Virus record (IMG/VR): IMGVR_UViG_3300042907_001080
Coordinates: 124,001-188,000 of that record
Reading direction: 5' to 3' (one strand)
Length of the DNA stretch: 64,000 nt
The translations under genes and the position numbers were made by a program. The notes beneath the pieces were generated by a model. That model was not told the DNA's origin. It was given only the letters and a program-made list of their open reading frames with translations, and made no database searches. Shown in pieces: positions 1 to 64,000 of the stretch. How positions within the stretch are numbered: the first letter of the stretch is position 1; each line of letters starts with the position of its first letter.

Positions 1-2
1 TC

Positions 3-3000
3 TATATTGGCCCTCCGGTGATTATTACCGGAGATGGTTTGAATGCCACAGCAGTGTGTCACATTGACGGTCAAGGCAGAGTAATAGCTGTGGTGGTCAC
101 CAATCGCGGTAAAAATTACGGTGTCATCAAAGTTGATGTTAGATATTTTTCTGTTTTAGTAAACAATGATGCAACTTTAAATAATTTCTGGAGTATATAT
201 TCTTGGGACGATCTACGTAAGACGTATTTCCGTAGTAGGTCACAGGCTTACGACACCACCAAGTATTGGAATAAAGTGGATTGGTTTAGATCCGGATATA
301 ATGATACTCAACGTGTTGTTAAAGAGTATTCTAACATTTATGAAGTTGTAGATAGCCTTGTGACGATTGGTGACATAATCAAAGTCAAAGAATATGCTGC
401 CGGCGGCTGGGCGAAATTCCAAAAAACTCAAGAAATAGGTCAAACGTTTTTAGACAAGTATCTATTGGTCGGTAGACAAAACGGTACAATACAATTTGAT
501 TCTATACTATATAACACCAGTGCAGTTGGAGTAGGATTCGATAATACACAGGCGTTTGATACCACAACCTATGACATTGAAAATTCACAAGAACTTAGAA
601 ATATTTTTGCAGCAGTAAAAGAAAATATTTTTGTAGGTGATTACGCAGTAGAATGGAACAAATTATTTTTTGCTTCAATAAGACATGTATTCAGCGAACA
701 ACAGTATGTAGATTGGGTGTTTAAAACCAGTTTCCTAAATGCCACGCATAACATTGGCACATTAGCAAGCCCACCGAATTACAAAAATGATAATTTATCA
801 AGTTATCAAGATTACATCAACGAAGTTAAACCATTTAGAACCACAGTTAGAGAGTATATCAGCCGTTATGATCAACCAGAATCATACGCATCGGCAGCGA
901 TCGATTTTGATTTGCCACCGTCGTATTCAATCTTTGACGGTCGTGCCAATCCTGTTAATGCATCATCACTAGAAATATCACAGTATCCATGGAAATGGTG
1001 GGCAGATAATAAAGGCTATGCAGTCACCGCTATAGAGGTATATCAGCAGGGCACAGAATATTTAACTCCGCCTAGAGTTTTGATAGAAGGAGACGGCACC
1101 GGCGCTACTGCTAGAGCATTTATCTCGAATGGTAAAGTGGCAGGCATACAAATGTTAACTCAAGGTTCAGGATATATCAAAGCTCCGACAGTGACATTGG
1201 TAGGAGGAAATTCATCTACTGCTGTACAGGCCAAAGCCACTGCAATCATAGGAAATTCTCAAGTTCGTATGTTTGATGTTGCTTTGAAATTTGATAGACT
1301 TTCAGCTAACGGCATCTATGAAAATTTTTCGCAGACACAGACATTTATTGCCGGTGGCAGCAGTGCTGTATTCTTTTTAAATTATGCACCGACTAATGAT
1401 AAAACTCGAATCAAGGTAACTAGAAAAATATTTGCCACGCAAAAAACACAAGTTGTGTTAGCTAGTGACTATCAGGTATCTCTGTATTATCAAGCCACCG
1501 GTGGTTATAATTTGCTTCGTGGAAAACTGATATTTAATACTGCTCCGACTATAAATGATGAAATTATAGTGACTTATGACAAGAACATTTTGTTATTGGA
1601 TGCTGTAAATAGAATAGAAAAGTCCTATAACCCAAAAACAGGAATGGCAGGCAAAGAAATAAATCAACTCATGACTGGTATTGATTTTGGCGGAGTGAGA
1701 ATACAAGGCACGACATTTGATGTCACCGGTGGTTGGGATGCCTTGCCTTGGTTCACCGACAGTTGGGATTCAGTAGAGATCAGCTCAGATTATTATCACG
1801 TAGCGGACGGAAGCACCGGATCAGTGACGTTACCATATATACCAGCAGCTGGACAGCAAATCAACATATATATCAAACGTAAAAACACAAACATCACTGT
1901 GCGTATAGATGATGAAAATTACTCATCGGCACAAGATTCAAGCACAGGTGTTAATCCTGCAGCAGAAATGCCAACGTTTGTAGGTGATGGCGTAAATGCT
2001 GTAGTATTAATAGGCCCGTATATCAGCACTCAAGATGGTGATATCCTTATTTTCCGTCCTACAGACAGTGATGGATCTGTAGTAATTACAGATGATAATA
2101 TACTTGATACCAAACTCAGCGGTGGCTCGTTGTCAGCTATAAGTTCTGCTTACGCCACAGCTACAGGCAAAACTGCAGAAGAGATATCTATCTTGGGCGG
2201 AACATTCATTGACAAAGATAACGTTCCGGCACCTGAAGAAAACATACCAGGACAAGTAATAGACAGTGTTTCGATAAAAGTATATAACAACAAAACATCC
2301 GGAGCAGCTGCGTTACAATCAAAGATTACTATTTCCAATGGTCAAGACACTGCGTTTGCTATAGGTCAGACAGTTTTAGAAAACTCCTCAGTATTTGTTT
2401 ATGTTGATAACACTGCAAAAGCGTTGAATCAACACTACACCATAGACCGTTCAGCTGCAACTGTGAATTTTATTTCAGCCCCAGCAATAGGCGAACTAGT
2501 GGAAATATTAAGCATAGGAATTGGCGGCCTCGGCATATTAGATTATCAAAGTTACATAGCAGATGGCACTACTGGATTATTTCTTACCAATGCAGACTAT
2601 GATGCTACTAGTGGTGTATTTGTTACACTAAATGGATCTCGAGTTGATGTAGGCTTCCGCAACAGCACAGATATCATAGATGCTGTAGGAAAAACTTTAG
2701 TTGAATTTGCAATAAAACCTCAGCTTGGCGATGTAATTAAAATAGCATGTCTAGCAGCATCGTCGGATGTGGATTCATTAGGACTGTCCCTAGTAAATGT
2801 AAATACTCAGACATTTTATTACGAAGGTAGCACACGCAGTTTTGATCTCGATGGATTTAGTGAATTAGCCAGAGGATCGTCTCTAAGTTCTGCGATTGTG
2901 GAAGTCAACGGGCAATTACTTAGAGGTCCAGACACTAACTACGTAATATATGACGGCACTAATAATCAGTTCATACTTGGAGTAGATCCGTTTGAATCAG

Positions 3001-4292
3001 GAGGCAGCATATTACCTTCTAATCTAAAAGTTTACATTAATGATGATCCCAGCACGTTTGTGATTGATTACACATTCAACGGTCCTACCAAGGAATTGAT
3101 CATCAAACCAGAAAAGCTATCACTGGGCGATAAAATCAAAATTGAAAACGATTTAAATGCACAGTATTTTATACAAGGAAATAATGTAATTATTGACAGT
3201 GAATTTGATTTTGGATTTCCTGGAGATTCTACAATATCCGATTCAACATATCCTGCAATCAATGTTACTTGGTTTGGTGAATATCCTTCTATGGATATTA
3301 TTCAAGATGAAATCAAAGGCGGCAAAGTGAATTATCAATTGGCTAGATCTCCTATATCGGCCAGTTATGTATGGGTATACTTAAACGGCATCAGACTTCA
3401 ACAAGAAAAAGATTACTTTGTGAGCCTGCCAAGAGCAGTGGTGTACCTCAATGTCACGACCACACTTGACGATGATATCAAAATAATTACTTTTGGAAAT
3501 GATATTTTTAAATTGCCCTCAGCTTACGAAATCCATAAAGACATGTTAAATGTATATCACTTTAACAGATTTTCAAAAGCATCATGCAAATTAACAAAAC
3601 CTTTGAGATATTTTGATACGACCATAGAAGTATCAGATGCTAGTTTGTTAGGGCATCCGATTATGTCTAGAAATTTACCAGGAACTATATTCATTGAGGG
3701 CGAACGCATTGAATATATGTTGAAGACAGGAAATGTGTTGAGCCAGCTGCGTAGAGGAGTGCAAGGAACATCGATCGCAGAAACATATGCTATAAACACT
3801 GTGGTTGCTGATGTAGGGTATAGTGAAACGATTCCTTACAATGAAACACAACAGCGGATTGATTTTACCAGCGACGGTAGCACATTACTGATTGGGCCAT
3901 TGGATTTTACTCCTGTAAAAGGCTCACGAAGCGGTCTCTGGTATAGAAAATCTATTCCGCTAACTTATGGACCGTGCGACCAACTTGAAGTTTTTGCAGC
4001 AGGCCGTAGATTAAAAAAAGATCCACAGGATGTATACACCGAAATTAATGGAGCGGCAAGTCCTGAGGCAGATCAAACACAAGAAGCTGAGTTTAGTGTG
4101 GACGGTGTTTCACAGCAAATTAGATTAACCGCTGCGTTACCTGCTGGAACTAGGGTTACCGTACTTAAACGACTAGGACAAACTTGGTATACGAGGGGCA
4201 ATACTACAGCAGCAGATGGTGTGAGTCTAATAGACAGTTTGACGCCGGTGGCTAGATTCATTGTGGAAAAGACCACTGACATCCCTGAATAA
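3..4292 (+). CDS. Very large virion structural protein (baseplate wedge-like), 5'-truncated by the window edge
   Basis: Frame is open from position 3 (>1424 aa). Beta-rich, with repeated 'GxGATA.A.I..G.V..I.....GSGY...P.V' motifs typical of baseplate proteins of large myoviruses. Lies upstream of the tail-fibre cluster. Confidence 0.7.
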   Translation, partial: YIGPPVIITGDGLNATAVCHIDGQGRVIAVVVTNRGKNYGVIKVDVRYFSVLVNNDATLNNFWSIYSWDDLRKTYFRSRSQAYDTTKYWNKVDWFRSGYNDTQRVVKEYSNIYEVVDSLVTIGDIIKVKEYAAGGWAKFQKTQEIGQTFLDKYLLVGRQNGTIQFDSILYNTSAVGVGFDNTQAFDTTTYDIENSQELRNIFAAVKENIFVGDYAVEWNKLFFASIRHVFSEQQYVDWVFKTSFLNATHNIGTLASPPNYKNDNLSSYQDYINEVKPFRTTVREYISRYDQPESYASAAIDFDLPPSYSIFDGRANPVNASSLEISQYPWKWWADNKGYAVTAIEVYQQGTEYLTPPRVLIEGDGTGATARAFISNGKVAGIQMLTQGSGYIKAPTVTLVGGNSSTAVQAKATAIIGNSQVRMFDVALKFDRLSANGIYENFSQTQTFIAGGSSAVFFLNYAPTNDKTRIKVTRKIFATQKTQVVLASDYQVSLYYQATGGYNLLRGKLIFNTAPTINDEIIVTYDKNILLLDAVNRIEKSYNPKTGMAGKEINQLMTGIDFGGVRIQGTTFDVTGGWDALPWFTDSWDSVEISSDYYHVADGSTGSVTLPYIPAAGQQINIYIKRKNTNITVRIDDENYSSAQDSSTGVNPAAEMPTFVGDGVNAVVLIGPYISTQDGDILIFRPTDSDGSVVITDDNILDTKLSGGSLSAISSAYATATGKTAEEISILGGTFIDKDNVPAPEENIPGQVIDSVSIKVYNNKTSGAAALQSKITISNGQDTAFAIGQTVLENSSVFVYVDNTAKALNQHYTIDRSAATVNFISAPAIGELVEILSIGIGGLGILDYQSYIADGTTGLFLTNADYDATSGVFVTLNGSRVDVGFRNSTDIIDAVGKTLVEFAIKPQLGDVIKIACLAASSDVDSLGLSLVNVNTQTFYYEGSTRSFDLDGFSELARGSSLSSAIVEVNGQLLRGPDTNYVIYDGTNNQFILGVDPFESGGSILPSNLKVYINDDPSTFVIDYTFNGPTKELIIKPEKLSLGDKIKIENDLNAQYFIQGNNVIIDSEFDFGFPGDSTISDSTYPAINVTWFGEYPSMDIIQDEIKGGKVNYQLARSPISASYVWVYLNGIRLQQEKDYFVSLPRAVVYLNVTTTLDDDIKIITFGNDIFKLPSAYEIHKDMLNVYHFNRFSKASCKLTKPLRYFDTTIEVSDASLLGHPIMSRNLPGTIFIEGERIEYMLKTGNVLSQLRRGVQGTSIAETYAINTVVADVGYSETIPYNETQQRIDFTSDGSTLLIGPLDFTPVKGSRSGLWYRKSIPLTYGPCDQLEVFAAGRRLKKDPQDVYTEINGAASPEADQTQEAEFSVDGVSQQIRLTAALPAGTRVTVLKRLGQTWYTRGNTTAADGVSLIDSLTPVARFIVEKTTDIPE

Positions 4293-4296
4293 ATAC

Positions 4297-4971
4297 ATGA
4301 TGGAACAAAAAGAGATAAAAATGCCTAAAAATCAAGATCAATCAGCTCAAAATACACAATCTCGACCCAACGAAACGGGCGGATTTAATTTTGAAGGTCA
4401 TATCAAGATTCACGATCCTGAGACCAAAGAAATTTTTGTAGACAAACGCAATGCTATTCACTATGAAAATATGAGTGTGGCCATGGTCAACAGTCTTAGT
4501 AATCAAGGATACGGTACAGTATATCAGATGATTTTTGGTACAGGCGGAACCACAGTCGATCCTACAGGTCTTATCACTTATCTTACACCCAATACTGTTG
4601 GTGTTAATTCTAGCCTCTATAATCAAACCTACCAAAAAGTAGTGGATCAAAATGCTATTGAAAACCAAGATCCTGTAAGAAATAAAATGGAAATTAGACA
4701 TATCAGCGGAGCGACTTATAGTGATATTGTGATCAGCTGCTTGTTAGATTATGGAGAACCATTAGAACAAGAAGCATTTGACAACAGTGTTGACATGAAT
4801 GGTGAATTTGTGTTTGATGAATTAGGATTAAAAAGCATCGGCCAAAACGGTGCTGAGGGAAAACTATTAACACATGTGGTGTTTCACCCTGTGCAGAAAA
4901 GTCTTAACAGACTGTTACAGATTGACTACACTATCCGTGTGCAGAGTTTAACCGGATTCACTGAGATATAA
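4297..4971 (+). CDS. Conserved virion/baseplate structural protein
   Basis: About 224 aa in the structural operon, preceded by TAAATA (4290-4295). C-terminal 'LLTHVVFHPVQKSLNRLLQIDYTIR' resembles phage baseplate/tail-fibre connector proteins. The start could alternatively be 4321. Confidence 0.55.
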   Translation: MMEQKEIKMPKNQDQSAQNTQSRPNETGGFNFEGHIKIHDPETKEIFVDKRNAIHYENMSVAMVNSLSNQGYGTVYQMIFGTGGTTVDPTGLITYLTPNTVGVNSSLYNQTYQKVVDQNAIENQDPVRNKMEIRHISGATYSDIVISCLLDYGEPLEQEAFDNSVDMNGEFVFDELGLKSIGQNGAEGKLLTHVVFHPVQKSLNRLLQIDYTIRVQSLTGFTEI

Positions 4972-4973
4972 TC

Positions 4974-7091
4974 ATGCCATACATAGTTAATTTTACAGAT
5001 AAAGAAAACAAAAGTCCTATCACGGTGTTTGATAATACTTCTAGTACAGACACTAGTCTCAAATTTCCAGGTCGTAATGTTACCGGCTACGGTCAGATTA
5101 TCGCAGAGAATTTTTTATCACTGCTAGAAAATTTTGCATCTACTAGTCAACCAGTTAACCCTGTAGAAGGACAGCTTTGGTATGATAGTACAAGTGGAAC
5201 ACAAACCCTAAAAATATGGGATAATACTGCATGGAAAGCAGCATCCGGAATACAAAAAGGAGTTAGTCAACCTTCAGTAGAAACTAGTAAAGTAGGAGAA
5301 TTATGGGTAGACACTACCAATCAACAACTACGGATATTCACAGGCACACGATGGATATTAGTTGGGCCGGTTGAGAGTTCAGTTGGTGGCTTGAGATATG
5401 GACCGGTTATAGAAAAAATATCAGATTCTGATAACTTAGATAGATTTATTTTAACATTTTATATTGCAGATATTCCTGTAATTATTTTTTCCAAAGACAG
5501 TTTTACACCGAAGACTTTGATCACTGGATTTGCTCTGATAAAATCAGGCATCAACATCAGTGCTCCTGCAACGTCAGGTGAAATTGCAAATTTTGTAGGG
5601 GGATTTTTACCTGTGCTAAATGGCACAGCAAGAAATGCTCAAGCATTGTTAGTAGGGGGAGTAGAAAAAGCTGCGGGAACATTCCTTAGATCAGATACCA
5701 TCAACACCACTAATTTTGAAATAAAGATCAAAAACAATAACGGTATCTCTATAGGTGCTGATGAGACATTCAAGTTATCAGCTACAACAACATCTAGTAA
5801 TATCTATAACTCTGCTGCAGGCAGTTCTATAGATCTACAGACAAATCGCAACGGTATTCCAGCAACGGTTTTAAGAATTGTTGACAACAAAGTTGGTATA
5901 AATCAAAGCAATCCACTAGAAGCGTTAGACATTCAAGGCAATGCAAAAATCACAGGTTCTTTTTTTACTACCAGTAGCTTAGCCAGCACCAATTTAAATA
6001 ACGGCAGTATTGTTACTCAAGGTGGAATTGCAGTTGCAAAAAACATAATTGTCGGCGACGGCATCGATGTTACCGGTCCACTGCAAACTGCGTTTATATT
6101 ACCAAAAATTACAAACACATATGATATAGGCACTGCAACAAGACGCTTCAATAATATACGTGCCAAAACAATCATCGCAGATACTATACAAGGAGTGCTT
6201 GACGGAAACATCAGTGGCAATGCTAACACTGCGACATCTCTCAGCACAATTACTAGTTTTCAATTAGCAGGTGATGTGATTTCACCGGCTGTGCAATTTG
6301 ACGGGCAAGTAGGCAGTTCTACTAAAATTCTTAATGCCACACTCACAGCAAATATTATTGCAGGTAAAGAAACTCCGGTGCCTAATCGTGGCAAAAAAGG
6401 CGATTTTATTTTAACCTACAGACCTAGTGAAAGCACTCTAGCTAGTTCTGGTCTTCTTAAACAAACCAGAGAAGTGTTTCTTGGTGATCTAGCAGTGCCG
6501 ATAGGAGCTATTCTGCCGTATGCAGGTATTACTGCTCCTGATGGTTACTTGTTTTGTGACGGTTCAGAAATTGAAAGGGTAAAGTTTACAGATCTGTTTG
6601 ATGTGATCGGCAATGTATATAATGGAGCCACACCATTACTAGGAGTAAACACATTTAGATTACCTGATCTTAGAGGTAGATTTGCACTTGGTAAGGATAA
6701 TATGGATAATGCTGGCACCGTGCCGACTATTGCAGGTCCTTATGTAGATGCTGGCGGCGGCGTTGCAGGCCGAGTTCCGGATGTGCAGGCCACAATACTT
6801 GGGGGGTCAGCAGGACAAAGTTCTGTAGCGTTGACATTGCCGAACCTACCAGAACACAGTCATACACTGTCAACTCCCACTCAAGACTATTCTGCAGTTG
6901 CACTTACAACAACACTCGATCCGTTAGCCACTTCCGGACCTGGCCCAACAGCCCCAGGTCAGGCACAATATCTCAAAGACAGCGGCGGAGTAAAAAAAGC
7001 CGTGGGAGTAACACTAGCAACACCAGTAGGTTTAATGAATCCTTTCTTGGCAATGAATTATATTATAAGATCTGGACCACCAGCTTTCTAA
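4974..7091 (+). CDS. Tail fibre protein with C-terminal phage tail-collar domain
   Basis: Tail-collar signature 'PIGAILPYAG..APDGYLFCDGS...FRLPDLRGRF...MNPFLAMNYIIR'. N-terminal 'GRNVTGYGQ..ENF..LLENFA...P..P.EGQLWYD' domain shared with the next three genes. Confidence 0.8.
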   Translation: MPYIVNFTDKENKSPITVFDNTSSTDTSLKFPGRNVTGYGQIIAENFLSLLENFASTSQPVNPVEGQLWYDSTSGTQTLKIWDNTAWKAASGIQKGVSQPSVETSKVGELWVDTTNQQLRIFTGTRWILVGPVESSVGGLRYGPVIEKISDSDNLDRFILTFYIADIPVIIFSKDSFTPKTLITGFALIKSGINISAPATSGEIANFVGGFLPVLNGTARNAQALLVGGVEKAAGTFLRSDTINTTNFEIKIKNNNGISIGADETFKLSATTTSSNIYNSAAGSSIDLQTNRNGIPATVLRIVDNKVGINQSNPLEALDIQGNAKITGSFFTTSSLASTNLNNGSIVTQGGIAVAKNIIVGDGIDVTGPLQTAFILPKITNTYDIGTATRRFNNIRAKTIIADTIQGVLDGNISGNANTATSLSTITSFQLAGDVISPAVQFDGQVGSSTKILNATLTANIIAGKETPVPNRGKKGDFILTYRPSESTLASSGLLKQTREVFLGDLAVPIGAILPYAGITAPDGYLFCDGSEIERVKFTDLFDVIGNVYNGATPLLGVNTFRLPDLRGRFALGKDNMDNAGTVPTIAGPYVDAGGGVAGRVPDVQATILGGSAGQSSVALTLPNLPEHSHTLSTPTQDYSAVALTTTLDPLATSGPGPTAPGQAQYLKDSGGVKKAVGVTLATPVGLMNPFLAMNYIIRSGPPAF

Positions 7092-7102
7092 CAGAGTAAA
7101 AC

Positions 7103-8917
7103 ATGGCATATCAAATAAACAAAACTGACGGCACAATTGTAGCAACTGTAGCAGACGGCCAGATCGACGATCTTTCCACTGATATCACTCTTATAGGAAA
7201 GAATTTCAGCGGTTTCGGCGAAGCATTTAACGAGAATCTTATTAAATTGCTAGAGCATTTTTCTAGTAATACAGCCCCCATACACCCCATTAAAGGTCAA
7301 ATATGGTTTGACGCTAGCCAGTCAAAATTAAAAGTTTACAACGGTATTACTTTTGTTCCGGTAAGTTCGGCTACGGTATCGAGCTCCCAACCAAGCACAC
7401 TGGCCACCGGTGACCTTTGGTATGACGATATCGGAAAACAACTATACTTTTTTGATGGGGTTACAGCGGTGTTACTTGCACCGGCGTATAGTAGTGTGCA
7501 AGGTCTTAGCGGACTGAGAGTAGATACTATTTTAGATACACTAAATCAAACTAGGGTAGTAACTAGTCTTTATAATAATGGTGTGTTACTGGGAATTTTT
7601 TCCAAAGACAGTTTTACACCCAAAGTAGGAATCATAGGATTTAATGGCAATATAGAACCTGGTTTCAATGCAGGCACATTATCTAATTTTAAAATACGTG
7701 CGACTTGTATAAACAGCGATAGTTTAGGCGGAGCTCCGGCAACCACCTATGTTAGAACTGACACTTCTAATAGCATAAATGGGCAACTGCAGATTACTAG
7801 TGATTTAGGTATCACAGTAGGTTCAGCAGGCCAGGCAAATCTATTTGTTAGTGCAGGAGATGTATTGATAAGCAATGCTGCAACTGATAGGAATATTCAG
7901 TTGAGTGTTCGAAAGGGTATTACACAAGAAGCAGCTATCACGATTAATGCAGCAACAAGAAACATCGATCTATATTCTGGATTTACCAACAGCACAGTGG
8001 TCGCCGGCGGCGATCTAATAGTCAATGGTAATCTCACAGTCGAAGGAACGACTACAACTATTAATACCACAACAGTGGCGATAGAAGACAAAAATATTGT
8101 TATAGCTAATGTGGTTAGTCCTACAAACATCACGGCCGATGGTGCAGGTATCACAATCAAAGCGTCTACAGATAAAACTATAACTTACAACAACAGTAGT
8201 AATTGGCTTGATATATCCGAGACACTGAATTTAGCCGCAGGACGAGCAGTATATATTGGCGGAACTAAGGTAATAGATGGCAACAGTCTGGGTTCGGCTA
8301 TTACAAGTATTCCAGGAGTTAGTTCCTTTGGTACACAGACTGTAGTTAACATAGGTCCGGGTGCTCCTGCAGTCACTCAGATGAGACTGGAAAATCACAG
8401 AATCAGCACGGTGAGTACGAATTTTGATATTGAGTTAGAACCAGACGGCTCAGGAAATGTTGCATTGATCGGGTCTCCAAGAATCACCGGCATGCAAGAT
8501 CCTGTGGCAGCTCAAGATGCTGCCACCAAAGAGTATACAGATAACAGGGTGGAATCAAGACCTGTGATTTTTACTATTGATTTATCCGATGGCAAATCTA
8601 ATACATATATTATTACAAACATATTGAATAATCTTGCTCCTGTGAGCGAGTATAGAGCATTCACATATGCTAGAATTTTATGTAATTTGATAAGCAATAA
8701 CGCTCAATCTTTAAGTATAAATTCATTGCCACCGTCAATTTCCACAGCAGCATTTTTAACCAATCTTGGTGGAGCCAGCAGCCAAGCAATCACAAACATT
8801 AGTTTCCCCACAGCAACTATAGCTGCGGCAAGTGTCTCGGTAACAAGAATTATCAAAGTATTTCGAATAATCGGAGGAGTGTGGACATGGCAGTCGGATC
8901 TACCACTACCTCCATAA
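7103..8917 (+). CDS. Tail fibre-like protein (paralog 2)
   Basis: Same N-terminal domain (MAYQINKTDG...GKNFSGFGE..NEN..LLEHF). Gly/Thr/Ser-rich beta repeats; 'QDAATKEY' fibre motif. Confidence 0.7.
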   Translation: MAYQINKTDGTIVATVADGQIDDLSTDITLIGKNFSGFGEAFNENLIKLLEHFSSNTAPIHPIKGQIWFDASQSKLKVYNGITFVPVSSATVSSSQPSTLATGDLWYDDIGKQLYFFDGVTAVLLAPAYSSVQGLSGLRVDTILDTLNQTRVVTSLYNNGVLLGIFSKDSFTPKVGIIGFNGNIEPGFNAGTLSNFKIRATCINSDSLGGAPATTYVRTDTSNSINGQLQITSDLGITVGSAGQANLFVSAGDVLISNAATDRNIQLSVRKGITQEAAITINAATRNIDLYSGFTNSTVVAGGDLIVNGNLTVEGTTTTINTTTVAIEDKNIVIANVVSPTNITADGAGITIKASTDKTITYNNSSNWLDISETLNLAAGRAVYIGGTKVIDGNSLGSAITSIPGVSSFGTQTVVNIGPGAPAVTQMRLENHRISTVSTNFDIELEPDGSGNVALIGSPRITGMQDPVAAQDAATKEYTDNRVESRPVIFTIDLSDGKSNTYIITNILNNLAPVSEYRAFTYARILCNLISNNAQSLSINSLPPSISTAAFLTNLGGASSQAITNISFPTATIAAASVSVTRIIKVFRIIGGVWTWQSDLPLPP

Positions 8918-8936
8918 TGAATCAGGAGCGGCATAA

Positions 8937-11039
8937 ATGGCCTATGTAATAAACAAGTTCAACAAGGAACAATTAGTGGTGTTGCAAGATGGCACCATTG
9001 ATACTACTACTAGTCTAGGATTGGTTGGTAGAAACTATGTAGGCTATGGCGAAATACAGAATGAAAATTTTGTGTTCCTCTTAGAAAATTTTGCTAATAC
9101 AGCTCCTCCATCAAGACCGTTGACTGGACAGATATGGTTTAATACCACAAACGACATAGCTCATGCCTATGATGGCACACAATGGAATCCTATAGGATCT
9201 GCTATTGTGAGTGCAACAGTCCCATCCAGTGCTAGCCCGGGATCGTTATGGTTCAAGACTCCTATCAATCAATTGTTTACATATACCGGTACATCATGGA
9301 GATTGATAGGTCCAGAGGCCGTAGAAGGATTTGGATCTACCAAAGCAAGATCAGGAACACTGGACGACAATACCGGTAATCCTCGTCCAGTGATATTCTT
9401 AGAAACCAATGGCGTGATATTTGCTATCTGCACTGCGGCAGCTTTTACTATCAACACAAACAATCAAGTTGAGGGGTTCGGCAACAGTCTATTGGTGGGA
9501 ATCAATCTTTCTAGCACAGCCAAGATCAATGGCAGTGTAACCGGCAATGCTGCCACAGCTGATCAGTTATCAACACCTAGACTAATCAATGGAGTACCAT
9601 TTACAGCTGCGTCAAATATCACAATCACAGCAAATACTACCAATACATTGAAAAAAGGTGATTATATTGTAGGATCAGATTTCAATGGTGCGGTGGAAAG
9701 AACATGGAACGTAGACGCATCGTCTGCCAATCTTATAGGCAAGATAGTTGCCAGAAATTCACAGGGCGGGTTTTCAGCAGGTATCATTACAGCAGATTTC
9801 GTTGGCAACCTTACCGGAAATGTCACAGCAACCAGCGGAACCAGCACATTTAACATAGTTCAGGCCACCCAATTTATTGGTGAACAGTTGTCCGGAAATG
9901 CAAACACTGCTACTAGATTAGCTACTGCTAGAACTATTAATGGTGTGAATTTTGATGGTTCTAACAATATCACAGTCACAGCTGATGCTGCAACCTTGAC
10001 GGGAAGCAGTCTTAATAATTCTGTGACACTGAGTGGACTCACACAGCTAGGAACACTGAGTTCGTTGAATGTCAGTGACACTGGAATATTGTTAGGCAGT
10101 GGAAATCAACTGAGGTTGTTTGTTCATTCGAGTGGTCCTACGATAAGATCTACTAGCGGAAAATTAAAATTTGATATGTTAGGAATAGGACCCGAGTTAT
10201 CGTTTATAGATGCTCCGGAATCATTGTCTTTAGGCGGTCCTAACGAGCCTGCAATTATTTCTGATAATACATCAAATTTAGGTATTCCAGGTCATAAATT
10301 TAAGAATGTGTATGCAACATATTTCAAGGGCACTAATGTTGAAGTTAATAGCATAACGTCGGCAGACCCTGGTAATGATATAACAGCTAACGGCAATTTA
10401 ATTGTAACTGGAAATTTAACAGTTCAAGGAAATGTAACAGCAGTCAATTCTACAGAACTTACAATCGAAGACAAATTAATAACATTGGCCAGCGGAGCAG
10501 CTACAGCAGCTGAAGCTAACGGTGCTGGTATATTTATTAATGGGTCTGGCGCTTCGGTTATGTATTCAAGCATTGGTAACAAGTGGGTTTTAAACAAAGT
10601 TTTAGATACAGGTAGTAATGATATTTTTACCACCGGGTTATTTAGAGGAACAGCAACAACTGCTCAGTATGCGGATCTAGCAGAAAATTATGTAGCTGAC
10701 AGAGAATATGAACCTGGCACAGTTTTGGAAATTGGCGGAGAATATGAAGTTACTTTAGCTCACCCAGAAACTAATAAAATTGCTGGTGTTGTTTCTACTA
10801 ATCCTGCGTATTTAATGAATTCCTTGTGTGCAGGCAACAATGTAGTTGCTGTAGCATTGCAAGGGCGAGTTCCGTGTAAAGTTACAGGAAAAATTAATAA
10901 AGGTGATATGTTAGTCAGCGCCGGTAACGGGTTTGCTAAAGCAACTAATCAACCGAAGTTCGGTAATATAATAGGTAAATCTTTAGAAAATTTTGACGGA
11001 ACTGAAGGAATTATTGAAGTTTTAGTTGGAAGAAACTAA
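8937..11039 (+). CDS. Tail fibre-like protein with putative C-terminal intramolecular chaperone domain (paralog 3)
   Basis: Shared N-terminal domain; 'ATARTINGVNFDGSNNIT' fibre repeats; C-terminal 'YADLAENY..D..YEPGTV..IGG..EVT...GVVST.PAY.MN...VAL.GRVPCKV' domain. Confidence 0.75.
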   Translation: MAYVINKFNKEQLVVLQDGTIDTTTSLGLVGRNYVGYGEIQNENFVFLLENFANTAPPSRPLTGQIWFNTTNDIAHAYDGTQWNPIGSAIVSATVPSSASPGSLWFKTPINQLFTYTGTSWRLIGPEAVEGFGSTKARSGTLDDNTGNPRPVIFLETNGVIFAICTAAAFTINTNNQVEGFGNSLLVGINLSSTAKINGSVTGNAATADQLSTPRLINGVPFTAASNITITANTTNTLKKGDYIVGSDFNGAVERTWNVDASSANLIGKIVARNSQGGFSAGIITADFVGNLTGNVTATSGTSTFNIVQATQFIGEQLSGNANTATRLATARTINGVNFDGSNNITVTADAATLTGSSLNNSVTLSGLTQLGTLSSLNVSDTGILLGSGNQLRLFVHSSGPTIRSTSGKLKFDMLGIGPELSFIDAPESLSLGGPNEPAIISDNTSNLGIPGHKFKNVYATYFKGTNVEVNSITSADPGNDITANGNLIVTGNLTVQGNVTAVNSTELTIEDKLITLASGAATAAEANGAGIFINGSGASVMYSSIGNKWVLNKVLDTGSNDIFTTGLFRGTATTAQYADLAENYVADREYEPGTVLEIGGEYEVTLAHPETNKIAGVVSTNPAYLMNSLCAGNNVVAVALQGRVPCKVTGKINKGDMLVSAGNGFAKATNQPKFGNIIGKSLENFDGTEGIIEVLVGRN

Positions 11040-11052
11040 TAGTATTTGAATA

Positions 11053-11060
11053 GATAAATA
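11053..11060 (+). promoter_or_regulatory. Late promoter-like GATAAATA
   Basis: Intergenic, upstream of a tail fibre gene. Confidence 0.6.
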
Positions 11061-11087
11061 TAAAACATAGCAGAGGTTCTTACTAAC

Positions 11088-12890
11088 ATGGCATATGAAG
11101 TCAACAAATTTAACGGTGTATTTTTAACGTCTGTAGCCGACGGCACCATCGACACCAATACCGACCTAAGGCTAGTAGGTAAAAATTACGCAGGTTACGG
11201 CGAAGTGCAGAATGAAAATTTTGTGCACCTATTGGAAAATTTTGCCAATACAACAGCACCACCAAAAGCCATAACCGGACAAATTTGGTTTGATACAGCA
11301 ATTAAAAAACTAAAATTTTATGATGGCGCTAAGTTTAAAACAGCCGGTGGTGCTGAAGCCAGCGCATCAGCACCTAGTGGATTATCTATCGGTGATTTTT
11401 GGTGGGACACAGCGGCTAAACAGTTGTATACATACACCGGGAATGATTTCACACTCATTGGTCCTATAGCTAGTCCCGATCTAGGCACATCAATTATTAG
11501 TCCGGCAGTGGTATATGGAACATTGGCTACTGCAGAAGGTCCTCATACTATACTTAAAGTCATAGCAGACAACAAAACCATAGCTGTGATCAGCAAGACT
11601 GCTTTTACTCTCGACACTAGTAAAAACCCCATTGACGATTTCACAGTGATTAAGAAAGGTGTAACATTAGTAAAATCACAGACTGGTGTTTCTACGGATG
11701 ATTTTACCTTTTGGGGCACCGCAAGCAATGCTACCAAGCTAGGCGGGTTCACCGCTGATCAATATATTAAAACAGGTGAAAGTGCATTTATTTCTGAAGT
11801 GAATTTTGGTGATCCTGGATTTCAATTGGGCGATGGCAACGATCTCAGAGTCAGGGTTGAAAACGGTACTGATGTAATTGTAGAAAATCGTTTAGGCAAT
11901 GATATAACATTTAGGATCACAGTAGACGATGTTATCGATGAGAGAGATATTGCGATTATAAAACGCACAGGCGTAGAACCTGGTATCTCTAATGCATACA
12001 CATTAGGATCAACTACAAAGCGGTGGAGCAATGTTTTTTCTACAGCATTCACCGGTGCATTAACCGGAGCAGTGACCGGAAACACCACAGGAGTTCATAC
12101 AGGTAATGTGTTAGCCAATGACAGTACAGTTCTGATAAACGCTACGACGAAAGAAATAGGATTTGCCGGTGCTAATATTATTGGTACTCTTACTGGGTCA
12201 GTTACTGGGTCTGCGTCAACAGCGGTAAATGCCAGTAAACTAAACAATTTAGATCCGAGTGCTGTTATACCTGGATTAGCAATTTCGACAATAGCTGTGC
12301 GAAACTCCAACGGCGATATATTAGCCAATCAATTTGTAGGTATAGCAGACAACGCTGATAGAACGTTCATCGATAGAACCAACGCAAGAATTGATCCTAC
12401 GTGGGCGGATGGCACAGCCAGCACTCAATATAGAACTGCAAGAATCACAGCCACAGCTTACAGTATAGCAGCTAGAGATGTCAGCGGTAACATCACCGCA
12501 AATATTTTTAATGGCACAGCCACAGCTGCTCGTTATGCAGATTTAGCTGAAAAATATCTTGCTGATAAAGAATACGAAGCAGGAACAGTGATGATAATAG
12601 GTGGAGAAAAAGAAGTTACAGCCGGTGATGTTAATACTCGTGCTATAGGAGTCGTTAGTGCAGATCCTGCTTTTATGATGAACAAAGATCTCGAAGGTGG
12701 GATATATGTTGCTCTCAAAGGAAGGGTTCCATGTAAGGCATACGGTTCAGTAACAAAAGGAGATAGACTGATAGCTGGCCCAAGCGGCACAGCTATGGCA
12801 GCCCACGGTAATTATGCCAATGTGTTTGCAGTTGCTCTAGAATCAACCGGAACACGAACTGGCAATATCATTGAAGTATTGGTGCTGTAA
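11088..12890 (+). CDS. Tail fibre-like protein with putative C-terminal chaperone domain (paralog 4)
   Basis: Shared N-terminal domain and the same 'YADLAEKY...GRVPCK' C-terminal domain as 8937-11039. Confidence 0.75.
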   Translation: MAYEVNKFNGVFLTSVADGTIDTNTDLRLVGKNYAGYGEVQNENFVHLLENFANTTAPPKAITGQIWFDTAIKKLKFYDGAKFKTAGGAEASASAPSGLSIGDFWWDTAAKQLYTYTGNDFTLIGPIASPDLGTSIISPAVVYGTLATAEGPHTILKVIADNKTIAVISKTAFTLDTSKNPIDDFTVIKKGVTLVKSQTGVSTDDFTFWGTASNATKLGGFTADQYIKTGESAFISEVNFGDPGFQLGDGNDLRVRVENGTDVIVENRLGNDITFRITVDDVIDERDIAIIKRTGVEPGISNAYTLGSTTKRWSNVFSTAFTGALTGAVTGNTTGVHTGNVLANDSTVLINATTKEIGFAGANIIGTLTGSVTGSASTAVNASKLNNLDPSAVIPGLAISTIAVRNSNGDILANQFVGIADNADRTFIDRTNARIDPTWADGTASTQYRTARITATAYSIAARDVSGNITANIFNGTATAARYADLAEKYLADKEYEAGTVMIIGGEKEVTAGDVNTRAIGVVSADPAFMMNKDLEGGIYVALKGRVPCKAYGSVTKGDRLIAGPSGTAMAAHGNYANVFAVALESTGTRTGNIIEVLVL

Positions 12891-13792
12891 TGACTAGCGG
12901 AACACAAATATTTGCTTCGCAGTATGTGGCCATACAGGACAAGGCCGAATCTTTGTTAGGCATAGGATCTGCTACTAGGGGATATGGGCAAGCAGTGCAA
13001 TCTTCGGATGTCTTCATCGGCAACTCGATCACCAAAGCACAGTGGGATCTATTGAGATTTGATATCATCAATATAAGATTACATCAAGACGGTGTGATGC
13101 CCAATGTGGTGCAAGTTAATGTCGGCGATGCAATTGGATTTGGACCAAGTTCTCCAAATACCAATTACGATATATTGTTAGAACAGGCTATTACAAATAG
13201 ATTCAATCTTGCCGACAATCAATCCGTAGTCTCAGCTAAAGCCACACAGACATTCAGTTCTCCGTGGACAACACAAGCCCAGACAGTATTGACCTGTAAC
13301 TTTGCTGATGCTACCACAGCCAGATATTTTTTCAATAGTGGTGGAAAAATCAGAATTACATCGGCGTTGACAGCTGGTGTATCAACCGCGCAGGTTACAG
13401 CTTGGGTAAACTTTTTGAACAGTGTTGGAACACGAAGCTTTGGTGCCGGCACGGATCCTACAGTTAATTACTACACTCTGACAAATTCTTATCAGACATT
13501 CTATCAAGATTCTCTCAGCAGCCCTTATTCTGCAAATAATTATAGACTTGAAGCCAAGACCGATGTAGCAAATAACTCCACAGGAACAGCTACGCAAGTT
13601 CAGATACGTATTACACTGACAGACACGTATACTGATCCTGGACCAGAACCTAGTCCACCTCCAGGAGATTCTGTATCGGGCACGTTGACAGTAAATGTGG
13701 CAGAAGTCAAAGCTTCTGGACTGCTACAGCCATCAGGCAATTTTACAGTTACAGGACCGACATATTCACTTTCAAGCATTGTAGCATCATAA
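12890..13792 (+). CDS. Virion structural protein (paralog A)
   Basis: Thr/Ser-rich, with 'GYGQ', 'W..LRFDIIN', 'ARYFFNSGGKIRI' and 'SSPY..NNYRL.A' shared with the next gene. Confidence 0.6.
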   Translation: MTSGTQIFASQYVAIQDKAESLLGIGSATRGYGQAVQSSDVFIGNSITKAQWDLLRFDIINIRLHQDGVMPNVVQVNVGDAIGFGPSSPNTNYDILLEQAITNRFNLADNQSVVSAKATQTFSSPWTTQAQTVLTCNFADATTARYFFNSGGKIRITSALTAGVSTAQVTAWVNFLNSVGTRSFGAGTDPTVNYYTLTNSYQTFYQDSLSSPYSANNYRLEAKTDVANNSTGTATQVQIRITLTDTYTDPGPEPSPPPGDSVSGTLTVNVAEVKASGLLQPSGNFTVTGPTYSLSSIVAS

Positions 13793-13797
13793 TCTCT

Positions 13798-13803
13798 TAA
13801 ATA
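13798..13803 (+). promoter_or_regulatory. Late promoter-like TAAATA
   Basis: 5 nt before the ATG at 13809. Confidence 0.5.
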
Positions 13804-13808
13804 TTCTC

Positions 13809-14789
13809 ATGCCAGCTGTTAACAGTACAATAGTCCAAGCAGACTACAATTCGATAAGAAACAAAATCGTTGCTGTGTTAGGCAACGGCAGTGGAAACTC
13901 TGGATATGGTCAACAGGTCAGAATAGTCTCTACAGAAGTTCTTGAAGGACAACGAGTCACCATTAACGAATGGGCAAATCTACGATTTGACATCATCAAT
14001 GCCTACAAGCACATCAACGGATCTAATCCGACTACGGCTGTGGTCGCAGACGGTGATACTATTAGATATACCAGTTCATTTACTCCTGATACCGGAACTC
14101 TCGACGTACCGCAAAAGCAATATGATGATTGGGCCGATAATATCACAACTAATAGATTTACGATAGCCACTAGTGAATCAGCTACCACAGCAGCGACCAC
14201 ATCAAGCAGAACCGGAGCATGGATCAGCCAGTGTGAATGCGTCATACAGTTTTATTGGACCAATGCCAATGATGCTAGATACTGGTTCAATAGTGGCGGT
14301 AAAATTAGGATCAGTGCGAGTCGAACCGGTGGGGTGCTTGGCACCCAGCAAAACACTAGTTGGACTAGTCTTCTCAGTGCTGCAGGTACACAGAACTTTG
14401 GCGGTGCTGTGCCTAGTGCAGGAACTTCTCCTAACGATGGCACCAATTGGTATAAAACCACTAATACTTTTCAAACATTTTATACAGCCACAGCCAGTAG
14501 CCCTTACGGATCTAACAACTATCGATTACAAGCTAGATGTGTTGATGTACCTTCGAACAGCGGAGGCACATCGGCTAGCGGTGAAATACGAGTGTTGTTC
14601 ACAGACGGATACACCGACTCGGGTGCAATAGGTCCTCCGTTTTTAAACCCACCCCCGGGTGATGACATAGATGGTACTCTCACAGTGAGTGTTTCGACAT
14701 TATTTGCCACGGGTATCATGGCTCCTAGCAGCGCAGTATTCACCGTAACTCAACCCACAGTTTCTATTGGGGCTGTCACTGGCTCGTAA
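13809..14789 (+). CDS. Virion structural protein (paralog B)
   Basis: Collinear paralog of 12890-13792 ('ARYWFNSGGKIRI', 'PPPGD...GTLTV'); preceded by TAAATA. Confidence 0.6.
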   Translation: MPAVNSTIVQADYNSIRNKIVAVLGNGSGNSGYGQQVRIVSTEVLEGQRVTINEWANLRFDIINAYKHINGSNPTTAVVADGDTIRYTSSFTPDTGTLDVPQKQYDDWADNITTNRFTIATSESATTAATTSSRTGAWISQCECVIQFYWTNANDARYWFNSGGKIRISASRTGGVLGTQQNTSWTSLLSAAGTQNFGGAVPSAGTSPNDGTNWYKTTNTFQTFYTATASSPYGSNNYRLQARCVDVPSNSGGTSASGEIRVLFTDGYTDSGAIGPPFLNPPPGDDIDGTLTVSVSTLFATGIMAPSSAVFTVTQPTVSIGAVTGS

Positions 14790-14813
14790 TTTATTTCACA
14801 CCACATAGTTCTC

Positions 14814-14821
14814 TATAAATA
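14814..14821 (+). promoter_or_regulatory. T4-type late promoter TATAAATA heading the GT/radical SAM operon
   Basis: Exact T4 late consensus in the intergenic gap. Confidence 0.7.
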
Positions 14822-14848
14822 AACTACGCAGTTTATCAAGGAGAACTC

Positions 14849-15199
14849 ATGAACGCACAGTTAAAAGCTGTATTGGATTTTGCCAATTATCAGCAGACTT
14901 TTTCAATCCACAAAAAAATTCTCAAAGAACGCACAGCTGCCAAACTGATGTACGGTTTCTCCGGCGGGCTGTTTGCCATTGATAGAAATCTGTTGACATT
15001 TGTTGAAATGCTGTGTAGCAAAGGCAGAGTTTCTGGAACGGTGCTGTTAGACGTCAATGAAAATCCCATATTGATAGAAAATCTAGAAGCTTTTCGTGAT
15101 GAAATCTTCAGCAGATATTTCGAAGTCACTAATGAATACTTTCAAGAATTTGATAAAATCAAGAAATCTAGATCTGTAGAAAAACTTATCACACAATGA
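14849..15199 (+). CDS. Hypothetical protein (first gene of the GT/radical SAM late operon)
   Basis: 116 aa, strong SD (AAGGAG), downstream of TATAAATA; ATGA overlap with the next gene. Confidence 0.6.
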   Translation: MNAQLKAVLDFANYQQTFSIHKKILKERTAAKLMYGFSGGLFAIDRNLLTFVEMLCSKGRVSGTVLLDVNENPILIENLEAFRDEIFSRYFEVTNEYFQEFDKIKKSRSVEKLITQ

Positions 15200-16056
15200 C
15201 CAATGGCATTTTAATTTTCGCACACAATAATCGTGAAGTAGATTATGGATTATTAGCAGTGATCAGCGGCGGTCTTGCAAAAAAACATCTTAATGTTCCA
15301 GTTTCATTGGTCACAGATCTCAGCACCAAGGAATGGTTGATTGAATCACATACATGGCAGCAGGTTGAAACAGTATTCGAGCATGTGATAATTGTAGATA
15401 AACCTGTCACAGATAATCAACGTGGATTACACGACGGTGTAATCAATAAAAAAATACCATTTTGTAATACCAATAGACACTCTGTATGGGACCTCACACC
15501 CTACGATAGAACGCTACTGATAGACAGCGATTTTTTGATATTCAGTGATAATCTAAACAAATATTGGAATGTGGAAGCTGACGTAATGATAGGTGATTCG
15601 ATCAACGATATCTACAGTGAAGAAAGATTAGGCTACCTTGATAGATATGTCTGTGAAACCAGCTGTAAAATGTATTGGGCAACCACAGTGATGTTCACGA
15701 AAAATCCACAATCTAAACTGTTTTTTGATACTGTGAATTTAGTCAAAGAAAATTACAAGCACTATGCTGATGTCTTCCGATTCGATCACAGACAATATCG
15801 AAATGACATAGCGTTTAGTGTTGCCAAACACATGCTAGATGGATTTGAGAACATGCACACACCAACACTCCCACCCGTGTTATCAGTCATGGACAAAGAC
15901 ATACTCACTGCTGTCGACAAAGACAAATTAACATTCTTGATTGATCATCGATTAGATGCCACATATTGTGCAGCATCTGTGACTGGAGTTGATATACATG
16001 TGATGAATAAACAAAGTATATTGAGACATCGACAACAGTTAATGGAGTTGATATGA
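15196..16056 (+). CDS. GT-A fold nucleotide-diphospho-sugar transferase-like protein
   Basis: DxD motif in 'TPYDRTLLIDSDF'; 'YRNDIAFS' and late 'HVMNK' resemble GT8-like enzymes. Confidence 0.65.
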   Translation: MTNGILIFAHNNREVDYGLLAVISGGLAKKHLNVPVSLVTDLSTKEWLIESHTWQQVETVFEHVIIVDKPVTDNQRGLHDGVINKKIPFCNTNRHSVWDLTPYDRTLLIDSDFLIFSDNLNKYWNVEADVMIGDSINDIYSEERLGYLDRYVCETSCKMYWATTVMFTKNPQSKLFFDTVNLVKENYKHYADVFRFDHRQYRNDIAFSVAKHMLDGFENMHTPTLPPVLSVMDKDILTAVDKDKLTFLIDHRLDATYCAASVTGVDIHVMNKQSILRHRQQLMELI

Positions 16057-16892
16057 ACTTTGGATATCTGTTGTTTGTAGCACACTATGATGACATTGAT
16101 TATCTCAAGTGCGCCTATGCTCTAGCTTTGAGTATAAAAACCACTCAAAAACCAGGGTATGACAGGGTGGCACTGGTAATTGACAACAAAGAATCACTTG
16201 CAAAATTATCAAGTCCGTGGGTGTTTGACACAGTGATCGAATGGGACCAAGAGAAATATTGGGATGGCAGATCATGGATGGACCAACTGTCTCCGTTTGA
16301 TCACACAGTATGCCTTGATGCTGATATGTTATTCCTACGAGATTACAGTCATTGGATTGATTATTTTATTGCCAACAGCGAATTGTATGTGGCCAATCAG
16401 GTCTATACCTATAGAGGCGAAACAATCACAGATCGCACATATAGAAAAACCTTTGACAGAAATTGTCTGCCGGATTTATACTCCATGTGGACTTTTTTCT
16501 CTAAAGGATCTGTGCTATGCCAAGAATTTTTTGAATTAGGTCGACAGATTATAAAAAATCCCCGCGAATTCGCCAATCAGTTTTTAAGTGAACACAGGCC
16601 TAAGGTAATTGGCACAGATGAAGCATTCGCATTGGCTGCTAACATACTAGACATCACTGACGACATTGCCTACGATTTACCATTTCCTCGAGTAGTGCAT
16701 ATGAAACCAATGCTGCAAAAATGGCCATGGCCGGCTGATACTTGGAGCGATCATGTGGGATTTTATCTTAATGCAGACGCTAGACTAAAGATAGGAAATT
16801 TTCAACAGAATGATATTGTGCATTACGTAGAGAAAAATTTAATCACAAATGAGTGTATACATATCTTGGAGACTAAAGCATGGAAACTATAG
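16053..16892 (+). CDS. GT-A fold (GT8-like) glycosyltransferase
   Basis: 'SPFDHTVCLDADML' DxD motif, 'GTDEAFA', 'VHMKP', 'HYVEK'; paralogous to the previous gene. Confidence 0.7.
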   Translation: MNFGYLLFVAHYDDIDYLKCAYALALSIKTTQKPGYDRVALVIDNKESLAKLSSPWVFDTVIEWDQEKYWDGRSWMDQLSPFDHTVCLDADMLFLRDYSHWIDYFIANSELYVANQVYTYRGETITDRTYRKTFDRNCLPDLYSMWTFFSKGSVLCQEFFELGRQIIKNPREFANQFLSEHRPKVIGTDEAFALAANILDITDDIAYDLPFPRVVHMKPMLQKWPWPADTWSDHVGFYLNADARLKIGNFQQNDIVHYVEKNLITNECIHILETKAWKL

Positions 16893-17497
16893 AAGATTTT
16901 GATAAATGGCTGAGAGAATACAAGCCACCAATTACACAGTATGTAGCGGTGTTTGATCCAAATACGGGTCAAGTTATCAGCGTGGGGCCAGATCATGCTT
17001 TTGCAGATCAAAAACATATAGTGCAGATATCACAAGAAATTGCTGAATCCATAATCACAGCTGAAATACAGATACACAACTGTCAAATAAATGTAGAGTC
17101 AGGACAGTTAGACATAGCTGAAAAAAAGACACTAAACAAATTAGATGATGTGTTGCATAGAATTCCTGATATCAAATATTCAGATCAAATTGAATCGGAT
17201 ATACATATAACATATAATTCAAAAAACAAATATTTGAAAATTCAACTGTCTACAGAATACGGCGGAACCAAAAAATACAAAGGCAACGACGGAACAAGAA
17301 AATTTATTTGGGATGGTAGCACCGATCTGGATTTTTTAATCACAGATTACAACGATCCCAACTTGATTTTTCAGATGTTTTCTGTTAAACTAAATGAACT
17401 AATAGGGCATAATGTAACAATTAAAAATATTGACTATGATAAGTTTAGTGTGTATACAAGACGCCTATTTAAAAATTATGTGATTGAATATAAATGA
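16880..17497 (+). CDS. Hypothetical protein
   Basis: 205 aa ORF translationally coupled on both sides. Confidence 0.6.
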   Translation: METIEDFDKWLREYKPPITQYVAVFDPNTGQVISVGPDHAFADQKHIVQISQEIAESIITAEIQIHNCQINVESGQLDIAEKKTLNKLDDVLHRIPDIKYSDQIESDIHITYNSKNKYLKIQLSTEYGGTKKYKGNDGTRKFIWDGSTDLDFLITDYNDPNLIFQMFSVKLNELIGHNVTIKNIDYDKFSVYTRRLFKNYVIEYK

Positions 17498-18411
17498 AAG
17501 TAATTGAATTTGATGTAGTTTTTTTAAGTTACGACGAACCTAACGCAGATCTGCATTATGCTGACTTGTGTAATAAAGTACCTTGGGCTAAACGTATTCA
17601 CGGAGTCAAAGGATCAGACCACGCCCATAAAGCCGCAGCAGAAGCCAGTGAAACAGATTGGTTTATCACTGTTGATGCTGATAATATTGTAGATCCTAGA
17701 TTTTTTAATATCGACCTTGACATGAGTGATCCCAAGATACAGGTCTATGGTTGGTGCGGCCGCAATGCAATTAATGGTCTTCGATATGGCAACGGTGGAT
17801 TGAAAATCTGGCGTAAAGATTTTGTTCTTAACATGAAAACGCATGAAAACTCCAACAGTGATCGCGGCCAAGTAGACTTTTGTTGGGAAGATGGGTATAG
17901 AAATTTTCCATTGACGTTCAGTGAAAGCGTTATCACAGGATCACCATTCCAAGCATGGAGAGCAGGATTCCGTGAAGGTGTTAAGATGACTTTGCTAGAC
18001 GGGGTCAAAGTTCCTCCTATGGAAATTAAAGAACGCATATGGTGGCACAATATCCATAGACTGCGCATGTGGTCAACTGTGGGTGCTCACGAAGAAAACG
18101 GAATTTATGCAGTATATGGTGCTAGATTAGGAACATGGATGGCTAATTGCACACAGTGGAATTATGTCGATGTTCGAGATTTTGAAATACTCAGAGATAT
18201 ATGGAATCAATACGGTAAACCGTATGAAGATGTAAACGGTGATGGTCTAGTAGATGAGATTAAAAATTTAGGCGAAAAAATAAAAATGAGTTTGGGATTA
18301 GATTGGCCGTTTCTTGATGCGCAGCAAAGTAAATTTACTTTAGATTTGTATAATGAAACCATGAATCTCAACGACACTTATTTTAAGATGCCGGTGCCAG
18401 CCAATGTATGA
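17494..18411 (+). CDS. GT-A-like glycosyltransferase/nucleotidyltransferase family protein
   Basis: 'DVVFLSYDEPNAD', 'RIHGVKG', 'FITVDADN' (DxD), 'NGLRYGNGG.K', 'AWRAGFRE'. Confidence 0.6.
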   Translation: MKVIEFDVVFLSYDEPNADLHYADLCNKVPWAKRIHGVKGSDHAHKAAAEASETDWFITVDADNIVDPRFFNIDLDMSDPKIQVYGWCGRNAINGLRYGNGGLKIWRKDFVLNMKTHENSNSDRGQVDFCWEDGYRNFPLTFSESVITGSPFQAWRAGFREGVKMTLLDGVKVPPMEIKERIWWHNIHRLRMWSTVGAHEENGIYAVYGARLGTWMANCTQWNYVDVRDFEILRDIWNQYGKPYEDVNGDGLVDEIKNLGEKIKMSLGLDWPFLDAQQSKFTLDLYNETMNLNDTYFKMPVPANV

Positions 18412-20713
18412 TATTTTTTATGTTTCAAAAGGCGAAGGAAATACTAAAGATTGGAATGCAATAAAGTCTAGGTATCCCCTTGCTCAAAAATTAACAAACA
18501 TAAAGTCTTACGAAGAAATTCGATCTAAATCTTTTACAAAAATGTTCTGGGTAATCTGGGACGATATAAATCTTACAGAATTTAATTTATTAGATTATAA
18601 AGCCACTAAGTGGGATGACATGTATGTTCACGTTTTTAAAAACGGAGAACACTATGATGGTATTTGTTTGTTTCCTAAATCGTTGACGATTTCTCAGCGT
18701 GAATTTCATCATAGATTTTTTACAGCTAAAAAAGAAATTGATATTGTTGCTAGTATTCCAAAACAATATAAAACATACAGTCCTAATACATTCAACGAAT
18801 ACCAACACATAACCGACGACATGTTTTGGCTAGTATGGCCAGAAGTTACTGTAACTGACAAATCAATTTTTGACATATATTTTAGTCATCATAATAGTTA
18901 TGACCGCAGAGAAAATCATGTATTTAAAAATCTCTGCAATAGTGTTGAATCTTATCTCAGCGGAGTAATCCTTTGCAGCAAATATAAACCTTTATCAAAT
19001 CGAGAGTTTGATAAACAGTATGCTGTAGATAAAAAAGAGCACAACAAAGTTGTCAGCAAATATCAATACCCAGTTTATAAAATTAATTCTTATGCTGATT
19101 ATTTAGAGATTATTGACAATGAAAAACAACAAATGTTTTGGTGTCAGTGGCCTAGTATAGAAATTATTGACGATACAATATTTGATTTTTATCTTGATCC
19201 TAACAATGGTGCATTAGATTATGATAGGCAAGAAAATCATGTATTTAAAAATTTATGCAATGATAAAGAATCATATCTAAGCGGAGTTGTTTTATTTTCT
19301 AAATCTAAAATTATTTCTAAGAAAGAATTTGATAGAAAATATTTAATTGACAAAAAAGAACATACCCGCATAGTTAGTAGGTATAGATATAATCGATACA
19401 ATATTTCCAGTTACGAAGAATATAAACAAATTATAGAAACAGAAACTCAACCTTTATTCTGGGGTATCTGGCCCGAAATAGCTGTTACAGATAATTCTGT
19501 TTTTGATTTATATTTTGATCCCAATGACGGAAAATACGATCAAGATAGAAAAACAAATCATATGTTTAAAAATTTGTGTAACGATAAAGAAACTTATCTT
19601 TGTGGATTAGTATTGTTTTCAACAACACAAGTTATTTCACAGAAAGAATTTAATAGAAGATATTTAATAGATAAAAAAGAACATGCAGAAGTTGTAAGCC
19701 GTTACAGATATAATAGATATGTGTTATCGTCATATGACGAGTATACCGACATTGTTAAAAAAGAAACCCAACCACTATTTTGGGGAATCTGGCCCGAAAT
19801 AGATATTATCGACGAATCGATATTTGATTTATATTTTGATCCCAATGACGGAAAATACGAACACGATCGAAAAGAAAATCATACATTTAAACACTTATTC
19901 AATGAAAAAGAAATTTTTGTTAACGGTGTAGTGTTATTGTCTAAAGATAAAATAATTGGTCAAAGAGAATTTAAACACAGATTTTTAATTGAGAAAAAAG
20001 AACATGATAGATTAGTATCTAAACATTCTTTATATGATGTTGTTTTTATTTCTTATAACGAACCCAATGCCGATGAAAACTGTAACAAGTTATTAGAAAT
20101 GTGTCCAAGAGCAAAACGTATTCACGGAGTTAAAGGAATTCACCAGGCGCATATACAAGCAGCTAAAATGTGCAATACTGACATGATATGGATCGTTGAC
20201 GGTGATGCTATTGTCGAAAATGATTTTAATTTTAATTTAGTTATGAGTAGTTACGACATAGACTGTGTTCATGTTTGGAAAAGCCGCAATCCTATTAACA
20301 ATCTAGAATACGGCAACGGAGGTGTTAAGTTATTACCAAGACAATTAACAATATCTGTTGATGTTAATTCGCCCGATATGACCACTAGCATATCGAAAAA
20401 ATTTAAAGCTATGAATACTGTGTCTAACACGAATTCATTTAACACAGATGAATTTGCTACATGGAGATCAGCATTTAGAGAATGTTGTAAACTAGCTAGT
20501 CGTGTAATCGAAAGACAATACGAGGAAGAAACTACACATCGTTTAGATGTATGGTGCTCAGTTGGTGTTGATAAACTATTTGGCAAATATGCAATTAAAG
20601 GTGCTCAGGCAGGTAGAGAATACGGCGAAACTAACAAAAACAATCCAGAGGCCCTTAAGAAAATTAATGACTTTGATTGGTTAAAGGAACAGTTCAGTGG
20701 AATACAATCGTAA
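18404..20713 (+). CDS. Repeat-expanded GT-A-like protein: about 5 degenerate ~107-aa units plus a C-terminal domain paralogous to 17494-18411
   Basis: C-terminal 'DVVFISYNEPNAD..RIHGVKG..WIVDGDA..YGNGGVK..WRSAFRE'. Internal repeats 'FW..WP.I...D..IFD.YF.......YDR..NH.FKNLCN..E.YL.G..L.....KKEH..VVS'. Confidence 0.7.
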   Translation: MYDIFYVSKGEGNTKDWNAIKSRYPLAQKLTNIKSYEEIRSKSFTKMFWVIWDDINLTEFNLLDYKATKWDDMYVHVFKNGEHYDGICLFPKSLTISQREFHHRFFTAKKEIDIVASIPKQYKTYSPNTFNEYQHITDDMFWLVWPEVTVTDKSIFDIYFSHHNSYDRRENHVFKNLCNSVESYLSGVILCSKYKPLSNREFDKQYAVDKKEHNKVVSKYQYPVYKINSYADYLEIIDNEKQQMFWCQWPSIEIIDDTIFDFYLDPNNGALDYDRQENHVFKNLCNDKESYLSGVVLFSKSKIISKKEFDRKYLIDKKEHTRIVSRYRYNRYNISSYEEYKQIIETETQPLFWGIWPEIAVTDNSVFDLYFDPNDGKYDQDRKTNHMFKNLCNDKETYLCGLVLFSTTQVISQKEFNRRYLIDKKEHAEVVSRYRYNRYVLSSYDEYTDIVKKETQPLFWGIWPEIDIIDESIFDLYFDPNDGKYEHDRKENHTFKHLFNEKEIFVNGVVLLSKDKIIGQREFKHRFLIEKKEHDRLVSKHSLYDVVFISYNEPNADENCNKLLEMCPRAKRIHGVKGIHQAHIQAAKMCNTDMIWIVDGDAIVENDFNFNLVMSSYDIDCVHVWKSRNPINNLEYGNGGVKLLPRQLTISVDVNSPDMTTSISKKFKAMNTVSNTNSFNTDEFATWRSAFRECCKLASRVIERQYEEETTHRLDVWCSVGVDKLFGKYAIKGAQAGREYGETNKNNPEALKKINDFDWLKEQFSGIQS
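18770..20030 (+). repeat. Intragenic tandem repeat, 321-nt (107-aa) period
   Basis: 'agaaaatcatgtatttaaaaat' at 18910 and 19231; 'tttgatttatattttgatcccaatgacggaaaatacga' at 19502 and 19823. Both offsets are 321 nt. Boundaries are approximate. Confidence 0.85.
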
Positions 20714-22130
20714 TATAAAAGGCAACGAACTTAAAGAGATTAACGGTAGATATGAATCTCGATATCTTGCTGATGCTGACTACGTGTATAAAGAACTAAA
20801 CAAAGTTAGTCCGAGCTTTTGTCTTGCTAAATGGTATAATGTTAGTCTACACATTCCTACGGGAAAAACACATAGTTGTTATCATCCTAGGACACATCAA
20901 GTTCCTTTAGAAGAAGTTCGAATTGATGTTAGTGCATTACATAATACAAAATATAAAAAAGAACAACGCAAATTAATGTTAGCTGGAGAACGTCCTAAAG
21001 AATGTGAATTTTGTTGGCAGATAGAAGATAGTGGTACGCAGTTAAGTGATCGTGCATATCGAAGTAAAGATGTTTACGAACACGGTTTAATAGAAGAAGC
21101 ACAGTTAGTAGAAAATCCTAATCCACGCTACGTTGAAGTAAATTTTAATCAAGCCTGTAATTTTAAATGTAGTTATTGCAGCCCTCATCTAAGTACAGCA
21201 TGGCACAACGATATTCAACATAACGGTGCGTTTATTTTAAAAGATCGTTGGCACAATGATATTAATTGGATGAAGAGTCTTAACATAGATAACGGGCCAA
21301 ACAATCCTTACTTGCTAGCGTTCTGGGAATGGTTGCCACAGATATATCCAACACTACATACATTCCGTATGACTGGCGGTGAGCCATTGATGGATAAGAA
21401 CACGTTCCGTATGTTTGACTATGTTAAAGAACATCCTAAAGAAGATCTGCATCTAAGTATTACTAGTAACTGTTGTCCGCCGGGTGATCAGTGGGCTAAA
21501 TTTATGACTAGTCTTAAAGAGATTACAGATGTAGATGCAATTGATCATTTTATGTTGTATTGTAGTTTAGACTCTTGGGGTAATCAAGCAGAATATATTC
21601 GCAACGGTATGGATTTTAATCTACTGTATAATAATGTATGTGATTATTTGCAAAATAGTGATAAACACAGTTTAACATTTATTATAACTTTTACCGCATT
21701 AAGTTATACAGGATTTTATTCTTACATAGAAAATATTTTAAAACTTAGAAAACAATATAACAAAGGACGTCAATTAGTTTGGTTTGATGTTCCACAGTTA
21801 TTAGATCCTGATTTTTTAAATCCTAAATTATTACCAGAAATGGTTAGTGAATTAGAACGCACTATAGAATTTATGAAATACAATCCTGAAACACGCTGGA
21901 ACGAATTTAAAGGATTTAGTGATTTTGAAATTAGTAAGGTTCAGCGTTTAATTGATTGGATTAAATCGGATACAGGTTTTAATCGTGAGCTGGCGATGGA
22001 AAATTTTTATTTGTTCTTTAGCCAGCATGATGCACGTAGAGATACAAATTTTTTAAATACTTTTCCAGAGTTAGAAAATTTCTGGAAAGAATGCGAGGTA
22101 AAATGCAAGAAAGCAATACACAAGCAATGA
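20697..22130 (+). CDS. Radical SAM protein with N-terminal Cys-rich (twitch/SPASM-like) domain
   Basis: CxxxCxxC 'CNFKCSYC', 'TGGEP'; N-terminal 'FCLAKW...HSCYH...CEFCW'. Confidence 0.9.
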   Translation: MEYNRNIKGNELKEINGRYESRYLADADYVYKELNKVSPSFCLAKWYNVSLHIPTGKTHSCYHPRTHQVPLEEVRIDVSALHNTKYKKEQRKLMLAGERPKECEFCWQIEDSGTQLSDRAYRSKDVYEHGLIEEAQLVENPNPRYVEVNFNQACNFKCSYCSPHLSTAWHNDIQHNGAFILKDRWHNDINWMKSLNIDNGPNNPYLLAFWEWLPQIYPTLHTFRMTGGEPLMDKNTFRMFDYVKEHPKEDLHLSITSNCCPPGDQWAKFMTSLKEITDVDAIDHFMLYCSLDSWGNQAEYIRNGMDFNLLYNNVCDYLQNSDKHSLTFIITFTALSYTGFYSYIENILKLRKQYNKGRQLVWFDVPQLLDPDFLNPKLLPEMVSELERTIEFMKYNPETRWNEFKGFSDFEISKVQRLIDWIKSDTGFNRELAMENFYLFFSQHDARRDTNFLNTFPELENFWKECEVKCKKAIHKQ

Positions 22131-22807
22131 CGATTTTCATATACGGTGATAGTTTTAGCATGTCTAGTGAAGTGAGATGCACTTCGTGGATTGATCAATT
22201 ACATGGAAAACATCAACTAATAAATCGATCAATTGCAGGTGCAAGCAATCATTATATATTTTTAAGATTCATGGAAGACTTAGACCGTATAACACCTGAC
22301 GATTTAGTTGTTTTTTGTTGGTCTGAGAATCAAAGATATTATCAGAAAGATTCTAAGAAGACACAAGAAATTCACCAGTTGTATCATAAACACTTTTATA
22401 ATCAACGTCTTCTTGAAATGCAGTCTGATATGTATTTGGATAAGATCGAAGCGGTTGTTAAAGAACGAAAGATCCGCATGTTGTTTTTCTGGGCTTTCCC
22501 TTCCGGATACGGTGATTCGAGCAATTGGGTATCTACTAAATTTGTATCCGAGGATAGCTTAGTTTATTCGCACACATTTGAAAACGAAGTTAGGCCAGCT
22601 CTGATATATTTCTCTAGAATAGAAATACCAAAAAAATATTTAAACACAGAAGAAAAACTGCTTGAGTTTGCCTCTAAAGATATGAGACCTAATCATATGG
22701 CTAACCAAAAATTGCACGACGAACTATTTAAAATAGTAGATGATGTTTTTCATCATAGACTAGCAGGTCAAATTAATTTAAAAAACAGGTTACATAATGA
22801 GTCATAA
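22127..22807 (+). CDS. SGNH/GDSL hydrolase-like protein
   Basis: Block I 'IYGDSFS', 'AGASN', C-terminal 'DMRPNH'. ATGA overlap supports the start at 22127. Confidence 0.6.
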   Translation: MTIFIYGDSFSMSSEVRCTSWIDQLHGKHQLINRSIAGASNHYIFLRFMEDLDRITPDDLVVFCWSENQRYYQKDSKKTQEIHQLYHKHFYNQRLLEMQSDMYLDKIEAVVKERKIRMLFFWAFPSGYGDSSNWVSTKFVSEDSLVYSHTFENEVRPALIYFSRIEIPKKYLNTEEKLLEFASKDMRPNHMANQKLHDELFKIVDDVFHHRLAGQINLKNRLHNES

Positions 22808-24155
22808 ATTACAATATATTAAAAACGTAAGAGATAGATTAAACAAAGTCGGTACGGGATTCTGTGCAATGAAGTGGTTGCACCAAACTCTGTATCTACA
22901 CACCGGTGATAATCACAGTTGCTATCATCCGCGCCCACATCATATTGGTTTAGATGAAATTGCAGCAGATCCTAGTGCATTACACAATACAAAATGGAAA
23001 AAAGAACAGCGTAAAACCATGTTAGAAGGCGGTCGCCCTAACGAATGCCAATATTGTTGGAATATTGAAGATCTACCAGGCGAGCATATCAGTGACAGAA
23101 TGATACATAGTTCCAGTGATTTCAGCGAACCACTGATTGAAAAACTAGCAGAATTACCTTGGGATGCTCCGGTTAATCCTCGTTACTTAGAAGTGAGTTT
23201 TGGTAACGGATGTAATTATCGTTGCGGTTATTGCTGCCCACAAGCAAGCACCATGTGGACAGAAGAAATCAAGAAGCATGGCAATTACGATCTAACCTAT
23301 AATCAGTATGGCATTGAGTTTATGACCAACGGAACATACTACGGTCCTAAAGACGAAAATCCCTACATTGAAGCATTCTGGAAATGGTGGCCAAGTTTAA
23401 AAAATGACTTACATACTCTGCGTATTACTGGCGGCGAACCTCTAATGAATCCAGGGGCTATGCAGTTTTTTGATTTGCTAGAAACAGAACCAAGTCCTCA
23501 TTTAGAAATTACATTAAACAGTAATCTAGGTGTAACCTTTGATCGTGTTGACAGACTTATTCAAAGAGTAACTAGTCTTGTTCGTCAAAAGAAGATCCGT
23601 AAATTTAGTTTCTTTACAAGCATTGATAGTTGGGGCGAGCAAGCAGAATATATGCGTACAGGACTTAAATGTGATCACTGGGAACGCAATATGATAGAAG
23701 TAATCAAGGCAGGTGCTACTGTAAATTTGATGTGTACCTATAATGTCTTGTGCGTTACTAACTTTCAACAACTATTAGAAAAGGTAATCGAATGGCGCGA
23801 GAAGTTTGGATTTGAGTCAGTGTCTTTTGATACACCGTACTTGAAAGAACCACCACATTGGATGATTAACATTCTCACAGATGATTTTATAGCACATCAA
23901 GAACGTCAATTACAATTTATTGTAGACAATAAAAAATGGTTCACCGACGTCGAATATGAAAAAATGCTTCGTGTTACAGACTATATGAAAGAGAATCCGG
24001 TAAGCAAAGAAAAGATTCATGCTGGCAGAAGAGACTTTTATAGTTTTTTTAAAGAAAATGACAAACGTCTAGGTACAGATTTACTAAAGACATTTCCAGA
24101 ATACACAGAATTTTATAATCTGTGCAAACAAATTTACGAAAATTATGACAAATAA
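22797..24155 (+). CDS. Radical SAM protein (close paralog of 20697-22130)
   Basis: 'CNYRCGYC', 'ITGGEPL'; N-terminal 'FCAMKW..HSCYHPRPH..SALHNTKWKKEQRK..CQYCW'. Confidence 0.9.
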   Translation: MSHKLQYIKNVRDRLNKVGTGFCAMKWLHQTLYLHTGDNHSCYHPRPHHIGLDEIAADPSALHNTKWKKEQRKTMLEGGRPNECQYCWNIEDLPGEHISDRMIHSSSDFSEPLIEKLAELPWDAPVNPRYLEVSFGNGCNYRCGYCCPQASTMWTEEIKKHGNYDLTYNQYGIEFMTNGTYYGPKDENPYIEAFWKWWPSLKNDLHTLRITGGEPLMNPGAMQFFDLLETEPSPHLEITLNSNLGVTFDRVDRLIQRVTSLVRQKKIRKFSFFTSIDSWGEQAEYMRTGLKCDHWERNMIEVIKAGATVNLMCTYNVLCVTNFQQLLEKVIEWREKFGFESVSFDTPYLKEPPHWMINILTDDFIAHQERQLQFIVDNKKWFTDVEYEKMLRVTDYMKENPVSKEKIHAGRRDFYSFFKENDKRLGTDLLKTFPEYTEFYNLCKQIYENYDK

Positions 24156-25347
24156 ATCCACTTACTGTGTGAATCCATACATGAATCTAAGTATTCATCC
24201 TAAAGGCATAGTTAAAACATGCTGCATGAGTACTCGAGAATTGGTTACTGACTCAGGGAAGACTACCATTAATAATGCTAGTATTTTGGAGTTTTGGAAT
24301 AGTAAAGATCGTCAACAAATGATTAGCAATCTTAATAACGGGGTTAAAATACCGGAATGCACATTTTGCTGGCAAGAAGAGGAAGCCGGCAAGGAAAGCA
24401 AACGAATTAGAGACAATAAAACGTATGCAAGTATTATTACTGATAGTGACATGTTACCAGTAGTTGTAGACCTAAGTATGGGAAATCTATGCAATATAAA
24501 ATGTAGGATATGTAGCCCAACACACTCTACTCCTTGGATGATTGAAGAAGCTAGTATACATTTTCCAAATAATAAACAAGCATATTTAAAACAACCGAGG
24601 TGGCAAACTGTTAAAGATAGTTTTGATTACGAAAATAAATTTCTGTGGGATGATATTACTGCATTATTGCCCAATGTAACTAAATTTGATTTTGCCGGAG
24701 GCGAACCTTTTTATATCGAAAAACACTGGAGTATTGTAAACAAATGCGTTGAGGAAGGGTGGAGTAAAAAACAACACATTCATTATAACACTAATGGCAC
24801 TATCTACCCAGAGAAATATATGTCATTGCTAGAAGAGTTTAGACTTGTGGATATACAAATCAGCAGTGATGGTGTCGGTAAGAAATTTGAATATTGCCGT
24901 CATCCAGCTGTTTGGGAAGAAGTAGAAGAAAATATTGATAAGTTTATTTCTGCAAAAAATAATAGCAAAACTGAATGGTTGCTATCTGCTTGTATTTCTG
25001 TTTCAGCATTTAATGTATATGATTTTTTTGAAACATTTGAGCATTATGCCAGCAAGGGCATCGGTATATATGTTAATATGGTGCACGATCATCATAGTAT
25101 CAAAGTGTTGCCTTGTGAATTAAAACAATCAATAATTAATAGACTCAATGCATCTGAATCTAAATATCTGCCACAACAGTGGAACAATGATAGAAATATG
25201 GTTATACAATACCTATCTAACACAGAATTTTTTGAATCAGACTGGATTAATTTTTGGGCAGAACTCGAAAAGCGAGATACAATAAGAAAAGAATCTTTCA
25301 AAGAGATCTTTCCTGAATATTTCAACGAAATTAAAAAATACTTATAG
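24145..25347 (+). CDS. Radical SAM protein with N-terminal twitch/SPASM-like domain
   Basis: 'CNIKCRIC', 'AGGEPF', 'YNTNGT'; N-terminal 'C..P...VKTCC...CTFCW'. Confidence 0.9.
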   Translation: MTNKSTYCVNPYMNLSIHPKGIVKTCCMSTRELVTDSGKTTINNASILEFWNSKDRQQMISNLNNGVKIPECTFCWQEEEAGKESKRIRDNKTYASIITDSDMLPVVVDLSMGNLCNIKCRICSPTHSTPWMIEEASIHFPNNKQAYLKQPRWQTVKDSFDYENKFLWDDITALLPNVTKFDFAGGEPFYIEKHWSIVNKCVEEGWSKKQHIHYNTNGTIYPEKYMSLLEEFRLVDIQISSDGVGKKFEYCRHPAVWEEVEENIDKFISAKNNSKTEWLLSACISVSAFNVYDFFETFEHYASKGIGIYVNMVHDHHSIKVLPCELKQSIINRLNASESKYLPQQWNNDRNMVIQYLSNTEFFESDWINFWAELEKRDTIRKESFKEIFPEYFNEIKKYL

Positions 25348-25355
25348 GATATAAT

Positions 25356-26582
25356 ATGTGGAATGATGCAGTAACACAGGTTCATTGGGAACCAACAGAC
25401 AAATGTAACAGTGGATGTTCTATGTGTCCAAGATATGATTCAAAAGGTTTTGAGATAAGCACATTAGAAAATAAAGAATGGACTTTAGAAAGTTTTAAAA
25501 AAGCATGGTCTGTAAAATTTTTATCGCAATTGCAAAAGATACTTGCTTGTGGTAACTTTGGTGATCCTTGCGCCTGTAGAGAATTTGTAGACATATATGA
25601 ATACTGCAGAGAAATCAATCCAGGCATGGGGCTTGCCTGTAACACTAACGGTAGCCTTAGAAATCCAGCATGGTGGAGTCGGTTAGGGGCTGTGATGCGT
25701 GAAGATCAAAATCTAGGTAACTACTGTACGTTTAGTCTAGATGGACTTGAAGACACAAATCATCTTTATCGTCGAAATACCAACTGGAAAAAAATCATGG
25801 AAAACGCCAAAGCATTTATTGATGCTGGCGGTGTTGCTCATTGGGATTTTATTGTATTTGAGCACAATGAACATCAAGTTGAGGAAGCTAGAGAACTAGC
25901 ACGTTCTATGGGCTTTAAGAACTTTAACGTTAAAAGAACTACCCGTTGGGCAAAATACAAAGACGGTGTTGGGTCATATCCTGTTTATTCCAAAGGCATA
26001 CACTTGTATGATCTTAAACAACCCAATGAAGATAAATTCAAACACAACTTTGAAGATTCGCAATACTTCAAGCAGAGCAAATATCAAAGTATCACGCTGA
26101 ATGATTTTAAAAATATGGTAGGTATCAAGAATGGGGACATGAGATTTGTAAATGGAAAATGGGAAACTATTGATCTAGATTCACTTAACATAGCGTGCCG
26201 CGCAGTCAAAGATGCTAGAATGCATCAACCGCACAATGAAATATTTGTAAGTGCAGGAGGACATGTTGCTCCTTGTTGTTTTTTAGGTTCCGAGCCTATG
26301 ATAGATACCAAAGTTAAAGACCGAGACGAAAATTATATCAGTATGATTAATGCTCAAGGTGGACTACATAGACTTAATATGCATATCAACGATATCTACG
26401 ACATACTGCAATTAGATATTTTCCAGAAATGGATTCCCGACACGTGGGATAACGAAAATGGTAATACTTCAATGCGTCCAGCGAAATGCGGACAATGCTG
26501 TGGTGTAGAATTTAATGGTCTCGATTTTGGAGAACTTGGAAACAAAAAAGATTCATACATTATCAAGGAAAACAATGAATAA
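25356..26582 (+). CDS. Radical SAM protein with C-terminal SPASM-like Cys cluster
   Basis: 'CNSGCSMC', 'GNFGDP', 'NTNGS', 'FSLDGL'; C-terminal 'VAPCC...CGQCC'. Confidence 0.9.
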   Translation: MWNDAVTQVHWEPTDKCNSGCSMCPRYDSKGFEISTLENKEWTLESFKKAWSVKFLSQLQKILACGNFGDPCACREFVDIYEYCREINPGMGLACNTNGSLRNPAWWSRLGAVMREDQNLGNYCTFSLDGLEDTNHLYRRNTNWKKIMENAKAFIDAGGVAHWDFIVFEHNEHQVEEARELARSMGFKNFNVKRTTRWAKYKDGVGSYPVYSKGIHLYDLKQPNEDKFKHNFEDSQYFKQSKYQSITLNDFKNMVGIKNGDMRFVNGKWETIDLDSLNIACRAVKDARMHQPHNEIFVSAGGHVAPCCFLGSEPMIDTKVKDRDENYISMINAQGGLHRLNMHINDIYDILQLDIFQKWIPDTWDNENGNTSMRPAKCGQCCGVEFNGLDFGELGNKKDSYIIKENNE

Positions 26583-27774
26583 TTTATGTGTCTTACCTTT
26601 TAATAGCATAAGCATAGATGCAGTCGGGCAATTTAGAGCTTGTTGTAGCAGTGGAACCAATGGATTCAAATTATATGCCAAGGATTTAACTCCTGAAGAA
26701 TTCATTAATAATAAAAAAATTGTAGAACTAAGACAGGATTTTTTAAATGGACAAAAGCCTAGTAACTGTGATCGATGCTGGAACATGGAGGCTATCGGGA
26801 ATCCTAGTTTTAGACACGTAGCAAATGAAAATCAATCTTATGGAATAAAAAATAACAAGACGATTGAATTTAAAAGTCACATAGGTTTTGAAAATATACA
26901 GTATCTTGATATTACACTAGGAAATAAATGTAATCTCGCCTGTCGAATGTGCAGTCCTTATAGCAGTTCTTTAGTTGCCAAACAATGGAATATCATTAAT
27001 AAATCACAGGGTCACAAGGAAATCATCGAATTTGATAGATCTACCAAAGACAAAATACTTGACACAATCAACAAATCTGTTAACTTAACAGAAATATACA
27101 TGTTGGGAGGAGAACCACTGGTATCTGAATTTCACGATGAGATTGTTGAACTGCTCATTGCGAACGGTAGATCAAAAAATTTAATCTTGCATTACAATAC
27201 AAACCTACAAATTGATGCTGAACGTAAATTAGAAGTATGGGAAAAATTTAGAAATATAGATTTAAGCATCAGTATAGACGGCCATGGTGATACTTATGAG
27301 TATATAAGGTGGCCTGGAAATTGGGCTAAATTACATAAAAATATAAACCTTGTAATTGATTATTCTAAACAGAATAAGAATATACTACCTGGAATAGCCA
27401 CCACTGTGCAAAATTTAAATGTTGATAACTTAGACCAACTTATTGATAGCATGCATGAACTATCAGATAATAAACTCAGCTTTTATTTTATTCCGGTAGT
27501 TCAATTCAATGAGCTTGACATAACACCCTTGCATGTTTTGGAAGAGTCACACAGCAAATTACAAAAGTATAGAAATACATCGTTGCATCGAGCAGATGAA
27601 TTATTAAATATGATTAAGGAAGCAATAGATAAATCTAAAAATGTGGACTCTAAAAGGGTGGTCGAATTTTTTAAAATGCAAAAAAACTATGATATGATAC
27701 GTAATCAAAATTTATTCAAAATCAAACCTCATTTTATAGAATACGCAAAACAATTCAAGGTAAACACATGGTAA
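26575..27774 (+). CDS. Radical SAM protein with N-terminal twitch/SPASM-like domain
   Basis: 'CNLACRMC', 'LGGEPL', 'YNTN', 'SIDG..YEYIRWP'; N-terminal 'CVLPF..RACC..CDRCW'. Confidence 0.9.
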   Translation: MNNLCVLPFNSISIDAVGQFRACCSSGTNGFKLYAKDLTPEEFINNKKIVELRQDFLNGQKPSNCDRCWNMEAIGNPSFRHVANENQSYGIKNNKTIEFKSHIGFENIQYLDITLGNKCNLACRMCSPYSSSLVAKQWNIINKSQGHKEIIEFDRSTKDKILDTINKSVNLTEIYMLGGEPLVSEFHDEIVELLIANGRSKNLILHYNTNLQIDAERKLEVWEKFRNIDLSISIDGHGDTYEYIRWPGNWAKLHKNINLVIDYSKQNKNILPGIATTVQNLNVDNLDQLIDSMHELSDNKLSFYFIPVVQFNELDITPLHVLEESHSKLQKYRNTSLHRADELLNMIKEAIDKSKNVDSKRVVEFFKMQKNYDMIRNQNLFKIKPHFIEYAKQFKVNTW

Positions 27775-28610
27775 AACTTACTATCAAAGAAAATACATTT
27801 AATGTAAAAAGAATCGTAGCATTCGGTTGCAGTTTTACAGCCGGGACCGAAATACTAGATTATCAATTAAATCCCTATTTTGTAGATTTAAAAAATAAAT
27901 TAGATGCGTATCAGTGGTGGGAAAAACTTAAAAAAGATCCAGATCAGATGAAGCTACAGCTAGAAATTCGAAAACAAGAACCCAACCATTCTTGGCCGGC
28001 ACATCTAGCTTCTTACTTGGGTGTGAACTTTATAAATTATGCAAAGCCTGGTAATAGTAATGAACTCATGTGTTGGCAGATAGAACAAAAATTAAATTCG
28101 GGAGAAATTACCGATGACGATTTAATTTTGGTCGGAACAACCGGAACCCAGCGATCTATGTTTTTCTCTAGTACCTATCCAGAACCTGTGCCGTTTTTAC
28201 TTTCAAATATCGAATCGTACAAAGTCGAACTATCAGAACATATAACAAAATATTTCACAGACGATAGACTCTTGTGGAATTATTATAGAGATTTAAAAGT
28301 ATTCGAATCAATAAAACAGAAAATAAATGGCAGATTGTTTGTGATCCCTATGGAACAAATTCGTGAAGAATTATGTCTTTGGCCCAGCACACACGCTTAC
28401 GGCACATATCGGGTAGCGTCACTTGAGAATGCTTTATTTTTTAACAAAATAATAAATCAATTACATAATTCTCAACTATTTGCAACTACAGATTGTTGTT
28501 TATACGATTTTAAAACGGAAAAAACTACATTACCACATGGACATTTAAATGAGGATGCTCATAAATCTTTCGCCGAACAGCTTTACAAAGAGCATGTTAT
28601 TATCAACTAA
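27768..28610 (+). CDS. SGNH-like hydrolase-fold protein
   Basis: 'VAFGCSFTAG', 'NYAKPGNSN', C-terminal 'PHGHLNEDAH'. Confidence 0.55.
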   Translation: MVKLTIKENTFNVKRIVAFGCSFTAGTEILDYQLNPYFVDLKNKLDAYQWWEKLKKDPDQMKLQLEIRKQEPNHSWPAHLASYLGVNFINYAKPGNSNELMCWQIEQKLNSGEITDDDLILVGTTGTQRSMFFSSTYPEPVPFLLSNIESYKVELSEHITKYFTDDRLLWNYYRDLKVFESIKQKINGRLFVIPMEQIREELCLWPSTHAYGTYRVASLENALFFNKIINQLHNSQLFATTDCCLYDFKTEKTTLPHGHLNEDAHKSFAEQLYKEHVIIN

Positions 28611-28611
28611 C

Positions 28612-28632
28612 CAGAATAGAGAAATTGTTCTG
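28612..28632. terminator. Possible hairpin at the convergent strand switch
   Basis: cagaata-N7-tgttctg between two convergent stop codons; weak stem, no U-tract. Confidence 0.25.
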
Positions 28633-29298
28633 CTATAATTTAATTAATGGATTTGTTATTATTGCACATAGATCAAGTTTCCAGAGTCCGTTGTGTTCGA
28701 TATTAAAATAGACTAATTCTAAATGATGTTCTTTGGCAAATCTGTTGGCACACTTGTTAATATGTTCATACATACAATCGTCGACAAATATAATACCGGG
28801 CTTCATGTTCGCATAACAATATTCTAAGTCAGTTTTTAAAACTTCGTCCTTATGGCTACCATCGAGTATTATACAACTCATTTGAGAAATATCAACATTA
28901 TGCACTACATCTGTAATTAACGTAATATTATCGCACTCTTTTTTATACAATTTTTGAATATGTCTAAAAGATGCGGGCTCTAACATAAGTTCGGGATACT
29001 TCGATCGTAGGTGCATTAAATGATCTGAGAGACCTTTCATTGCGAAGTATTCTTCAAAGTTGCTAGGGTCAACGGTTGTTATTGAATTGCTTGGGAATTC
29101 TTTTGCTAGTATATATGTAGTGCCGCCTGCAAATGTTCCAATTTCTAATATTTGTGTTAACTTATAATCATTGATTGCTTTGATAATAGGTGTTAACTTA
29201 TTCATGGGCATCAACGACATTGGTCGAGATGTTAAAATCTCTATTACTTCTTTTTCTACAGATGAATCATCGACTCTATACATAAGTAAATCTAACAA
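28633..29298 (-). CDS. Class I SAM-dependent methyltransferase (Methyltransf_24-like)
   Basis: 'ILEIGTFAGG' motif I, 'ILDGSH', 'KPGIIFVDD'. Confidence 0.8.
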   Translation of the reverse strand: MLDLLMYRVDDSSVEKEVIEILTSRPMSLMPMNKLTPIIKAINDYKLTQILEIGTFAGGTTYILAKEFPSNSITTVDPSNFEEYFAMKGLSDHLMHLRSKYPELMLEPASFRHIQKLYKKECDNITLITDVVHNVDISQMSCIILDGSHKDEVLKTDLEYCYANMKPGIIFVDDCMYEHINKCANRFAKEHHLELVYFNIEHNGLWKLDLCAIITNPLIKL

Positions 29299-29311
29299 TG
29301 CTTTTAATCAT

Positions 29312-29617
29312 CTAGAACAATTTATTAGTTTCGCTGGCAATATCAGTTTTCAAGCGGGTCACATCAACTTTAAAATCGATCTTTTTGATTTCATCCTTGT
29401 ATTCTTGGAGTGTGTTAAGCAATACGTCAGCGATGCTTTCGGAAGTTTGTTTAGTCAATTCATTTTTTACATCGATTTCCCATACTCTGCCATCTATAAA
29501 ATCCAGTCGTACTGAATCCAGATAGGCTACCGGCATGGTATTCATGTAGAGATCTTCAAAAACCTCCGGCCATTCTTTTACAAGATGGCGCGGAGGTTTG
29601 AACAAGGGATTAGGCAT
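29312..29617 (-). CDS. Hypothetical protein
   Basis: 101 aa, coupled to the upstream gene. Confidence 0.6.
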   Translation of the reverse strand: MPNPLFKPPRHLVKEWPEVFEDLYMNTMPVAYLDSVRLDFIDGRVWEIDVKNELTKQTSESIADVLLNTLQEYKDEIKKIDFKVDVTRLKTDIASETNKLF

Positions 29618-30260
29618 CAGCAGTTTCTTCTACCTTTTTAACTTTTTTAACAGTGGGATCGAGTTCTTCCGCTTCTTTGCGTAATCTTGCTGCTTCTTTA
29701 TACATAGCATCAGCTTGGCTACGATATGATTTTGCTAGATCCTTGTCAGTTAGTACAGCATCGGTTGCGGCCTGCGCTCGTATAGGAGCAGGTATATCTG
29801 AATCTACCGCAGGAATCGTATCATTTACTGTGGCTGCATTTTTAACTTCAGCTTTAGCAGACGGAGCACCTGCTACAAATGTGCATAGATCATCTACGGT
29901 GCAGTTTTTCTGTTCTGCTATCAGCGTGTTAAGATTAGCCAACAGCACAGTATCGTTGGTAGTAGGTGTCATCATTACAGCATCTGTGGCTACTTTAATC
30001 AATCTGCCATCTGCTTGCATGGCCCGCAACATAGGTCTACCATCCGGGAATGGGCGTATGTGCATGATTTCGCCAAACTCAAATGCATCCTGCGCTTGTT
30101 CTGTTTCTACCAAAGTCATAATCGAATCATGATATTGATCTGGCAGTTGAGCTACAGGTAATACTAGAGCCATGTTTGACTCTCCGGGCAACGTTCTAAA
30201 CACTACCAATACCTTGGCACCTGTGTTTTGAATTCTACCTATGTGTTTAAGGCTTTTCAT
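29610..30260 (-). CDS. Hypothetical phage protein
   Basis: 216 aa with a coiled-coil C-terminus. Confidence 0.65.
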   Translation of the reverse strand: MKSLKHIGRIQNTGAKVLVVFRTLPGESNMALVLPVAQLPDQYHDSIMTLVETEQAQDAFEFGEIMHIRPFPDGRPMLRAMQADGRLIKVATDAVMMTPTTNDTVLLANLNTLIAEQKNCTVDDLCTFVAGAPSAKAEVKNAATVNDTIPAVDSDIPAPIRAQAATDAVLTDKDLAKSYRSQADAMYKEAARLRKEAEELDPTVKKVKKVEETADA

Positions 30261-30500
30261 TTAGGCTTCCTTTTTAGATACAGCTTCAAGGAAGGAATTT
30301 AGTTTGTTGAAACTTTTACCAACTGCTTCCAATTCTGCTGCTTTGAACGCTCCTCTGCTTGTTGCAACTTCGATGATATTTTTTACGGCTAACAGATCGC
30401 TGATATTTAAATCAGGACCTTGTGCTGCAGGTGCTTCTGTTGCCGCAGGCGCTGCTTGGGCTGGTGTCTCTACGACTTGATCTTTAACTTCTTCTGACAT
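30261..30500 (-). CDS. Hypothetical protein
   Basis: 79 aa; SD AAGGAG and TAATG overlap support the start at 30500. Confidence 0.65.
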   Translation of the reverse strand: MSEEVKDQVVETPAQAAPAATEAPAAQGPDLNISDLLAVKNIIEVATSRGAFKAAELEAVGKSFNKLNSFLEAVSKKEA

Positions 30501-30769
30501 TAGTTTCTCCTTAGATGTGGGCATGCAAGCATGAAATAGGTTAATTCTTTTTGATCTTCAAAACCTACGAAATGCGAAGATCTTAAATTTCCACTCTGGT
30601 CTAGAGCAGGTTTTTTGCAGATATAATATCTGCCCTTGAGTTTGACTTTGATCCAATCTTCGATGCCTTCAAATATTTCAGATTCTGAAATATTCAATTC
30701 AGTGAAATGTGGGGCCACAGTCTTCAGCTTTCGCTGTTGTAGTACGTCCATTGGATTAAGGTCAAACAT
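30500..30769 (-). CDS. Hypothetical protein
   Basis: 89 aa, 8 nt downstream of TATAAATA. Confidence 0.6.
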   Translation of the reverse strand: MFDLNPMDVLQQRKLKTVAPHFTELNISESEIFEGIEDWIKVKLKGRYYICKKPALDQSGNLRSSHFVGFEDQKELTYFMLACPHLRRN

Positions 30770-30777
30770 AGTGAAAA

Positions 30778-30785
30778 TATTTATA
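30778..30785 (-). promoter_or_regulatory. Late promoter TATAAATA
   Basis: Exact consensus, intergenic. Confidence 0.65.
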
Positions 30786-30793
30786 CAGGGGGA

Positions 30794-31192
30794 TTACTCG
30801 GGGGTAGATTCTTGGCTAAGTCTTTTACTCATGGCTCGATTGTGTCCTAGCTTTCTAACATCTCCACTAAGAAGATATAACTCAAATGCAGCTTTTTCTT
30901 TCATTACTATAATGTGTTTTTTATTAACAAAGAAAGGAGAATCAATGTAGTTATCTAACCAAAGCAGCACCTGCGGAGTGAATGCAAATTCTTTGGGAAA
31001 TTCTATTTTGTAGGTTTTAATTTTGGCATATTTCTCAATGAATTCGAGAGCCTGTTCAGTTAATCTTAAACCACCTTGATCTTTTTTCCTAAAACTCCAC
31101 CACCATACAGCTTTGTAGTCTTTGATGTTTTTTTCATTAACCGGTAATTCTGCTGCCTGCAAGAACGCCTTGGTGTAGGCATCTTTGTTCAT
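30794..31192 (-). CDS. Hypothetical protein
   Basis: 132 aa from the ATG at 31192; tightly packed. Confidence 0.6.
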   Translation of the reverse strand: MNKDAYTKAFLQAAELPVNEKNIKDYKAVWWWSFRKKDQGGLRLTEQALEFIEKYAKIKTYKIEFPKEFAFTPQVLLWLDNYIDSPFFVNKKHIIVMKEKAAFELYLLSGDVRKLGHNRAMSKRLSQESTPE

Positions 31193-31193
31193 G

Positions 31194-31478
31194 TCATTTA
31201 ATCTCTTCACCTGCAGTGAGTTTATATACAGCAAAGTCTTTGGTCTTGAACAATCGATTTAATTTCTTTGCCAGATTATGTGCATGACCTGGATTTGAAA
31301 ATGAGACTTTTTTATATTTTGGTCCGGGATAGCTGGCTACCAAACTACCGCTCTTGAGATTGAAAGGTTGGCCGTTATAGAACACAGCCCAGATAGCTTC
31401 TGAATCGAGAATTTGCTCAACCTTGTAGGTTTCTTTGTTAGCATATTCTAAAAGAATTTTAGGTTTGGGTCTACTCAT
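31194..31478 (-). CDS. Hypothetical basic protein
   Basis: 94 aa; SD (TAGGA) and upstream TATAAATA. Confidence 0.65.
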   Translation of the reverse strand: MSRPKPKILLEYANKETYKVEQILDSEAIWAVFYNGQPFNLKSGSLVASYPGPKYKKVSFSNPGHAHNLAKKLNRLFKTKDFAVYKLTAGEEIK

Positions 31479-31505
31479 ATACGTGTTCCTAATTAACCAC
31501 GTATA

Positions 31506-31513
31506 TATTTATA
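31506..31513 (-). promoter_or_regulatory. Late promoter TATAAATA
   Basis: Exact consensus, intergenic. Confidence 0.65.
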
Positions 31514-31518
31514 TCTTT

Positions 31519-31767
31519 TTAGAACTTGCCGCCGTCGAATTTTACGTCTATTTGAGTGGTTGATTCTTTGATTGCTGCCAGCATTTGATGTATTTCGCCC
31601 ACAGTCTTGCTTAGTTTAGCAGACATGAGTGCCAGTTCTGTGGTCAGATCACGTGCTTCTTGTAAACTAATGCGTATTTCTTTTTGTTGACTGCGTTCAG
31701 CTACTTGAATTCTCTGCAACAGTTTCTGTATAGTGGGCAGTGTATCTGGTAGATTATTTTGCAACAT
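31519..31767 (-). CDS. Hypothetical coiled-coil protein
   Basis: 82 aa. Confidence 0.55.
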   Translation of the reverse strand: MLQNNLPDTLPTIQKLLQRIQVAERSQQKEIRISLQEARDLTTELALMSAKLSKTVGEIHQMLAAIKESTTQIDVKFDGGKF

Positions 31768-32230
31768 TAGCCAATACCTGTTTCATTTCTAATTCTGTTT
31801 TGAACGGACCTTTATATGGATATCGTTCCAGTGTGATTTTTTTTGGACAAAAACTTTTAACCCATCCTTTGTCAAATTTTATACAGTAGTAACCTGCACA
31901 GTATAGACTCTTGGAATCGCTGCTCTTGGTGAATAGCGGCAGTTTCTTACGAATATCAAACATGGCATTGTGAGGTTCGGCACTGGTGGAGTATCCATGA
32001 ACCTCATTAGGTAGAGCTGTGTCGGCTTCCTTGACAATTTTTACTGTGAAAAACTTTTTACCAAACTGACGAGTTAGACTGTCTTTGGTTTCGTAAATTT
32101 TCACACCCGACTCGTTGCTCATAAAAAATCTATTGTCGTCGTCTTTTCTCAGAGTGGCAATCTTCTCACCGTTCTCCTCTACGATCCAAAATTTATTTGC
32201 TATGATAGGTTTAGCATGTATATCTGTCAT
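31754..32230 (-). CDS. Hypothetical protein
   Basis: 158 aa, ATGA-coupled to the RNase H gene. Confidence 0.65.
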   Translation of the reverse strand: MTDIHAKPIIANKFWIVEENGEKIATLRKDDDNRFFMSNESGVKIYETKDSLTRQFGKKFFTVKIVKEADTALPNEVHGYSTSAEPHNAMFDIRKKLPLFTKSSDSKSLYCAGYYCIKFDKGWVKSFCPKKITLERYPYKGPFKTELEMKQVLANVAK

Positions 32231-33213
32231 TGTGTATACCTCGCATTAAGTGGTTCTGCATAACTCTGTGCCTGATCAGCAATCTTTTTCAAGTCCCACA
32301 AATTACAGAACTTGATCAATCTTATACCTACTTGACTCACATTCTTTTGTTCGGCGGTTGCAGTAGAAATGGTATTTGTAATTATTTCTTTGATGTTATC
32401 TGGCTGATGACTTAGATCAATCAGTCGACGATTGCGTTCATAATCTTCTAAGACTCTATGTTCTTTGCCTTCGTGATCGGACCATCTCTGTAACATGAGA
32501 TTGTTCCACGCAAATCCTTTGCTTTTACGATCTTCGAACGCTTCACTAAGACCCACTTTTTTGCTTGTGCCTTTAGTACGCACACCTGGATACGCTGAGA
32601 AGACATTATCACTGGTATCACCACGCATGCATTTTTCGAACAACAGCCATTCTGGGTTAGGTGCAGGCTTAGGCTCTTGTGTTTTTTTGTCAATGATGGG
32701 CTTGCCTTTGTCATCAAAAATTCCTTTGTCAGTGATAACATGTTCCATAACACCATTGTATTGTGTGACATTGGGTGCAATCAATTGAACGAAGTCTGTG
32801 TCTGTGCTGATGATCACATGTTTGTCATTTGGATGTGTTTGTATCCACCCTGCAATTAAATCATCAGCTTCTAGTTGCGGATTTTGCAAAACAGTGCAGT
32901 TAGTCTTTTCTGCAATAAATTCTTTGAACGTGTCAAATGCTTCCCAGAAGATTTTGTCTTCTTCTTGTTCTTTTTCTGTGTGTGCGGCACGAGCATCTGA
33001 ACGATTACGCTTGTAAGGAGCATAGTAGTCCTTGCGCCACGATCTACCCTCTAAACAGAAGATAACATGACTACCTTCGAACTGCTGCCATGCTTTGCGA
33101 ATACTGTTTAATGTGATGTGAAATGCCATGCCTAGTTTGATATCAGCGTCACCGTTGATAACGTGACGAGCACGAAAGAATGTGTTTGCTGTATCAACTA
33201 AGATATAATTCAT
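32227..33213 (-). CDS. rnh: T4-type RNase H / 5'-3' (flap) exonuclease
   Basis: FEN/PIN acidic motifs 'ILVD', 'WRKDYY..YK.NR', 'LEADDLIA', 'ISTDTDF.QL', 'GDTSDNV...PGV', 'YERNRRLIDL'. Confidence 0.9.
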   Translation of the reverse strand: MNYILVDTANTFFRARHVINGDADIKLGMAFHITLNSIRKAWQQFEGSHVIFCLEGRSWRKDYYAPYKRNRSDARAAHTEKEQEEDKIFWEAFDTFKEFIAEKTNCTVLQNPQLEADDLIAGWIQTHPNDKHVIISTDTDFVQLIAPNVTQYNGVMEHVITDKGIFDDKGKPIIDKKTQEPKPAPNPEWLLFEKCMRGDTSDNVFSAYPGVRTKGTSKKVGLSEAFEDRKSKGFAWNNLMLQRWSDHEGKEHRVLEDYERNRRLIDLSHQPDNIKEIITNTISTATAEQKNVSQVGIRLIKFCNLWDLKKIADQAQSYAEPLNARYTQ

Positions 33214-33653
33214 AGATTATCTTTCTTCACTGTTTTAATATCAATTACGCCTGTGTTTACAGGACCGCCGAAATCGCCATCGACTACTACATTGGCACAC
33301 AGTTCACGGAACCAACGATCTATAATTTCTTCGTCTTTGTCTCCGTCCTCACCATATCCCTCTTGCTTTAATTTTAACACAAAAAGGTCGTTCCAGTCAA
33401 GCTCAAAAAAGCCATTACGAACATTATCTTTGTTGACATGTGTTTCGATTACGCCTACCCACGGTTCTTTTTTACGTGTTGCACGTTCTTTTGGAGATAA
33501 TTTGGCCTGTGCCTCTGCTTCTGTAGCACGTTCGGCAGCTTCAGTGGCTGCTTTGGCTGTTTCAGAGGCTTGTGCTGCAATGCCTATTGATCGTTCTGCT
33601 TCTGCTCTGATCTTGTCAATACCAAATAATTTTTCAATCCATTTATTCATCAT
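33210..33653 (-). CDS. Hypothetical phage protein
   Basis: 147 aa, ATGA overlaps at both ends. Confidence 0.65.
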   Translation of the reverse strand: MMNKWIEKLFGIDKIRAEAERSIGIAAQASETAKAATEAAERATEAEAQAKLSPKERATRKKEPWVGVIETHVNKDNVRNGFFELDWNDLFVLKLKQEGYGEDGDKDEEIIDRWFRELCANVVVDGDFGGPVNTGVIDIKTVKKDNL

Positions 33654-34504
33654 GTTCCCCATTCATTTTTAAACAATGGCACCTGCAATCTGTCTGAATA
33701 TCTCAGTCCATGTTTCATTGCCAGTTCTGCTACTCTGCGGTTATTTAGTGTGTATACACTTTCAACCCCGCCCACAGGCATGAGATAAACATTACCAGTG
33801 AAACCTTCTGCACGATAGATATCCACAGCTTCTAGAGCTTCTTCTGCATCACCTTCAGTGGCCACTACTAATTTGAGATATACATGACCAGCTTCTTGAT
33901 ATTCACAGACTATGTCTGGGCGTATAGCTTCACTAGGCTGTTCTCCTGAACAACTGAGTTTGGCACTGACCGAGAATGTAACTTCTCTACTGGCAAAAGG
34001 AGGATTCTGTGCCCATTCTTGTAGATATTTTTTAAACTCCGGAGTTAGCTTTTGAGTACCGTTGGTTTCAAAAGTAATTTCTTTAAGACCTGTCATACTC
34101 AGATGATTCAACAGATCCGGATAAGCACGTTGCCAACCTAACAACGGTTCACCGCCAGTGATAACCAAGTGTTCATCTTCCCAACGCTTGTAAGGTAATA
34201 TTTCCATGATGCGTTCTGCAATCGCATCAGTTGTTAGCATGGGCGAAAGATCTTTGAATCTAGGATCCCAGCTGGCATAGCTATCACAACCTGTGCTTAC
34301 TAATGGTAAGTCTTGATATTTAAAAAACTTCTTAATATCGGCCGCAATAAAATCACGCTCCTTGCTTTGTTCACCACGTGACATACCAAAGCCGTCACAA
34401 GTAAAGTTACATCCAAACGTGCGTAAGAACACACTAGGGACACCCATATATCGGCCTTCGCCTTGTATGCTGTAAAAAAGTTCTGCTATTTTTATTTTGC
34501 TCAT
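33650..34504 (-). CDS. queE: 7-carboxy-7-deazaguanine synthase (radical SAM)
   Basis: 'ELFYSIQGEG...G.PSVFLRTFGCN', 'GCDS', 'VITGGEPLL', 'FETNGT', 'SAKL', 'YLMP', 'RLQV.L'; lies near folE, queD-like and dpdA. Confidence 0.9.
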   Translation of the reverse strand: MSKIKIAELFYSIQGEGRYMGVPSVFLRTFGCNFTCDGFGMSRGEQSKERDFIAADIKKFFKYQDLPLVSTGCDSYASWDPRFKDLSPMLTTDAIAERIMEILPYKRWEDEHLVITGGEPLLGWQRAYPDLLNHLSMTGLKEITFETNGTQKLTPEFKKYLQEWAQNPPFASREVTFSVSAKLSCSGEQPSEAIRPDIVCEYQEAGHVYLKLVVATEGDAEEALEAVDIYRAEGFTGNVYLMPVGGVESVYTLNNRRVAELAMKHGLRYSDRLQVPLFKNEWGT

Positions 34505-34509
34505 AGTTT

Positions 34510-34538
34510 ATTATACACTCTTTTTTTGTAATTGCCAA
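34510..34538 (-). promoter_or_regulatory. Sigma70-type promoter for queE (probably leaderless)
   Basis: TTGGCA-17 nt-TATAAT; ATG is 5 nt after the -10 box. Confidence 0.65.
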
Positions 34539-34675
34539 GAGCCATTGCCCTGATCTAGCCATTCTAATGTGTCGCCTTCGCCCCAACCTTGCAGATCCAA
34601 TACTTCCTGTGGTATTGGCATAATGAGATCACCAGTATCGGGATCTTCTTCAAGAGTAACTGTCCATCGAGTCAT
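34511..34675 (-). CDS. Small AbrB/MazE-like (swapped-hairpin) protein, 54 aa, absent from the ORF track
   Basis: MTRWTVTLEEDPDTGDLIMPIPQEVLDLQGWGEGDTLEWLDQGNGSWQLQKKSV; 'L..P.P.E.L...GW.EGD.LEW' pattern; ATGA overlap. Confidence 0.7.
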   Translation of the reverse strand: MTRWTVTLEEDPDTGDLIMPIPQEVLDLQGWGEGDTLEWLDQGNGSWQLQKKSV

Positions 34676-34854
34676 GTTATCATTCCTGGTTGTGATCTAC
34701 GCTTACGACATTCTTGTTTTACTTCATTAGGAACATCAGGATGCCATTCGGATATACTGCAATCGTATACCTTATATTCTGGCACGTCTACTTGAGAAAG
34801 AAAGAGAATCCAAAGCACACAGGCAACAACAAACCCAATGATGTATTTCTTCAT
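34672..34854 (-). CDS. Small membrane-anchored protein
   Basis: N-terminal hydrophobic helix followed by 'YDCSISEWHPDVP..VKQECRK'. Confidence 0.6.
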   Translation of the reverse strand: MKKYIIGFVVACVLWILFLSQVDVPEYKVYDCSISEWHPDVPNEVKQECRKRRSQPGMIT

Positions 34855-35057
34855 ATTCTGTCGCTTAACAATATTTTGCACAGCATGGCATCATGTTCGT
34901 GATAAAATTTAAATGTCATTTGATCTGTTTCTGGATGACTAGTGTATCGATCGCCTGGCAAGCCAAAGTGTTCCAACACCATGGCACAGGTTTCATTCCA
35001 CCAAAATCCAGTTTGTTCTTTTTTCCAAGGAACTAAAATTGTTTTTAGATCAGACAC
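34851..35057 (-). CDS. Hypothetical protein
   Basis: 68 aa, GTG start. Confidence 0.55.
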   Translation of the reverse strand: MSDLKTILVPWKKEQTGFWWNETCAMVLEHFGLPGDRYTSHPETDQMTFKFYHEHDAMLCKILLSDRI

Positions 35058-35067
35058 AATATCTCAC

Positions 35068-35445
35068 TCATTTTTTATAATTACCTTTTTCTGGAATAAC
35101 ATGTCTGACACCGCCTGTGGGGTCTTCCATGTCACCTTTGCGTCGAGGAATCAAATGAACATGTGGATACGGCACAGTCTGTCCAGCAGCTTCGCCCCAA
35201 TTAAGGCCAATATTGAATCCATCCCACTCACCATTTTTAACCTTTGCCTGCCCTACTCTCAGAGCATCAGCAAAACAATCTTCAATAACTCCCACAGCTG
35301 AATATTTAGGCACAAACAACAAGTGACCGTCTGTTACAGGATACTTGTCTTTAAAAACAACCACATGAAAGTCGTCTTGTACAACATCGTTCCATGGTGC
35401 CTGCCCTGCATCACGTGCATCGTCTAACGAATAATGTAAGTTCAT
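35068..35445 (-). CDS. HIT family nucleotide hydrolase
   Basis: 'DKYPVTDGHLLFVPK', 'GFNIGLNWGEAAGQTVPYPHVHLIPRRKGD'. Confidence 0.9.
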   Translation of the reverse strand: MNLHYSLDDARDAGQAPWNDVVQDDFHVVVFKDKYPVTDGHLLFVPKYSAVGVIEDCFADALRVGQAKVKNGEWDGFNIGLNWGEAAGQTVPYPHVHLIPRRKGDMEDPTGGVRHVIPEKGNYKK

Positions 35446-35669
35446 CGTTTATATTCCTTTCTTTCTGTAGGTAGGTCATCTTCTCGTACAACAAACTCAC
35501 GGCCGCCTAGACTGCCTGCAAATGCTTTAGTGCGTTCCATATAAACTAATCGTAGTTTAAGAGTTTGAAATGCAACATCTAAAAATGCCTTGGGCTTATA
35601 ACCTAGAACATGCATATCAAAATCTTTACCTGCGTCAGTGCAATGAACTTTAATCTTAGAATCGATCAT
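35442..35669 (-). CDS. Hypothetical protein
   Basis: 75 aa, ATGA overlaps. Confidence 0.55.
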   Translation of the reverse strand: MIDSKIKVHCTDAGKDFDMHVLGYKPKAFLDVAFQTLKLRLVYMERTKAFAGSLGGREFVVREDDLPTERKEYKR

Positions 35670-36205
35670 TTTGTCCACCAATCTTCCCAAGGAAAATCAA
35701 TCCATACATCCTTCTCTGCCTTGTTAACTTCCATGCCAACGAAATCCATCTTAACATTGCACTTGCTGGCGAGATTATCTACTAACACAGCAAATTTAAC
35801 ATTGTTATTCCACACTTCTTCCCAGGCTGGATCATCTGGAAAGCAACCACTTGGCCAATCTTTCATGATCCAGTTAAGTGTGGTGCCTTGATCGTTGATA
35901 TCATCTACAATTAAAATGTTTTTAAAAGCAGTATCGCTATCAACTGCACGATCCTTGGACAACGGTCCTAGAGCATCTTCAGCCATCCATAAATTACTCT
36001 CCGGACCAATCTCACTATCTCGTAGACTTACATTGAGAGTATGTAACGGAATATTAAAATATTGACTGATCATAACAGCAGGAATCAATCCCCCTCGAGT
36101 AATTCCTACAATATAATCGGGCCTCCACGTTCCTATAGCAAGCTCTCTACAAATCTTGCCGACTAGTCCGGTTACTTCATGCTGGTTGATTTTGAGTTTG
36201 TTCAT
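35666..36205 (-). CDS. Type I phosphoribosyltransferase (Gpt/Hpt-like purine PRTase)
   Basis: 'VGITRGGLIPA', PRPP loop 'ILIVDDINDQGTT', C-terminal 'WIDFPWE'. Confidence 0.85.
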   Translation of the reverse strand: MNKLKINQHEVTGLVGKICRELAIGTWRPDYIVGITRGGLIPAVMISQYFNIPLHTLNVSLRDSEIGPESNLWMAEDALGPLSKDRAVDSDTAFKNILIVDDINDQGTTLNWIMKDWPSGCFPDDPAWEEVWNNNVKFAVLVDNLASKCNVKMDFVGMEVNKAEKDVWIDFPWEDWWTK

Positions 36206-36644
36206 TTCTATCCTTGAGATATTGTTCGTGTTGTATCCATTTGTTGTTGACTAAAAATCCCCATTCACGTTTATGCGGGCCAGGCATGAATAGGGTCCAA
36301 GCAGTTATTCCAGGTTGAAGTTCGATGCGATGATAGCTATTAGAACCACAAATACGGAAGTGACCAGGACCCCGCCAATGCTTGGTCTCTCCAATCATTT
36401 GGCCATTTTCGAAATTAGGAGTATATTCATAGTATCCACCTTTTAGTATCAGTGTAGCATAGGGCCACGGATGATCATGAACATCGTCAGGATCACCTTT
36501 GAGGAATTTATGTAAAAATACGTTGAATGGAAAACGATCTCTTTCTTTCAAGAAGAGATAATACCGTTCGAGATACGGTTCGTTATTAACACGATCATAA
36601 ATGATACGCTTGCGGCCCAGTCGTTCAAGCAGTTTCAAAAACAT
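36177..36644 (-). CDS. Cupin-fold protein
   Basis: 'HDHPW....IL.GGY.E' and 'YHRIEL' metal-binding cupin motifs. Confidence 0.75.
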   Translation of the reverse strand: MFLKLLERLGRKRIIYDRVNNEPYLERYYLFLKERDRFPFNVFLHKFLKGDPDDVHDHPWPYATLILKGGYYEYTPNFENGQMIGETKHWRGPGHFRICGSNSYHRIELQPGITAWTLFMPGPHKREWGFLVNNKWIQHEQYLKDRNEQTQNQPA

Positions 36645-37044
36645 TATTAACTTCTTCCTTGAGATATCTTATCAGTTCTTTATCTGTGGGCGATACACTA
36701 TAATTGTTCTTGTAAAAAATCTCATAGCTGTCGCTGCCGTATTTTCCAATGCCATATAACATTGTAGCATCATTTCCGTCCCAAGTCAAATAGTCTTGAC
36801 TCATTCTAATCAATCGAGTATAACGAACATTAACCATTCCGAGTGGTTGGATTATGCTTTTGACAAACTCTTCGTCTGCTTGTAGCAATGCCAGTGCTGT
36901 AGGAAACCAATATAGAAATTCTGGCAGAGTGGTCTTCACAGCTTTGCGACCAGTTTGATTTAACATAATTACCCCAACAAAATGCTGCCAAGCATTGTCA
37001 ACTTGTTGTTGCACCATTAGATCGTCACGTAGAGGTTTAATCAT
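36625..37044 (-). CDS. MBD4-like HhH-GPD DNA glycosylase
   Basis: 'W...V..IMLNQT', 'FPT', 'IQPLGM', HhH 'LYGIGKYGSDSYEIF' and catalytic-Asp region 'PTDKEL..YL', paralleling the MBD4 glycosylase domain. Confidence 0.8.
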   Translation of the reverse strand: MIKPLRDDLMVQQQVDNAWQHFVGVIMLNQTGRKAVKTTLPEFLYWFPTALALLQADEEFVKSIIQPLGMVNVRYTRLIRMSQDYLTWDGNDATMLYGIGKYGSDSYEIFYKNNYSVSPTDKELIRYLKEEVNNVFETA

Positions 37045-37259
37045 TCTACATCCTCGTCAAACCATTCATCAACTTGACGTTCTGCTTCTTCTCGGGTCAT
37101 TGCATGAACAAAGATTCTAGCAGGTTCTCCGACAGTGTGCTGAATATTAAACTTTATCACACCAGCGGGGATAAGATTCCAATCTCGTTCTACAACAAAC
37201 TCTTGTAGATGCTTCATTCTGTGTATTAAATTATCTGTAAGATCTTTGGCTGTGTTCAT
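37041..37259 (-). CDS. Hypothetical protein
   Basis: 72 aa from the ATGA-overlapping start. Confidence 0.55.
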   Translation of the reverse strand: MNTAKDLTDNLIHRMKHLQEFVVERDWNLIPAGVIKFNIQHTVGEPARIFVHAMTREEAERQVDEWFDEDVE

Positions 37260-37450
37260 TGCTGTCCCCGAACTATATTCTTGTTCTCTGTTTCGGCATC
37301 TTGACGCAGTTGATCTTCCATCCACAACATTTTTTGATGTTGATACATTTCTTCTGAAAGTCCATGCCATCCACAGCATTTACCAGTCGGGCTTCGGCCG
37401 CATCCGCATTTACCAAATTCTTCTGCATTTTCTTTAACTCTTATTTGCAT
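37256..37450 (-). CDS. CDGSH-type iron-sulfur/zinc-finger-like small protein
   Basis: '[15 protein letters not shown]' follows the C-x-C-x2-S...C-x-G-x-H pattern. Confidence 0.6.
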
Positions 37451-37458
37451 AATATTCC

Positions 37459-37944
37459 TTAAGTTGGGAAGGGCCACGCTTTACTTGGCTCTGGTCGAGT
37501 TTTTAATTTTACATTCTCTTCAATAACGTCACCTGTTATTTCATCACACAGGTCAACTTGATACGGTGCAATGATATGCACTGCACAATCTTCTTCTGAC
37601 CAATCATGTTCGCCGTCATAGAGCCAACCTGCACCACCTTCGTAGTAGAGTTCTTTGAGTTCTTGTTGCTCTAATTCGCTAATGTCATCACTGAATTCCC
37701 ACTCAACACTGACACTGTCGTCAAACTCACAACCCCAACCACAATCGGTTCGAGCATAGGCAACAGGATCACCTTCCCAGGGAAGATTGCAATCTAAATC
37801 ACCTTCAACAAAGCCTTGTCCCCAACGATAGGTTTCGTCAATGTTAAACCAACTGATGCTATCATCTGGATTCTTACGATACATTTCTACATGGTAGACA
37901 ATGCTTTTCTTTTCCAGTGGTTTGATTACATATACTTGACTCAT
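37459..37944 (-). CDS. Hypothetical acidic protein
   Basis: 161 aa, Trp/Glu/Asp-rich. Confidence 0.6.
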   Translation of the reverse strand: MSQVYVIKPLEKKSIVYHVEMYRKNPDDSISWFNIDETYRWGQGFVEGDLDCNLPWEGDPVAYARTDCGWGCEFDDSVSVEWEFSDDISELEQQELKELYYEGGAGWLYDGEHDWSEEDCAVHIIAPYQVDLCDEITGDVIEENVKLKTRPEPSKAWPFPT

Positions 37945-38118
37945 TTAAATTCCCTTGTAAGCATCAAGAATAAGAGCACCGCCAATTGTAAATCCTACAA
38001 TAGCAAGTCCGTAGTTACCGTTAACTAACGCACTCAATCCAGATAGTAAGTTTAGTCCGCCGATTGTAAGGCTAATTTCTTTTCTGTTACGGCCAACCCA
38101 TATAAAAAATTTATCCAT
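37945..38118 (-). CDS. Small membrane protein (57 aa), absent from the ORF track
   Basis: MDKFFIWVGRNRKEISLTIGGLNLLSGLSALVNGNYGLAIVGFTIGGALILDAYKGI; SD AAGGA; abuts both neighbours. Confidence 0.6.
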   Translation of the reverse strand: MDKFFIWVGRNRKEISLTIGGLNLLSGLSALVNGNYGLAIVGFTIGGALILDAYKGI

Positions 38119-38231
38119 TATATTTCCTTAATAAAGTATTTTGATGCAGGGTATTGCACCTGCAACCACTCTAACAAGCCCGCTTCAACTGGTAAGCGAA
38201 CGCTATCAAACTTGTTAGTAATGTATCTCAT
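38118..38231 (-). CDS. Microprotein (37 aa), absent from the ORF track
   Basis: MRYITNKFDSVRLPVEAGLLEWLQVQYPASKYFIKEI; ATGA overlap with the folE stop and TAATG overlap downstream. Confidence 0.55.
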   Translation of the reverse strand: MRYITNKFDSVRLPVEAGLLEWLQVQYPASKYFIKEI

Positions 38232-38974
38232 CGTGGCGAAAATTCTTGCTGCATTTTAATATTGTCAAAGAATTCTTTCTTTGTTCCTGGATCATCTTTA
38301 AATGCACCTTTGAGTACAGTGGTCTGTGTTAGACTCGAATGCGCCATAATGCCACGATTCTCACAGCAACCGTGAGTGGCTTGTATGTATACTCCGATGT
38401 TTTCACTATCTGTAGCTCGACTTATTTCTCTTGCAATATCATTGCAGAGTTCTTCCTGGAGAGTGCCACGCCTAGCGCACCACTGAGCAATACGAGTATA
38501 CTTGCTAAGGCCAATAAGTTTGTTGGCAGCAATGATACCAATATAAGCCACCCCAGATACAGGCTGGTGATGATGACTACACATACTACGCAATTCACTT
38601 CTAACAACCAACATTCCTTCATATCTATCCTCACTATCATTCGGAAACGCTGTTGCATCTGGAGCAGGGTCGTATCTACCTGACATGATTTCATTAAAAT
38701 ACATTTTAGCAAGTCTACGTGCTGTGCCTTTACTGTTGGGATCATTTTCACGATCAATAAGCAAACTGTCTAGCACTTGTTCAAATGCAGGAGTTGCTTC
38801 GTCAATTAATTTTTCTAAGTCGCCGTCATGCAGATAATCACTGATGTTGTCACCGGCCCAGAAACGCTTGCCTTCACGTTTCATCTTAAAACGAATGTGA
38901 TCACCTAGATATGCTTCTTTATATCCGCCATCGCCTGCCATTGCGTCCAGGCCTGTTTCTGTTTTATTTGTCAA
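38228..38974 (-). CDS. folE: GTP cyclohydrolase I
   Basis: 'TARRLAKMY', 'SMCSHH', 'IGLSKY.RI', 'LQEEL', 'ATHGC...RG'; TTG start with SD GGAG. Confidence 0.93.
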   Translation of the reverse strand: MTNKTETGLDAMAGDGGYKEAYLGDHIRFKMKREGKRFWAGDNISDYLHDGDLEKLIDEATPAFEQVLDSLLIDRENDPNSKGTARRLAKMYFNEIMSGRYDPAPDATAFPNDSEDRYEGMLVVRSELRSMCSHHHQPVSGVAYIGIIAANKLIGLSKYTRIAQWCARRGTLQEELCNDIAREISRATDSENIGVYIQATHGCCENRGIMAHSSLTQTTVLKGAFKDDPGTKKEFFDNIKMQQEFSPR

Positions 38975-39013
38975 TTTATTCTCCGAGTTAATGACGTGGA
39001 TGTCATATAATAG

Positions 39014-40078
39014 TTATTTTAACATCTCTAATAGTTTATTACAACTAAAAAAGTTTTCTTGTAGTATAGCTACCTGTTTATTTAGGCTAGGCAGTCGAGT
39101 TTCGTAATTATCCATATGCTGGATTATTTCTCTACAAATATCTGGACGATATACAGTATATGCATCGTAGCTCTCAGTCCATTTGCTAGGATACTTAAAT
39201 GTATCTAAAGCCATTTCACTATAGCTGAGTCTATCAGGAACCATAGGAATGGCACCTACAATAGCACCTTCATACCAACTGATGCCTAGGGTTTCTTGCA
39301 GGTTTGCACTAAACACCAATTTGGCTTCGCCTAGCAAATTATGATATTCGTTTTTTGTTAGTTGTTGATCTTGACAGACGACAAATTCATATTGCGGTAA
39401 GTGTTCTTTCAAGTCACGAAAGATTTCAACCTGTTTCTCTGGAGCGATACGATGCGGGAACAAGATAAGATCACGTTTAGTCATGTTTTTATACATTGTT
39501 AACGTGTCCTCCATATACTCCATAGGCCAACCTGTGCGCACAATCTTAGTATCATATAGTTTTTTTGCTGGAGTAAATCCTAACAAATTTTCACAAAACA
39601 TGTCAATATGAAACTGTGTAGCAAAGTAGTTGTGATCAAACGCATGATAGAAACTTTGTTCAGCATTTCTAACCCAGGGTTTATTTCCTACAAGGCGTCC
39701 TAAGAAGTCTTGCGGATCATATGAGCCAGCATGCCAAAGACCATGTGTAGTTACTGGAATTCCCAGTAGCTCACTCATATACTTTAAATTTATGATACCA
39801 GGATGCCAAGCATCAGTAAAGATAAAGTGATCGCCGGGATGAATGGATCCGTTACAAAATAACCTACCCATTTGTTCAATTTGACTAGCCTTGTAGATAT
39901 TCGTGCCGCCAAAGTTGAGAAATGCTCCAGGAGTGGTAGCACTAGGAATGTCCGTAGGACCTGATATAATGTTGACATGGTGCCCTGCTTTTTTAAGGAT
40001 TGCCGGCACGTGAGTTTTCCACTGACCCGTATATCTAGTCTCTACTGCTTCAAGATCAATGAGAAAAACTCGTGCCAT
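39014..40078 (-). CDS. GT-B (GT4-like) glycosyltransferase within the deazaguanine locus
   Basis: C-terminal 'FPHRIAPEKQ', E-x7-E motif 'QETLGISWYEG', 'VPDRLSYSE'. Confidence 0.8.
   Translation of the reverse strand: MARVFLIDLEAVETRYTGQWKTHVPAILKKAGHHVNIISGPTDIPSATTPGAFLNFGGTNIYKASQIEQMGRLFCNGSIHPGDHFIFTDAWHPGIINLKYMSELLGIPVTTHGLWHAGSYDPQDFLGRLVGNKPWVRNAEQSFYHAFDHNYFATQFHIDMFCENLLGFTPAKKLYDTKIVRTGWPMEYMEDTLTMYKNMTKRDLILFPHRIAPEKQVEIFRDLKEHLPQYEFVVCQDQQLTKNEYHNLLGEAKLVFSANLQETLGISWYEGAIVGAIPMVPDRLSYSEMALDTFKYPSKWTESYDAYTVYRPDICREIIQHMDNYETRLPSLNKQVAILQENFFSCNKLLEMLK
39016..39044 (-). promoter_or_regulatory. Possible sigma70-type promoter for folE
   Basis: TTGTAA-17 nt-TAAAAT. Confidence 0.4.
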
Positions 40079-40081
40079 TAA

Positions 40082-40306
40082 TTAACCTCTTTTTTGAAAG
40101 TGTGGTCTGTTGCCTTGATATGGACGTCTTGGCCGTTTGCTGGCAAGATAGGATCCATAGTTTTGACTATCCCTGCGATAGAGATCTGCAGGATTAAAAT
40201 CGCAGAGTTGAAATCTGCACCAATCGTGGTAGGCCTCGAGGTCCTCCCACACCTTTACAACGTCAGGACGATTTTCAAAGTACCTGTAGTCCTTGTAGTT
40301 TTTCAT
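40082..40306 (-). CDS. Hypothetical protein
   Basis: 74 aa, SD AAGGA. Confidence 0.6.
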   Translation of the reverse strand: MKNYKDYRYFENRPDVVKVWEDLEAYHDWCRFQLCDFNPADLYRRDSQNYGSYLASKRPRRPYQGNRPHFQKRG

Positions 40307-40317
40307 CGATGTTCCTT

Positions 40318-40707
40318 TTAGTATTTGATGAATGAACCATTTTCTCCGTCTTCGGAGACCTCAATCCAAATCTCGCGACCTGGATACTTTTTGCTAATGA
40401 CGTCATATAAGTCGCCTGACATCATTTCACAACTCTTATAATCTAAACTTAGTGTAGCATCTTTGTAGAGATTTAGCAACCATCGTTTAAACTGAATAAA
40501 CTCAATATCACGATCATCGTGTGTAACGCCAATCCAAACTTTGAAGTGAAAGATGTGACGATGCGGATAACCTAGAAAACTTACATCATATTCATCACCT
40601 GTAGCAAGTGCTGGGTCTGTAAGTGCAGCTGGATATTTGTGCATACCTTCTTTCTGAAAGGTAACCCAAATCATTTTGTTAGGTCTAACGTCTTGTCGAA
40701 TGTTCAT
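40318..40707 (-). CDS. queD: QueD/PTPS-like T-fold protein (probable 6-carboxytetrahydropterin synthase)
   Basis: 'EGMH', 'HRH.FHF', 'RDIEF..FK', 'SCEM', 'VSEDGENG' are consistent with the PTPS/QueD fold; context next to folE. Confidence 0.65.
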   Translation of the reverse strand: MNIRQDVRPNKMIWVTFQKEGMHKYPAALTDPALATGDEYDVSFLGYPHRHIFHFKVWIGVTHDDRDIEFIQFKRWLLNLYKDATLSLDYKSCEMMSGDLYDVISKKYPGREIWIEVSEDGENGSFIKY

Positions 40708-41078
40708 CTTAGTTGTTCCATGGTTATAATTTTAGATAATTCTTCACCGAGATCTTTATCTTCAGTGACCACATGTAGACTGTGTCGATTCTCATCGTTC
40801 TTTCGGTCATACTTGGTAGTTTCAATGATAGTACCGCCACTAGCGCCATAGACATTTAGTCGAAAACCTTGTGATGCAATGTTTGGGCCTTCGCTGTCAA
40901 CTGAAATAAGCTGATTACTGTAATCTTCTTCGTCGTTCATTAGCCAGTTGCGAATTTTTTGTTTAAATGTTAATTTCATAGGTTTCTTTTCTACTACACT
41001 TCTTGCACGATTAATTTTATTAGCACCGCGGATTCTTGGAACCTTTGTCACCGATGCTACTGCGTAGCCACCACTCAT
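40704..41078 (-). CDS. Hypothetical protein
   Basis: 124 aa, ATGA-coupled. Confidence 0.6.
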   Translation of the reverse strand: MSGGYAVASVTKVPRIRGANKINRARSVVEKKPMKLTFKQKIRNWLMNDEEDYSNQLISVDSEGPNIASQGFRLNVYGASGGTIIETTKYDRKNDENRHSLHVVTEDKDLGEELSKIITMEQLR

Positions 41079-41608
41079 TTGATAATCTCATCTTTACCAT
41101 ATTGATCCCAACTAGTAAACTTATTTCTATCTAGTAGGTCATGGAGGTTATGGCACCACACTCCGTGATTAGTTGCTTTAAAGTCTTTGTCATCAATTTT
41201 CAGCGTAGCGTTATAGCCTAGTTGATTAATATAAGGTAATTTTACACTAATCTGCGGAATAAATCTACGCTTTTCGGTAAGACCACTTTCAAGCAATCCT
41301 TCCGTTTCACGAACATCAAAGTCTAAGGTACACCAAAATTCGTCCTCTGCATCTAAGCAGACATAGATCATATCTTCCCAAGGACGCCATGTTTCTGTAT
41401 CGTTAACACCATTAGTCTTAAAACTTTGATTAGCACCAAAGTAAATATGTTTGCACCTGTTGTTACGAGCCAATTCCATAATAATATATGGATCATGCAC
41501 ACCTACAACAAACAGTGTTTTCATTCCGTAGGCAGGAGTATGTTCAATCTCTACGCCGGTGAAGAAGGTAATGCTATCAGCAACACCTGAATCGTAATTT
41601 CTTTTCAT
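41075..41608 (-). CDS. Hypothetical enzyme-like protein in the dpd locus
   Basis: 177 aa alpha/beta pattern ('FFTGVEIEHTPAYGMKTLFVVG', 'HIYFGANQSF'). Confidence 0.65.
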   Translation of the reverse strand: MKRNYDSGVADSITFFTGVEIEHTPAYGMKTLFVVGVHDPYIIMELARNNRCKHIYFGANQSFKTNGVNDTETWRPWEDMIYVCLDAEDEFWCTLDFDVRETEGLLESGLTEKRRFIPQISVKLPYINQLGYNATLKIDDKDFKATNHGVWCHNLHDLLDRNKFTSWDQYGKDEIIK

Positions 41609-41751
41609 TTTTTAAATAAATTTTGAATTGATCGGATTAGATTAAGAAATCGAAAATGATAGTCGGTTAAGAATGGAGTTCGATGCGGACAACGACCTTG
41701 TTGCCAATCACAGTTAACTGTGATTTCTTGCCTGCATGTGTCGCATTTCAT
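41605..41751 (-). CDS. Cys-rich microprotein (48 aa), absent from the ORF track
   Basis: MKCDTCRQEITVNCDWQQGRCPHRTPFLTDYHFRFLNLIRSIQNLFKK; ATGA overlaps at both ends. Confidence 0.6.
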   Translation of the reverse strand: MKCDTCRQEITVNCDWQQGRCPHRTPFLTDYHFRFLNLIRSIQNLFKK

Positions 41752-41975
41752 AGTTCTAGTCCATTTCTTCTTGCTTCTTGTTCTGCCTGCGCTTCTTGCA
41801 TCACTGCTTCGTGCTTGTGTTTAAGTATAACAATATCATCCTTTAAACGCAACCTTTGTTTCTTCAATTCTTCTATTTTTAGGTCATCAAAGATACCAGT
41901 TTTTTCCATACTGTCTATCTGTTTGTCCAAAGCACGGTGAGCTTCTTCTAGATGCTTGATTCTATTTTGATACAT
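41748..41975 (-). CDS. DUF465/YdcH-like coiled-coil protein
   Basis: 'L...H..LD..I........DD..I..LKK.RL.LKD.I' pattern. Confidence 0.7.
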   Translation of the reverse strand: MYQNRIKHLEEAHRALDKQIDSMEKTGIFDDLKIEELKKQRLRLKDDIVILKHKHEAVMQEAQAEQEARRNGLEL

Positions 41976-41984
41976 ATCAACTCC

Positions 41985-43595
41985 TTATTCTACAACCAAA
42001 CTGTTTAATTCGTCATCGTCTGGATTGGCAAAATCAATTTCGCCTGCTTTCTTGCCATCATCGAAATCAAATAAGTTACCAAATGTGTTAGCAGCAGGAC
42101 CGCCTTGTAAACGTGAACCTTCTAGTGATTTCAAGAACTGCGCACCAGTTTCAATCATATCAAACGCTTCTGCTTTGGTTTTGGTATTGAATAGTTCTTC
42201 AACAAATGTACCGAAGTAAAGAATTTTATTTGGAACCCAATCGCTGAATTCAATTTCTTTCTTGCCTTCAATGCTCTTCATACGCCAGTCTGGAGTAAAC
42301 CTAGCACATTCAATATCCATTAACTGTTGAGCACGTTGCACCGCTTTGATATGACATTCGACATTATGCCCCATCATTAGTGCGTAACTGAAACTATCCC
42401 AACTAGTCTTGTTTGGAATCTTACCTAGCTTGTTAAGTCTCGGAACTTCGTGATAGTGTTCTGGATTCAAGTGATTAAACTTAACATCTCCGAGTTCGGC
42501 ATCTGTCTTACGAACACCGTAATTGTAATATGCAATATCGCCCATGGTCAAACGGCTTCCGAATTCACTTTCAAAAGGAAACGGAATATCAAATCGTCCT
42601 GAAAGTGCTTTATTATCAGGAGCCTTGTCCATGATCACTGACCAACGCTTGTTGGTATGTTGTGCATTTGTGTAAACAAGTCCGTGAGCAGTAGCAATGA
42701 ACGGGCTTGCACAGTCAAAACTGATTGTGAGTTCTGGATTGATGTGTTTACGGATCTGACGTTGAATTTGAGTTAGATAGCATGACCAATCTAATTGTGC
42801 TGTGCCCAAGAAGTGAATCCAGTTCTTGCCGTCTAGCATTCCTTCGTCACGCATGGTCATTAGACGTTTGAGTGTGATATCCATCTTACACATATTAGCA
42901 CCACCAAATGCCCAACCTTCTGCTTCTTTTCCTGCAAATGGTCCTTTGGGATCGCTGAACTCTACAACGCCACGATACCACTTTTCTGCAGTATCCCAAT
43001 CACCGCCTTGCAATACATTAAGCCACTTGGTAGCTCCCAACCGATTATCTAGAAAATACTTGTTATTATAACGAGTCTTTTCTAAACAGTCTTCGAATGT
43101 TTTCAATCCAGTCTTCGGACTGTGGATGTGATCACAGGCCCATGTAGGCACGTCTAACATCATTGACCAATCAGCAGTTGCTTCTAGCCATTCAAGAATC
43201 TTTTGACGTGTCTTGGTAGCTTCTGCACCTTCAAAGTTCAACCAATCAAACTTGAGAACACCTTTACCGATCTGATAACCACCGGAGTCGCCTAAAATCA
43301 TTGTTTGTCCGCGATCACGCTGTTGTATCATGGATTCTTGATCCTGTGCTTTGATAACATCAAGTTGAGCGTGTCCTGCTGAATACAGAGCATACTTATA
43401 GGTAAAGTATCCTTGATCTGGATTAAGAAAGTTCATTCCTTCAATTCCTTGATCAAAGCCTGCAGGAATACGATCCTTTGGTACAAACTCTTCTAGTCGC
43501 TGTTTTGCAACATAGGTAGAATAAAAAGAACTAATTGCCGGCAGATATACTGCATAGTCCTTTTGTAATGGTGTTAGATTAACTGGTGGTTTCAT
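41985..43595 (-). CDS. dpdA: DpdA-like DNA 7-deazaguanine transglycosylase (TGT superfamily)
   Basis: TGT motifs 'DSGGYQI', 'MMLDVP', 'LNVLQG', 'GWAFGG', 'IHFLG', 'SFDCASP'; adjacent to replication genes and near folE, queD-like and queE. Confidence 0.85.
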   Translation of the reverse strand: MKPPVNLTPLQKDYAVYLPAISSFYSTYVAKQRLEEFVPKDRIPAGFDQGIEGMNFLNPDQGYFTYKYALYSAGHAQLDVIKAQDQESMIQQRDRGQTMILGDSGGYQIGKGVLKFDWLNFEGAEATKTRQKILEWLEATADWSMMLDVPTWACDHIHSPKTGLKTFEDCLEKTRYNNKYFLDNRLGATKWLNVLQGGDWDTAEKWYRGVVEFSDPKGPFAGKEAEGWAFGGANMCKMDITLKRLMTMRDEGMLDGKNWIHFLGTAQLDWSCYLTQIQRQIRKHINPELTISFDCASPFIATAHGLVYTNAQHTNKRWSVIMDKAPDNKALSGRFDIPFPFESEFGSRLTMGDIAYYNYGVRKTDAELGDVKFNHLNPEHYHEVPRLNKLGKIPNKTSWDSFSYALMMGHNVECHIKAVQRAQQLMDIECARFTPDWRMKSIEGKKEIEFSDWVPNKILYFGTFVEELFNTKTKAEAFDMIETGAQFLKSLEGSRLQGGPAANTFGNLFDFDDGKKAGEIDFANPDDDELNSLVVE

Positions 43596-44333
43596 TTAAG
43601 CAGCCTGTGCTGGGATAATATATTTGTAAGTTGCTAGTCCGCTATCTAGAGTGATCTGAATAGCACCTTCATTGCTCAACGACATCTTAGCAGTGTTGGT
43701 ATCTGAAATCTTAAGTATGCTCAAGATCGGAGCAACTGGCCAAGTCCAACCGCGATCTAATTTGCCTGCAACATTCTGTGCAAACACAAACTCACCACCG
43801 TGTGTTGATGCATCACCGAATGTAAATTTAAGATTACCGCCTTCAGTTTTAGCAAGGAATGTGGGATGCTCTGAGTTAGCACCTGCTTGAAAGTTAAAAC
43901 GAATCACAGAAGTCACTGATGGTTCGATTTCAACATCCCACTTAACACCACGAAACTTCACAGTCTTCATCTTTTCATTGATGATTTCTTGATTCATGAA
44001 GCGATAGTCGTTCTTGAAGTCGCCGTCTTTGTTTTCAAAGTGTAGACCTACTGGCAAAGTTTCGCCATTGCGTTCTGCTGTGGTGATACTGATCTTTGCA
44101 CCTTCTTTGTATTCTGCACCTTCCAACAGATATTTCAACTTGTTCAGTTGCGGCATGCCAAACACACCAATCATATCTGGATACGGATTAGCAGTTTCTG
44201 CTTCCATGATCACTGAACGGTCATCTGCCATTGAGTTAATAGTTGTGCCTTTGTCTGTGCCTGTGACTTTAACTGTGGTCAAGAAGCCGAGGTTCTGTGT
44301 GTGGCTAACGATGTCTTGTAAAATATCTTTCAT
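43596..44333 (-). CDS. Putative DNA sliding clamp (gp45/PCNA-like)
   Basis: 245 aa two-domain beta-alpha pattern ending 'GAIQITLDSGLATYKYIIPA'; directly downstream of the polymerase; clamp loader is in the window. Confidence 0.7.
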   Translation of the reverse strand: MKDILQDIVSHTQNLGFLTTVKVTGTDKGTTINSMADDRSVIMEAETANPYPDMIGVFGMPQLNKLKYLLEGAEYKEGAKISITTAERNGETLPVGLHFENKDGDFKNDYRFMNQEIINEKMKTVKFRGVKWDVEIEPSVTSVIRFNFQAGANSEHPTFLAKTEGGNLKFTFGDASTHGGEFVFAQNVAGKLDRGWTWPVAPILSILKISDTNTAKMSLSNEGAIQITLDSGLATYKYIIPAQAA

Positions 44334-44356
44334 TAAGAATTCTCCTGTATATTAAG

Positions 44357-44385
44357 ATTATATTTAGATCTTGAGAAAAAATCAA
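44357..44385 (-). promoter_or_regulatory. Sigma70-type promoter with overlapping late TAAATA, upstream of clamp-dpdA
   Basis: TTGATT-17 nt-TATAAT; TAAATA at 44361-44366. Confidence 0.6.
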
Positions 44386-44393
44386 CCTAGAAA

Positions 44394-47063
44394 TCACTCA
44401 AAATCAAACAGTTTGTTAAATGTATTATCCGACCTTGTTGAACTGATGTCCCATTCCAAAACACCAATAAGGTTTCCTAACTTCTCATCTATCACAGTGG
44501 TTTCCATTTCTGCATCGTTGAAAGGAAGATCCTTGAACCACTGCGGCAATCTCAGTTCATCCACAGGATAGGCCACGGAAGTATGCCCCATAGGATTGTC
44601 TTTGATCTTGCATACAATTACTTTCATGCCATCTACAATCTGCATGGAGTATTTGTCATCCATCATACGCCGGAGAGTGTTCCAATTCAATGAAGCTCTA
44701 ACATGCCCGGGCATGTTAGTCTTGCCTGCTTTTTTTTCTTTGGCAGCGTATTCTGTGATATTGTTGGCTCGCTTAGGCGAGCCCTTTTCCCAACCCGGTC
44801 GAGTTTTAAATTCTGTGCGAAAATCAGTGATATATTGCAGGATCTCTTCTTTGGTCACACCAGTTAGTGTCTTAGTCAGCACCTCACTCAAGAAGTCTTG
44901 TATAACAACCGGGGTATCTGAACGCTTGAGATCAAGCCCCATCGCTTTAATTTTTCCTGGTTTGCCTTCTGTGTCTGCTCGTTTGCCTTCTTTGTCGTAG
45001 TAGAGAACTGCGTATCGCTTTTTGGTGATGAACAGTCCTTTGCTTGCAACAATTTCGCGACCTGCTTTGATGACCTCGGCTCTGGTTCGAGGGACATGAA
45101 ATGCGTCCTGCATGAATTTGACAAATGTGCCATTGACCGTATCTCCTATGGTATCGTAAAGTTCGACCACTGATTCTCTGTTCCAGGGAATCAGTCCCTT
45201 CTCAATGTCTTTTTTCAAGGTAGTATACGCTGAAAAATAACAAGAGTCTGTGTCACCGTAGATTACTGCTCGACCGATGTGATCATACTCTCCAGTGATA
45301 ATTTCGTTTACTTTTGATGCCATGTGTTTGGCAATTTGTCTTCCGGTGAGAGTTGTGGACTGTCCAATTCTGTTATCAAAGAATCTACAGCCTGGATTTA
45401 AAATTGCACCATACAGACTGTTTAGTAGAATCTTCTTGACCAACTGTCGCTTGTCCCAGTATTCTTCTTCAATCTTGTTGCCGGCCTGGATACATTCTCG
45501 CAGTTTGGCCTGCATTTCTTTACGTTCTTTATACCAACGTGCTAGCAGTCCGGATATAACACCCTCAGTTTCATATGTGAATATAGTGCCGTTGGCTGAG
45601 ATCATCCAAGGTTGATTGCTGTCAAATATAAGATCATAGGCCTGAGCCGCACTTAGCGTATCCGAGCCGCCACCTTCCCAATCGACAGTGACTTCACGAC
45701 CCACTTCTCGATTCATCACAGCGGAATATTCAAGACTACCAAATATGCCTTCCCAAGCGGACGCAAATGATTTTCCTTTTGACATTTCTGCTGCAATAAA
45801 ATCCTTGGTCCCATCCTGTCTCAACTGACCTACGATGGTTTCAGGACCCATATTCAAAGCCCGAATAGCACTAGGATACAGTGAGTTAATATCTAGCGAG
45901 CCGATCCACTCATGTATACCTTTCTTGGGATATGCAACGTAGGCACCAGCAGCTTGAGTGTCTCCGTGCTCTTCCATTTTTTTGCGATTAGGAACTATCA
46001 TACCTCTGCGATGAGCTTCGTTGATGATAGCTTGTTCAGTCACAGCCACTGCACCCATAGTAGTTGCTAACAGCACTGTGTTTTCGTGTGCAATTGTATT
46101 GGCTAAGTCAATAAATTTCAGTTTCTTATCTAGATCATCTAACAGTTTACAATCGTTGATATTGTATTCAACGAATGTTTTAAAATCGTTGTTGTATAAT
46201 TGATCCAATGTGCCTTCATACTGAGTCTTTCTCTGACCTAGTTCATATTCGGCAATAGCATCTAATCGATAGGTGTGACGTTCTTCATAGGTATACTTGC
46301 GATAAAGTTCAAGACTGTCTATATGCACACGGCCAATGAAGTCATATGTAGTGGCAGTTTTACCGAACTTTTCATATTCTCGTTTCTTAGGCAAACAATT
46401 CCATAGACAAAAACGTTTGGTATCTTCTTTACTGAGAACCTTGGTAACACGATTAACAGTATATGGAATATCAAAGCCTTCCGAGTTCCAACCACTCAGC
46501 ACATCAGCATCTTGTATGAGATCCAAGAATGTGTTTAGCATGTCTGCTTCGTTGTCAAACAGCATGGTATTGGGAAATTCTTCAACCTGCTTGGTGGCTT
46601 CTGCCATGCTGAGTGTTTTGGGAGGTATGGCTAGACACACCATGGTCTCCATCCATTGTAGGTAGACAGCAATCGCAGTAATTGGCATGAACGCATCATC
46701 TGGTGATGCATAGCCACGTTCTGGATCAAAGTCTACCTCAATATCGAAAAACGCTACATTTAGCTTAGGTGCATCTTGATTGAGATAATTGTCTTCTAAA
46801 CAACGATATATGGGATTAATATCGCTTTCGTGAAGTTTTTTGTTTGAATGTATGGCAAGTTCTTTGCGATGTTCTTTGACATTCTTTGAACTTACACGGC
46901 TAAGAGGTTCACGCTTAATGGATTGGAACTTGCCTTTGGGGTCGTTGTAATAGAATATATGTCTGGCAGGATAGTCTTTGAAATGCCTCTGCCCTTTGTC
47001 GTCACGCTCAACAACACGTATCATGTCATCGTCGCGATCGTAGTATGCGTCCACGAAACTCAT
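44394..47063 (-). CDS. Family B DNA polymerase (gp43-like)
   Basis: ExoI 'FFDIEV', ExoII 'GWNSEGFDIPY', ExoIII 'YNINDC'; polymerase motifs 'LDINSLYPS', 'KILLNSLYG', 'YGDTDS', 'KKRYA'. Confidence 0.97.
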   Translation of the reverse strand: MSFVDAYYDRDDDMIRVVERDDKGQRHFKDYPARHIFYYNDPKGKFQSIKREPLSRVSSKNVKEHRKELAIHSNKKLHESDINPIYRCLEDNYLNQDAPKLNVAFFDIEVDFDPERGYASPDDAFMPITAIAVYLQWMETMVCLAIPPKTLSMAEATKQVEEFPNTMLFDNEADMLNTFLDLIQDADVLSGWNSEGFDIPYTVNRVTKVLSKEDTKRFCLWNCLPKKREYEKFGKTATTYDFIGRVHIDSLELYRKYTYEERHTYRLDAIAEYELGQRKTQYEGTLDQLYNNDFKTFVEYNINDCKLLDDLDKKLKFIDLANTIAHENTVLLATTMGAVAVTEQAIINEAHRRGMIVPNRKKMEEHGDTQAAGAYVAYPKKGIHEWIGSLDINSLYPSAIRALNMGPETIVGQLRQDGTKDFIAAEMSKGKSFASAWEGIFGSLEYSAVMNREVGREVTVDWEGGGSDTLSAAQAYDLIFDSNQPWMISANGTIFTYETEGVISGLLARWYKERKEMQAKLRECIQAGNKIEEEYWDKRQLVKKILLNSLYGAILNPGCRFFDNRIGQSTTLTGRQIAKHMASKVNEIITGEYDHIGRAVIYGDTDSCYFSAYTTLKKDIEKGLIPWNRESVVELYDTIGDTVNGTFVKFMQDAFHVPRTRAEVIKAGREIVASKGLFITKKRYAVLYYDKEGKRADTEGKPGKIKAMGLDLKRSDTPVVIQDFLSEVLTKTLTGVTKEEILQYITDFRTEFKTRPGWEKGSPKRANNITEYAAKEKKAGKTNMPGHVRASLNWNTLRRMMDDKYSMQIVDGMKVIVCKIKDNPMGHTSVAYPVDELRLPQWFKDLPFNDAEMETTVIDEKLGNLIGVLEWDISSTRSDNTFNKLFDFE

Positions 47064-47074
47064 TTTTTCTCCTA

Positions 47075-47119
47075 TGCAATTTTAGGCTTGCAAATACCAA
47101 TGTGCGGTTTATGGCCCGC
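47075..47119 (-). promoter_or_regulatory. Twin hairpin in the polymerase 5' leader (putative translational operator)
   Basis: On the - strand: GCGG-GCCATAAA-CCGC, then TGCAA-GCCTAAAA-TTGCA abutting the SD TAGGAG. Confidence 0.55.
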
Positions 47120-47136
47120 CTACCTTCTTACTTTAT

Positions 47137-47427
47137 TTAATTAATTAGCATTCTTGCTAGGCCGAATGTGTCAATTGCGGTTAGCAAGATGTAGTTAGCC
47201 AACATGCCAAACGATTTCCGAGTATAAGCAGCCCAAGCATACATGGCACAGCCAGCGATCCAAATAGGATACAACACAAGTAAAGGCGGATTGGGAACTG
47301 TAAGCGCCATAGTGATTGAGCAGCCGATACTAACAGCCCAGGCAAGCAGCTCAACAACAAAACGGAAGCGATTGCTGTGCCAGTCATCTCTGATCCAATC
47401 AAAAGTTGGTTTTAATAATTCATTCAT
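47137..47427 (-). CDS. Small integral membrane protein (about 3 TM)
   Basis: 96 aa with three hydrophobic segments. Confidence 0.65.
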   Translation of the reverse strand: MNELLKPTFDWIRDDWHSNRFRFVVELLAWAVSIGCSITMALTVPNPPLLVLYPIWIAGCAMYAWAAYTRKSFGMLANYILLTAIDTFGLARMLIN

Positions 47428-47684
47428 TCAGGAAGTTTTTTAGTAACACCGAGAATCATTTCAATCTCGCTCCACTCTGCCTCATGGTCTTTCCAATTGT
47501 CTTTGTGTGCGATACGTATGGCTTTGTTGATCCAACTGGGTTTGATTTGTAATTCTTCTGCGACAGCTTTAACAGTTTCTTTAAGACCTTCATTGAGATC
47601 TTCTACTTCACGAAGCACATTAGATCCTTCGTTGATTAATCTTTCGAGTTTGGCTTTTTCTTCCGGTCCATACATTTTTGACAT
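47424..47684 (-). CDS. T4 DsbA/GapR-like dsDNA-binding protein
   Basis: 86 aa helical pattern 'L..LI.E....L.E...L...LKE.....AEE......I.K..R..H'; strong promoter and SD. Confidence 0.55.
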   Translation of the reverse strand: MSKMYGPEEKAKLERLINEGSNVLREVEDLNEGLKETVKAVAEELQIKPSWINKAIRIAHKDNWKDHEAEWSEIEMILGVTKKLPE

Positions 47685-47704
47685 TTGTTCTCTCCTATAC
47701 GACT

Positions 47705-47733
47705 ATTATATAGTCATAAAAAAAGCCAGTCAA
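47705..47733 (-). promoter_or_regulatory. Sigma70-type promoter
   Basis: TTGACT-17 nt-TATAAT upstream of the dsbA-like/polymerase genes. Confidence 0.8.
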
Positions 47734-47750
47734 TGATAGACTGGCTTTTT
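47718..47750. terminator. Intrinsic terminator (bidirectional-type)
   Basis: aaaaagccagtc-aatgata-gactggcttttt, with A/T tracts on both sides. Confidence 0.85.
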
Positions 47751-47767
47751 AACACTTTTTGGTTGAA

Positions 47768-48625
47768 TTACTTTTGTGCTTCGCTTAGTACATCATACAT
47801 TTCAAATACGCCACCGTTGCGTTCATAGACCAACCCTGCGTATAAGTCTGCTTTCATGCCTTCGCCTAGTTTGTTACGAGCTACACGCTCTGCCCATGTA
47901 AACAGAGCTTTGTCTACAGGATCAATTTGTTGCTGGCCGCCACTTTCTTGAACCAGTTGAACCATTTGTTTGAAAGATAATTTTGTTTCTACTGATTCAG
48001 CAACTACTTTCTTAGAAGTTGTTACTGATTCATTTTTCTTACCAAAGTATTTGGCCTGCTTGTCGCTCATACCTTTCTTGCTAGCTGGCTTGTCGCCGCC
48101 CTTTTCACCGGCAGCTTTCTTCATTGGCTCTTTCTTGTCGCCGTCTTTGTCGAGGTCTAGGAAATCTGGCTTAGATCCTTCTGCCATTTTTTCTTTCTTG
48201 GCCATTTTCTTTTTCTTATCAGCAGCTTCATCTTTCTTGGCTTCTACCATTTTCATGAATTTGCTTTTAAATTCTGGTTCTACACTTTCTTTTTTGGCTT
48301 TTTTCTTTGGCTTGTCTTCGTCATCAGCTTCTTTTTCTTCACTGCCACCATAGGCCTTGCTGCTCTTGTGAACAATGCCTGTTTTTGTTTTTTCAACAGT
48401 GCCAGTAGCAATGTTTTTCTTATCGCCTACTTTCATGTCGTCCGCTTCTTTAACGTCTTCTTCAGCTTTTTTCTTAGCTTCAGCAACGTAGGTAGTGCGG
48501 CCACTTAGAACACGCAGTTGTGCGTCTTCATTTAATTGCACAGATTTTGGCAGCTCTGGTGCTTTTGGAGTATCGATTTTGCCGTCGATACTTTCTATTT
48601 TGCTGATTAACGATTTGAAGTCCAT
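47768..48625 (-). CDS. Lys/Glu-rich putative internal head/scaffold-associated protein
   Basis: Low-complexity K/E segments, many [ILV]xE sites, 'KPDFLDLDKDGDKKEPMKKA' module; late promoter upstream. Confidence 0.55.
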   Translation of the reverse strand: MDFKSLISKIESIDGKIDTPKAPELPKSVQLNEDAQLRVLSGRTTYVAEAKKKAEEDVKEADDMKVGDKKNIATGTVEKTKTGIVHKSSKAYGGSEEKEADDEDKPKKKAKKESVEPEFKSKFMKMVEAKKDEAADKKKKMAKKEKMAEGSKPDFLDLDKDGDKKEPMKKAAGEKGGDKPASKKGMSDKQAKYFGKKNESVTTSKKVVAESVETKLSFKQMVQLVQESGGQQQIDPVDKALFTWAERVARNKLGEGMKADLYAGLVYERNGGVFEMYDVLSEAQK

Positions 48626-48651
48626 GTTCACATTCCTAAAAGTGTATTATG

Positions 48652-48659
48652 TATTTATC
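48652..48659 (-). promoter_or_regulatory. Late promoter-like GATAAATA
   Basis: Overlaps the upstream stop codon and precedes 47768-48625. Confidence 0.55.
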
Positions 48660-48840
48660 TTTTTACCAAAGACCCACCAGTTAACAGATTAGTTCCCTTG
48701 AGATCTAATGCGTTTTTTGCGGTTCCGTCTTTGTTTTTTGCCGTTTTTCCGGGTTTATTTTTGTATACCGCACCTATAGCTACGTTACCAGCACTGGTAG
48801 CGCCTGCTGTTGCTGATTCTACAATTTCACGTATTTTCAT
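48655..48840 (-). CDS. Small putative internal head protein
   Basis: Starts MKIREIVE, then 'SATAGATSAGNVA'. Confidence 0.55.
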   Translation of the reverse strand: MKIREIVESATAGATSAGNVAIGAVYKNKPGKTAKNKDGTAKNALDLKGTNLLTGGSLVKR

Positions 48841-48844
48841 ACTA

Positions 48845-49165
48845 TTATTTATTCTTCTTAGCACGACCTGCTTTCATGTTAGCTAGCCAGTGCGCTAGTT
48901 GTCCTTTGCGCCCGCCTTGTTTCGCAGTTTTACGTAGACTACTTACTGATGCTTTGGTATTAATGCCGTGTCGTTTGCTGTCGCCTTTGTCCTGAGGATT
49001 CTTGCCATCCGCAAAGTTTTCTCCTACACCTCCACCATCTCCTCCACCATCTCCACTATAACCTACAGCATAGCCATAACCGCCGTAAGGACCCGGACCG
49101 TAAGCAGCCCAACGTGGCTTTTTACGTTTCTTTTTTCTTTCAACTATAAATTCACTTGCTCTCAT
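48845..49165 (-). CDS. Putative internal head protein, Gly/Tyr-rich and basic
   Basis: Starts MRASEFIVE; 'ENFADGK.P..KG.S.R' and 'AHW.ANMK.GR' modules. Confidence 0.6.
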   Translation of the reverse strand: MRASEFIVERKKKRKKPRWAAYGPGPYGGYGYAVGYSGDGGGDGGGVGENFADGKNPQDKGDSKRHGINTKASVSSLRKTAKQGGRKGQLAHWLANMKAGRAKKNK

Positions 49166-49239
49166 ACTGGGCTATAAGGATTCTTTGGAGTGTCGTATCC
49201 GTCATCATCTGGATACACTGGATAATTGTTTGGGTTCAT
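49162..49239 (-). CDS. 25-aa micropeptide, absent from the ORF track
   Basis: [25 protein letters not shown]; exactly fills the gap, with ATGA overlaps at both ends. Confidence 0.6.
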
Positions 49240-49562
49240 ACTGAAAAACTTGATCCACACCCGCAGGTAGATTGTGCATTGGGATTACTAATAACAAACT
49301 GACTGCCCATGGCTTCTTCTTTGTAATCAATAACAGCACCTTGTAGATATTGCATACTCATTGCATCAACAAACACGTTGTATTGTTCGTTGATAGGAAA
49401 TTCAAAGTCGTCTTCGTTCTTTGTTTCGTCAAAGGTAAAGCCATAACTGAAGCCACTGCAACCGCCACCTTGCACAAAGGTGCGCAATGCCAGCTTGGGA
49501 TTATTTTCTTCTAGCAGCAAATCCATAATCTTTGATTTCGCTGATTGTGTTATTTCAACCAT
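49236..49562 (-). CDS. A-type Fe-S carrier (ErpA/IscA/HesB family)
   Basis: '[17 protein letters not shown]', 'VDAMS..YL.GA.IDY', '[13 protein letters not shown]'. Confidence 0.93.
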
Positions 49563-49770
49563 TTTGTTTTCCAATAGGCTTTTCGCCTGTTAAGTAAGGC
49601 AAACTAAACCATAGCTTAAACCATTCTTCGGTGCCTGGTCTTATATCATGTTTTTTCATAAGTTCACCTTTTTCATTACCAGTTATACTTATGTTACTGC
49701 CAGCATATGGTTGATATCCTTGATATTCTGTGATACCAGCTAATTTTTTCAGTTCATCTAGTTCTGACAT
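49555..49770 (-). CDS. Hypothetical protein
   Basis: '[13 protein letters not shown]...[13 protein letters not shown]'; SD AAGGAG. Confidence 0.6.
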
Positions 49771-50122
49771 TTTTAGCTGCTCCTTTGCGATTGGCATTGG
49801 GGTCTTCACGACGTTTGCGAGCAGCAGCAGTGGCACGACCTTTCTTGCCTAGTGCGTGAGCCTTGCTCTGTGGTAGACACTTAGGCTTGCCTTCTTTCTC
49901 ACTGTCTCTAGCACAGTCGCCACGTATCTTGCCATCTGGTCCAAAGCGGACCCATTTGTCTTTGAACCACTGACGCAGATTTTCATCTATGGGTGCTATG
50001 TCTTCTGATTTTTTACGACCTTGGCAGTGAGCTCGTTGACTAAACCCTTTGGGGTTAGAACAGTTTATGGACTTTTTATATTTTTTAGTCCACTTCTCAG
50101 TGACAAACTCATATGCTCTCAC
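49754..50122 (-). CDS. Putative internal head protein, basic and Cys-containing
   Basis: Starts MRAYEFVTE; modules 'KW.KKYKKSINCSNPKGFSQRAHC' and 'LRQWFKDKWV...KPKCLP'. Confidence 0.6.
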   Translation of the reverse strand: MRAYEFVTEKWTKKYKKSINCSNPKGFSQRAHCQGRKKSEDIAPIDENLRQWFKDKWVRFGPDGKIRGDCARDSEKEGKPKCLPQSKAHALGKKGRATAAARKRREDPNANRKGAAKNVRTR

Positions 50123-50499
50123 TTCTTCTTGCCCTTGCCATAATTAGCAGCACCTGCTTTGCGACACTGTACCAATCGTCCTGACGCATAGGCACTGGGC
50201 CAAACCTTGGACGAAGCTTTGATCTTGTGATAGCAGGCATCTTTCTTGCCTTCTTCAAGTTGGTCTTCTGAGACCATGTCTCCGTGACATATAGGGCATA
50301 CACCTGCTTCTATGTAGTCTTGAAGACTTTTACCTTCCGCTACATCTTGCTCCATAGGAATCAAATCTTTCTTATGTTTAGTGTCGCCCTGTTTCTCTGC
50401 CCGCTTTTTATCTTTGTGAGCGCCAGCACCTGCGCTTTTAGAATTTTTAGCAACAAAGTTTCTAGGCCGGCTGGCTGGTATAATGTCTTTGGCTCTCAT
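50119..50499 (-). CDS. Putative internal head protein
   Basis: Modules 'RNFVAK...AGAHKDKK', 'CPIC' and 'DACYHKIK..KVWPSAYASGRLVQCRK', separated by VAE/LEE. Confidence 0.6.
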   Translation of the reverse strand: MRAKDIIPASRPRNFVAKNSKSAGAGAHKDKKRAEKQGDTKHKKDLIPMEQDVAEGKSLQDYIEAGVCPICHGDMVSEDQLEEGKKDACYHKIKASSKVWPSAYASGRLVQCRKAGAANYGKGKKK

Positions 50500-51641
50500 A
50501 CTGTAATACCTCTTGATCGTATTCCGCCCTTGCTTTTGATTTTACCTAGCTCTTCGAGCGCATGACGAATTTGTTCCATGTTCATTTTCAGTTCTTCAAA
50601 CTGACGAGCCATGATTTGCCATTCACCCGGACTGGCGTTTTCTGCCCGAGCTGCAAGATCTTTTAATTGACCAGCAGCACGTAGCATACGATATTTTAAT
50701 TTAGCAGGATTGCTGCCAGTACCATATATCATTGGATCCATGGGATCGCTGGGATCCATTTCAATTGGAGCTTCTTTGACTTCTTCTTTCTTTTTAGGAT
50801 ATCCGTGTTTGATATTTAACGTATATCCCTGCAGTCCTTGTTTATCTAAAACTCCGCTGATAAATTTTTCTGCTTCTCTAGCATTATCGAATTTATCACC
50901 TAAATTATATTTTCTAACCTCGCCGTCAATCATTACATAGGCAATGGTGATAGGCTTAACAGGTTCTTCTGCTGCCTGAGCAGGACTTCCTAAAAGATTG
51001 GCGGCGGCCAATGCTGCACCAGCAGCTTTGCTTTTCCAGCCTTCTTCTACTTCGCCCTTGATTCCCATGCCTTTTCTCACAGCAGCGAACAACGGTTTGG
51101 ACAACTCGCCTGCGCCAGTGGATTCTTGGAATGCTTCGAAATCATTATTAGCTGCTGCTGCTCTTGCACCGCTGGCGCTGACTCCTGCTACACCTTCGGC
51201 ACCGTCTTCACGGTCTCCGCTGCTGGCAAAATCAATTACGTCAAACTTATAAAAACCATGTGCTTTGCCTTCGACACCGTTGTATTGTGTGAGAAGGCTT
51301 TTCATGTCTTCTAGGCGATCTGAGCCTGCTACGAAGGTAACTGCGTTGTAACCCTGCTCATGTAGGTAGCTGGCCACCTTGCCGATGGTGTTTAATGCTG
51401 CATTCTCTACAACATCCTTGGCATACTGGGGGAACATTTCCTTAATGAATTTGATCTTGGTAGCATAGTCCAATGGGTTTTTCTTTTTGTCTTGACTTTG
51501 GCTGACAAAAATTTTCATTTCTCCGCCTTGGCTTTTCATGGTATCTAATACCTGTTTGTGACCAATGGTAGGTGGATTCATTCTGCCAAAGCAGAATGTC
51601 ACATGTTTGGTTCCGGCTTCGAACAATTCATTTAACAGCAT
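50496..51641 (-). CDS. Cytidylyltransferase-like (HIGH) nucleotidyltransferase with modular C-terminal extension
   Basis: 'FGRMNPPTIGH', 'KNPL', 'VAGSDR', 'VSAS.AR'; N-terminus MLLNELFE. Confidence 0.8.
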   Translation of the reverse strand: MLLNELFEAGTKHVTFCFGRMNPPTIGHKQVLDTMKSQGGEMKIFVSQSQDKKKNPLDYATKIKFIKEMFPQYAKDVVENAALNTIGKVASYLHEQGYNAVTFVAGSDRLEDMKSLLTQYNGVEGKAHGFYKFDVIDFASSGDREDGAEGVAGVSASGARAAAANNDFEAFQESTGAGELSKPLFAAVRKGMGIKGEVEEGWKSKAAGAALAAANLLGSPAQAAEEPVKPITIAYVMIDGEVRKYNLGDKFDNAREAEKFISGVLDKQGLQGYTLNIKHGYPKKKEEVKEAPIEMDPSDPMDPMIYGTGSNPAKLKYRMLRAAGQLKDLAARAENASPGEWQIMARQFEELKMNMEQIRHALEELGKIKSKGGIRSRGITV

Positions 51642-51976
51642 TAATCGTAGTCGCCTTTTTCTATGTGTTTTTCTTGCTCACCGGCAATACGTTTGGCCAA
51701 GTCTATGAGCTTGTCTTTGGGAAACTTTTGTTCCGCATCGTCGATATCGTATTTGTCGCAATAATGACCCATGCACTTTTCTAATGGTCGGATGTAGACC
51801 TTGAATACATTGGGATTGCCTCTGTGCTCGCGATGACGTTTCACCGCAGGGAAAAAATACTGGTCCAGCATTTTTGAATCGTTGTCGATGAAAAATTTTA
51901 AATCATCCAACCAATCGATTTCTTGTTGTTCGTCTTTGGGTGCGCCAATGGCACTGAACATTTCTTTTAATAACAT
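51641..51976 (-). CDS. Hypothetical protein
   Basis: 111 aa starting MLLKEMF; TAATG overlaps. Confidence 0.6.
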   Translation of the reverse strand: MLLKEMFSAIGAPKDEQQEIDWLDDLKFFIDNDSKMLDQYFFPAVKRHREHRGNPNVFKVYIRPLEKCMGHYCDKYDIDDAEQKFPKDKLIDLAKRIAGEQEKHIEKGDYD

Positions 51977-53052
51977 TACCAGCTCCGGCAAGACCAGTAT
52001 CTGGCTTTATGACGAGGTCCTGGATTAGCACAATTATGACGAGCACGGAATGATTTTCTACGTGCAGGATTGGATTTTTTGATACGCATTTTCTTGTCAC
52101 CGAAGTTTACTTTGACAATGTTACCATTAGGCTTGCGAACATATACTTTGGATTTCTTGACATCACCAGCCATCTTTTTACCTAATGGAACTTCGCGGCC
52201 TTGATACTTTGCTTCGTCAACATCTCCTTCTGCTACACCTTCTTCGTATTTCTGTGCTTTCATATAATCACGAGCTGTGTCAATATAGTCCACAGCTTTG
52301 GTGATCTTACTCTGCACCCATTCTGGAAGATTGTCGTCCGCTTGTAGAATACTGTATAGTTCTTCGGCAGCACTGTCTATGGTGCGTAGATCATCCTTGG
52401 CCATGTCGCCTTCGCGATCATATTCGCCGTAGTTCACAGGTGCATCTGGATTCTCGGGACCGTGATCTTCTTTTTTTAGATACTTGTCCTTGATACGACC
52501 TTTTTCTTCTTCGTCAGCACCCTCACGCCCTGCTTTCTGTAGTGCTTCAAATCCATCTTTGCCGTATTTTTTAATACCTGTATATCTTTGTAATCCGCTT
52601 TCACCTATCTTTGTGCAGTCGTTCTTGCCGACTCTGCGATAGCCTTTCCAACAGGCCTTGCCGTGTGTGCCTTTGACTTTGTCTTCTACTAGTTCACCTT
52701 CTAAGAATTGTAAGCCTTCATTAGTCAGCATCTCTAGTGCGGTGTCATCTAATTCGATTACAATGCCATCTTCTAGAATATCTACAATAGTAGTGGCAAT
52801 CTCGTGATCTTCTGAAAAGCTGATACCAAACTCGTCACCTACTTCAAATGATTCTGCAAATCCTTTAGATTTGGCCTCTTTTTCGAGATCTGTTTTTCTT
52901 TGTGTAATTGCACTGCTGATTTCTGGATCGGTGCTAGCCACAGGATCTTTTTCAAGATCTGCCAGGGCTTTGCGTTTGGCCTGAAGATCTTCAGGATTTT
53001 TTAATGCTGTTTCGCTTACTATAGCGTCTAATTTAGATAACAGGTCTCTCAT
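51976..53052 (-). CDS. Modular putative internal head protein
   Basis: Modules separated by xxE sites; C-terminal 'KVNFGD..M.IK...P.RRKSFRARHNC...KARYWSC'; late promoter and SD. Confidence 0.6.
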   Translation of the reverse strand: MRDLLSKLDAIVSETALKNPEDLQAKRKALADLEKDPVASTDPEISSAITQRKTDLEKEAKSKGFAESFEVGDEFGISFSEDHEIATTIVDILEDGIVIELDDTALEMLTNEGLQFLEGELVEDKVKGTHGKACWKGYRRVGKNDCTKIGESGLQRYTGIKKYGKDGFEALQKAGREGADEEEKGRIKDKYLKKEDHGPENPDAPVNYGEYDREGDMAKDDLRTIDSAAEELYSILQADDNLPEWVQSKITKAVDYIDTARDYMKAQKYEEGVAEGDVDEAKYQGREVPLGKKMAGDVKKSKVYVRKPNGNIVKVNFGDKKMRIKKSNPARRKSFRARHNCANPGPRHKARYWSCRSW

Positions 53053-53076
53053 AGTATTCCTCTCGAGGTCATACTA

Positions 53077-53084
53077 TATTTATC
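53077..53084 (-). promoter_or_regulatory. Late promoter-like GATAAATA heading the internal-protein cluster
   Basis: Intergenic; context GACGATAAATA also occurs at 61427-61437. Confidence 0.65.
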
Positions 53085-53096
53085 GTCTCAAACAGT

Positions 53097-53462
53097 TTAG
53101 TGATTATACCGAACTTCGGTGATTATGCCCTGTTCCAGCTGATACGCCACACGTATGAACACAAATTTACCAGTGAATGTGCAGGCAGCGTTAGTAGTAA
53201 CAGGTGTGCTATCTATAGCAGTTAACACAGTGTCTGAACTATCGAGAACTACATCAACCCAGTCGTTGACACCGGGATTTAGGTCTAGAGTGGCCTGTAT
53301 TTTAATGCTGCCCTTGAAATTATTCAGCTCAAAAGTCATAGTATGCACACCGTTACCGTTTTTGTAATAGCCTGCACCTATGTGTTTTTCGCCGTATTGC
53401 CACGTAGAGGGCTGACTATCGTCAGTGATATTTGATAATAATACTATGGTTTCTCTGCTCAT
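53097..53462 (-). CDS. Hypothetical beta-rich late protein
   Basis: About 121 aa, 4 nt after GATAAATA. Confidence 0.6.
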   Translation of the reverse strand: MSRETIVLLSNITDDSQPSTWQYGEKHIGAGYYKNGNGVHTMTFELNNFKGSIKIQATLDLNPGVNDWVDVVLDSSDTVLTAIDSTPVTTNAACTFTGKFVFIRVAYQLEQGIITEVRYNH

Positions 53463-53465
53463 CAA

Positions 53466-54149
53466 CTATTTATCGCATACTATAAAGTTATATACTCTGC
53501 CCACAACGTCAGCACCACGCAGTTTCATCATTAGCAGTGTGGATTCATCTTCAACTAATACATATCTACGGTCCCAATTCCAATCTGTGGTCAAGAACCA
53601 ACGTTCGATCGCAGGAGTGCAGGTTATTCTAGGGGCTTGTGATTTCAGCCAGGCTAGATATTTCTGTTTGCCTTCACGATCTTTGGCCATTTTATGCGGC
53701 ATGAGATACACGCGATAGCGATATCTGTCCTTGGGCAGTTTACTCACTGTGATACAGTTCTGTGAATTATTCAACACATCGAGATTGTTGATGTTGGGTT
53801 CAAATCTATGCACCAAGTAATCTTGGCTAGCTAGGCTGAGTTTTTCGTAGAACTCAGGATCGTTGGTATAAACATCTAGTCTATTCCTTTCAACCCTTGT
53901 TGCGTATGCATCTTCGTCGTAGGAACTAAAAAAGTCACAAACGCTGCTTATTATTTCTTTATTAGCTGTGGCCCTACGCCAATTATCATAATGATATCCG
54001 CTGTCACTGTTAGAATTTTCTAACCAGTCCTTGATATTTGAAATAGGCTGTGTGCGAAATATCACACAGCCGTCTATTTGCAGGCTGATTTTATATAACC
54101 ATTTGTTGTAGAACTTACGACTGGTCGATTTGGTTTTCAGTTGTAGCAT
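53466..54149 (-). CDS. Hypothetical protein
   Basis: About 227 aa overlapping the clpA 3' end. Confidence 0.6.
   Translation of the reverse strand: MLQLKTKSTSRKFYNKWLYKISLQIDGCVIFRTQPISNIKDWLENSNSDSGYHYDNWRRATANKEIISSVCDFFSSYDEDAYATRVERNRLDVYTNDPEFYEKLSLASQDYLVHRFEPNINNLDVLNNSQNCITVSKLPKDRYRYRVYLMPHKMAKDREGKQKYLAWLKSQAPRITCTPAIERWFLTTDWNWDRRYVLVEDESTLLMMKLRGADVVGRVYNFIVCDK
53467..53474 (-). promoter_or_regulatory. Late promoter-like GATAAATA
   Basis: 4 nt before the ATG at 53462. Confidence 0.55.
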
Positions 54150-56472
54150 CTTGTTCTTGTGTATTTGCTGCTTCAGCAATTCGTTGCGCCCTAAGAGCTT
54201 TTCTTTCTTCCTTGGTCAACGGTTTTGGTATCTCAACCACTGTGAAATCCAATTTGTCATCGATGATATCCACGGTAACTCTTCCACCATTTACTAGATC
54301 ACCGAACAGCACTCTGCGACTTAGTGGGCTCTTGATTTCATTGTCGATGATTCGTGCCAATGGTCTAGCACCCATCTTCTTGTCGTAGCCTCGATCTGCT
54401 AGCCAACGTGTGGCCTTGGCGTTAACCACGATCTCAATGCCTTTGTCTTTTAATTGACTGTTGAGATCAGCCACAAACTTCTTGACGATCTGGATCACAG
54501 TATCGCCACTGAGTTTAGAGAACTTGATTACAGCATCTAGTCTATTGCGGAATTCTGGGCTGAAATGTTTCTTAATGGCTCTGTCATCTTCGCCATCACG
54601 TTCTAGTTCGCCAAATCCGATGGTGTTGAGTTCGTTGTCAGCGGCTCCGAGATTTGACGTCATAATCAAAATAGTATTACGACCGTCTGCTACTTTGCCA
54701 TTGGATCCGGTGATAAAACCATTGTCCATGAACGCTAGAAGAATATTCATAACATCCGGATGAGCTTTTTCAACTTCGTCTAATAGTAAGATAGCGTTGG
54801 GTGTTTCTTGTAGTTTGGTGATCAACATACCAGCATTATCTTCGTAACCAACATAACCCGGAGGAGCACCAATTAATCTTGCTACTGAATGCTTTTCCTG
54901 ATACTCACCCATGTCAAATCGGATTAACTGCATACCCATTTTATCTGATAATTGTTTAGCAGTTTCGGTTTTGCCACAGCCTGTGGGTCCCAAGAATAGG
55001 AATGACCCAATAGGCTTGTTAGGTGCCTTCATGCCAGCCTGACTCACAAAGATTTTATCTAACAATGTATCTACAGCATTATCTTGTCCGTAGACCACAC
55101 CCTTCATCTGAGTGTCTAACTCTGAAAGATTTTTGCTTTCTTTTTGCGCCACGGTTTCTAATGGCATGTTAATCATCTTACTGAGTTCGTAGGTGACCTG
55201 TTCGATGTCTACAATCTGTGTAACACCTTCCATGCCCTCATCATCTTTGAGCTTATATCTAGCACAGGCACAGTCAATAATATCAATAGCCTTGTCAGGC
55301 AGTTTTTTATCACTCATATATTTGACACTGAGCTTAACTGCTTGTTCGATGGCTGCATCGGATATTTTTACATTGTGATGTTGCTCGTAGTATTTCTTTA
55401 GACCTTTAAGGATCTTCACAGCCATTTCTGGTGTAGGCTCTTCAACGGTCACACGTTGGAATCGACGCATCAGCGCACGATCGCCTTCGAAGTGCTTGCG
55501 ATATTCTTCCCATGTGGTAGATGCTATCAGCTTGAGAACACCTTTGGTAAGTATGGGTTTCAACATATTGGCCATGTCGTTTGAACTGCCATTTGCAGCA
55601 CCCGCACCGTTCATCATGTGTGCTTCGTCGATGAACAAGATGATCTTGCCTTTTTTCTCTAGTGCAGCCAACACCGCTTTAACTCGTTCTTCGAAATCAC
55701 CACGATACTTTGATCCTGCTAGGAGAGCACTGATGTCCAAAGTATAGACTTGATGGTCCTTGATAAATTTAGGAACCTTGCCTTCGTGAATCTTACGAGC
55801 AATGCCCTCAGCAATAGCAGTTTTACCCACTCCGGGATCACCTACCATTAACACGTTGGCCTTGTTTCGACGTGCCAATACCAATTGTATTTTTTCTATT
55901 TCGTCATCACGGCCTATTACAGGATCAAGTTTTCGCTGTTTGGCCTTGAGACTGAGATTGGTACAAAACTGATTCAATATTCGATCTATTTGATTTGAGT
56001 TCACTATTCTTGTTTCAACTTCGGCGTCTTCGGTAACCTGCACATTTTCTTGGAAATACTTTACAAACTTTTCTTTAGTCACCCCGGCCTTGGTAAGAAA
56101 GTAGTAACCGAAACTGTTTTTCTCTGACAGCACACTGATAATGATATCTGCTATCTCCATGCGCTGTCTACCGCTAAACAACACCTGTGTAAAGCAACGA
56201 TTCAACACACGTTCTACGCTGTTGGTCTTTTTAGGTTTTGCGTTGGCATTGGTAGTTTTAATATCATTGAGATTGTTTTTTAAGTAGTGTTCTATATTTG
56301 TTTTAACAAATTTAGCATCAGCACCAAAACTTTCTAATAGTTTATAAGAATCCTCATCATCCATAATGCCATAGATAATATGTTCAATGGTTATGTACTC
56401 GTGACTCAAAGTCTTGGCCATCTCTATAGATTTTTCAAAAATTTCTTGTAGGCTCTTACTGGGTTCAATCAT
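54115..56472 (-). CDS. clpA: ATP-dependent Clp protease ATPase subunit ClpA
   Basis: N-domain 'HEYITIEH'; Walker A 'GDPGVGKT' and 'GPTGCGKT'; Walker B 'LFIDEAH' and 'LLDEVEKAH'; pore loops 'KYRG' and 'GYVG'; IGF loop 'TIGFG'; no ClpB middle domain. Confidence 0.92.
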   Translation of the reverse strand: MIEPSKSLQEIFEKSIEMAKTLSHEYITIEHIIYGIMDDEDSYKLLESFGADAKFVKTNIEHYLKNNLNDIKTTNANAKPKKTNSVERVLNRCFTQVLFSGRQRMEIADIIISVLSEKNSFGYYFLTKAGVTKEKFVKYFQENVQVTEDAEVETRIVNSNQIDRILNQFCTNLSLKAKQRKLDPVIGRDDEIEKIQLVLARRNKANVLMVGDPGVGKTAIAEGIARKIHEGKVPKFIKDHQVYTLDISALLAGSKYRGDFEERVKAVLAALEKKGKIILFIDEAHMMNGAGAANGSSNDMANMLKPILTKGVLKLIASTTWEEYRKHFEGDRALMRRFQRVTVEEPTPEMAVKILKGLKKYYEQHHNVKISDAAIEQAVKLSVKYMSDKKLPDKAIDIIDCACARYKLKDDEGMEGVTQIVDIEQVTYELSKMINMPLETVAQKESKNLSELDTQMKGVVYGQDNAVDTLLDKIFVSQAGMKAPNKPIGSFLFLGPTGCGKTETAKQLSDKMGMQLIRFDMGEYQEKHSVARLIGAPPGYVGYEDNAGMLITKLQETPNAILLLDEVEKAHPDVMNILLAFMDNGFITGSNGKVADGRNTILIMTSNLGAADNELNTIGFGELERDGEDDRAIKKHFSPEFRNRLDAVIKFSKLSGDTVIQIVKKFVADLNSQLKDKGIEIVVNAKATRWLADRGYDKKMGARPLARIIDNEIKSPLSRRVLFGDLVNGGRVTVDIIDDKLDFTVVEIPKPLTKEERKALRAQRIAEAANTQEQDATTENQIDQS

Positions 56473-57308
56473 TACATATTTCCTTGTTTGATCTGTTGTA
56501 TTAGGTCGATTTGCTCGGGTTGTAGAATTTTTGGGATTGATACTTTAATTTTTATCAATAAGTTACCTCGCTGCCTTGTGCGCATATTGGGCAAACCTTC
56601 ACCTCTGCAACTCATTACTGTATCCGGTTGTGTACCGGGTGGCAAGTTCATTGATAATGTTTTACGATCTAGTGTTTGTATTTCTATACTAGCTCCCAGC
56701 AATGCATCCCATACACTTACTTCTCGTTCTACGATCAACGATGTGCCTTCTCGTCGGTATATGGGGTGTTCACGCACTATGACATTAACCAATAAATCTC
56801 CTGGTTTGAGACTGGGTATTGAATCATCACCCATGCCTTCGTATCTAATTTGTTGTCCATGCTCTATGCCCGGAGGAATCTGAATGTTGATCATCTTATT
56901 CTTACCAGGGATTGAAACTTCAGCGGTAAAGTCTTTGCCGTTAAGCACATCTTCTAAGGTAATTTCTACATTGATGTTTAGGGATCTATTTCTGCGTTGA
57001 GGCTGGCGACCAAATCCGCCAAAGCCAAAGTTACCGAAAATGTCATGCATATTACCAGTGTCGAAATGAAACTCAAACGGATTTTGACCTCTACCCATGC
57101 CCGGCTGTGCATTAGGATCACCGCCAAGGTCTATGATTTGTTTTTTCTGGGGGTCGCTAAGAAATTCGTAAGCCTGTGATATTTCTTTGAACTTCTTTTC
57201 ATCACCGCCTCGATCTGGGTGATATTTCATGGCCATGCTTCGGTATGCCTTTTTTATTTCGGCATCACTGGCGTTTCGTTTTAGTCCTAGGGTAGCGTAG
57301 TAATCCAT
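56472..57308 (-). CDS. Class B J-domain co-chaperone (DnaJ/CbpA-like, no zinc finger)
   Basis: J domain with HPD ('KYHPDRGG'), G/F linker, DnaJ_C repeats; no CxxCxGxG. Confidence 0.9.
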   Translation of the reverse strand: MDYYATLGLKRNASDAEIKKAYRSMAMKYHPDRGGDEKKFKEISQAYEFLSDPQKKQIIDLGGDPNAQPGMGRGQNPFEFHFDTGNMHDIFGNFGFGGFGRQPQRRNRSLNINVEITLEDVLNGKDFTAEVSIPGKNKMINIQIPPGIEHGQQIRYEGMGDDSIPSLKPGDLLVNVIVREHPIYRREGTSLIVEREVSVWDALLGASIEIQTLDRKTLSMNLPPGTQPDTVMSCRGEGLPNMRTRQRGNLLIKIKVSIPKILQPEQIDLIQQIKQGNM

Positions 57309-57314
57309 GTTTAT

Positions 57315-57343
57315 ATTATATGATAAAAAAAGGACTGTGTCAA
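57315..57343 (-). promoter_or_regulatory. Perfect sigma70 consensus promoter for dnaJ-clpA (probably leaderless)
   Basis: TTGACA-17 nt-TATAAT; ATG is 6 nt after the -10 box, with no SD. Confidence 0.85.
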
Positions 57344-57354
57344 GCAGTCCTTTT
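57325..57354. terminator. Intrinsic terminator after the lysis operon
   Basis: aaaaggactg-tgtcaag-cagtcctttt with a T7 tract on the - strand. Confidence 0.85.
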
Positions 57355-57378
57355 ATTTAATTAGAAATTTACTGAGCT

Positions 57379-57603
57379 TTATTTTTTCTTTTCAGGAACT
57401 GCTGTGCCTTCATGTTTTTCACGCACTTTGACTTCTTTGCAGTTTTGTTTTGGTTTGTTGGTCTTAGGATCTATTACAGGCTTACCATCTTTGCCCTGTT
57501 GATCCACACAGACTTTTTTAGTTTTTGGTTTGGTATCATCGGCTGCATATATAGGGAATGACATCGCTAATGCAAGTCCTGCTACAAAAATAATGTTCTT
57601 CAT
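57379..57603 (-). CDS. Small secreted/periplasmic protein
   Basis: Sec signal 'MKNIIFVAGLALAMSFPIYA'; Lys-rich mature part with two Cys. Confidence 0.7.
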   Translation of the reverse strand: MKNIIFVAGLALAMSFPIYAADDTKPKTKKVCVDQQGKDGKPVIDPKTNKPKQNCKEVKVREKHEGTAVPEKKK

Positions 57604-57604
57604 A

Positions 57605-57727
57605 TTAGTCTCCTTTTTTAGCTATCATAGCTTGAATTTTTTCTTGAATAATCTTTGCCCAAAATGGCTGTGGAAAATTCCATCCTACAAATGCTCCTAC
57701 TGCTATCCATAGTAATGTATCTAACAT
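57605..57727 (-). CDS. 40-aa single-TM microprotein, absent from the ORF track
   Basis: MLDTLLWIAVGAFVGWNFPQPFWAKIIQEKIQAMIAKKGD; SD AAGGAG upstream. Confidence 0.65.
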   Translation of the reverse strand: MLDTLLWIAVGAFVGWNFPQPFWAKIIQEKIQAMIAKKGD

Positions 57728-57739
57728 ATCCTGCTCCTT

Positions 57740-58282
57740 TTAAATTTCCGGCTGCTCTGGCTGTGCAGGCATTGGTTTGCCACTGCTAGAAACGCCTACT
57801 GATGGTTTAGCCGCTGGCGTTCCGAATCCTGGACTGCCACCAAAGCTGCTCGGTGCTGGAGTAGTAGATGTGCTTCCAAAGCTGCCTCCGAAACTGCCAC
57901 TTGATGCTGGAGCACTGAAGCTTCCTGCCTGTGCACCAAATCCTGGTTGAGGTGCGCCATATGTTGTTGTGACGCTCTGTGCCACTGGTTGCATGCCGCC
58001 ATTGTTTGCTCCATTTAGTTTTTCTTGTGTGCGACCAAATGCCGCAATACCTAAAACAGCACCCATTGCGATGTGAAACAAACCAGCACCTTGTAGTGTT
58101 AATGGATTCCATTGAGTGATTGGAGTATGAGTTGCTGTTTGTAACAAACTCCATAGTACTGGGAATAAGATCATGTCAAACATACATACCAACATATACA
58201 TCCAACCCATCATTGGACGCCACTTGCTGTTCATCCAATCTTCTTTCTTTTGTTCGCTTTCGCTTTTCACTGCTTCTGACAT
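57740..58282 (-). CDS. Putative holin (3TM/GTA-holin-like) with Gly/Ser/Pro-rich tail
   Basis: 'KWRPMMGW.Y' and 'MGAVLGIAAFGRT.EK' motifs; TM helices; lysis-cassette context. Confidence 0.7.
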   Translation of the reverse strand: MSEAVKSESEQKKEDWMNSKWRPMMGWMYMLVCMFDMILFPVLWSLLQTATHTPITQWNPLTLQGAGLFHIAMGAVLGIAAFGRTQEKLNGANNGGMQPVAQSVTTTYGAPQPGFGAQAGSFSAPASSGSFGGSFGSTSTTPAPSSFGGSPGFGTPAAKPSVGVSSSGKPMPAQPEQPEI

Positions 58283-58308
58283 AGTTCGCTCCTATTTGTC
58301 TTTACTAT

Positions 58309-58872
58309 TTAAAACCAAAGGTATAAACCGTTTAGGCTTAATAATATTCCAAATCCTGCTACAGCAAAGCTGCCCCAGAACATGGCCATACTAACTGCAA
58401 GAATACTTGCTGATAACACAACGATTGCTAATTGATATGCTGTTGATGCATAACCGATCCATGGACTAGACTTTTTAGCCTCTTCACGTGCTGCTTCCAT
58501 GGCACGAGCCTTTTCGGCAATTTCTTTCTTGTCAGCATCCATGCGTTCTTTTTCAGCCATGAACTCTGCTTTGATCTTTGGATCGGCTGTTGTCTTAGCC
58601 GCAATTTCGTAGCTAACACCGCGACCTGCTTTGGCTTGATACTGTGCCCAAGTATTGTTAGCACCTAGTGTATTGTTTAATACTGTGCTGGACAACTTGC
58701 CGCCGTACCATGCGTTAACTGCTAACAACAAAGCAAATACGGAAATAACCATACCTGCTTTGTCTTTTAATTTTGCTTCACGCTCTGAACGTGAGCCAAC
58801 TGGTGGCTTTGGTGCGTCTGGATCTTTTGGTTGTTTGTTAACTAAATTTAATACTGAATCTATTAATGCCAT
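58309..58872 (-). CDS. DUF4337-like membrane protein
   Basis: TM, then 'N.WA.YQAK', coiled coil, 'Q.AIVV.SASIL' and two TMs. Confidence 0.6.
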   Translation of the reverse strand: MALIDSVLNLVNKQPKDPDAPKPPVGSRSEREAKLKDKAGMVISVFALLLAVNAWYGGKLSSTVLNNTLGANNTWAQYQAKAGRGVSYEIAAKTTADPKIKAEFMAEKERMDADKKEIAEKARAMEAAREEAKKSSPWIGYASTAYQLAIVVLSASILAVSMAMFWGSFAVAGFGILLSLNGLYLWF

Positions 58873-58896
58873 TTTTCGCTCCTACTTAATGTCCTA

Positions 58897-59523
58897 TTAT
58901 TTAACTGATTCGAAGATTTTCTTCTGTTCTCGATACCATTCCTGCCACATTCTCAATTTTTCTGCATTTTCGTGGCAGGCACCGTAGTTTTCAACGACTC
59001 TGTCGAGGAGCCGACTGGCTTCAATTCCGCTGGGGGTTCCATCAGTTGCGGCGGCACGTTCGGGAACTTCATTACGACTGGCGCTGTCGTGCAAGCTGAC
59101 AGTAGACTTAGGCAAAGTACACTGAGCATCCAATTGCTTACCCGCAACTTCTTTGATAATTTCTCTGTTGACATAGACATTTTCCTTGACTACTTTAATT
59201 TTTTCTACAATTTTAGTTTCTATTACTGTGTTTACTTGCTGACTCTTTTCTTCAGCGGCTTTTACTTTTGCTTCTAATTCTTTAACACGTTCGCGCCAAG
59301 CCATTTCTGTTCCATGGCTTCCGAACAAATAACTACCTGCTACCAGTAATACAACTCCAACTAGTTCTGCAGGTAGTTTGTATTGAGATATTAGAGGAAT
59401 CCATGTAACCAACTTGCTGGCCACATACAATCCAACTCCAACAGCAATCAATAGGTAAGTGATCCAGAGAAAAAAACTATCTGGAATCAGCGCCAGCACC
59501 CATTGAATCTGCCACACGATCAA
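58897..59523 (-). CDS. Inner-membrane spanin (Rz-like)
   Basis: N-terminal TMs and periplasmic coiled coil; follows the endolysin and contains an embedded lipoprotein ORF. Confidence 0.7.
   Translation of the reverse strand: MIVWQIQWVLALIPDSFFLWITYLLIAVGVGLYVASKLVTWIPLISQYKLPAELVGVVLLVAGSYLFGSHGTEMAWRERVKELEAKVKAAEEKSQQVNTVIETKIVEKIKVVKENVYVNREIIKEVAGKQLDAQCTLPKSTVSLHDSASRNEVPERAAATDGTPSGIEASRLLDRVVENYGACHENAEKLRMWQEWYREQKKIFESVK
58953..59129 (-). CDS. Embedded outer-membrane lipoprotein spanin (Rz1-like)
   Basis: Alternative frame inside the Rz-like gene: MLSVLCLSLLSAC (lipobox LSAC) followed by Pro-rich 'PVVMKFPNVPPQLMEPPAELKP'. Confidence 0.75.
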   Translation of the reverse strand: MLSVLCLSLLSACTTAPVVMKFPNVPPQLMEPPAELKPVGSSTESLKTTVPATKMQKN

Positions 59524-60149
59524 TGTGCTCCGAATATATGCAGAGCGTGTTCGTAGTGTTTGATTCTATCCTCAAGACCAATAGTGCCACCGTTGATACG
59601 CTTGGTCAATGTGAGAATATCACCCTTATCTGCCCATTGGTTGAGATTGTTTTGATCCCAGAAGAAGCATGCGCTTTGTACAGCACCTTCAAATGTCTGA
59701 AGATATTCTGATGCTTCTTCTACAGGTACCTCAATACTGGCCGCAAAGAATGTATAGTTGTCTTTGCCAGTGAGCTGTATCAGCCCACGACCGCAGTATT
59801 TGAATCCGTCGCCACTTGCTTCGTCTCCGTTACCCATGCGATTAGCATATACTCTGTTGGCAATTTTTTCGGGCTTGTTAGCGTATGCGGCTGCAATAGC
59901 ATCATCTGGAAAGTATTTGGGAAACACTTTTCTAAGACTGGCTGCTTTGTAGTTTAAATTTTCTTTGAGGAACACAAATCCACCGCTTTCGTGAGCGCAT
60001 TGTGCTAGGAAAGCTGCCACACGCTGTGGAGTATTGATATCATATTCTGGAAGTATGGCATTTAGTGCATCATACCAGTTCTGTAGATACGGATTCTTTG
60101 GCAGCATTTCTTTCAGCTGCTCTTTGGTAAAATCAAATGTAAAGCTCAT
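59520..60149 (-). CDS. Glycoside hydrolase family 19 endolysin
   Basis: 'AAFLAQCAHESGGF', 'ENLNY', 'GDGFKYCGRGLIQLTGKDNY', 'TKRINGGTIGLEDR'. Confidence 0.92.
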   Translation of the reverse strand: MSFTFDFTKEQLKEMLPKNPYLQNWYDALNAILPEYDINTPQRVAAFLAQCAHESGGFVFLKENLNYKAASLRKVFPKYFPDDAIAAAYANKPEKIANRVYANRMGNGDEASGDGFKYCGRGLIQLTGKDNYTFFAASIEVPVEEASEYLQTFEGAVQSACFFWDQNNLNQWADKGDILTLTKRINGGTIGLEDRIKHYEHALHIFGAH

Positions 60150-60151
60150 TA

Positions 60152-60904
60152 TCAGATCCTTTTTAATAACATTGAACGTTCGCCGTTGTTGAACACGAAT
60201 GTGTCACCTACTTTGTTTATAGTGTAGTCTCCTAACACCTTTGTAAGCCAAAATGCTTCGCTGGTAGCTGCTTGATCTACACTGTATCCATCTGTGATGC
60301 CTTCTAAGATAGATTCTGTGTTGCCGTCTTTGACAATTTCTAATCGCACTTGAGAACCAAACGGTTTAATTATAGTTATCACGTTGCCGTCGAGATTCAG
60401 ATCGTCCATCAATGTCTTTGAAAAGAATCTTTTTACATCTTCGGTGCGATTTTTATTTATAAAATCTCGATATTCATTGACACTTGAGGGAATCTTATCC
60501 TTGAGATTGCCTGTGCTGGCTTCATGCACATGATTTTGTTTATAGTATTTAAATTTAAATTCATCTAATCCAGTAAGTCTTTTCACACCATAGGTTAGTT
60601 CCTGAATGTGTTCTGCTAGTTTAGGTGTCCTGCCAATTTCTACAAATACAGAATATTCGCCGTTGTTGTCCTCGCCACTACTGACATCTGCATCTAGCAC
60701 GAAATTGTAGCCCTTTTCGATAAACTCCATGAGATCCTTGGCAGGAGATCGATCTTTGACTTTGAAGCTGACTACGCAGACATCTTGATCCTCGCCCATT
60801 TTTGATCTAAAGGCATCTACTTCAAATACATCGTGGACCATCTCTTTCAGGTCTGTGGGTCTCAGCCCTTCGTTAAGCTGCTGGTTGTTCTGCTGGTTGT
60901 GCAT
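60152..60904 (-). CDS. Hypothetical phage protein
   Basis: About 250 aa ('SKMGED', 'VLDADVSSGE'); start with SD AGGA. Confidence 0.65.
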   Translation of the reverse strand: MHNQQNNQQLNEGLRPTDLKEMVHDVFEVDAFRSKMGEDQDVCVVSFKVKDRSPAKDLMEFIEKGYNFVLDADVSSGEDNNGEYSVFVEIGRTPKLAEHIQELTYGVKRLTGLDEFKFKYYKQNHVHEASTGNLKDKIPSSVNEYRDFINKNRTEDVKRFFSKTLMDDLNLDGNVITIIKPFGSQVRLEIVKDGNTESILEGITDGYSVDQAATSEAFWLTKVLGDYTINKVGDTFVFNNGERSMLLKRI

Positions 60905-61412
60905 TTGCCATATCCTGTGCTTGTTGTTCTGCTGGATCGATCGAAGCATTGATGCTGTTGGCATTTACGATGTCTTCAATCTTATTCTTATCAAGTTCTG
61001 TGTAGCCTCGGTTGATATCACTCATGAGTTTCTTGGGCATGCTAATCTTTATCATCCATATGTCTTTGTGATCGATTTTGCCTTTGCGTGTGCCTGGCCT
61101 AATATCATCCGGAGTTTTGATCTTCCGCACTGTCGCAATCTTGCTTTCTGCTACTTGCACTCTACACCCGTATTCTAACAGACGTTTTCCGCCTGCGGGT
61201 TCAGGTAGCTGATCGTGTGGCCACATAAATGTGCATTCCACATAATATCTGCTTTCTCTCGGACCTTCTACAATTTCTCCGTCGATCCAGTTATCGAACA
61301 CGTATACATCTAATTCATCTAGTACACGCTCGAAGTCTTTGAGCAGTTGTAGGCTGTTGTTAGACCCGTAGATCTGTTCAATATTGCTGATTATGTCTTT
61401 GATATCTGCCAT
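60873..61412 (-). CDS. Hypothetical late protein
   Basis: 179 aa, SD GGAG, upstream GATAAATA. Confidence 0.65.
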   Translation of the reverse strand: MADIKDIISNIEQIYGSNNSLQLLKDFERVLDELDVYVFDNWIDGEIVEGPRESRYYVECTFMWPHDQLPEPAGGKRLLEYGCRVQVAESKIATVRKIKTPDDIRPGTRKGKIDHKDIWMIKISMPKKLMSDINRGYTELDKNKIEDIVNANSINASIDPAEQQAQDMANAQPAEQPAA

Positions 61413-61426
61413 AGTATCTCCCGTTG

Positions 61427-61482
61427 TATTTATCGTCAAAATACAAACATAACATATAACTTTTAGATCCGGGAGTTAAATA
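61427..61482. promoter_or_regulatory. Divergent pair of late promoter-like motifs
   Basis: GATAAATA on the - strand (61427-61434) and TAAATA on the + strand (61477-61482). Confidence 0.55.
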
Positions 61483-61552
61483 CACATGTGTTCGGTCACG
61501 GACACTACGGTTTGAGGTCCGTGCCTAACACTTACAGGAGGGCTAACCTTAT

Positions 61553-62293
61553 ATGAAGCGAAAAAGAGCGCAAGTTCAGCAAAACGAGCAATATGATCCA
61601 CGATTTAACACAAACGTAATAAATATTGATCATAGGTTAAATGAAAAACGCAGAAGAGTACAGATTTATCCCAAGAGTCTAAGCCAAGAGACTTATCTAC
61701 TTAAACTAAACGATCCCAACAAAATGATTGTATTCGCCATCGGTCCAGCCGGTACGGGTAAAACCATGCTGGCGGTTCAGTGGGCCATAGATCAACTCAA
61801 ATATGGATCTGCAGATAAAATCATAATTACTCGACCTGCTGTGAGTGTTGATGAAGAACACGGATTCTTGCCCGGGGACCTAAATGAAAAAATGGCCCCT
61901 TGGACCAAGCCAATATTTGATGTAATCGCAGAAAATTTCAACGCCAGAGAGATAGAAAATTTTATCAAAGAAGGAGTGATAGAAACCAGTCCTTTGGCAT
62001 ATATGCGAGGTAGAACTTTTAAAAACGCAGTGGTTGTAGCTGATGAGATGCAGAATGCTACACCTAGTCAGATGAAGATGTTGCTGACGAGACTAGGACA
62101 GAACAGCAAGATGGTAGTTACAGGAGACCTACAACAGGCTGATCGTCCTAGCAACAATGGCTTACTAGAATTTTTGGGATTGTATAATAACTTCCAGGGC
62201 CACAGATATGTGGATCTAGTAAAATTTGATGTGCAGGATGTTGAACGTCACGAAGCTGTTAAGGAGATATTAGCAATCTACGGCGACGATTAA
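61553..62293 (+). CDS. phoH: PhoH-family ATPase
   Basis: 'GPAGTGKT', 'ITRPAV', 'GFLPG', 'LAYMRGRTF', 'DEMQN', 'LTRLG', 'TGD..Q.D'. Confidence 0.95.
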   Translation: MKRKRAQVQQNEQYDPRFNTNVINIDHRLNEKRRRVQIYPKSLSQETYLLKLNDPNKMIVFAIGPAGTGKTMLAVQWAIDQLKYGSADKIIITRPAVSVDEEHGFLPGDLNEKMAPWTKPIFDVIAENFNAREIENFIKEGVIETSPLAYMRGRTFKNAVVVADEMQNATPSQMKMLLTRLGQNSKMVVTGDLQQADRPSNNGLLEFLGLYNNFQGHRYVDLVKFDVQDVERHEAVKEILAIYGDD

Positions 62294-62532
62294 TCTTTAG
62301 GGAGGTAGGGGGTCAAGCGATCCCCTAACATTCTTTTATAAAACTCGATCATGTCATCATATCCTGCATCAGGATTGAGCCCGTTTTTGATCACAGTTTT
62401 CTTTTCAAAGTCTAGTATAACCTTGGAAGTCTGGATATCTGTGGTTCTGTAGTGCCTTTTGAATTCAGTGACTTCGTCGTATTTGCCATCAGGCTTCTTG
62501 ATGTATTTCACTATCATGTATCTATTATCCAT
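62290..62532 (-). CDS. Hypothetical protein
   Basis: 80 aa. Confidence 0.6.
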   Translation of the reverse strand: MDNRYMIVKYIKKPDGKYDEVTEFKRHYRTTDIQTSKVILDFEKKTVIKNGLNPDAGYDDMIEFYKRMLGDRLTPYLPKD

Positions 62533-63019
62533 TTACGCTATTTCCTTCTTGATCTATTTCCATCCAGGTGTGATCGCCCATGTATTTTACTCGAGCCTGA
62601 TATTCATAGTCTTCTGGAGCACTACTGGACCAATCGTTGGGACCATGTTGTGTTAGCAATGTATATTGCTTTCTCTTGTCCCATGCTAGCCAATAGATAT
62701 TACCCATTACCGGTTGAAACTGATACACCGCAGCATGAACAGCATCTGTGATATCTAATCTACGCTTGATAGCCTGCGCCTGTTTTTCTAACACATTAAC
62801 CAATTCCACAATTCGATCGTATTCCTGCTGTGCATACATCCTAGCATGATTGATCATTAGATCTTTCTGCTTGGTTACCGGAACTAACTCGAATTTAACT
62901 CCTCCGGCTTCCGTGGGATATTCTGATACGTTTCTATTGAAGAAAGGCACCATTGTTCCACCTATATCGGCATCAAAACTATTTCTGCCTTTGGCAAGAT
63001 TAGATTTTTTATCCGCCAT
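62525..63019 (-). CDS. DUF2452-like protein
   Basis: Coiled coil plus 'A.YQFQPV.G.IYW...P.DW...D.TW' pattern. Confidence 0.55.
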   Translation of the reverse strand: MADKKSNLAKGRNSFDADIGGTMVPFFNRNVSEYPTEAGGVKFELVPVTKQKDLMINHARMYAQQEYDRIVELVNVLEKQAQAIKRRLDITDAVHAAVYQFQPVMGNIYWLAWDKRKQYTLLTQHGPNDWSSSAPEDYEYQARVKYMGDHTWMEIDQEGNSVNG

Positions 63020-63932
63020 TAATCTTTGATAATTTTACCAGAGTAGATGCTAAATTAATTTCTGGATCGATGATCAATGTGTGATCTACCAGAGCCTGCT
63101 TAATGACATGCAAAGCCTTGTCCTGATGTTCTTCTGATCCAAAAATATCTAAATGGTTGTATAGCCACACATATACTTCTTGCATCTCTTCAGCACGTAG
63201 TTTACCGCACAACATCTTACGTGCTTCTTGGATCTTTCCTGCTCTGAACAACTCGACCATATCAAACTTCCACTCTGCAGATCCTACATCTTCCTTAGTA
63301 GCACTGTGCAGTTTGGCATCGTTGGTATTTTGTTGCAATAAATTTAGACATTTACGCAGATCAGGATATGTGGTAGACACATACATATCTAGGGTATCTA
63401 AATCAAATTCAACGTTTTCTTCAACCAACACAGTGGCAGCTCTAGCGGTAAACTCTGTTTGATCAAGTTTTGAGAAATGCCATTGTTGGCAACGACTGTG
63501 CAATGCTGGCACAATCATATTAGGATTATTACAGGTTAAAATAAAGCGAGCATAATTGCTGTATTCTTCTATGATGCCTTTTAACGAATCCTGCGCCTGC
63601 GGACTAAGACGATCTGCTTCGTCTAACAGCACCACCTTAAAGGCACCCCAAGCGATACTGCTGATAAATGGCACTATCTTGTTGCGTATGAAATCAATAC
63701 CTGTTTCTCTACTGGCGTTTACTTCTAGCACATCAGCATCGAGAATTTCGATTTCGTTGACCAGAATCTTAGCCATGGTGGTTTTACCAATGCCTGGAGG
63801 CCCGCTTAACAGTAGATGAGGAATGCTTTTTTCAGCCACCCATGTTTCGACCTGTTTACGTTGTGCAGAGTCACGCCATACATACCCTTCCATCTTTTTA
63901 GGACGATACTTCTCAACCCATAGTTCTTTCAT
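63009..63932 (-). CDS. Clamp loader AAA+ subunit (gp44/RFC small-subunit-like)
   Basis: 'LWVEKYRP', 'GPPGIGKTT', 'NAS', 'LDEAD', 'FILTCN', 'SRC', 'DLRK.LN.LQ'. Confidence 0.93.
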   Translation of the reverse strand: MKELWVEKYRPKKMEGYVWRDSAQRKQVETWVAEKSIPHLLLSGPPGIGKTTMAKILVNEIEILDADVLEVNASRETGIDFIRNKIVPFISSIAWGAFKVVLLDEADRLSPQAQDSLKGIIEEYSNYARFILTCNNPNMIVPALHSRCQQWHFSKLDQTEFTARAATVLVEENVEFDLDTLDMYVSTTYPDLRKCLNLLQQNTNDAKLHSATKEDVGSAEWKFDMVELFRAGKIQEARKMLCGKLRAEEMQEVYVWLYNHLDIFGSEEHQDKALHVIKQALVDHTLIIDPEINLASTLVKLSKINGG

Positions 63933-64000
63933 TCTTTTGCCTTGTTAATAATGTCTTGTGTAATTATACTATTTTCTGCATCATACAGCGAGAGGTTATG

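What the first reader, a model, noticed from the sequence alone, without database searches (positions are those of the whole stretch)
38228..41975. No queC/queF/Gat here, but orphan genes fill the dpd operon
Seen: the enzymes present stop at CDG; no QueC (SGGxDS) or QueF is visible in the window. Translationally coupled unknowns lie between dpdA and folE (41075-41608, 40704-41078, 40082-40306, DUF465-like, a Cys microprotein). Inference: the inserted base is CDG-derived, host QueC is borrowed, or 41075-41608 is a new tailoring enzyme that makes the acceptor for the GT. The T-fold protein could instead be a CDG decarboxylase-type paralog.
Basis: partly seen in the sequence, partly recalled or inferred. 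Interest (0 to 1): 0.6.

Follow-up and report, generated by a model that had tools for sequence, protein, structure and literature searches.

The report
Phage deazaguanine island with sugar transferase
This stretch of a 282-kb environmental jumbo phage is the core of a gene island that replaces guanine in the phage's DNA with a 7-deazaguanine base, and three of its "orphan" genes travel with that pathway in many unrelated phages, which suggests the known pathway is incomplete.

Summary
The ORFs, the translational coupling and the absence of queC/queF/Gat from the window are all confirmed.

Most of the "orphans" can now be named:
- 40318-40707 is DpdL, the proposed 7-carboxy-7-deazaguanine (CDG) decarboxylase. 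It carries the published LxxxHRHxF signature.
- 41985-43595 is a divergent DpdA. Its model has a tRNA-guanine transglycosylase (TGT) fold (Z 18.4) and an invariant DSGGYQ motif, but Pfam gives no TGT hit.
- 39014-40078 is a GT4-like glycosyltransferase with an EX7E motif.
- 41075-41608 (X177) is a confidently folded protein (pLDDT 95) with no known family or clear fold relative. It belongs to a very large family.

X177, DpdL, the 74-aa ORF and the glycosyltransferase follow DpdA in 40-42 of 42 related viral contigs. The glycosyltransferase sits beside DpdL in six of twelve isolate lineages and in two further metagenomic phage types. X177 also recurs across lineages. The 124-aa ORF, the Cys microprotein and DUF465 are lineage-specific.

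QueD lies elsewhere in the genome, as does a weak QueC-like PP-loop gene.

Best reading: a DpdL-type 7-deazaguanine DNA modification system with undescribed, probably sugar-adding, companions. This is a new variant of a known kind.

The parts
41985..43595 (-). DpdA-like DNA guanine transglycosylase, 536 aa, of a divergent subfamily
   Evidence: Foldseek top 7 PDB hits are all TGT (1q2r E 8.6e-7; the first non-TGT hit is at 5.8e-3). VIA Z 18.4 with about 300 residues aligned, and all top 50 rows are TGT. D103-S-G-G-x-Q108, D148 and D294 are invariant in the family. hhalign to the ACP17/BUDD/BUCT-ZZ01/BCSR5 DpdA group gives prob 89.8%, E 1.8e-6. A homolog in Vibrio phage 2.275.O sits near QueF, YhhQ and QueC. 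There is no Pfam TGT hit.
41748..41975 (-). DUF465 coiled-coil protein, 75 aa; lineage-variable
   Evidence: PF04325 E 9.3e-13. Present in 19/42 related contigs.
41605..41751 (-). Cys-rich microprotein, 48 aa (CxxC...C...C.H); lineage-variable
   Evidence: Translation. Present in 9/42 related contigs. ATGA overlaps on both sides.
41075..41608 (-). X177: conserved alpha/beta protein of unknown family, linked to DpdA/DpdL/GT
   Evidence: 7241 clusters at 90% identity and 602 at 50% identity, with no Pfam hit. AF2 pLDDT 95.1. No clear fold relative: best Z 6.6. Present in 42/42 lineage contigs. Lies beside DpdA/GT/DpdL in ACP17, L007-9, L101, L104 and L006.
40704..41078 (-). X124: orphan of 124 aa; lineage-variable
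   Evidence: No family hit. Present in 22/42 related contigs.
40318..40707 (-). DpdL, a T-fold QueD paralog and proposed CDG decarboxylase
   Evidence: The motif L-G-Y-P-H-R-H-I-F matches LxxxHRHxF as defined in PMC10516641. 55% identical to the ACP17 homolog and 31% to phiST DpdL. phrog_17812 E 3e-30. Present in 42/42 contigs.
40082..40306 (-). X74: small basic protein conserved between DpdL and the GT within the lineage
   Evidence: Present in 40/42 related contigs and always in the order DpdL>X74>GT. No family hit.
39014..40078 (-). GT4-like (GT-B) glycosyltransferase, 354 aa
   Evidence: EX7E motif (E262...E270; E270 invariant) and an 'F-P-H-R-I-A-P-E-K' block. Weak Pfam GT1/GT4 hits in 5 of 21 homologs, best E 2.5e-4. 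Best PDB sequence hit is the GT4 enzyme WlaC, E 0.05. Atlas features point to glycosyl transferase family 1. Present in 41/42 contigs. Lies next to DpdL in PA5oct-like phages, Phosso, ACP17, BUDD/X1, BCSR5, BUCT-ZZ01, L007 and L104.
38228..38974 (-). GTP cyclohydrolase I (FolE). The listed TTG start may be too far upstream.
   Evidence: PF01227 E 1e-38; phrog_2197 E 8e-44. The homology begins near residue 56.
33650..34504 (-). QueE, 7-carboxy-7-deazaguanine synthase (radical SAM)
   Evidence: phrog_2076 E 6.6e-54. NCBIfam QueE models match at about 1e-13, and Pfam Radical_SAM matches.
35666..36205 (-). Purine-type phosphoribosyltransferase; a probable accessory
   Evidence: PF00156 E 2e-13. 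Nearest NCBIfam models are xanthine PRTase and HGPRT. A homolog sits next to QueE in PA5oct and BUCT-ZZ01. Present in 21/30 contigs with a long downstream flank.
36177..36644 (-). Cupin ('cysteine dioxygenase'-like) protein between QueE and FolE; role unknown
   Evidence: phrog_4786 E 4e-37. Present in 23/30 contigs with a long downstream flank.
35068..35445 (-). HIT-family nucleotide hydrolase/transferase; role unknown
   Evidence: PF01230 E 1.4e-10. Present in 16/30 contigs.
36625..37044 (-). Short HhH-GPD (EndoIII/MutY-like) domain protein; role unknown
   Evidence: PF00730 E 4.7e-8. Weak mutY/nth NCBIfam matches. Present in 9/30 contigs.

Best explanation
The region is the core of a phage 7-deazaguanine DNA-modification island of the DpdL type.

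Shown by homology:
- FolE and QueE in the window, with QueD elsewhere in the genome, match the enzymes that make 7-carboxy-7-deazaguanine (CDG) from GTP.
- The 129-aa T-fold protein is DpdL, the proposed CDG decarboxylase that yields 7-deazaguanine.
- The 536-aa protein is a divergent TGT-fold DpdA.

Inferred: DpdA exchanges guanine in replicated phage DNA for the deazapurine, which protects the genome from restriction.

Shown by comparative genomics: a GT4-like glycosyltransferase, the novel protein X177 and, within this lineage, the 74-aa protein are fixed companions of DpdL and DpdA.

Inferred, with less confidence: these companions carry out an undescribed further step. The most likely one is adding a sugar to the deazapurine or its precursor, or supplying the donor for that transfer.

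The 124-aa ORF, the Cys microprotein and DUF465 are variable fillers of this lineage, not pathway parts.
For: Pathway genes: FolE, QueE and QueD.

DpdL: the signature motif and homology to the ACP17 and phiST proteins.

DpdA: TGT fold with Z 18.4 and Foldseek E 8.6e-7; an invariant DSGGxQ block and two further invariant Asp; hhalign prob 89.8% to phage DpdAs.

No alternative pathway: no QueF, no Gat and no thymidylate-synthase-like enzyme in the record, so there is no preQ1 route and no hydroxymethyl-pyrimidine acceptor for the GT.

Linkage within the lineage: X177 42/42, DpdL 42/42, X74 40/42 and GT 41/42 contigs with at least 3.5 kb downstream of dpdA, in a fixed order.

Linkage across lineages:
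- GT lies within 3 kb of DpdL in PA5oct-like phages, Phosso, ACP17, BUDD/X1, BCSR5 and BUCT-ZZ01, and in the same cluster in metagenomic L007-9 (about 4 kb away) and L104. These phages use at least two DpdA subfamilies.
- All 17 isolate records with a GT354 hit covering at least 80% of the query also carry DpdL.
- X177 lies next to DpdA, GT or DpdL in ACP17, L006, L007-9, L101 and L104.

Experimental context from papers:
- PA5oct DNA resists G-containing restriction sites and is attacked by nucleases that sense hypermodified DNA (PMC12191111).
- ACP17 dpdL plus dpdA alone gave no dDG in E. coli, and the authors suggested further enzymes may be needed (PMC10516641).
Against: - No chemistry was measured for any phage with this module.
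- DpdL's decarboxylase activity is itself only predicted.
- Plain 7-deazaguanine offers no hydroxyl for an O-glycosyltransferase.
- Six DpdL lineages lack the GT, X177 and a recognisable DpdA within 8 kb of DpdL: phiST-like, RHph_I1_18, Ahp1, D479, Bakedbeans and MA9V-3. phiST DNA holds plain dDG.
- X177 also occurs without dpd genes in one context (L102/L103). In PA5oct it lies 30 kb from dpdA.
- The window's GT does not reach any Pfam gathering score, and it was not folded.
- A conserved QueC-like gene elsewhere in the genome could divert CDG to ADG or preQ0.
- The TGT zinc site (CxCxxC...H) is not visible in the 536-aa protein.
Confidence: 0.72

Rival explanations
1. The phage's own QueC-like PP-loop enzyme converts CDG to ADG or preQ0, and DpdA inserts that base, giving dADG or dPreQ0 DNA. 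In this reading DpdL, the GT and X177 do something other than make or tailor 7-deazaguanine.
For: A QueC-like gene with an SGGADS PP-loop and a C-terminal C...CxxCxxC motif lies at genome 243273-244109. It scores 24.1 bits against the Pfam QueC cut-off of 22. The family is conserved in the lineage: 1746 proteins, most with a precomputed PF06508 hit, and JGI names some of them QueC.
Against: It scores only 16 bits against the NCBIfam QueC equivalog cut-off of 150, and its best N-terminal match is to TilS. It lies about 80 kb from the island, at the head of an operon with an SGNH-like gene and four radical-SAM genes. It has no homolog in PA5oct, ACP17 or any isolate phage that shares the DpdL/GT module. 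DpdL is conserved in 42/42 contigs right beside dpdA.
Confidence: 0.12
2. The glycosyltransferase and X177 are not part of the DNA-base pathway. They act on another target (a pterin-type small molecule, as pteridine glycosyltransferases do, or a protein or host envelope sugar) and sit here only because they share early or middle expression with replication genes.
For: 7-deazaguanine has no obvious acceptor hydroxyl. FolE-derived pterins are glycosylated by GT-B enzymes in cyanobacteria and Chlorobium (PMC5683033, PMC4133829). X177 occurs after two sugar-type oxidoreductases with no dpd genes in L102/L103. Half of the DpdL lineages lack the GT.
Against: Close GT354 homologs in 50,697 isolate phage records are found only in DpdL phages and within 3 kb of DpdL, in genomes as different as 156-kb T4-like and 469-kb jumbo phages with different DpdA types. 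No sepiapterin-reductase-type gene was seen in the island. DpdL lacks the catalytic Cys of PTPS/QueD.
Confidence: 0.2
3. One reading: 41075-41608 (X177) is a tailoring enzyme that creates the acceptor group on the deazapurine, which the glycosyltransferase then uses.
For: X177 has 13 near-invariant residues, many of them polar (E22, H54, K137, D140, N147, W151), which is typical of an enzyme. It is fixed between dpdA and dpdL in the lineage. It lies next to the GT in L007 and two genes from it in L104.
Against: It has no cofactor-binding or catalytic motif of any known family. hhalign to QueE gives prob 0.35%. The best fold matches (STAS Z 6.6, QueE Z 5.9) are in the range of chance arrangements. 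BUDD, BCSR5, Phosso and BUCT-ZZ01 have the GT beside DpdL but no detectable X177.
Confidence: 0.15
4. Pre-replicative route: the phosphoribosyltransferase turns the free deazapurine into a nucleotide that the phage polymerase incorporates. The TGT-like protein then plays a minor or different role.
For: A purine-type PRTase is conserved in the island and sits next to QueE in PA5oct and BUCT-ZZ01. A HIT nucleotide enzyme lies nearby.
Against: A DpdA is present in every such cluster, with its catalytic Asp residues intact. The PRTase is equally well explained as salvage of the guanine that DpdA releases. It is present in only 21/30 contigs.
Confidence: 0.08

Closest known systems
DpdL-type 7-deazaguanine (dDG) system of Cellulophaga phage phiST (Cui et al. 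2023, PMC10516641)
   Same: FolE, QueD, QueE, DpdL with the LxxxHRHxF signature and a DNA transglycosylase. No QueF or Gat.
   Different: phiST uses a 259-aa DpdA3 that is unrelated by HMM to the 536-aa protein here. phiST has no GT354 or X177 homolog nearby. Its DpdL is only 31% identical. This genome also keeps a QueC-like gene.
Acidovorax phage ACP17 cluster (QueD-x-FolE-X177-DpdA-GT-DpdL-QueE)
   Same: It has the same DpdL (55% identity), GT (37%) and X177 (30%) in one cluster with FolE, QueD and QueE.
   Different: The ACP17 DpdA belongs to the KVP40/nt-1-like group, with only a marginal HMM match to the protein here. X74, X124, Cys48 and DUF465 are absent. ACP17 is a 156-kb T4-like phage.
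Pseudomonas jumbo phage PA5oct (Wroclawvirus) genes EST35_0316-0322
   Same: It is the closest isolate relative: DpdA 43%, GT 45%, DpdL 55%, with the PRTase next to QueE. Its DNA behaves as G-modified (PMC12191111).
   Different: The genes are annotated as hypothetical. Its X177 homolog (EST35_0364) lies 30 kb away. It has no homolog of the QueC-like gene.
Bacterial and eukaryotic tRNA-guanine transglycosylase (TGT, PF01702)
   Same: The (beta/alpha)8 TGT fold over about 300 residues (Z 18.4) and the DSGGYQ block.
   Different: There is no Pfam or PDB sequence-level match. No CxCxxC zinc motif is seen. It carries roughly 100-residue N- and C-terminal extensions. The presumed substrate is DNA.
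T4 alpha- and beta-glucosyltransferases (sugar on 5-hydroxymethylcytosine)
   Same: A phage-encoded GT-B-type sugar transferase embedded in a DNA-base modification module.
   Different: The record has no hydroxymethylase-type enzyme. The partner pathway makes a deazapurine, not a pyrimidine. There is no detectable sequence relationship. The acceptor is unknown.

Membership tests
Phage Dpd-type 7-deazaguanine DNA modification system | A DpdA (TGT-superfamily) DNA transglycosylase is encoded | tested here: met
   TGT fold with Z 18.4 and Foldseek E 8.6e-7. DSGGxQ is invariant. hhalign prob 89.8% to phage DpdAs.
Phage Dpd-type 7-deazaguanine DNA modification system | CDG pathway genes FolE, QueD and QueE are encoded | tested here: met
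   FolE and QueE are in the window. QueD is at genome 220988-221515.
Phage Dpd-type 7-deazaguanine DNA modification system | A 7-deazaguanine derivative is present in virion DNA | not testable with these tools
   This needs LC-MS/MS. There is only indirect support from the restriction resistance of PA5oct DNA (PMC12191111).
DpdL (proposed CDG decarboxylase) | Signature LxxxHRHxF in place of the QueD motif CxxxHGH | tested here: met
   L-G-Y-P-H-R-H-I-F at residues 45-53. Aligned with eight other DpdL proteins and four QueDs.
DpdL (proposed CDG decarboxylase) | T-fold / PF01242-like relationship | tested here: inconclusive
   hmmscan gives no PF01242 hit. In the MAFFT alignment with QueDs one His and two Glu columns are shared. 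The protein was not folded. The paper used HHpred.
DpdL (proposed CDG decarboxylase) | Found in phages with DpdA, FolE, QueD and QueE but without QueC | tested here: inconclusive
   The first four are present. A weak QueC-like PP-loop gene also exists, about 80 kb from the island.
DpdL (proposed CDG decarboxylase) | Decarboxylates CDG to 7-deazaguanine | not testable with these tools
   The activity has never been shown in vitro. Heterologous tests in the source paper were negative.
tRNA-guanine transglycosylase (Pfam TGT, PF01702) | Matches the family profile above the gathering score | tested here: not met
   No hit in the protein or in the six-frame genome scan. No PDB sequence hit, even with a profile.
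tRNA-guanine transglycosylase (Pfam TGT, PF01702) | Catalytic Asp in DSGG(F/Y)Q, a base-binding Asp and a nucleophile Asp in an xFDC block | tested here: met
   D103, D148 and D294 are invariant in 26 homologs and in the 7-member set that includes PA5oct, Phosso and a Vibrio phage. The equivalence to TGT residues rests on motif resemblance recalled from Z. mobilis TGT, not on a residue-level superposition.
tRNA-guanine transglycosylase (Pfam TGT, PF01702) | Zinc site CxCxxC...H after the barrel | tested here: not met
   No such Cys cluster appears in the sequence. Residues 297-325 are modelled with low confidence.
GT4-type (GT-B, retaining) glycosyltransferases | EX7E motif in the C-terminal domain | tested here: met
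   E262 (near-invariant) and E270 (invariant), eight residues apart.
GT4-type (GT-B, retaining) glycosyltransferases | Matches Glycos_transf_1 / Glyco_transf_4 profiles above the cut-off | tested here: not met
   The window protein has only sub-threshold hits. Five of 21 homologs hit PF00534 (best E 2.5e-4), and others hit PF13524, PF13692 and PF20706. The PDB profile search gives the GT4 enzyme WlaC at E 0.05.
GT4-type (GT-B, retaining) glycosyltransferases | Two-Rossmann-domain GT-B fold | not tested
QueE / radical SAM (considered for X177) | Cys triad binding the 4Fe-4S cluster, and profile similarity | tested here: not met
   X177 has no CxxxCxxC-type motif. hhalign prob is 0.35%. There is only a middling fold resemblance: Z 5.9 with 127 residues aligned, and Atlas TM 0.57.
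QueC (7-cyano-7-deazaguanine synthase), for the gene outside the window | Equivalog-level match with PP-loop SGGxDS and a C-terminal zinc motif | tested here: inconclusive
   SGGADS and C...CxxCxxC are present. Pfam gives 24.1 bits against a cut-off of 22. NCBIfam QueC gives 16.2 bits against a cut-off of 150.3, and the best match is TilS_N.

The most novel reading that the evidence does not exclude
The DpdL + GT4-like + X177 module, found here and in PA5oct, ACP17, Phosso, BUDD/X1, BCSR5 and BUCT-ZZ01, writes a sugar-bearing 7-deazaguanine derivative into DNA. As far as I know, this would be the first glycosylated purine-type base in a genome. X177 would be a new enzyme family that prepares the acceptor or the donor.
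Probability: 0.3. Interest if true: 0.85.

Novelty: new variant of a known kind. Interest (0 to 1): 0.6.

Why it matters
Eight 7-deazaguanine DNA bases and their enzymes are catalogued (PMC10516641). A searchable paper or preprint linking a glycosyltransferase or the X177 family to them was not found, although the search was limited to open-access full text.

This module is not a curiosity. The DpdA, X177 and QueC-like families each have thousands of metagenomic members. It also sits in PA5oct-type jumbo phages of Pseudomonas aeruginosa that are under study, and their DNA is already known to behave as G-hypermodified.

The finding gives a concrete reason why dpdL plus dpdA alone failed in E. 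coli. It also names the genes to add. If the sugar idea holds, it defines a new DNA base and a new target class for modification-dependent defence nucleases. If it fails, the island is still a clean new DpdA subfamily plus DpdL.

Tried and rejected
- X177 as a cluster-less QueE derivative. The N-terminal motif looked similar, and QueE appeared among the fold neighbours. hhalign gave prob 0.35%, so this is dropped to a weak lead.
- Searches on X177 that found nothing useful: Foldseek against PDB (best E 0.012, Arf GTPases, TM 0.38); BFVD (only the ACP17 homolog); a PDB profile search (picornavirus VP2 at E 0.024, treated as chance); Atlas feature search.
- Megablast of the island against isolate phages: no match.
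- PDB sequence searches with DpdA536, its profile, or GT354: nothing meaningful.
- The Phosso 177-aa 'glycosylase' upstream of DpdL is not an X177 homolog.
- Supplementary tables of Cui et al. are not held. The accession they call ACP17 DpdL/DpdA was therefore inferred from the motif.
- A Kdo-donor idea, prompted by KDO8P synthase next to QueD: no KdsB or SIS-domain gene is in the record. It was not pursued.
- The PA5oct X177 neighbourhood is all hypothetical proteins and uninformative.
- Complex prediction, read laying and the look-up of sequencing runs were not used. No binding or expression claim is made.
- No alternative genetic code was needed.

Full report
**Setting**

The window is bases 124001-188000 of a 281,658-bp viral record that is estimated to be 80% complete. 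Genes from 29.6 to 50 kb all run on the minus strand. They include a family-B DNA polymerase, a sliding clamp, an RNase H-type exonuclease and a DsbA-like regulator.

No isolate phage matches at the DNA level. At the protein level the nearest isolates are the Pseudomonas jumbo phages of the PA5oct group. The lineage is very abundant in metagenomes. The 536-aa protein, X177 and the QueC-like protein each have roughly 1,700 to 7,400 cluster representatives.

**Observation**

The run DUF465>Cys48>X177>X124>DpdL is joined by four consecutive ATGA overlaps. The remaining junctions from the clamp gene to FolE are 0-39 nt.

FolE (38228-38974) and QueE (33650-34504) are clear.

Six-frame family scans of the whole record gave these results:
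- No QueF, no GATase_7, no DUF6610 and no thymidylate-synthase-like enzyme.
- No Pfam TGT match.
- QueD only at genome 220988-221515, outside the window.
- One weak QueC-family match at genome 243273-244109, also outside the window.

**The T-fold protein is DpdL**

The 129-aa product of 40318-40707 carries L-G-Y-P-H-R-H-I-F. This is exactly the LxxxHRHxF signature that Cui et al. give for DpdL, in place of the QueD motif CxxxHGH (PMC10516641).

The protein aligns with eight other DpdL proteins and is clearly separate from four QueDs. It is 55% identical to the ACP17 homolog and 31% identical to phiST DpdL. phiST is the phage in which 2'-deoxy-7-deazaguanine was measured.

**The 536-aa protein is a DpdA**

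It has no Pfam, NCBIfam or PDB sequence match. Several other lines of evidence identify it:
- An AlphaFold model built on 26 homologs has mean pLDDT 71, with about 90 in the core.
- In Foldseek its seven best hits are all TGT (best E 8.6e-7). The next, non-TGT fold is at 5.8e-3.
- VIA-align gives Z 18.4 over about 300 residues that span almost the whole TGT chain. All 50 top rows are TGT.
- D103-S-G-G-x-Q108, D148 and D294 (in an S-F-D-C block) are invariant.
- Profile-profile comparison with the DpdAs of ACP17, BUDD, BUCT-ZZ01 and BCSR5 gives prob 89.8%, E 1.8e-6. The same blocks align.
- A homolog in Vibrio phage 2.275.O lies near QueF, a YhhQ-type transporter and QueC.

It is not the phiST DpdA3 type. 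It is also not the KVP40/nt-1-like type used by ACP17. I therefore treat it as a separate, divergent DpdA subfamily. No TGT-type zinc motif is visible.

**The 354-aa protein is a GT4-like glycosyltransferase**

- The family keeps an EX7E motif, with E262 near-invariant and E270 invariant.
- It also keeps an F-P-H-R-I-A-P-E-K block. This block aligns with the equivalent block of the GT4 enzyme WlaC in the only PDB profile hit (E 0.05).
- Five of 21 homologs give weak Glycos_transf_1 hits, and others hit related GT-B families.
- Language-model features point the same way.
- Some depositors annotate homologs as glycosyltransferase.

The protein was not folded, and it does not reach a Pfam cut-off. 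The assignment is good but not formal.

**X177 (41075-41608)**

This family has 602 clusters at 50% identity. It has no Pfam, PHROG or NCBIfam hit.

Its model is excellent (pLDDT 95.1). It has 13 near-invariant residues.

No convincing fold relative was found:
- Foldseek against PDB gave nothing below E 0.01.
- The exhaustive VIA search topped out at Z 6.6 (STAS domains) and Z 5.9 (QueE, 127 residues aligned).
- The Atlas shape search returned QueE clusters at TM 0.57.
- BFVD returned only the ACP17 homolog.

The QueE resemblance was tempting in this context, but hhalign rejects it (prob 0.35%), and X177 has no iron-sulfur Cys motif. X177 therefore remains a novel alpha/beta protein that looks like an enzyme.

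**Linkage**

I fetched 80 IMG/VR loci that carry a DpdA536 homolog of 61-100% identity. Of these, 42 extend at least 3.5 kb downstream of dpdA. Gene presence in those 42 contigs was:

| Gene | Contigs |
|---|---|
| X177 | 42/42 |
| DpdL | 42/42 |
| GT | 41/42 |
| X74 | 40/42 |
| FolE | 31/42 |
| X124 | 22/42 |
| DUF465 | 19/42 |
| Cys48 | 9/42 |

The order DpdA>X177>DpdL>X74>GT is constant in all of them.

Outside the lineage, the GT lies within 3 kb of DpdL in six isolate lineages: PA5oct-like phages, Phosso, ACP17, BUDD/X1, BCSR5 and BUCT-ZZ01. It also lies in the same cluster as DpdL in metagenomic L007-9 (about 4 kb away) and L104. These genomes range from 156 to 469 kb and use at least two DpdA types.

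All 17 isolate records whose GT354 hit covers at least 80% of the query also carry DpdL.

X177 lies beside DpdA, GT or DpdL in:
- ACP17.
- L007-9.
- L101, where it overlaps the end of dpdA.
- L104.
- L006.

There are counter-examples:
- Six DpdL lineages have no GT, no X177 and no recognisable DpdA within 8 kb: phiST-like, RHph_I1_18, Ahp1, D479, Bakedbeans and MA9V-3.
- In PA5oct, X177 is 30 kb away from dpdA.
- One X177 context (L102/L103) has sugar-type oxidoreductases and no dpd genes.

**Mechanism**

Shown by homology: FolE, QueD and QueE match the enzymes that make CDG. DpdL is the candidate decarboxylase that gives 7-deazaguanine. The TGT-fold protein has the catalytic residues of a base-exchange enzyme.

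Inferred: DpdA swaps the base into replicated DNA.

Inferred from synteny only: the GT, X177 and X74 add a further step. A sugar transfer is the natural guess. It would fit two published observations. PA5oct DNA is targeted by nucleases that sense hypermodified bases (PMC12191111). ACP17 dpdL plus dpdA alone produced no dDG.

The weak point is chemical. 7-deazaguanine has no hydroxyl, so the acceptor is unknown.

The purine-type PRTase (35666-36205) sits next to QueE in PA5oct and BUCT-ZZ01. It may recycle the guanine that DpdA releases. This is inference.

**The QueC-like gene**

It has an SGGADS PP-loop and a C...CxxCxxC tail. It just passes the Pfam QueC cut-off and is conserved in the lineage.

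Against a true QueC role: it is far below the NCBIfam QueC equivalog cut-off. It is absent from every isolate phage that shares the module. It heads a separate operon with four radical-SAM genes. I regard it as a separate system, but it keeps a dADG/dPreQ0 rival alive.

**Verdict**

The island is a DpdL-type 7-deazaguanine system, which is a known kind. What is new is a divergent DpdA subfamily and three conserved, undescribed companions. I found no paper or preprint that links a glycosyltransferase or X177 to these pathways, within a search limited to open-access full text.

Noticed in passing
outside the window: genome G000:C1 238370-244109 (minus strand): The QueC-like PP-loop gene heads a run with an SGNH-like 206-aa gene and four consecutive radical-SAM genes. 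Two of these have a SPASM domain at the N-terminus. A fifth radical-SAM gene lies at 247788-248942 (+). It looks like a separate, unexplained biosynthetic operon.
   Followed up: partly
outside the window: genome G000:C1 217301-221515 (minus strand): QueD sits next to a full-score KDO8P synthase (NCBIfam 406 bits against a cut-off of 242), a UvdE UV endonuclease and an Fe/Mn superoxide dismutase. No KdsB or SIS-domain gene was found in the record.
   Followed up: partly
window 35068-37044 (minus strand): A HIT protein, a purine-type PRTase, a cupin ('cysteine dioxygenase' PHROG) and a short HhH-GPD glycosylase-like protein lie between QueE and FolE. The PRTase recurs next to QueE in PA5oct and Synechococcus phage BUCT-ZZ01.
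   Followed up: partly
L105 7212-8363 (Vibrio phage Bakedbeans gp176) and L107 7464-8345 (Chryseobacterium phage MA9V-3): In these phages the DpdL domain is the C-terminal part of larger proteins of 383 and 293 aa.
   Followed up: no
proteins P0292, P0302, P0313, P0323, P0337: Some X177 homologs carry C-terminal tails of 100-170 aa that are low-complexity, acidic and lysine-rich, with a recurring 'D-S-E-L-G-L-D ... L-K-P-E' element. One carries a spurious precomputed Portal_T4 label.
   Followed up: no
L102 6252-8516 and L103: An X177 homolog (36% identity) follows GFO_IDH_MocA and ADH_N oxidoreductase genes in a contig of about 30 kb with Prim-Pol, VapE and terminase genes. No dpd genes lie within 8 kb.
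   Followed up: partly
L094 2885-3379 (Xanthomonas phage BUDD): The BUDD cluster FolE-...-GT-DpdA-DpdL-QueE includes a 164-aa gene annotated as 'PAPS reductase family', i.e. a PP-loop-type protein, directly after FolE. It was not compared with the QueC-like gene here.
   Followed up: no
window 38228-38974: The FolE ORF as listed starts at a TTG, but homology to FolE begins near residue 56. In-frame ATG codons at residues 11 and 31 may be the true start.
   Followed up: no
window 43596-44333: The 245-aa gene abutting dpdA (0-nt gap) is a sliding-clamp homolog. It is annotated as a clamp in Phosso but as 'structural protein' in PA5oct.
   Followed up: partly

Follow-up and report, generated by a model that had tools for sequence, protein, structure and literature searches.

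Why would a putative DNA-modifying enzyme of a jumbo phage carry in its tail the same short peptide as the phage's replicative DNA polymerase? We asked this of a 64,000-nt stretch (the window), positions 124,001 to 188,000 of IMG/VR record IMGVR_UViG_3300042907_001080, in which a polymerase gene, a putative sliding clamp gene and a gene for a DpdA-like protein run contiguously. A first-pass annotation made from the sequence alone had pointed out that the two outer proteins share a tail peptide, and had proposed that this DpdA rides the clamp and exchanges G for deazaguanine on nascent phage DNA, protecting it at once from restriction and sparing host DNA. The shared peptide is indeed there, with the open reading frames as the annotation described them. 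The proposed interpretation is only partly supported, in that clamp binding is inferred from sequence alone and there is no evidence here for the immediate protection or for the sparing of host DNA.

The polymerase ends ...SDNTFNKLFDFE followed by the stop codon, and its last residues are NTFNKLFDFE. The DpdA-like protein, encoded by the next-but-one gene, has NTFGNLFDFD in its tail; in contrast to the polymerase copy and to the T4 polymerase peptide, which are terminal, this motif is internal, with 24 residues following the 10-mer. The stop codon of the clamp-like gene between them abuts the DpdA start codon. Residues 500-520 of the DpdA-like protein have pLDDT below 50 in the AlphaFold2 (AF2) model, indicating that the motif, with its hydrophobic/aromatic core F..LF.F, lies in a predicted disordered stretch.

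Table 1. Positions in the window of the features discussed in the text, with database and sequence evidence.
Positions	Strand	Feature	Length	Evidence
44394-47063	-	T4/RB69-type family-B DNA polymerase	889 aa	Pfam DNA_pol_B 1.5e-34 and DNA_pol_B_exo1 4e-20; PHROG 262 at 2e-197; RB69 gp43 (1clq) at 9.5e-63
44397-44426	-	C-terminal peptide NTFNKLFDFE of the polymerase, putative clamp-docking tail	10 aa	Read directly from the sequence
43596-44333	-	PCNA/gp45-type sliding clamp (predicted fold), two domains	245 aa	PHROG 12062; homologue in phage PAC2 annotated PCNA
41985-43595	-	Divergent TGT-superfamily protein (predicted fold), DpdA-like	536 aa	No Pfam, NCBIfam or PHROG hit; see text
42060-42089	-	Tail motif NTFGNLFDFD shared with the polymerase (residues 503-512)	10 aa	Read directly from the sequence
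42057-42095	-	Full 13-mer given by the first-pass annotation, AANTFGNLFDFDD	13 aa	Read directly from the sequence
41988-42059	-	Acidic end of the tail with a second conserved motif (DDDELNSLVVE; short helix 528-535)		Recurs as DDxLxxLE in the related loci, in PA5oct and in the entries labelled P0121, P0123 and P0132
41075-41608	-	Conserved neighbour	177 aa	Homologue beside the ACP17 DpdA candidate, E 7e-13; no Pfam hit
40318-40707	-	DpdL-like protein (predicted CDG decarboxylase, QueD paralogue)		LGYPHRHIF, fitting the published DpdL signature LxxxHRHxF; homologues in phiST, ACP17, PA5oct and Phosso
39014-40078	-	Conserved neighbour, glycosyltransferase-like by a relative's annotation	354 aa	50% identical to the Phosso protein annotated 'glycosyltransferase'; also next to DpdL in ACP17, L087 and BUCT-ZZ01
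38228-38974	-	GTP cyclohydrolase I (FolE)		Pfam PF01227 at 1e-38
33650-34504	-	Radical SAM enzyme, QueE-like		Pfam Radical_SAM 1.5e-7 and Fer4_12; syntenic PA5oct gene annotated 7-carboxy-7-deazaguanine synthase
63009-63932	-	AAA+ clamp-loader subunit (gp44/RFC-like)		Pfam AAA 7e-16, DNA_pol3_delta2 5.5e-13 and Rad17

We first considered whether two low-complexity tails could resemble each other by chance, since the motif is short and D, E, N, F and L are common in such tails. The two 10-mers share 7 of 10 residues, whereas a match of 7 or more occurred at a rate of 1.2e-4 in 100,000 shuffles of the DpdA protein, and among the 258 stop-to-stop ORFs of 60 aa or more in the window only this one reaches 7. 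The DNA is only 21/30 identical, with synonymous differences (AAT/AAC, CTG/TTA, TTT/TTC), indicating conservation at the peptide level and not a recent DNA copy. Together with the enrichment and co-variation described below, the shuffles refute the chance explanation for practical purposes, and we regard it as very unlikely.

The next step was the identity of the 536-aa protein. Its AF2 model (pLDDT 89.5) has the TGT-type (beta/alpha)8 barrel fold, which is followed by the disordered tail; its best 13 PDB matches in a Foldseek search are TGT or QTRT1, with Zymomonas mobilis TGT (1q2r) at E 1.6e-6, probability 1.0 and TM 0.39 by query length and 0.52 by target length. In BFVD it matches a Motura 'tRNA guanine transglycosylase' at 2e-12 and a Vibrio nt-1 protein at 3e-9. 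Profile comparison by hhalign gave 98% probability with the GR7B TGT-domain protein and 96% with the 424-aa DpdA candidate of ACP17, across the DSGG.Q, LD.P, H.LG and IS.D motifs. The catalytic aspartates of TGT are the Asp of DSGG[FY]Q and a second Asp near the barrel end; in the family the DSGG.Q motif and the Asp of ISFD are invariant, with D103, S104, G106 and D294 invariant in 44 diverse members, and these positions align with the same motifs in the GR7B and ACP17 proteins. In the window the gene sits among FolE, a QueE-like enzyme and DpdL, and its homologues are repeatedly linked to FolE, QueC, QueE, QueF or DpdL in PA5oct, Vibrio 2.275.O and L087, L089, L094 and L105 (L numbers are our labels for related loci).

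It remains possible, though unlikely, that the protein is not a DNA deazaguanine transglycosylase but a TGT-fold enzyme acting on tRNA, or a DNA glycosylase, in which case the clamp link would serve repair or another function. The window protein has no hit to the curated TGT models (Pfam PF01702, NCBIfam), only 1 of 44 family members touches PF01702 (E 0.007), and a profile search against PDB sequences found nothing. Identity to solved TGTs is only about 14%, with TM 0.39-0.53. The zinc site CxCxxC...H of canonical TGT was not found: no invariant or nearly invariant cysteine appears in two family alignments, where only H261 and H410 are conserved. An HhH-GPD glycosylase is also encoded nearby. 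Against this reading stand the consistent linkage to 7-deazaguanine synthesis genes in distant lineages and the retained DSGG.Q and second-Asp motifs. In addition, PA5oct DNA resists restriction enzymes in a pattern that its authors read as modified G (PMC12191111), which is the only, and indirect, support for base exchange in DNA. In ACP17, which is published as having a dpdA (PMC10516641), the only homologue in the DpdL cluster is the 424-aa protein.

The gene between the two motif-bearing proteins is predicted to encode a sliding clamp. Its AF2 model (pLDDT 92.3) has the two-domain clamp protomer fold, with 493 PDB matches at E <= 0.001, of which all 50 listed are PCNAs (TM 0.61-0.70 by query length); yeast PCNA (6e49_C) is matched at E 1.6e-11 and TM 0.68. 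No sequence-level hit was obtained to PDB or to T4 gp45, and its peptide pocket is therefore assumed. The gene lies next to the polymerase, and a clamp-loader ATPase is encoded in the window. The order polymerase-clamp-DpdA is kept in nearly all of 80 IMG/VR loci and in PA5oct, Vibrio 2.275.O, L087, L089, L090 and L105.

In T4 and RB69, the C-terminal hydrophobic/aromatic tail of gp43 docks on the gp45 clamp, at a site also used by the late-transcription proteins gp33 and gp55. In a MAFFT alignment of six polymerases, the window polymerase tail falls on the T4 gp43 C-terminus ...ASLDFLFG, with NTF over ASL and, after a three-column gap in both, NKLFDFE over DFLFG. In about 70 related loci the polymerase ends N[TN]FxxLF[DST]F[DE], and the DpdA motif is conserved at its position after 'RLQGGP' in most of the 80 loci. 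Among 114 distant representatives clustered at 50% identity, 29 have [LMF]F within the last six residues against 4.3 expected, an enrichment of about sevenfold. The two tails of the same phage also share lineage-specific flavours in window-type phages, PA5oct (FDSLFGW / FNSLFDV), Vibrio 2.275.O (NNTDLFDW / NNNDLFGW), ACP17 (SLDDLFE / TLDELFE), L087, L089 and L090. Permutation of the partners gave p = 3e-4 for 11 lineages and an exact p = 0.003 for 8 distant lineages scored on flanking positions only, although the lineages are few and the DpdA proteins looked up to obtain three of them were chosen for having a terminal LF. The predicted folds of the clamp and the enzyme, the presence of the motif in orthologous tails and its co-variation with the polymerase tail had been set as tests beforehand, and none of them refuted the idea.

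There are exceptions. In the 'RLRGGV' subclade the DpdA motif has decayed (TNIADTLFYEE, KSTFNQHFYEE) while the polymerase keeps NTFNKLFDFE; L105 has a clamp and a polymerase ending DDLFAF but no LF motif in the DpdA tail; L035 is a further exception; and in Phosso the cognate pair scores worst of the 11. The shared tail could also dock on a replisome partner other than the clamp, such as the gp32-like SSB, the helicase or primase, or the polymerase itself, so that DpdA would be replisome-associated but not clamp-borne. The gp32-like SSB of ACP17 ends SALFED and the SSB of BUCT-ZZ01 ends DDDFFKSLLED, both hydrophobic-Phe-acidic tails, while a DUF2493 protein in ACP17 ends NELLFE and a protein annotated gp26-like ends GLDDFFV. 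Moreover, in Phosso and L093 the DpdA gene sits next to primase and DnaB genes and not the clamp gene. We consider this alternative unlikely because the polymerase tail aligns with that of T4 gp43, whose partner is the clamp by established biochemistry, and because clamp then DpdA is the commonest gene order.

Taken together, we consider it more likely than not that the 536-aa protein is a highly divergent DpdA-type DNA transglycosylase which works with FolE, the QueE-like enzyme and DpdL and is a client of the phage's PCNA-like clamp. It most likely replaces guanine in phage DNA with a 7-deazaguanine base, probably 7-deazaguanine itself, because DpdL is present and no QueC was seen in the window. 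Clamps loaded at replication forks would recruit the enzyme through its disordered tail to new duplex and let it scan processively, so that base exchange is coupled to replication. The analysis establishes the folds, as predicted, the gene context, and the presence, conservation and co-variation of the motif, whereas the base exchange, the clamp as binding partner, the timing and the gain in efficiency are inferred. An unlikely variant is that the tail binds the clamp but acts mainly as a competitor or regulator, displacing the polymerase or keeping DpdA auto-inhibited through its acidic end. The conserved acidic segment and DDxLxxLE helix that follow the motif are lacking in the polymerase, and the two proteins would compete for the same pocket; however, a trimeric clamp offers three pockets, such that the clients need not exclude each other, and nothing in the data points to inhibition.

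As in T4, a second, unrelated protein of the same phage would reuse the peptide type of the polymerase, but here it is a predicted DNA-modifying transglycosylase and not a transcription factor. The logic is also that of eukaryotic PCNA clients acting on newly made DNA through PIP-type motifs, such as DNMT1, UNG2, FEN1 and ligase I, in which a short disordered motif recruits a DNA-modifying or DNA-processing enzyme to the clamp, so that its action is coupled to replication. There is no homology to these clients, the predicted chemistry is base exchange and not methyl transfer or excision, and the motif lacks the canonical Qxx[LIM]xx[FY][FY] pattern. With the phage subfamilies DpdA1 to DpdA4 and bacterial DpdA (Hutinet et al., NAR 2023, PMC10516641), the protein shares the predicted TGT-superfamily fold, the linkage to FolE, QueE and DpdL and the predicted insertion of a 7-deazaguanine into DNA. 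The window family differs in being missed by the Pfam TGT model and by PHROGs. It is about twice the length of phiST DpdA3 (gp042, 259 aa) and barely alignable to it, the family HMM scoring gp042 at only 6.8 bits over about 90 residues and finding nothing in the first 50 kb of CP220, which like phiST represents the DpdA3 type. That paper describes the modification as post-replicative and does not mention a clamp, and in the literature we could search no paper links DpdA or 7-deazaguanine insertion to a sliding clamp, in line with the first-pass annotation's sense of novelty.

Phage 7-deazaguanine modification ranges, without explanation so far, from under 0.1% to 100% of guanines depending on the DpdA subfamily (PMC10516641). 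The field currently describes insertion simply as post-replicative. A clamp-docking tail would offer a concrete and testable mechanism for efficiency, timing and self-targeting. The ACP17 dpdA and dpdL genes gave no dDG in E. coli, for which the authors suggested a missing factor (PMC10516641); this fits our reading, which points to the factor possibly missing from failed heterologous reconstitutions. More tentatively, and with somewhat less than even likelihood, tethering to the clamp may be what turns a DNA transglycosylase from a sparse, site-limited modifier into one that replaces nearly every guanine. In this view, each phage lineage would tune its DpdA tail to its own clamp together with the polymerase tail, giving a replication-coupled base-exchange system as a viral counterpart of PCNA-coupled maintenance methylation, which would also explain why ACP17-type DpdA was inactive when expressed without phage replication proteins.

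The analysis also identifies the likely DpdA of PA5oct-like jumbo phages, which are used in Pseudomonas phage work and are still annotated 'hypothetical' at this gene. The family is very large in metagenomes, with more than 7,400 clusters at 90% identity and 870 representatives at 50%.

The polymerase, the 245-aa protein and the 536-aa protein are encoded by three abutting ORFs, and the start codon of the 536-aa ORF abuts the stop codon of the 245-aa ORF. The polymerase ends in NTFNKLFDFE, while the 536-aa protein contains NTFGNLFDFD at residues 503-512, with 24 more residues following the motif. The two 10-mers share 7 of 10 residues. In 100,000 shuffles of the 536-aa protein a match that good occurred at a rate of 1.2e-4, and no other of the 258 ORFs in the window reaches 7. 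The coding DNA is only 21/30 identical and differs at synonymous sites, indicating that the peptide is what is conserved and that this is not a recent DNA copy. The shared peptide that the first-pass annotation had described is therefore confirmed, with the small correction that the coordinates it gave cover the 10-mer, not the 13-mer.

Coordinates of the features discussed in the text
Feature	Sequence	Coordinates	Strand	Length
Family-B DNA polymerase	Window	44394-47063	minus	889 aa
Polymerase C-terminal NTFNKLFDFE	Window	44397-44426	minus	10 aa
ORF with predicted PCNA fold	Window	43596-44333	minus	245 aa
DpdA-like ORF	Window	41985-43595	minus	536 aa
Tail motif NTFGNLFDFD of the DpdA-like protein	Window	42060-42089	minus	10 aa
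Acidic end of the DpdA-like tail (DDDELNSLVVE)	Window	41988-42059	minus	
Conserved neighbor without Pfam hit	Window	41075-41608	minus	177 aa
DpdL-like gene	Window	40318-40707	minus	
Conserved neighbor, Phosso homologue annotated as a glycosyltransferase	Window	39014-40078	minus	354 aa
FolE	Window	38228-38974		
HhH-GPD base-excision glycosylase, phosphoribosyltransferase and HIT-domain protein	Window	36625-37044, 35666-36205, 35068-35445	minus	
QueE-like radical SAM enzyme	Window	33650-34504		
ClpB/ClpA-like double AAA+ chaperone and DnaJ	Window	54115-56472 and 56472-57308	minus	
DUF2452 protein	Window	62525-63019	minus	
AAA+ clamp-loader-like gene	Window	63009-63932	minus	
Counter-example locus	L105 (metagenomic contig)	7632-11602		
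Split polymerase gene	L001 (PA5oct)	1-4831		

The polymerase is T4/RB69-like, with Pfam and PHROG hits and a match to RB69 gp43 at 9.5e-63. The 245-aa protein has no Pfam hit, and PHROG 12062, a family of unknown function, was the only useful result from Pfam, NCBIfam and PHROG scans of this protein and the 536-aa protein. Profile searches against PDB sequences were empty for both proteins. However, an alignment of 46 homologues of the 245-aa protein gave a confident predicted model (pLDDT 92.3), and all 50 listed PDB matches to that model are PCNAs, for example 6e49_C at E 1.6e-11 with TM 0.68. Comparison of the clamp family with T4 gp45 by hhalign gave a probability of only 0.5%, and single-protein locus searches with the Vibrio and PA5oct clamps found no relatives. 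In addition, the window contains an AAA+ clamp-loader-like gene with DNA_pol3_delta2 and Rad17 hits, followed by a DUF2452 protein that could be the small clamp-loader subunit.

The 536-aa protein has no Pfam, NCBIfam or PHROG hit, and neither do 43 of 44 diverse relatives scanned one by one. Its predicted model (pLDDT 89.5) matches Zymomonas TGT and human QTRT1 best (E 1.6e-6, probability 1.0), and among viral models it matches the ‘tRNA guanine transglycosylase’ of Achromobacter phage Motura and a Vibrio phage nt-1 protein. Profile comparison aligns its DSGG.Q, LD.P, H.LG and IS.D motifs with the TGT-domain protein of Vibrio phage GR7B (98% probability) and with the 424-aa DpdA candidate of Acidovorax phage ACP17 (96%). 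The GR7B protein ends in a lysine-rich tail with only an internal TLFG. D103, S104, G106 and D294 are invariant across 44 members, whereas no cysteine is conserved, so the canonical TGT zinc site seems absent. We also tried to place the protein among DpdA1 to DpdA4, but it is unlike phiST DpdA3 (gp042), a 259-aa protein that the family HMM hits only marginally, and the same HMM finds nothing in the first 50 kb of CP220.

The window comes from a jumbo phage related to Pseudomonas phage PA5oct, Sinorhizobium phage Phosso and Vibrio phage 2.275.O. A megablast of the region against phage records gave no match. Downstream of the DpdA-like gene lie the DpdL-like gene, the conserved 354-aa gene, FolE and the QueE-like radical SAM gene. 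Homologues of the 536-aa protein sit next to QueE, QueF, QueC or FolE in PA5oct, Vibrio 2.275.O and several metagenomic contigs. PA5oct DNA resists restriction enzymes in a pattern that its authors read as modified G, and they name no DpdA (PMC12191111). We therefore accept ‘DpdA-like’ as the best functional label. The DpdL-like protein, a QueD paralogue, carries LGYPHRHIF, which fits the published DpdL signature LxxxHRHxF exactly, and neither a canonical QueD signature (CxxxHGH) nor QueC was found in the 64-kb window, which predicts 7-deazaguanine itself (dDG) rather than preQ0 as the inserted base. The 354-aa protein, which is 50% identical to its Phosso homologue, travels with DpdL and DpdA in distant phages and also occurs in ACP17, in the metagenomic contig L087 and in Synechococcus phage BUCT-ZZ01. 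The 177-aa protein, which has an ACP17 homologue at E 7e-13, does the same. Neither has a Pfam hit, but their co-occurrence could mean a further decoration of the deazaguanine. An HhH-GPD base-excision glycosylase, a phosphoribosyltransferase and a HIT-domain protein lie between FolE and the QueE-like gene, and a phosphoribosyltransferase also recurs next to DpdA-like genes in the retrieved loci L089, L094 and L095 and in BUCT-ZZ01.

The family is very large, with more than 7,400 clusters at 90% identity and 870 representatives at 50% identity. In 80 IMG/VR loci the order polymerase-clamp-DpdA is nearly constant, the polymerase ends N[TN]FxxLF[DST]F[DE], and most DpdA tails have N.F..LF.[FVIL][DE] at the same place, just after a conserved RLQGGP. 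Among 114 full-length representatives, 29 have [LMF]F within the last six residues, against 4.3 expected from shuffles, as in ...NLFDFS, ...SLFEF, ...RLFDYA, ...SMFDY and ...DPDLFG. There are exceptions. In one subclade, whose tails begin with RLRGGV, the motif has decayed to forms such as TNIADTLFYEE although the polymerase tail is unchanged. In the metagenomic contig L105 the polymerase ends IDDLFAF and a clamp gene is present, but the DpdA-like tail has no LF motif, only an acidic DLLAEF segment. More distant relatives often lack the motif. A second conserved element lies at the very end of the DpdA-like tails in the window, in PA5oct and in many loci, where an acidic run is followed by a short helix of the form DDxLxxLE (DDDELNSLVVE in the window and NDEKLTELEQG in PA5oct). 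The polymerase lacks this element.

We next asked whether the DpdA tail follows the polymerase tail of the same phage, and found that it does in lineage after lineage.

Polymerase and DpdA tails compared within lineages (L087, L089 and L090 are retrieved loci)
Lineage	Polymerase tail	DpdA tail	Position
Window	NTFNKLFDFE	NTFGNLFDFD	
PA5oct	HFDSLFGW	SFNSLFDV	
Vibrio 2.275.O	NNTDLFDW	NNNDLFGW	both terminal
ACP17	SLDDLFE	TLDELFE	both terminal
L087	LDDLFDF	NNLFDFS	
L090	STFFEF	LSLFEF	
L089	NKMFTF	MKLFDFGG	

Phosso is the weak case, with DLFTF in the polymerase against EGLF in DpdA. Scoring windows anchored on the conserved Phe and permuting the partners gave p = 3e-4 for 11 lineages, and an exact p = 0.003 for 8 distant lineages scored on flanking positions only. 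The sample is small, and the DpdA proteins used to obtain three of the lineages were picked for having a terminal LF, though not for matching their polymerase. Four other distant relatives lie on contigs without a polymerase and thus gave no tail pair. No other carrier of the motif was found in the 64-kb window or in the flanks of the 80 loci.

In an alignment of six polymerases, the window tail falls on the T4 gp43 C-terminus, ...ASLDFLFG, which is the gp45-binding peptide. The 50-residue polymerase tail alone found nothing in PDB. The motif of the DpdA-like protein lies in a predicted disordered stretch, as docking peptides do, and the clamp gene sits between the two carriers. Together, these make the clamp the most economical partner. 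However, a census of the complete ACP17 genome gives a caution: while the exact LD[DE]LFE end is limited to the polymerase and the DpdA candidate, looser hydrophobic-Phe-acidic ends occur on the gp32-like SSB (SALFED), a DUF2493 protein (NELLFE) and a 253-aa protein annotated gp26-like (GLDDFFV). The cyanophage BUCT-ZZ01 shows similar ends on its ACP17-type DpdA, on a neighboring 447-aa protein (SLEDFFND) and on its SSB. A different replisome hub therefore cannot be excluded. The motif, its conservation and its agreement with the polymerase tail are read from the sequences, whereas clamp binding and base exchange in DNA by this protein are inferred. The interpretation in the first-pass annotation, that this DpdA rides the sliding clamp, is partly supported and remains the best reading available. 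We consider docking on the clamp specifically to be more likely than not, and are considerably more confident that the tail is some functional replisome-docking motif.

In this reading, the system works like the T4 polymerase/gp33/gp55 set of gp45 clients, and like eukaryotic PCNA clients that process new DNA. The enzyme is a member of the TGT/DpdA structural superfamily by its predicted fold but lies outside the curated sequence families. Both the enzyme class and the docking logic are known, but their combination has not been described before, and full-text searches found no paper linking DpdA or 7-deazaguanine insertion to a sliding clamp. The 2023 survey of phage deazaguanines (PMC10516641) calls the modification post-replicative and notes that it ranges from under 0.1% to 100% between DpdA subfamilies. 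It also reports that the ACP17 dpdA and dpdL genes gave no dDG in E. coli, and its authors suggested a missing factor. A need for the phage clamp would fit that result for ACP17, although this is speculation.

Elsewhere in the window, the phage encodes a ClpB/ClpA-like double AAA+ chaperone and a full DnaJ (J domain plus C-terminal domain) side by side. The PA5oct polymerase gene is split by a homing-endonuclease gene annotated ‘Hef-like’, and L105 shows a similar split, with an unannotated gene on the opposite strand between the two polymerase halves, while the polymerase of the window is intact.

Follow-up and report, generated by a model that had tools for sequence, protein, structure and literature searches.

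The polB locus and its leader

The window analysed here is a 64,000-nt stretch (bases 124001-188000) of the 281,658-bp IMG/VR virus record IMGVR_UViG_3300042907_001080, a jumbo phage genome with 40% G+C that is found repeatedly in lake-water metagenomes. GC and AT skew change sign at window 28000-32000, suggesting a switch of the predominant coding strand. On the minus strand, the region around the DNA polymerase gene contains the following features, listed in the direction of transcription.

47720-47750: 12-bp palindrome with flanking A and T runs, resembling a bidirectional terminator, which overlaps the -35 box of the promoter-like sequence below (together 47705-47750); several weak sub-threshold Rfam hits pile up on this hairpin.
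47705-47733 (-): sigma-70-like promoter TTGACT-17-TATAAT (11 of 12), a candidate start of a dsbA-ORF96-polB transcript, from a consensus scan only.
47424-47684 (-): DsbA-like transcription regulator gene (Pfam PF11126, phrog_639), probably the first gene of the same transcription unit.
47137-47427 (-): 96-aa ORF (ORF96) with a hydrophobic, conserved C-terminus (...SFGMLANYILLTAIDTFGLARMLIN) and no Pfam or PHROG match; its stop codon (47139-47137) lies 12 nt before unit 1.
47104-47124 (-): pseudoknot unit 1, with S1 5' strand GGU 47124-47122, L1 AG 47121-47120, S2 5' strand GCGG 47119-47116, loop 47115-47108 (GCC 47115-47113 is the S1 3' strand and AUAAA is L3) and S2 3' strand CCGC 47107-47104.
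47099-47103 (-): linker ACAUU, varying in length (about 4-9 nt) and sequence among relatives in our alignments (A2 and A3).
47075-47098 (-): pseudoknot unit 2, the core unit, with S1 5' strand GGU 47098-47096, L1 AUU 47095-47093, S2 5' strand UGCAA 47092-47088, loop 47087-47080 (GCC 47087-47085 is the S1 3' strand and UAAAA is L3) and S2 3' strand UUGCA 47079-47075.
47069-47073 (-): Shine-Dalgarno (SD) AGGAG, 1 nt after unit 2.
44394-47063 (-): polB, an 889-aa family B DNA polymerase of the T4/RB69 gp43 type, with start codon at 47063-47061.

The polymerase carries Pfam DNA_pol_B (PF00136) and the exonuclease domain (PF03104) and is colinear with the RB69 and T4 gp43 structures (E 1e-62); its nearest cultured relatives are the jumbo phages Phosso (50% aa identity), Atu_ph07 and the Rak2/121Q group. 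A small ORF occupies the same place as ORF96 in Phosso, 121Q and Vibrio phage 2.275.O. The leader reads GGU-AG-GCGG[GCCAUAAA]CCGC, ACAUU, GGU-AUU-UGCAA[GCCUAAAA]UUGCA, followed by U, AGGAG, five A and AUG. The region singled out by the original prediction (47075-47139) runs from the ORF96 stop codon to the 3' end of the second hairpin, and its observation, two 8-nt-loop hairpins with different stems and near-identical loops of which the second touches the SD, is confirmed. Stimulation of frameshifting or readthrough of the upstream ORF was considered and rejected, because a second in-frame stop follows and the distance varies. Assembled metatranscriptome contigs of relatives span ORF96, the leader and polB, but this is weak transcript evidence, since such contigs cannot show RNA ends, strand, a single transcript or even transcription.

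Covariation supports two tandem pseudoknots

On the sequence of the window alone, the case for the element is weak. The 121-nt leader folds no better than shuffles (z -0.82), and the loop word GCCWWAAA is not enriched in the window (6 found against 12.5 expected). However, of 36 GCCWWAAA sites in the 281.7-kb genome, these two are the only ones flanked by G+C-containing Watson-Crick stems of 4 bp or more, whereas a third, with a 4-bp A/U-rich stem, lies elsewhere; the two lie 28 nt apart. A loose descriptor for single units gave 26 hits in the whole genome against 21.8 expected, so that extra low-information single units are neither shown nor excluded.

The decisive evidence is comparative, and covariation among polymerase leaders of related phages had been named beforehand as one check. 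A protein-based retrieval gave 80 IMG/VR loci with 85-100% identical polymerases, and all 79 that had upstream sequence carry both hairpins; on the 46 distinct leaders, 98% of cells pair, against 24-39% when partners are slid. A pattern scan anchored on unit 2 gave at least 138 distinct leaders, from polymerases 67-100% identical to that of the window, of which 137 have a unit-1 hairpin, with 53 different stems. On 99 diverse leaders aligned to a covariance model of the element (alignment A3), 96.4% of cells are paired, against 25-40% when partners are slid, and there are 234 cells with changes on both sides against 76 in shuffles (0 of 500 shuffles reach this). The two middle pairs of hairpin 2 take 8 complementary forms, with at least 36 state changes on a polymerase tree. 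It should be kept in mind that this alignment is fitted to the model, that the invariance of much of unit 2 in it is partly imposed by the search patterns used, that the trees are quick ones and that no energy model for pseudoknots entered the analysis. In total, about 170 distinct polB leaders from IMG/VR lake-type contigs carry the element.

Our analyses further show that the units are pseudoknots and not plain hairpins. RNAalifold, unprompted, paired a GGU upstream of hairpin 1 with the loop GCC, and in each unit the loop GCC pairs with a GGU 1-3 nt upstream of its own stem. In the unit-1 sample, which was not constrained by the search pattern, the word pairs are GGU:GCC 108, GGC:GCC 22 and AGU:GCU 3 of 3, with one true exception (L181; L numbers designate individual leaders or contigs in our set). 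For unit 2, S1 is GGU:GCC in 84 sequences and AGU:GCU in 14, with no mixed form. In a direct search for unit-2 variants, every genuine polB leader with a non-G first base has AGU together with GCU (17 contigs), and no genuine leader combines GGU with GCA, GCG or GCU. A second protein-based retrieval around a divergent member, reaching a sister clade, added AGUC:GACU, GGUC:GACC, UGUC:GACA, UAGU:ACUA, GGU:ACC, AGC:GCU, GAGU:GCUC and AGG:CCU, and AGU:ACU is also among the covarying forms. A simple pseudoknot finder sees two or more such units in 120 of 213 leaders, against 9 of 1065 shuffles, which is an undercount because bulged stems are missed. Unit-1 S1 states change at least 19 times on the polB tree, whereas the unit-2 AGU:GCU form is a single clade. 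The invariant U.G pair and other G.U pairs place the fold on the sense RNA strand. The consensus unit has an S1 of 3-4 bp, an L1 of 0-4 nt, an S2 of 4-6 bp (often with one bulge in unit 1) and an L3 of 3-6 nt of form NNAAN, and thus has the helix pairing and loop lengths of an H-type pseudoknot.

The interpretation offered by the original prediction, a duplicated autogenous operator like that of T4 gp43 or a switchable RNA motif, is partly supported. The motif is a genuine duplicated structured RNA in the polymerase leader, abuts the SD and resembles the T4 gp43 operator in position and outer form, as seen in the T4 leader itself (AGCCU[AAUAACUC]GGGCU) and in the review of Uzan & Miller 2010 (PMC3014915). 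On the other hand, the proposed switch, in which an upstream TAGGC pairs with loop 2, is not supported, because loop-2 positions 4-5 vary freely, TAGGC disappears in relatives with other hairpin-1 stems, and leaders whose two units carry different pairing words (L036, L109, L194, L343, L362, L338, L339) show that each loop pairs with the trimer just upstream of its own stem. The same leaders led us to reject any loop-loop or swapped pairing between the units.

Distribution and association with polB

The covariance model finds one site in the whole 281.7-kb genome (E 8e-25, nothing else at E up to 10) and exactly one per locus in 957 kb of relatives, and every genuine instance heads polB or a short ORF before it. 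In nine leaders an ORF lies between the element and polB, and in eight of them its stop overlaps the polB start as ATGA or TAATG, so that control at the first ribosome-binding site would pass to polB; in the remaining case (L167) polB has its own SD. These inserted ORFs (L269:3090-3137 (-) and L227; L102, L103, L119, L095, L243, L167) comprise a 15-aa leader peptide (MSNKNWFEKTQGKGQ), Cys-rich ORFs of about 45-60 aa, a 180-aa ORF and an ORF of about 200 aa, the last being the one that does not overlap. In L269 and L227, unit 1 has lost the upstream pairing word and its loop reads ACAUAAC or ACACCAC, the former resembling the T4 operator loop core AUAAC. Spacing is tight: in 138 leaders the SD core starts 0-6 nt (mode 2) after unit 2, and the start codon lies 10-18 nt (mode 12) after it. 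In several relatives (L165, L116, L150, L195, L362, L261, L271, L210, L368) a perfect TATAAT box lies 0-8 nt before the S1 5' strand of unit 1, and a proximal transcript would therefore start at or inside unit 1; in some cases it might lack the S1 strand, giving two mRNA forms with and without pseudoknot 1.

Unit 1 is dispensable, being replaced by a terminator in L117 and missing in L224, whereas unit 2 is kept in both. The whole element was lost or gained at least 3-4 times among polymerases with tree distances of about 0.3 changes per column or less. Forty of 66 distinct leaders in a sister clade (L293, L296-L317 and others) lack both the element and any SD, and carry TATAAT or TAAAAT 6-8 nt before the ATG, which looks like a leaderless polB mRNA.

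Outside this group of uncultured phages, the element was not found. There is no match to any Rfam 15 family, including riboswitches and metagenome-derived motifs, at E up to 10 inside 47064-47136. A megablast of the region against GenBank phages gave no match, blastn of the element against cultured phages gave chance hits only, and the element is absent from the leaders of Phosso, Atu_ph07, Vibrio phage 2.275.O, 121Q and T4. A pattern scan for the main-clade form in 185,579 prokaryotic genomes gave 36 chance-level hits, of which one has a stem and none is near polB. Our literature searches found no paper describing it.

Possible functions and comparison with known operators

What the analysis establishes, with high confidence, is a conserved RNA of two tandem H-type pseudoknots, each about 21-24 nt, at the head of the polB cistron and abutting an unpaired SD; this secondary structure rests on covariation, whereas the three-dimensional fold, the function, and any binding or repression by a protein are inferred. 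In the proposed fold, the 3-bp helix between GGU and the first three loop bases stacks on the 4-6-bp stem, and the A-rich five-base loop is placed to lie in the minor groove of the short helix. Most likely the element controls how much polymerase is made. Our preferred but tentative reading is a translational operator that is ON by default because the SD is left single-stranded, and that would be shut when a protein bound to unit 2, helped by unit 1, covers the SD and blocks the 30S subunit. The most economical candidate binder is the polymerase itself when not engaged on DNA, which would amount to autogenous repression as for T4/RB69 gp43 but through an unrelated RNA; this autogenous reading is the leading one, although we consider it somewhat less likely than not. 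It is in agreement with the single site per genome, on the polymerase's own gene, with the colinearity of the protein with gp43, with the reported repression by T4, RB69 and RB49 gp43 of their own translation through a hairpin next to the ribosome-binding site in which the A residues at the 3' side of the loop matter (PMC3014915), and with the lack of a detectable RegA homologue in this genome. However, the argument is one of position and analogy, and nothing here singles out the polymerase over another RNA-binding protein; a 3-bp helix is marginal on its own and the local fold is not unusually stable, repeated loss shows that the element is dispensable, and some T4-type polymerases do not autoregulate (PMC3014915).

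Among the alternatives, a cis-acting element with no specific partner, stabilizing the polB message against 5'-end-dependent nucleases or acting as a ribosome standby or enhancer platform, is unlikely but survives best. Apart from the folds and the loop adenines, little is conserved across the whole family, the TATAAT boxes suggest that the element may sit at the very 5' end of a transcript in several relatives, the SD is not sequestered and repeated loss is tolerated. Yet within the main clade the unit-2 linker AUU and three stem pairs are invariant even in the protein-based sample, which is more than a mere roadblock needs, and the strict adjacency to the SD and the unique association with polB would remain unexplained. 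Almost as plausible is an operator for a different phage or host RNA-binding protein that represses or activates polB translation; all the positional evidence fits any protein binder equally well, and two similar units would suit a dimer, but a general regulator such as RegA has many targets (PMC3014915), whereas there is a single site per genome here, and neither a RegA homologue nor another candidate gene was identified. A tandem riboswitch, in which each unit would bind a small molecule such as a nucleotide that stabilizes the 3-bp helix and changes access to the SD, is doubtful. Its size and topology recall the small pseudoknot aptamers (preQ1-I, SAM-II, guanidine-III), its layout recalls guanidine-II and tandem aptamers, and a marginal 3-bp helix is typical of ligand-stabilized folds; however, L1 varies in length and sequence and S1 and S2 covary freely, leaving only loop adenines as candidates for a binding pocket, no conserved anti-SD or terminator acts as an expression platform, the gap to the SD varies, and the Rfam and prokaryotic genome searches were negative. 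A similarly improbable possibility is that the element is an RNA mimic of a primer-template junction capturing two idle polymerase molecules cooperatively; either this or a phage-specific riboswitch would let the phage gate polymerase synthesis by the state of its nucleotide pool or replication forks, through an RNA class with no cellular counterpart. A DNA-level signal (promoter, origin or hairpin promoter) or a pair of chance hairpins, for which only the AT-rich surroundings and the non-significant single-sequence fold speak, is contradicted by the covariation of stems whose sequence drifts, by G.U pairs that would be A.C mismatches on the other strand, and by the about 170 distinct leaders that keep the fold.

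Autogenous translational control of a DNA polymerase has been described only in T4-type phages and, according to the 2010 review, a pseudoknot used for translational autoregulation in a virus was then known only for gene 32 (PMC3014915). The element described here is an unrelated, compact and well-supported RNA fold at the same regulatory position in a large group of uncultured freshwater jumbo phages, where it is abundant, rich in natural compensatory variants and repeatedly lost among close relatives. It offers a directly testable case of post-transcriptional control of phage replication that would be convergent, or much wider than assumed, and it would be a new RNA family for the databases as well as a small two-pseudoknot module whose natural variants could serve structural work.

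With guanidine-II (mini-ykkC) and other small or tandem pseudoknot riboswitches (preQ1-I, guanidine-III), the element shares twin small stem-loops with different stems and near-identical loops just upstream of an SD, and small H-type pseudoknots of 20-40 nt, but here the loops do not pair with each other, each pairing locally, and no conserved pocket or expression platform is present. With the gene 43 operator of T4, RB69 and RB49, it shares a position in the leader of a gp43-type polymerase gene just 5' of the SD, a 5-bp stem and 8-nt loop (unit 2), conserved adenines at the 3' side of the loop and, in several relatives, a promoter-like box just upstream, as in T4. However, the T4-type operator is a single hairpin of 16-18 bases with a -UAAC- or -UAAA- loop core and is not known to be a pseudoknot, whereas here there are two units with a GCC-NN-AA-N loop whose first three bases pair with an upstream trimer and whose positions 4-5 vary in unit 2, and the element sits closer to the start codon (12 nt against 18 nt). 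We found no sequence or model homology between the two, the covariance model giving no hit at the T4 gene 43 leader and a best hit elsewhere in 9 kb of T4 at 12.8 bits. The T4 leader (L205 5894-5960 (-)) and unit 2 (window 47080-47089) share the word AGCCUAA, a helix strand followed by an A-rich single strand, but in T4 the GCC pairs downstream and here upstream, and because the UA varies among relatives this may be coincidence. The gene 32 mRNA pseudoknot of T4, T2 and RB69, used for autogenous control by the single-strand-binding protein, is likewise an H-type pseudoknot in the leader of a replication gene, but it is single and lies far upstream, at the 5' end of the leader, followed by an unstructured A+U-rich tract that reaches the ribosome-binding site and that the protein coats cooperatively, whereas here two small pseudoknots touch the SD of a polymerase gene and there is no such tract. 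The element, which fits the defining criteria of neither operator nor of any Rfam family, resembles the gene 43 operator in position and the gene 32 operator in fold.
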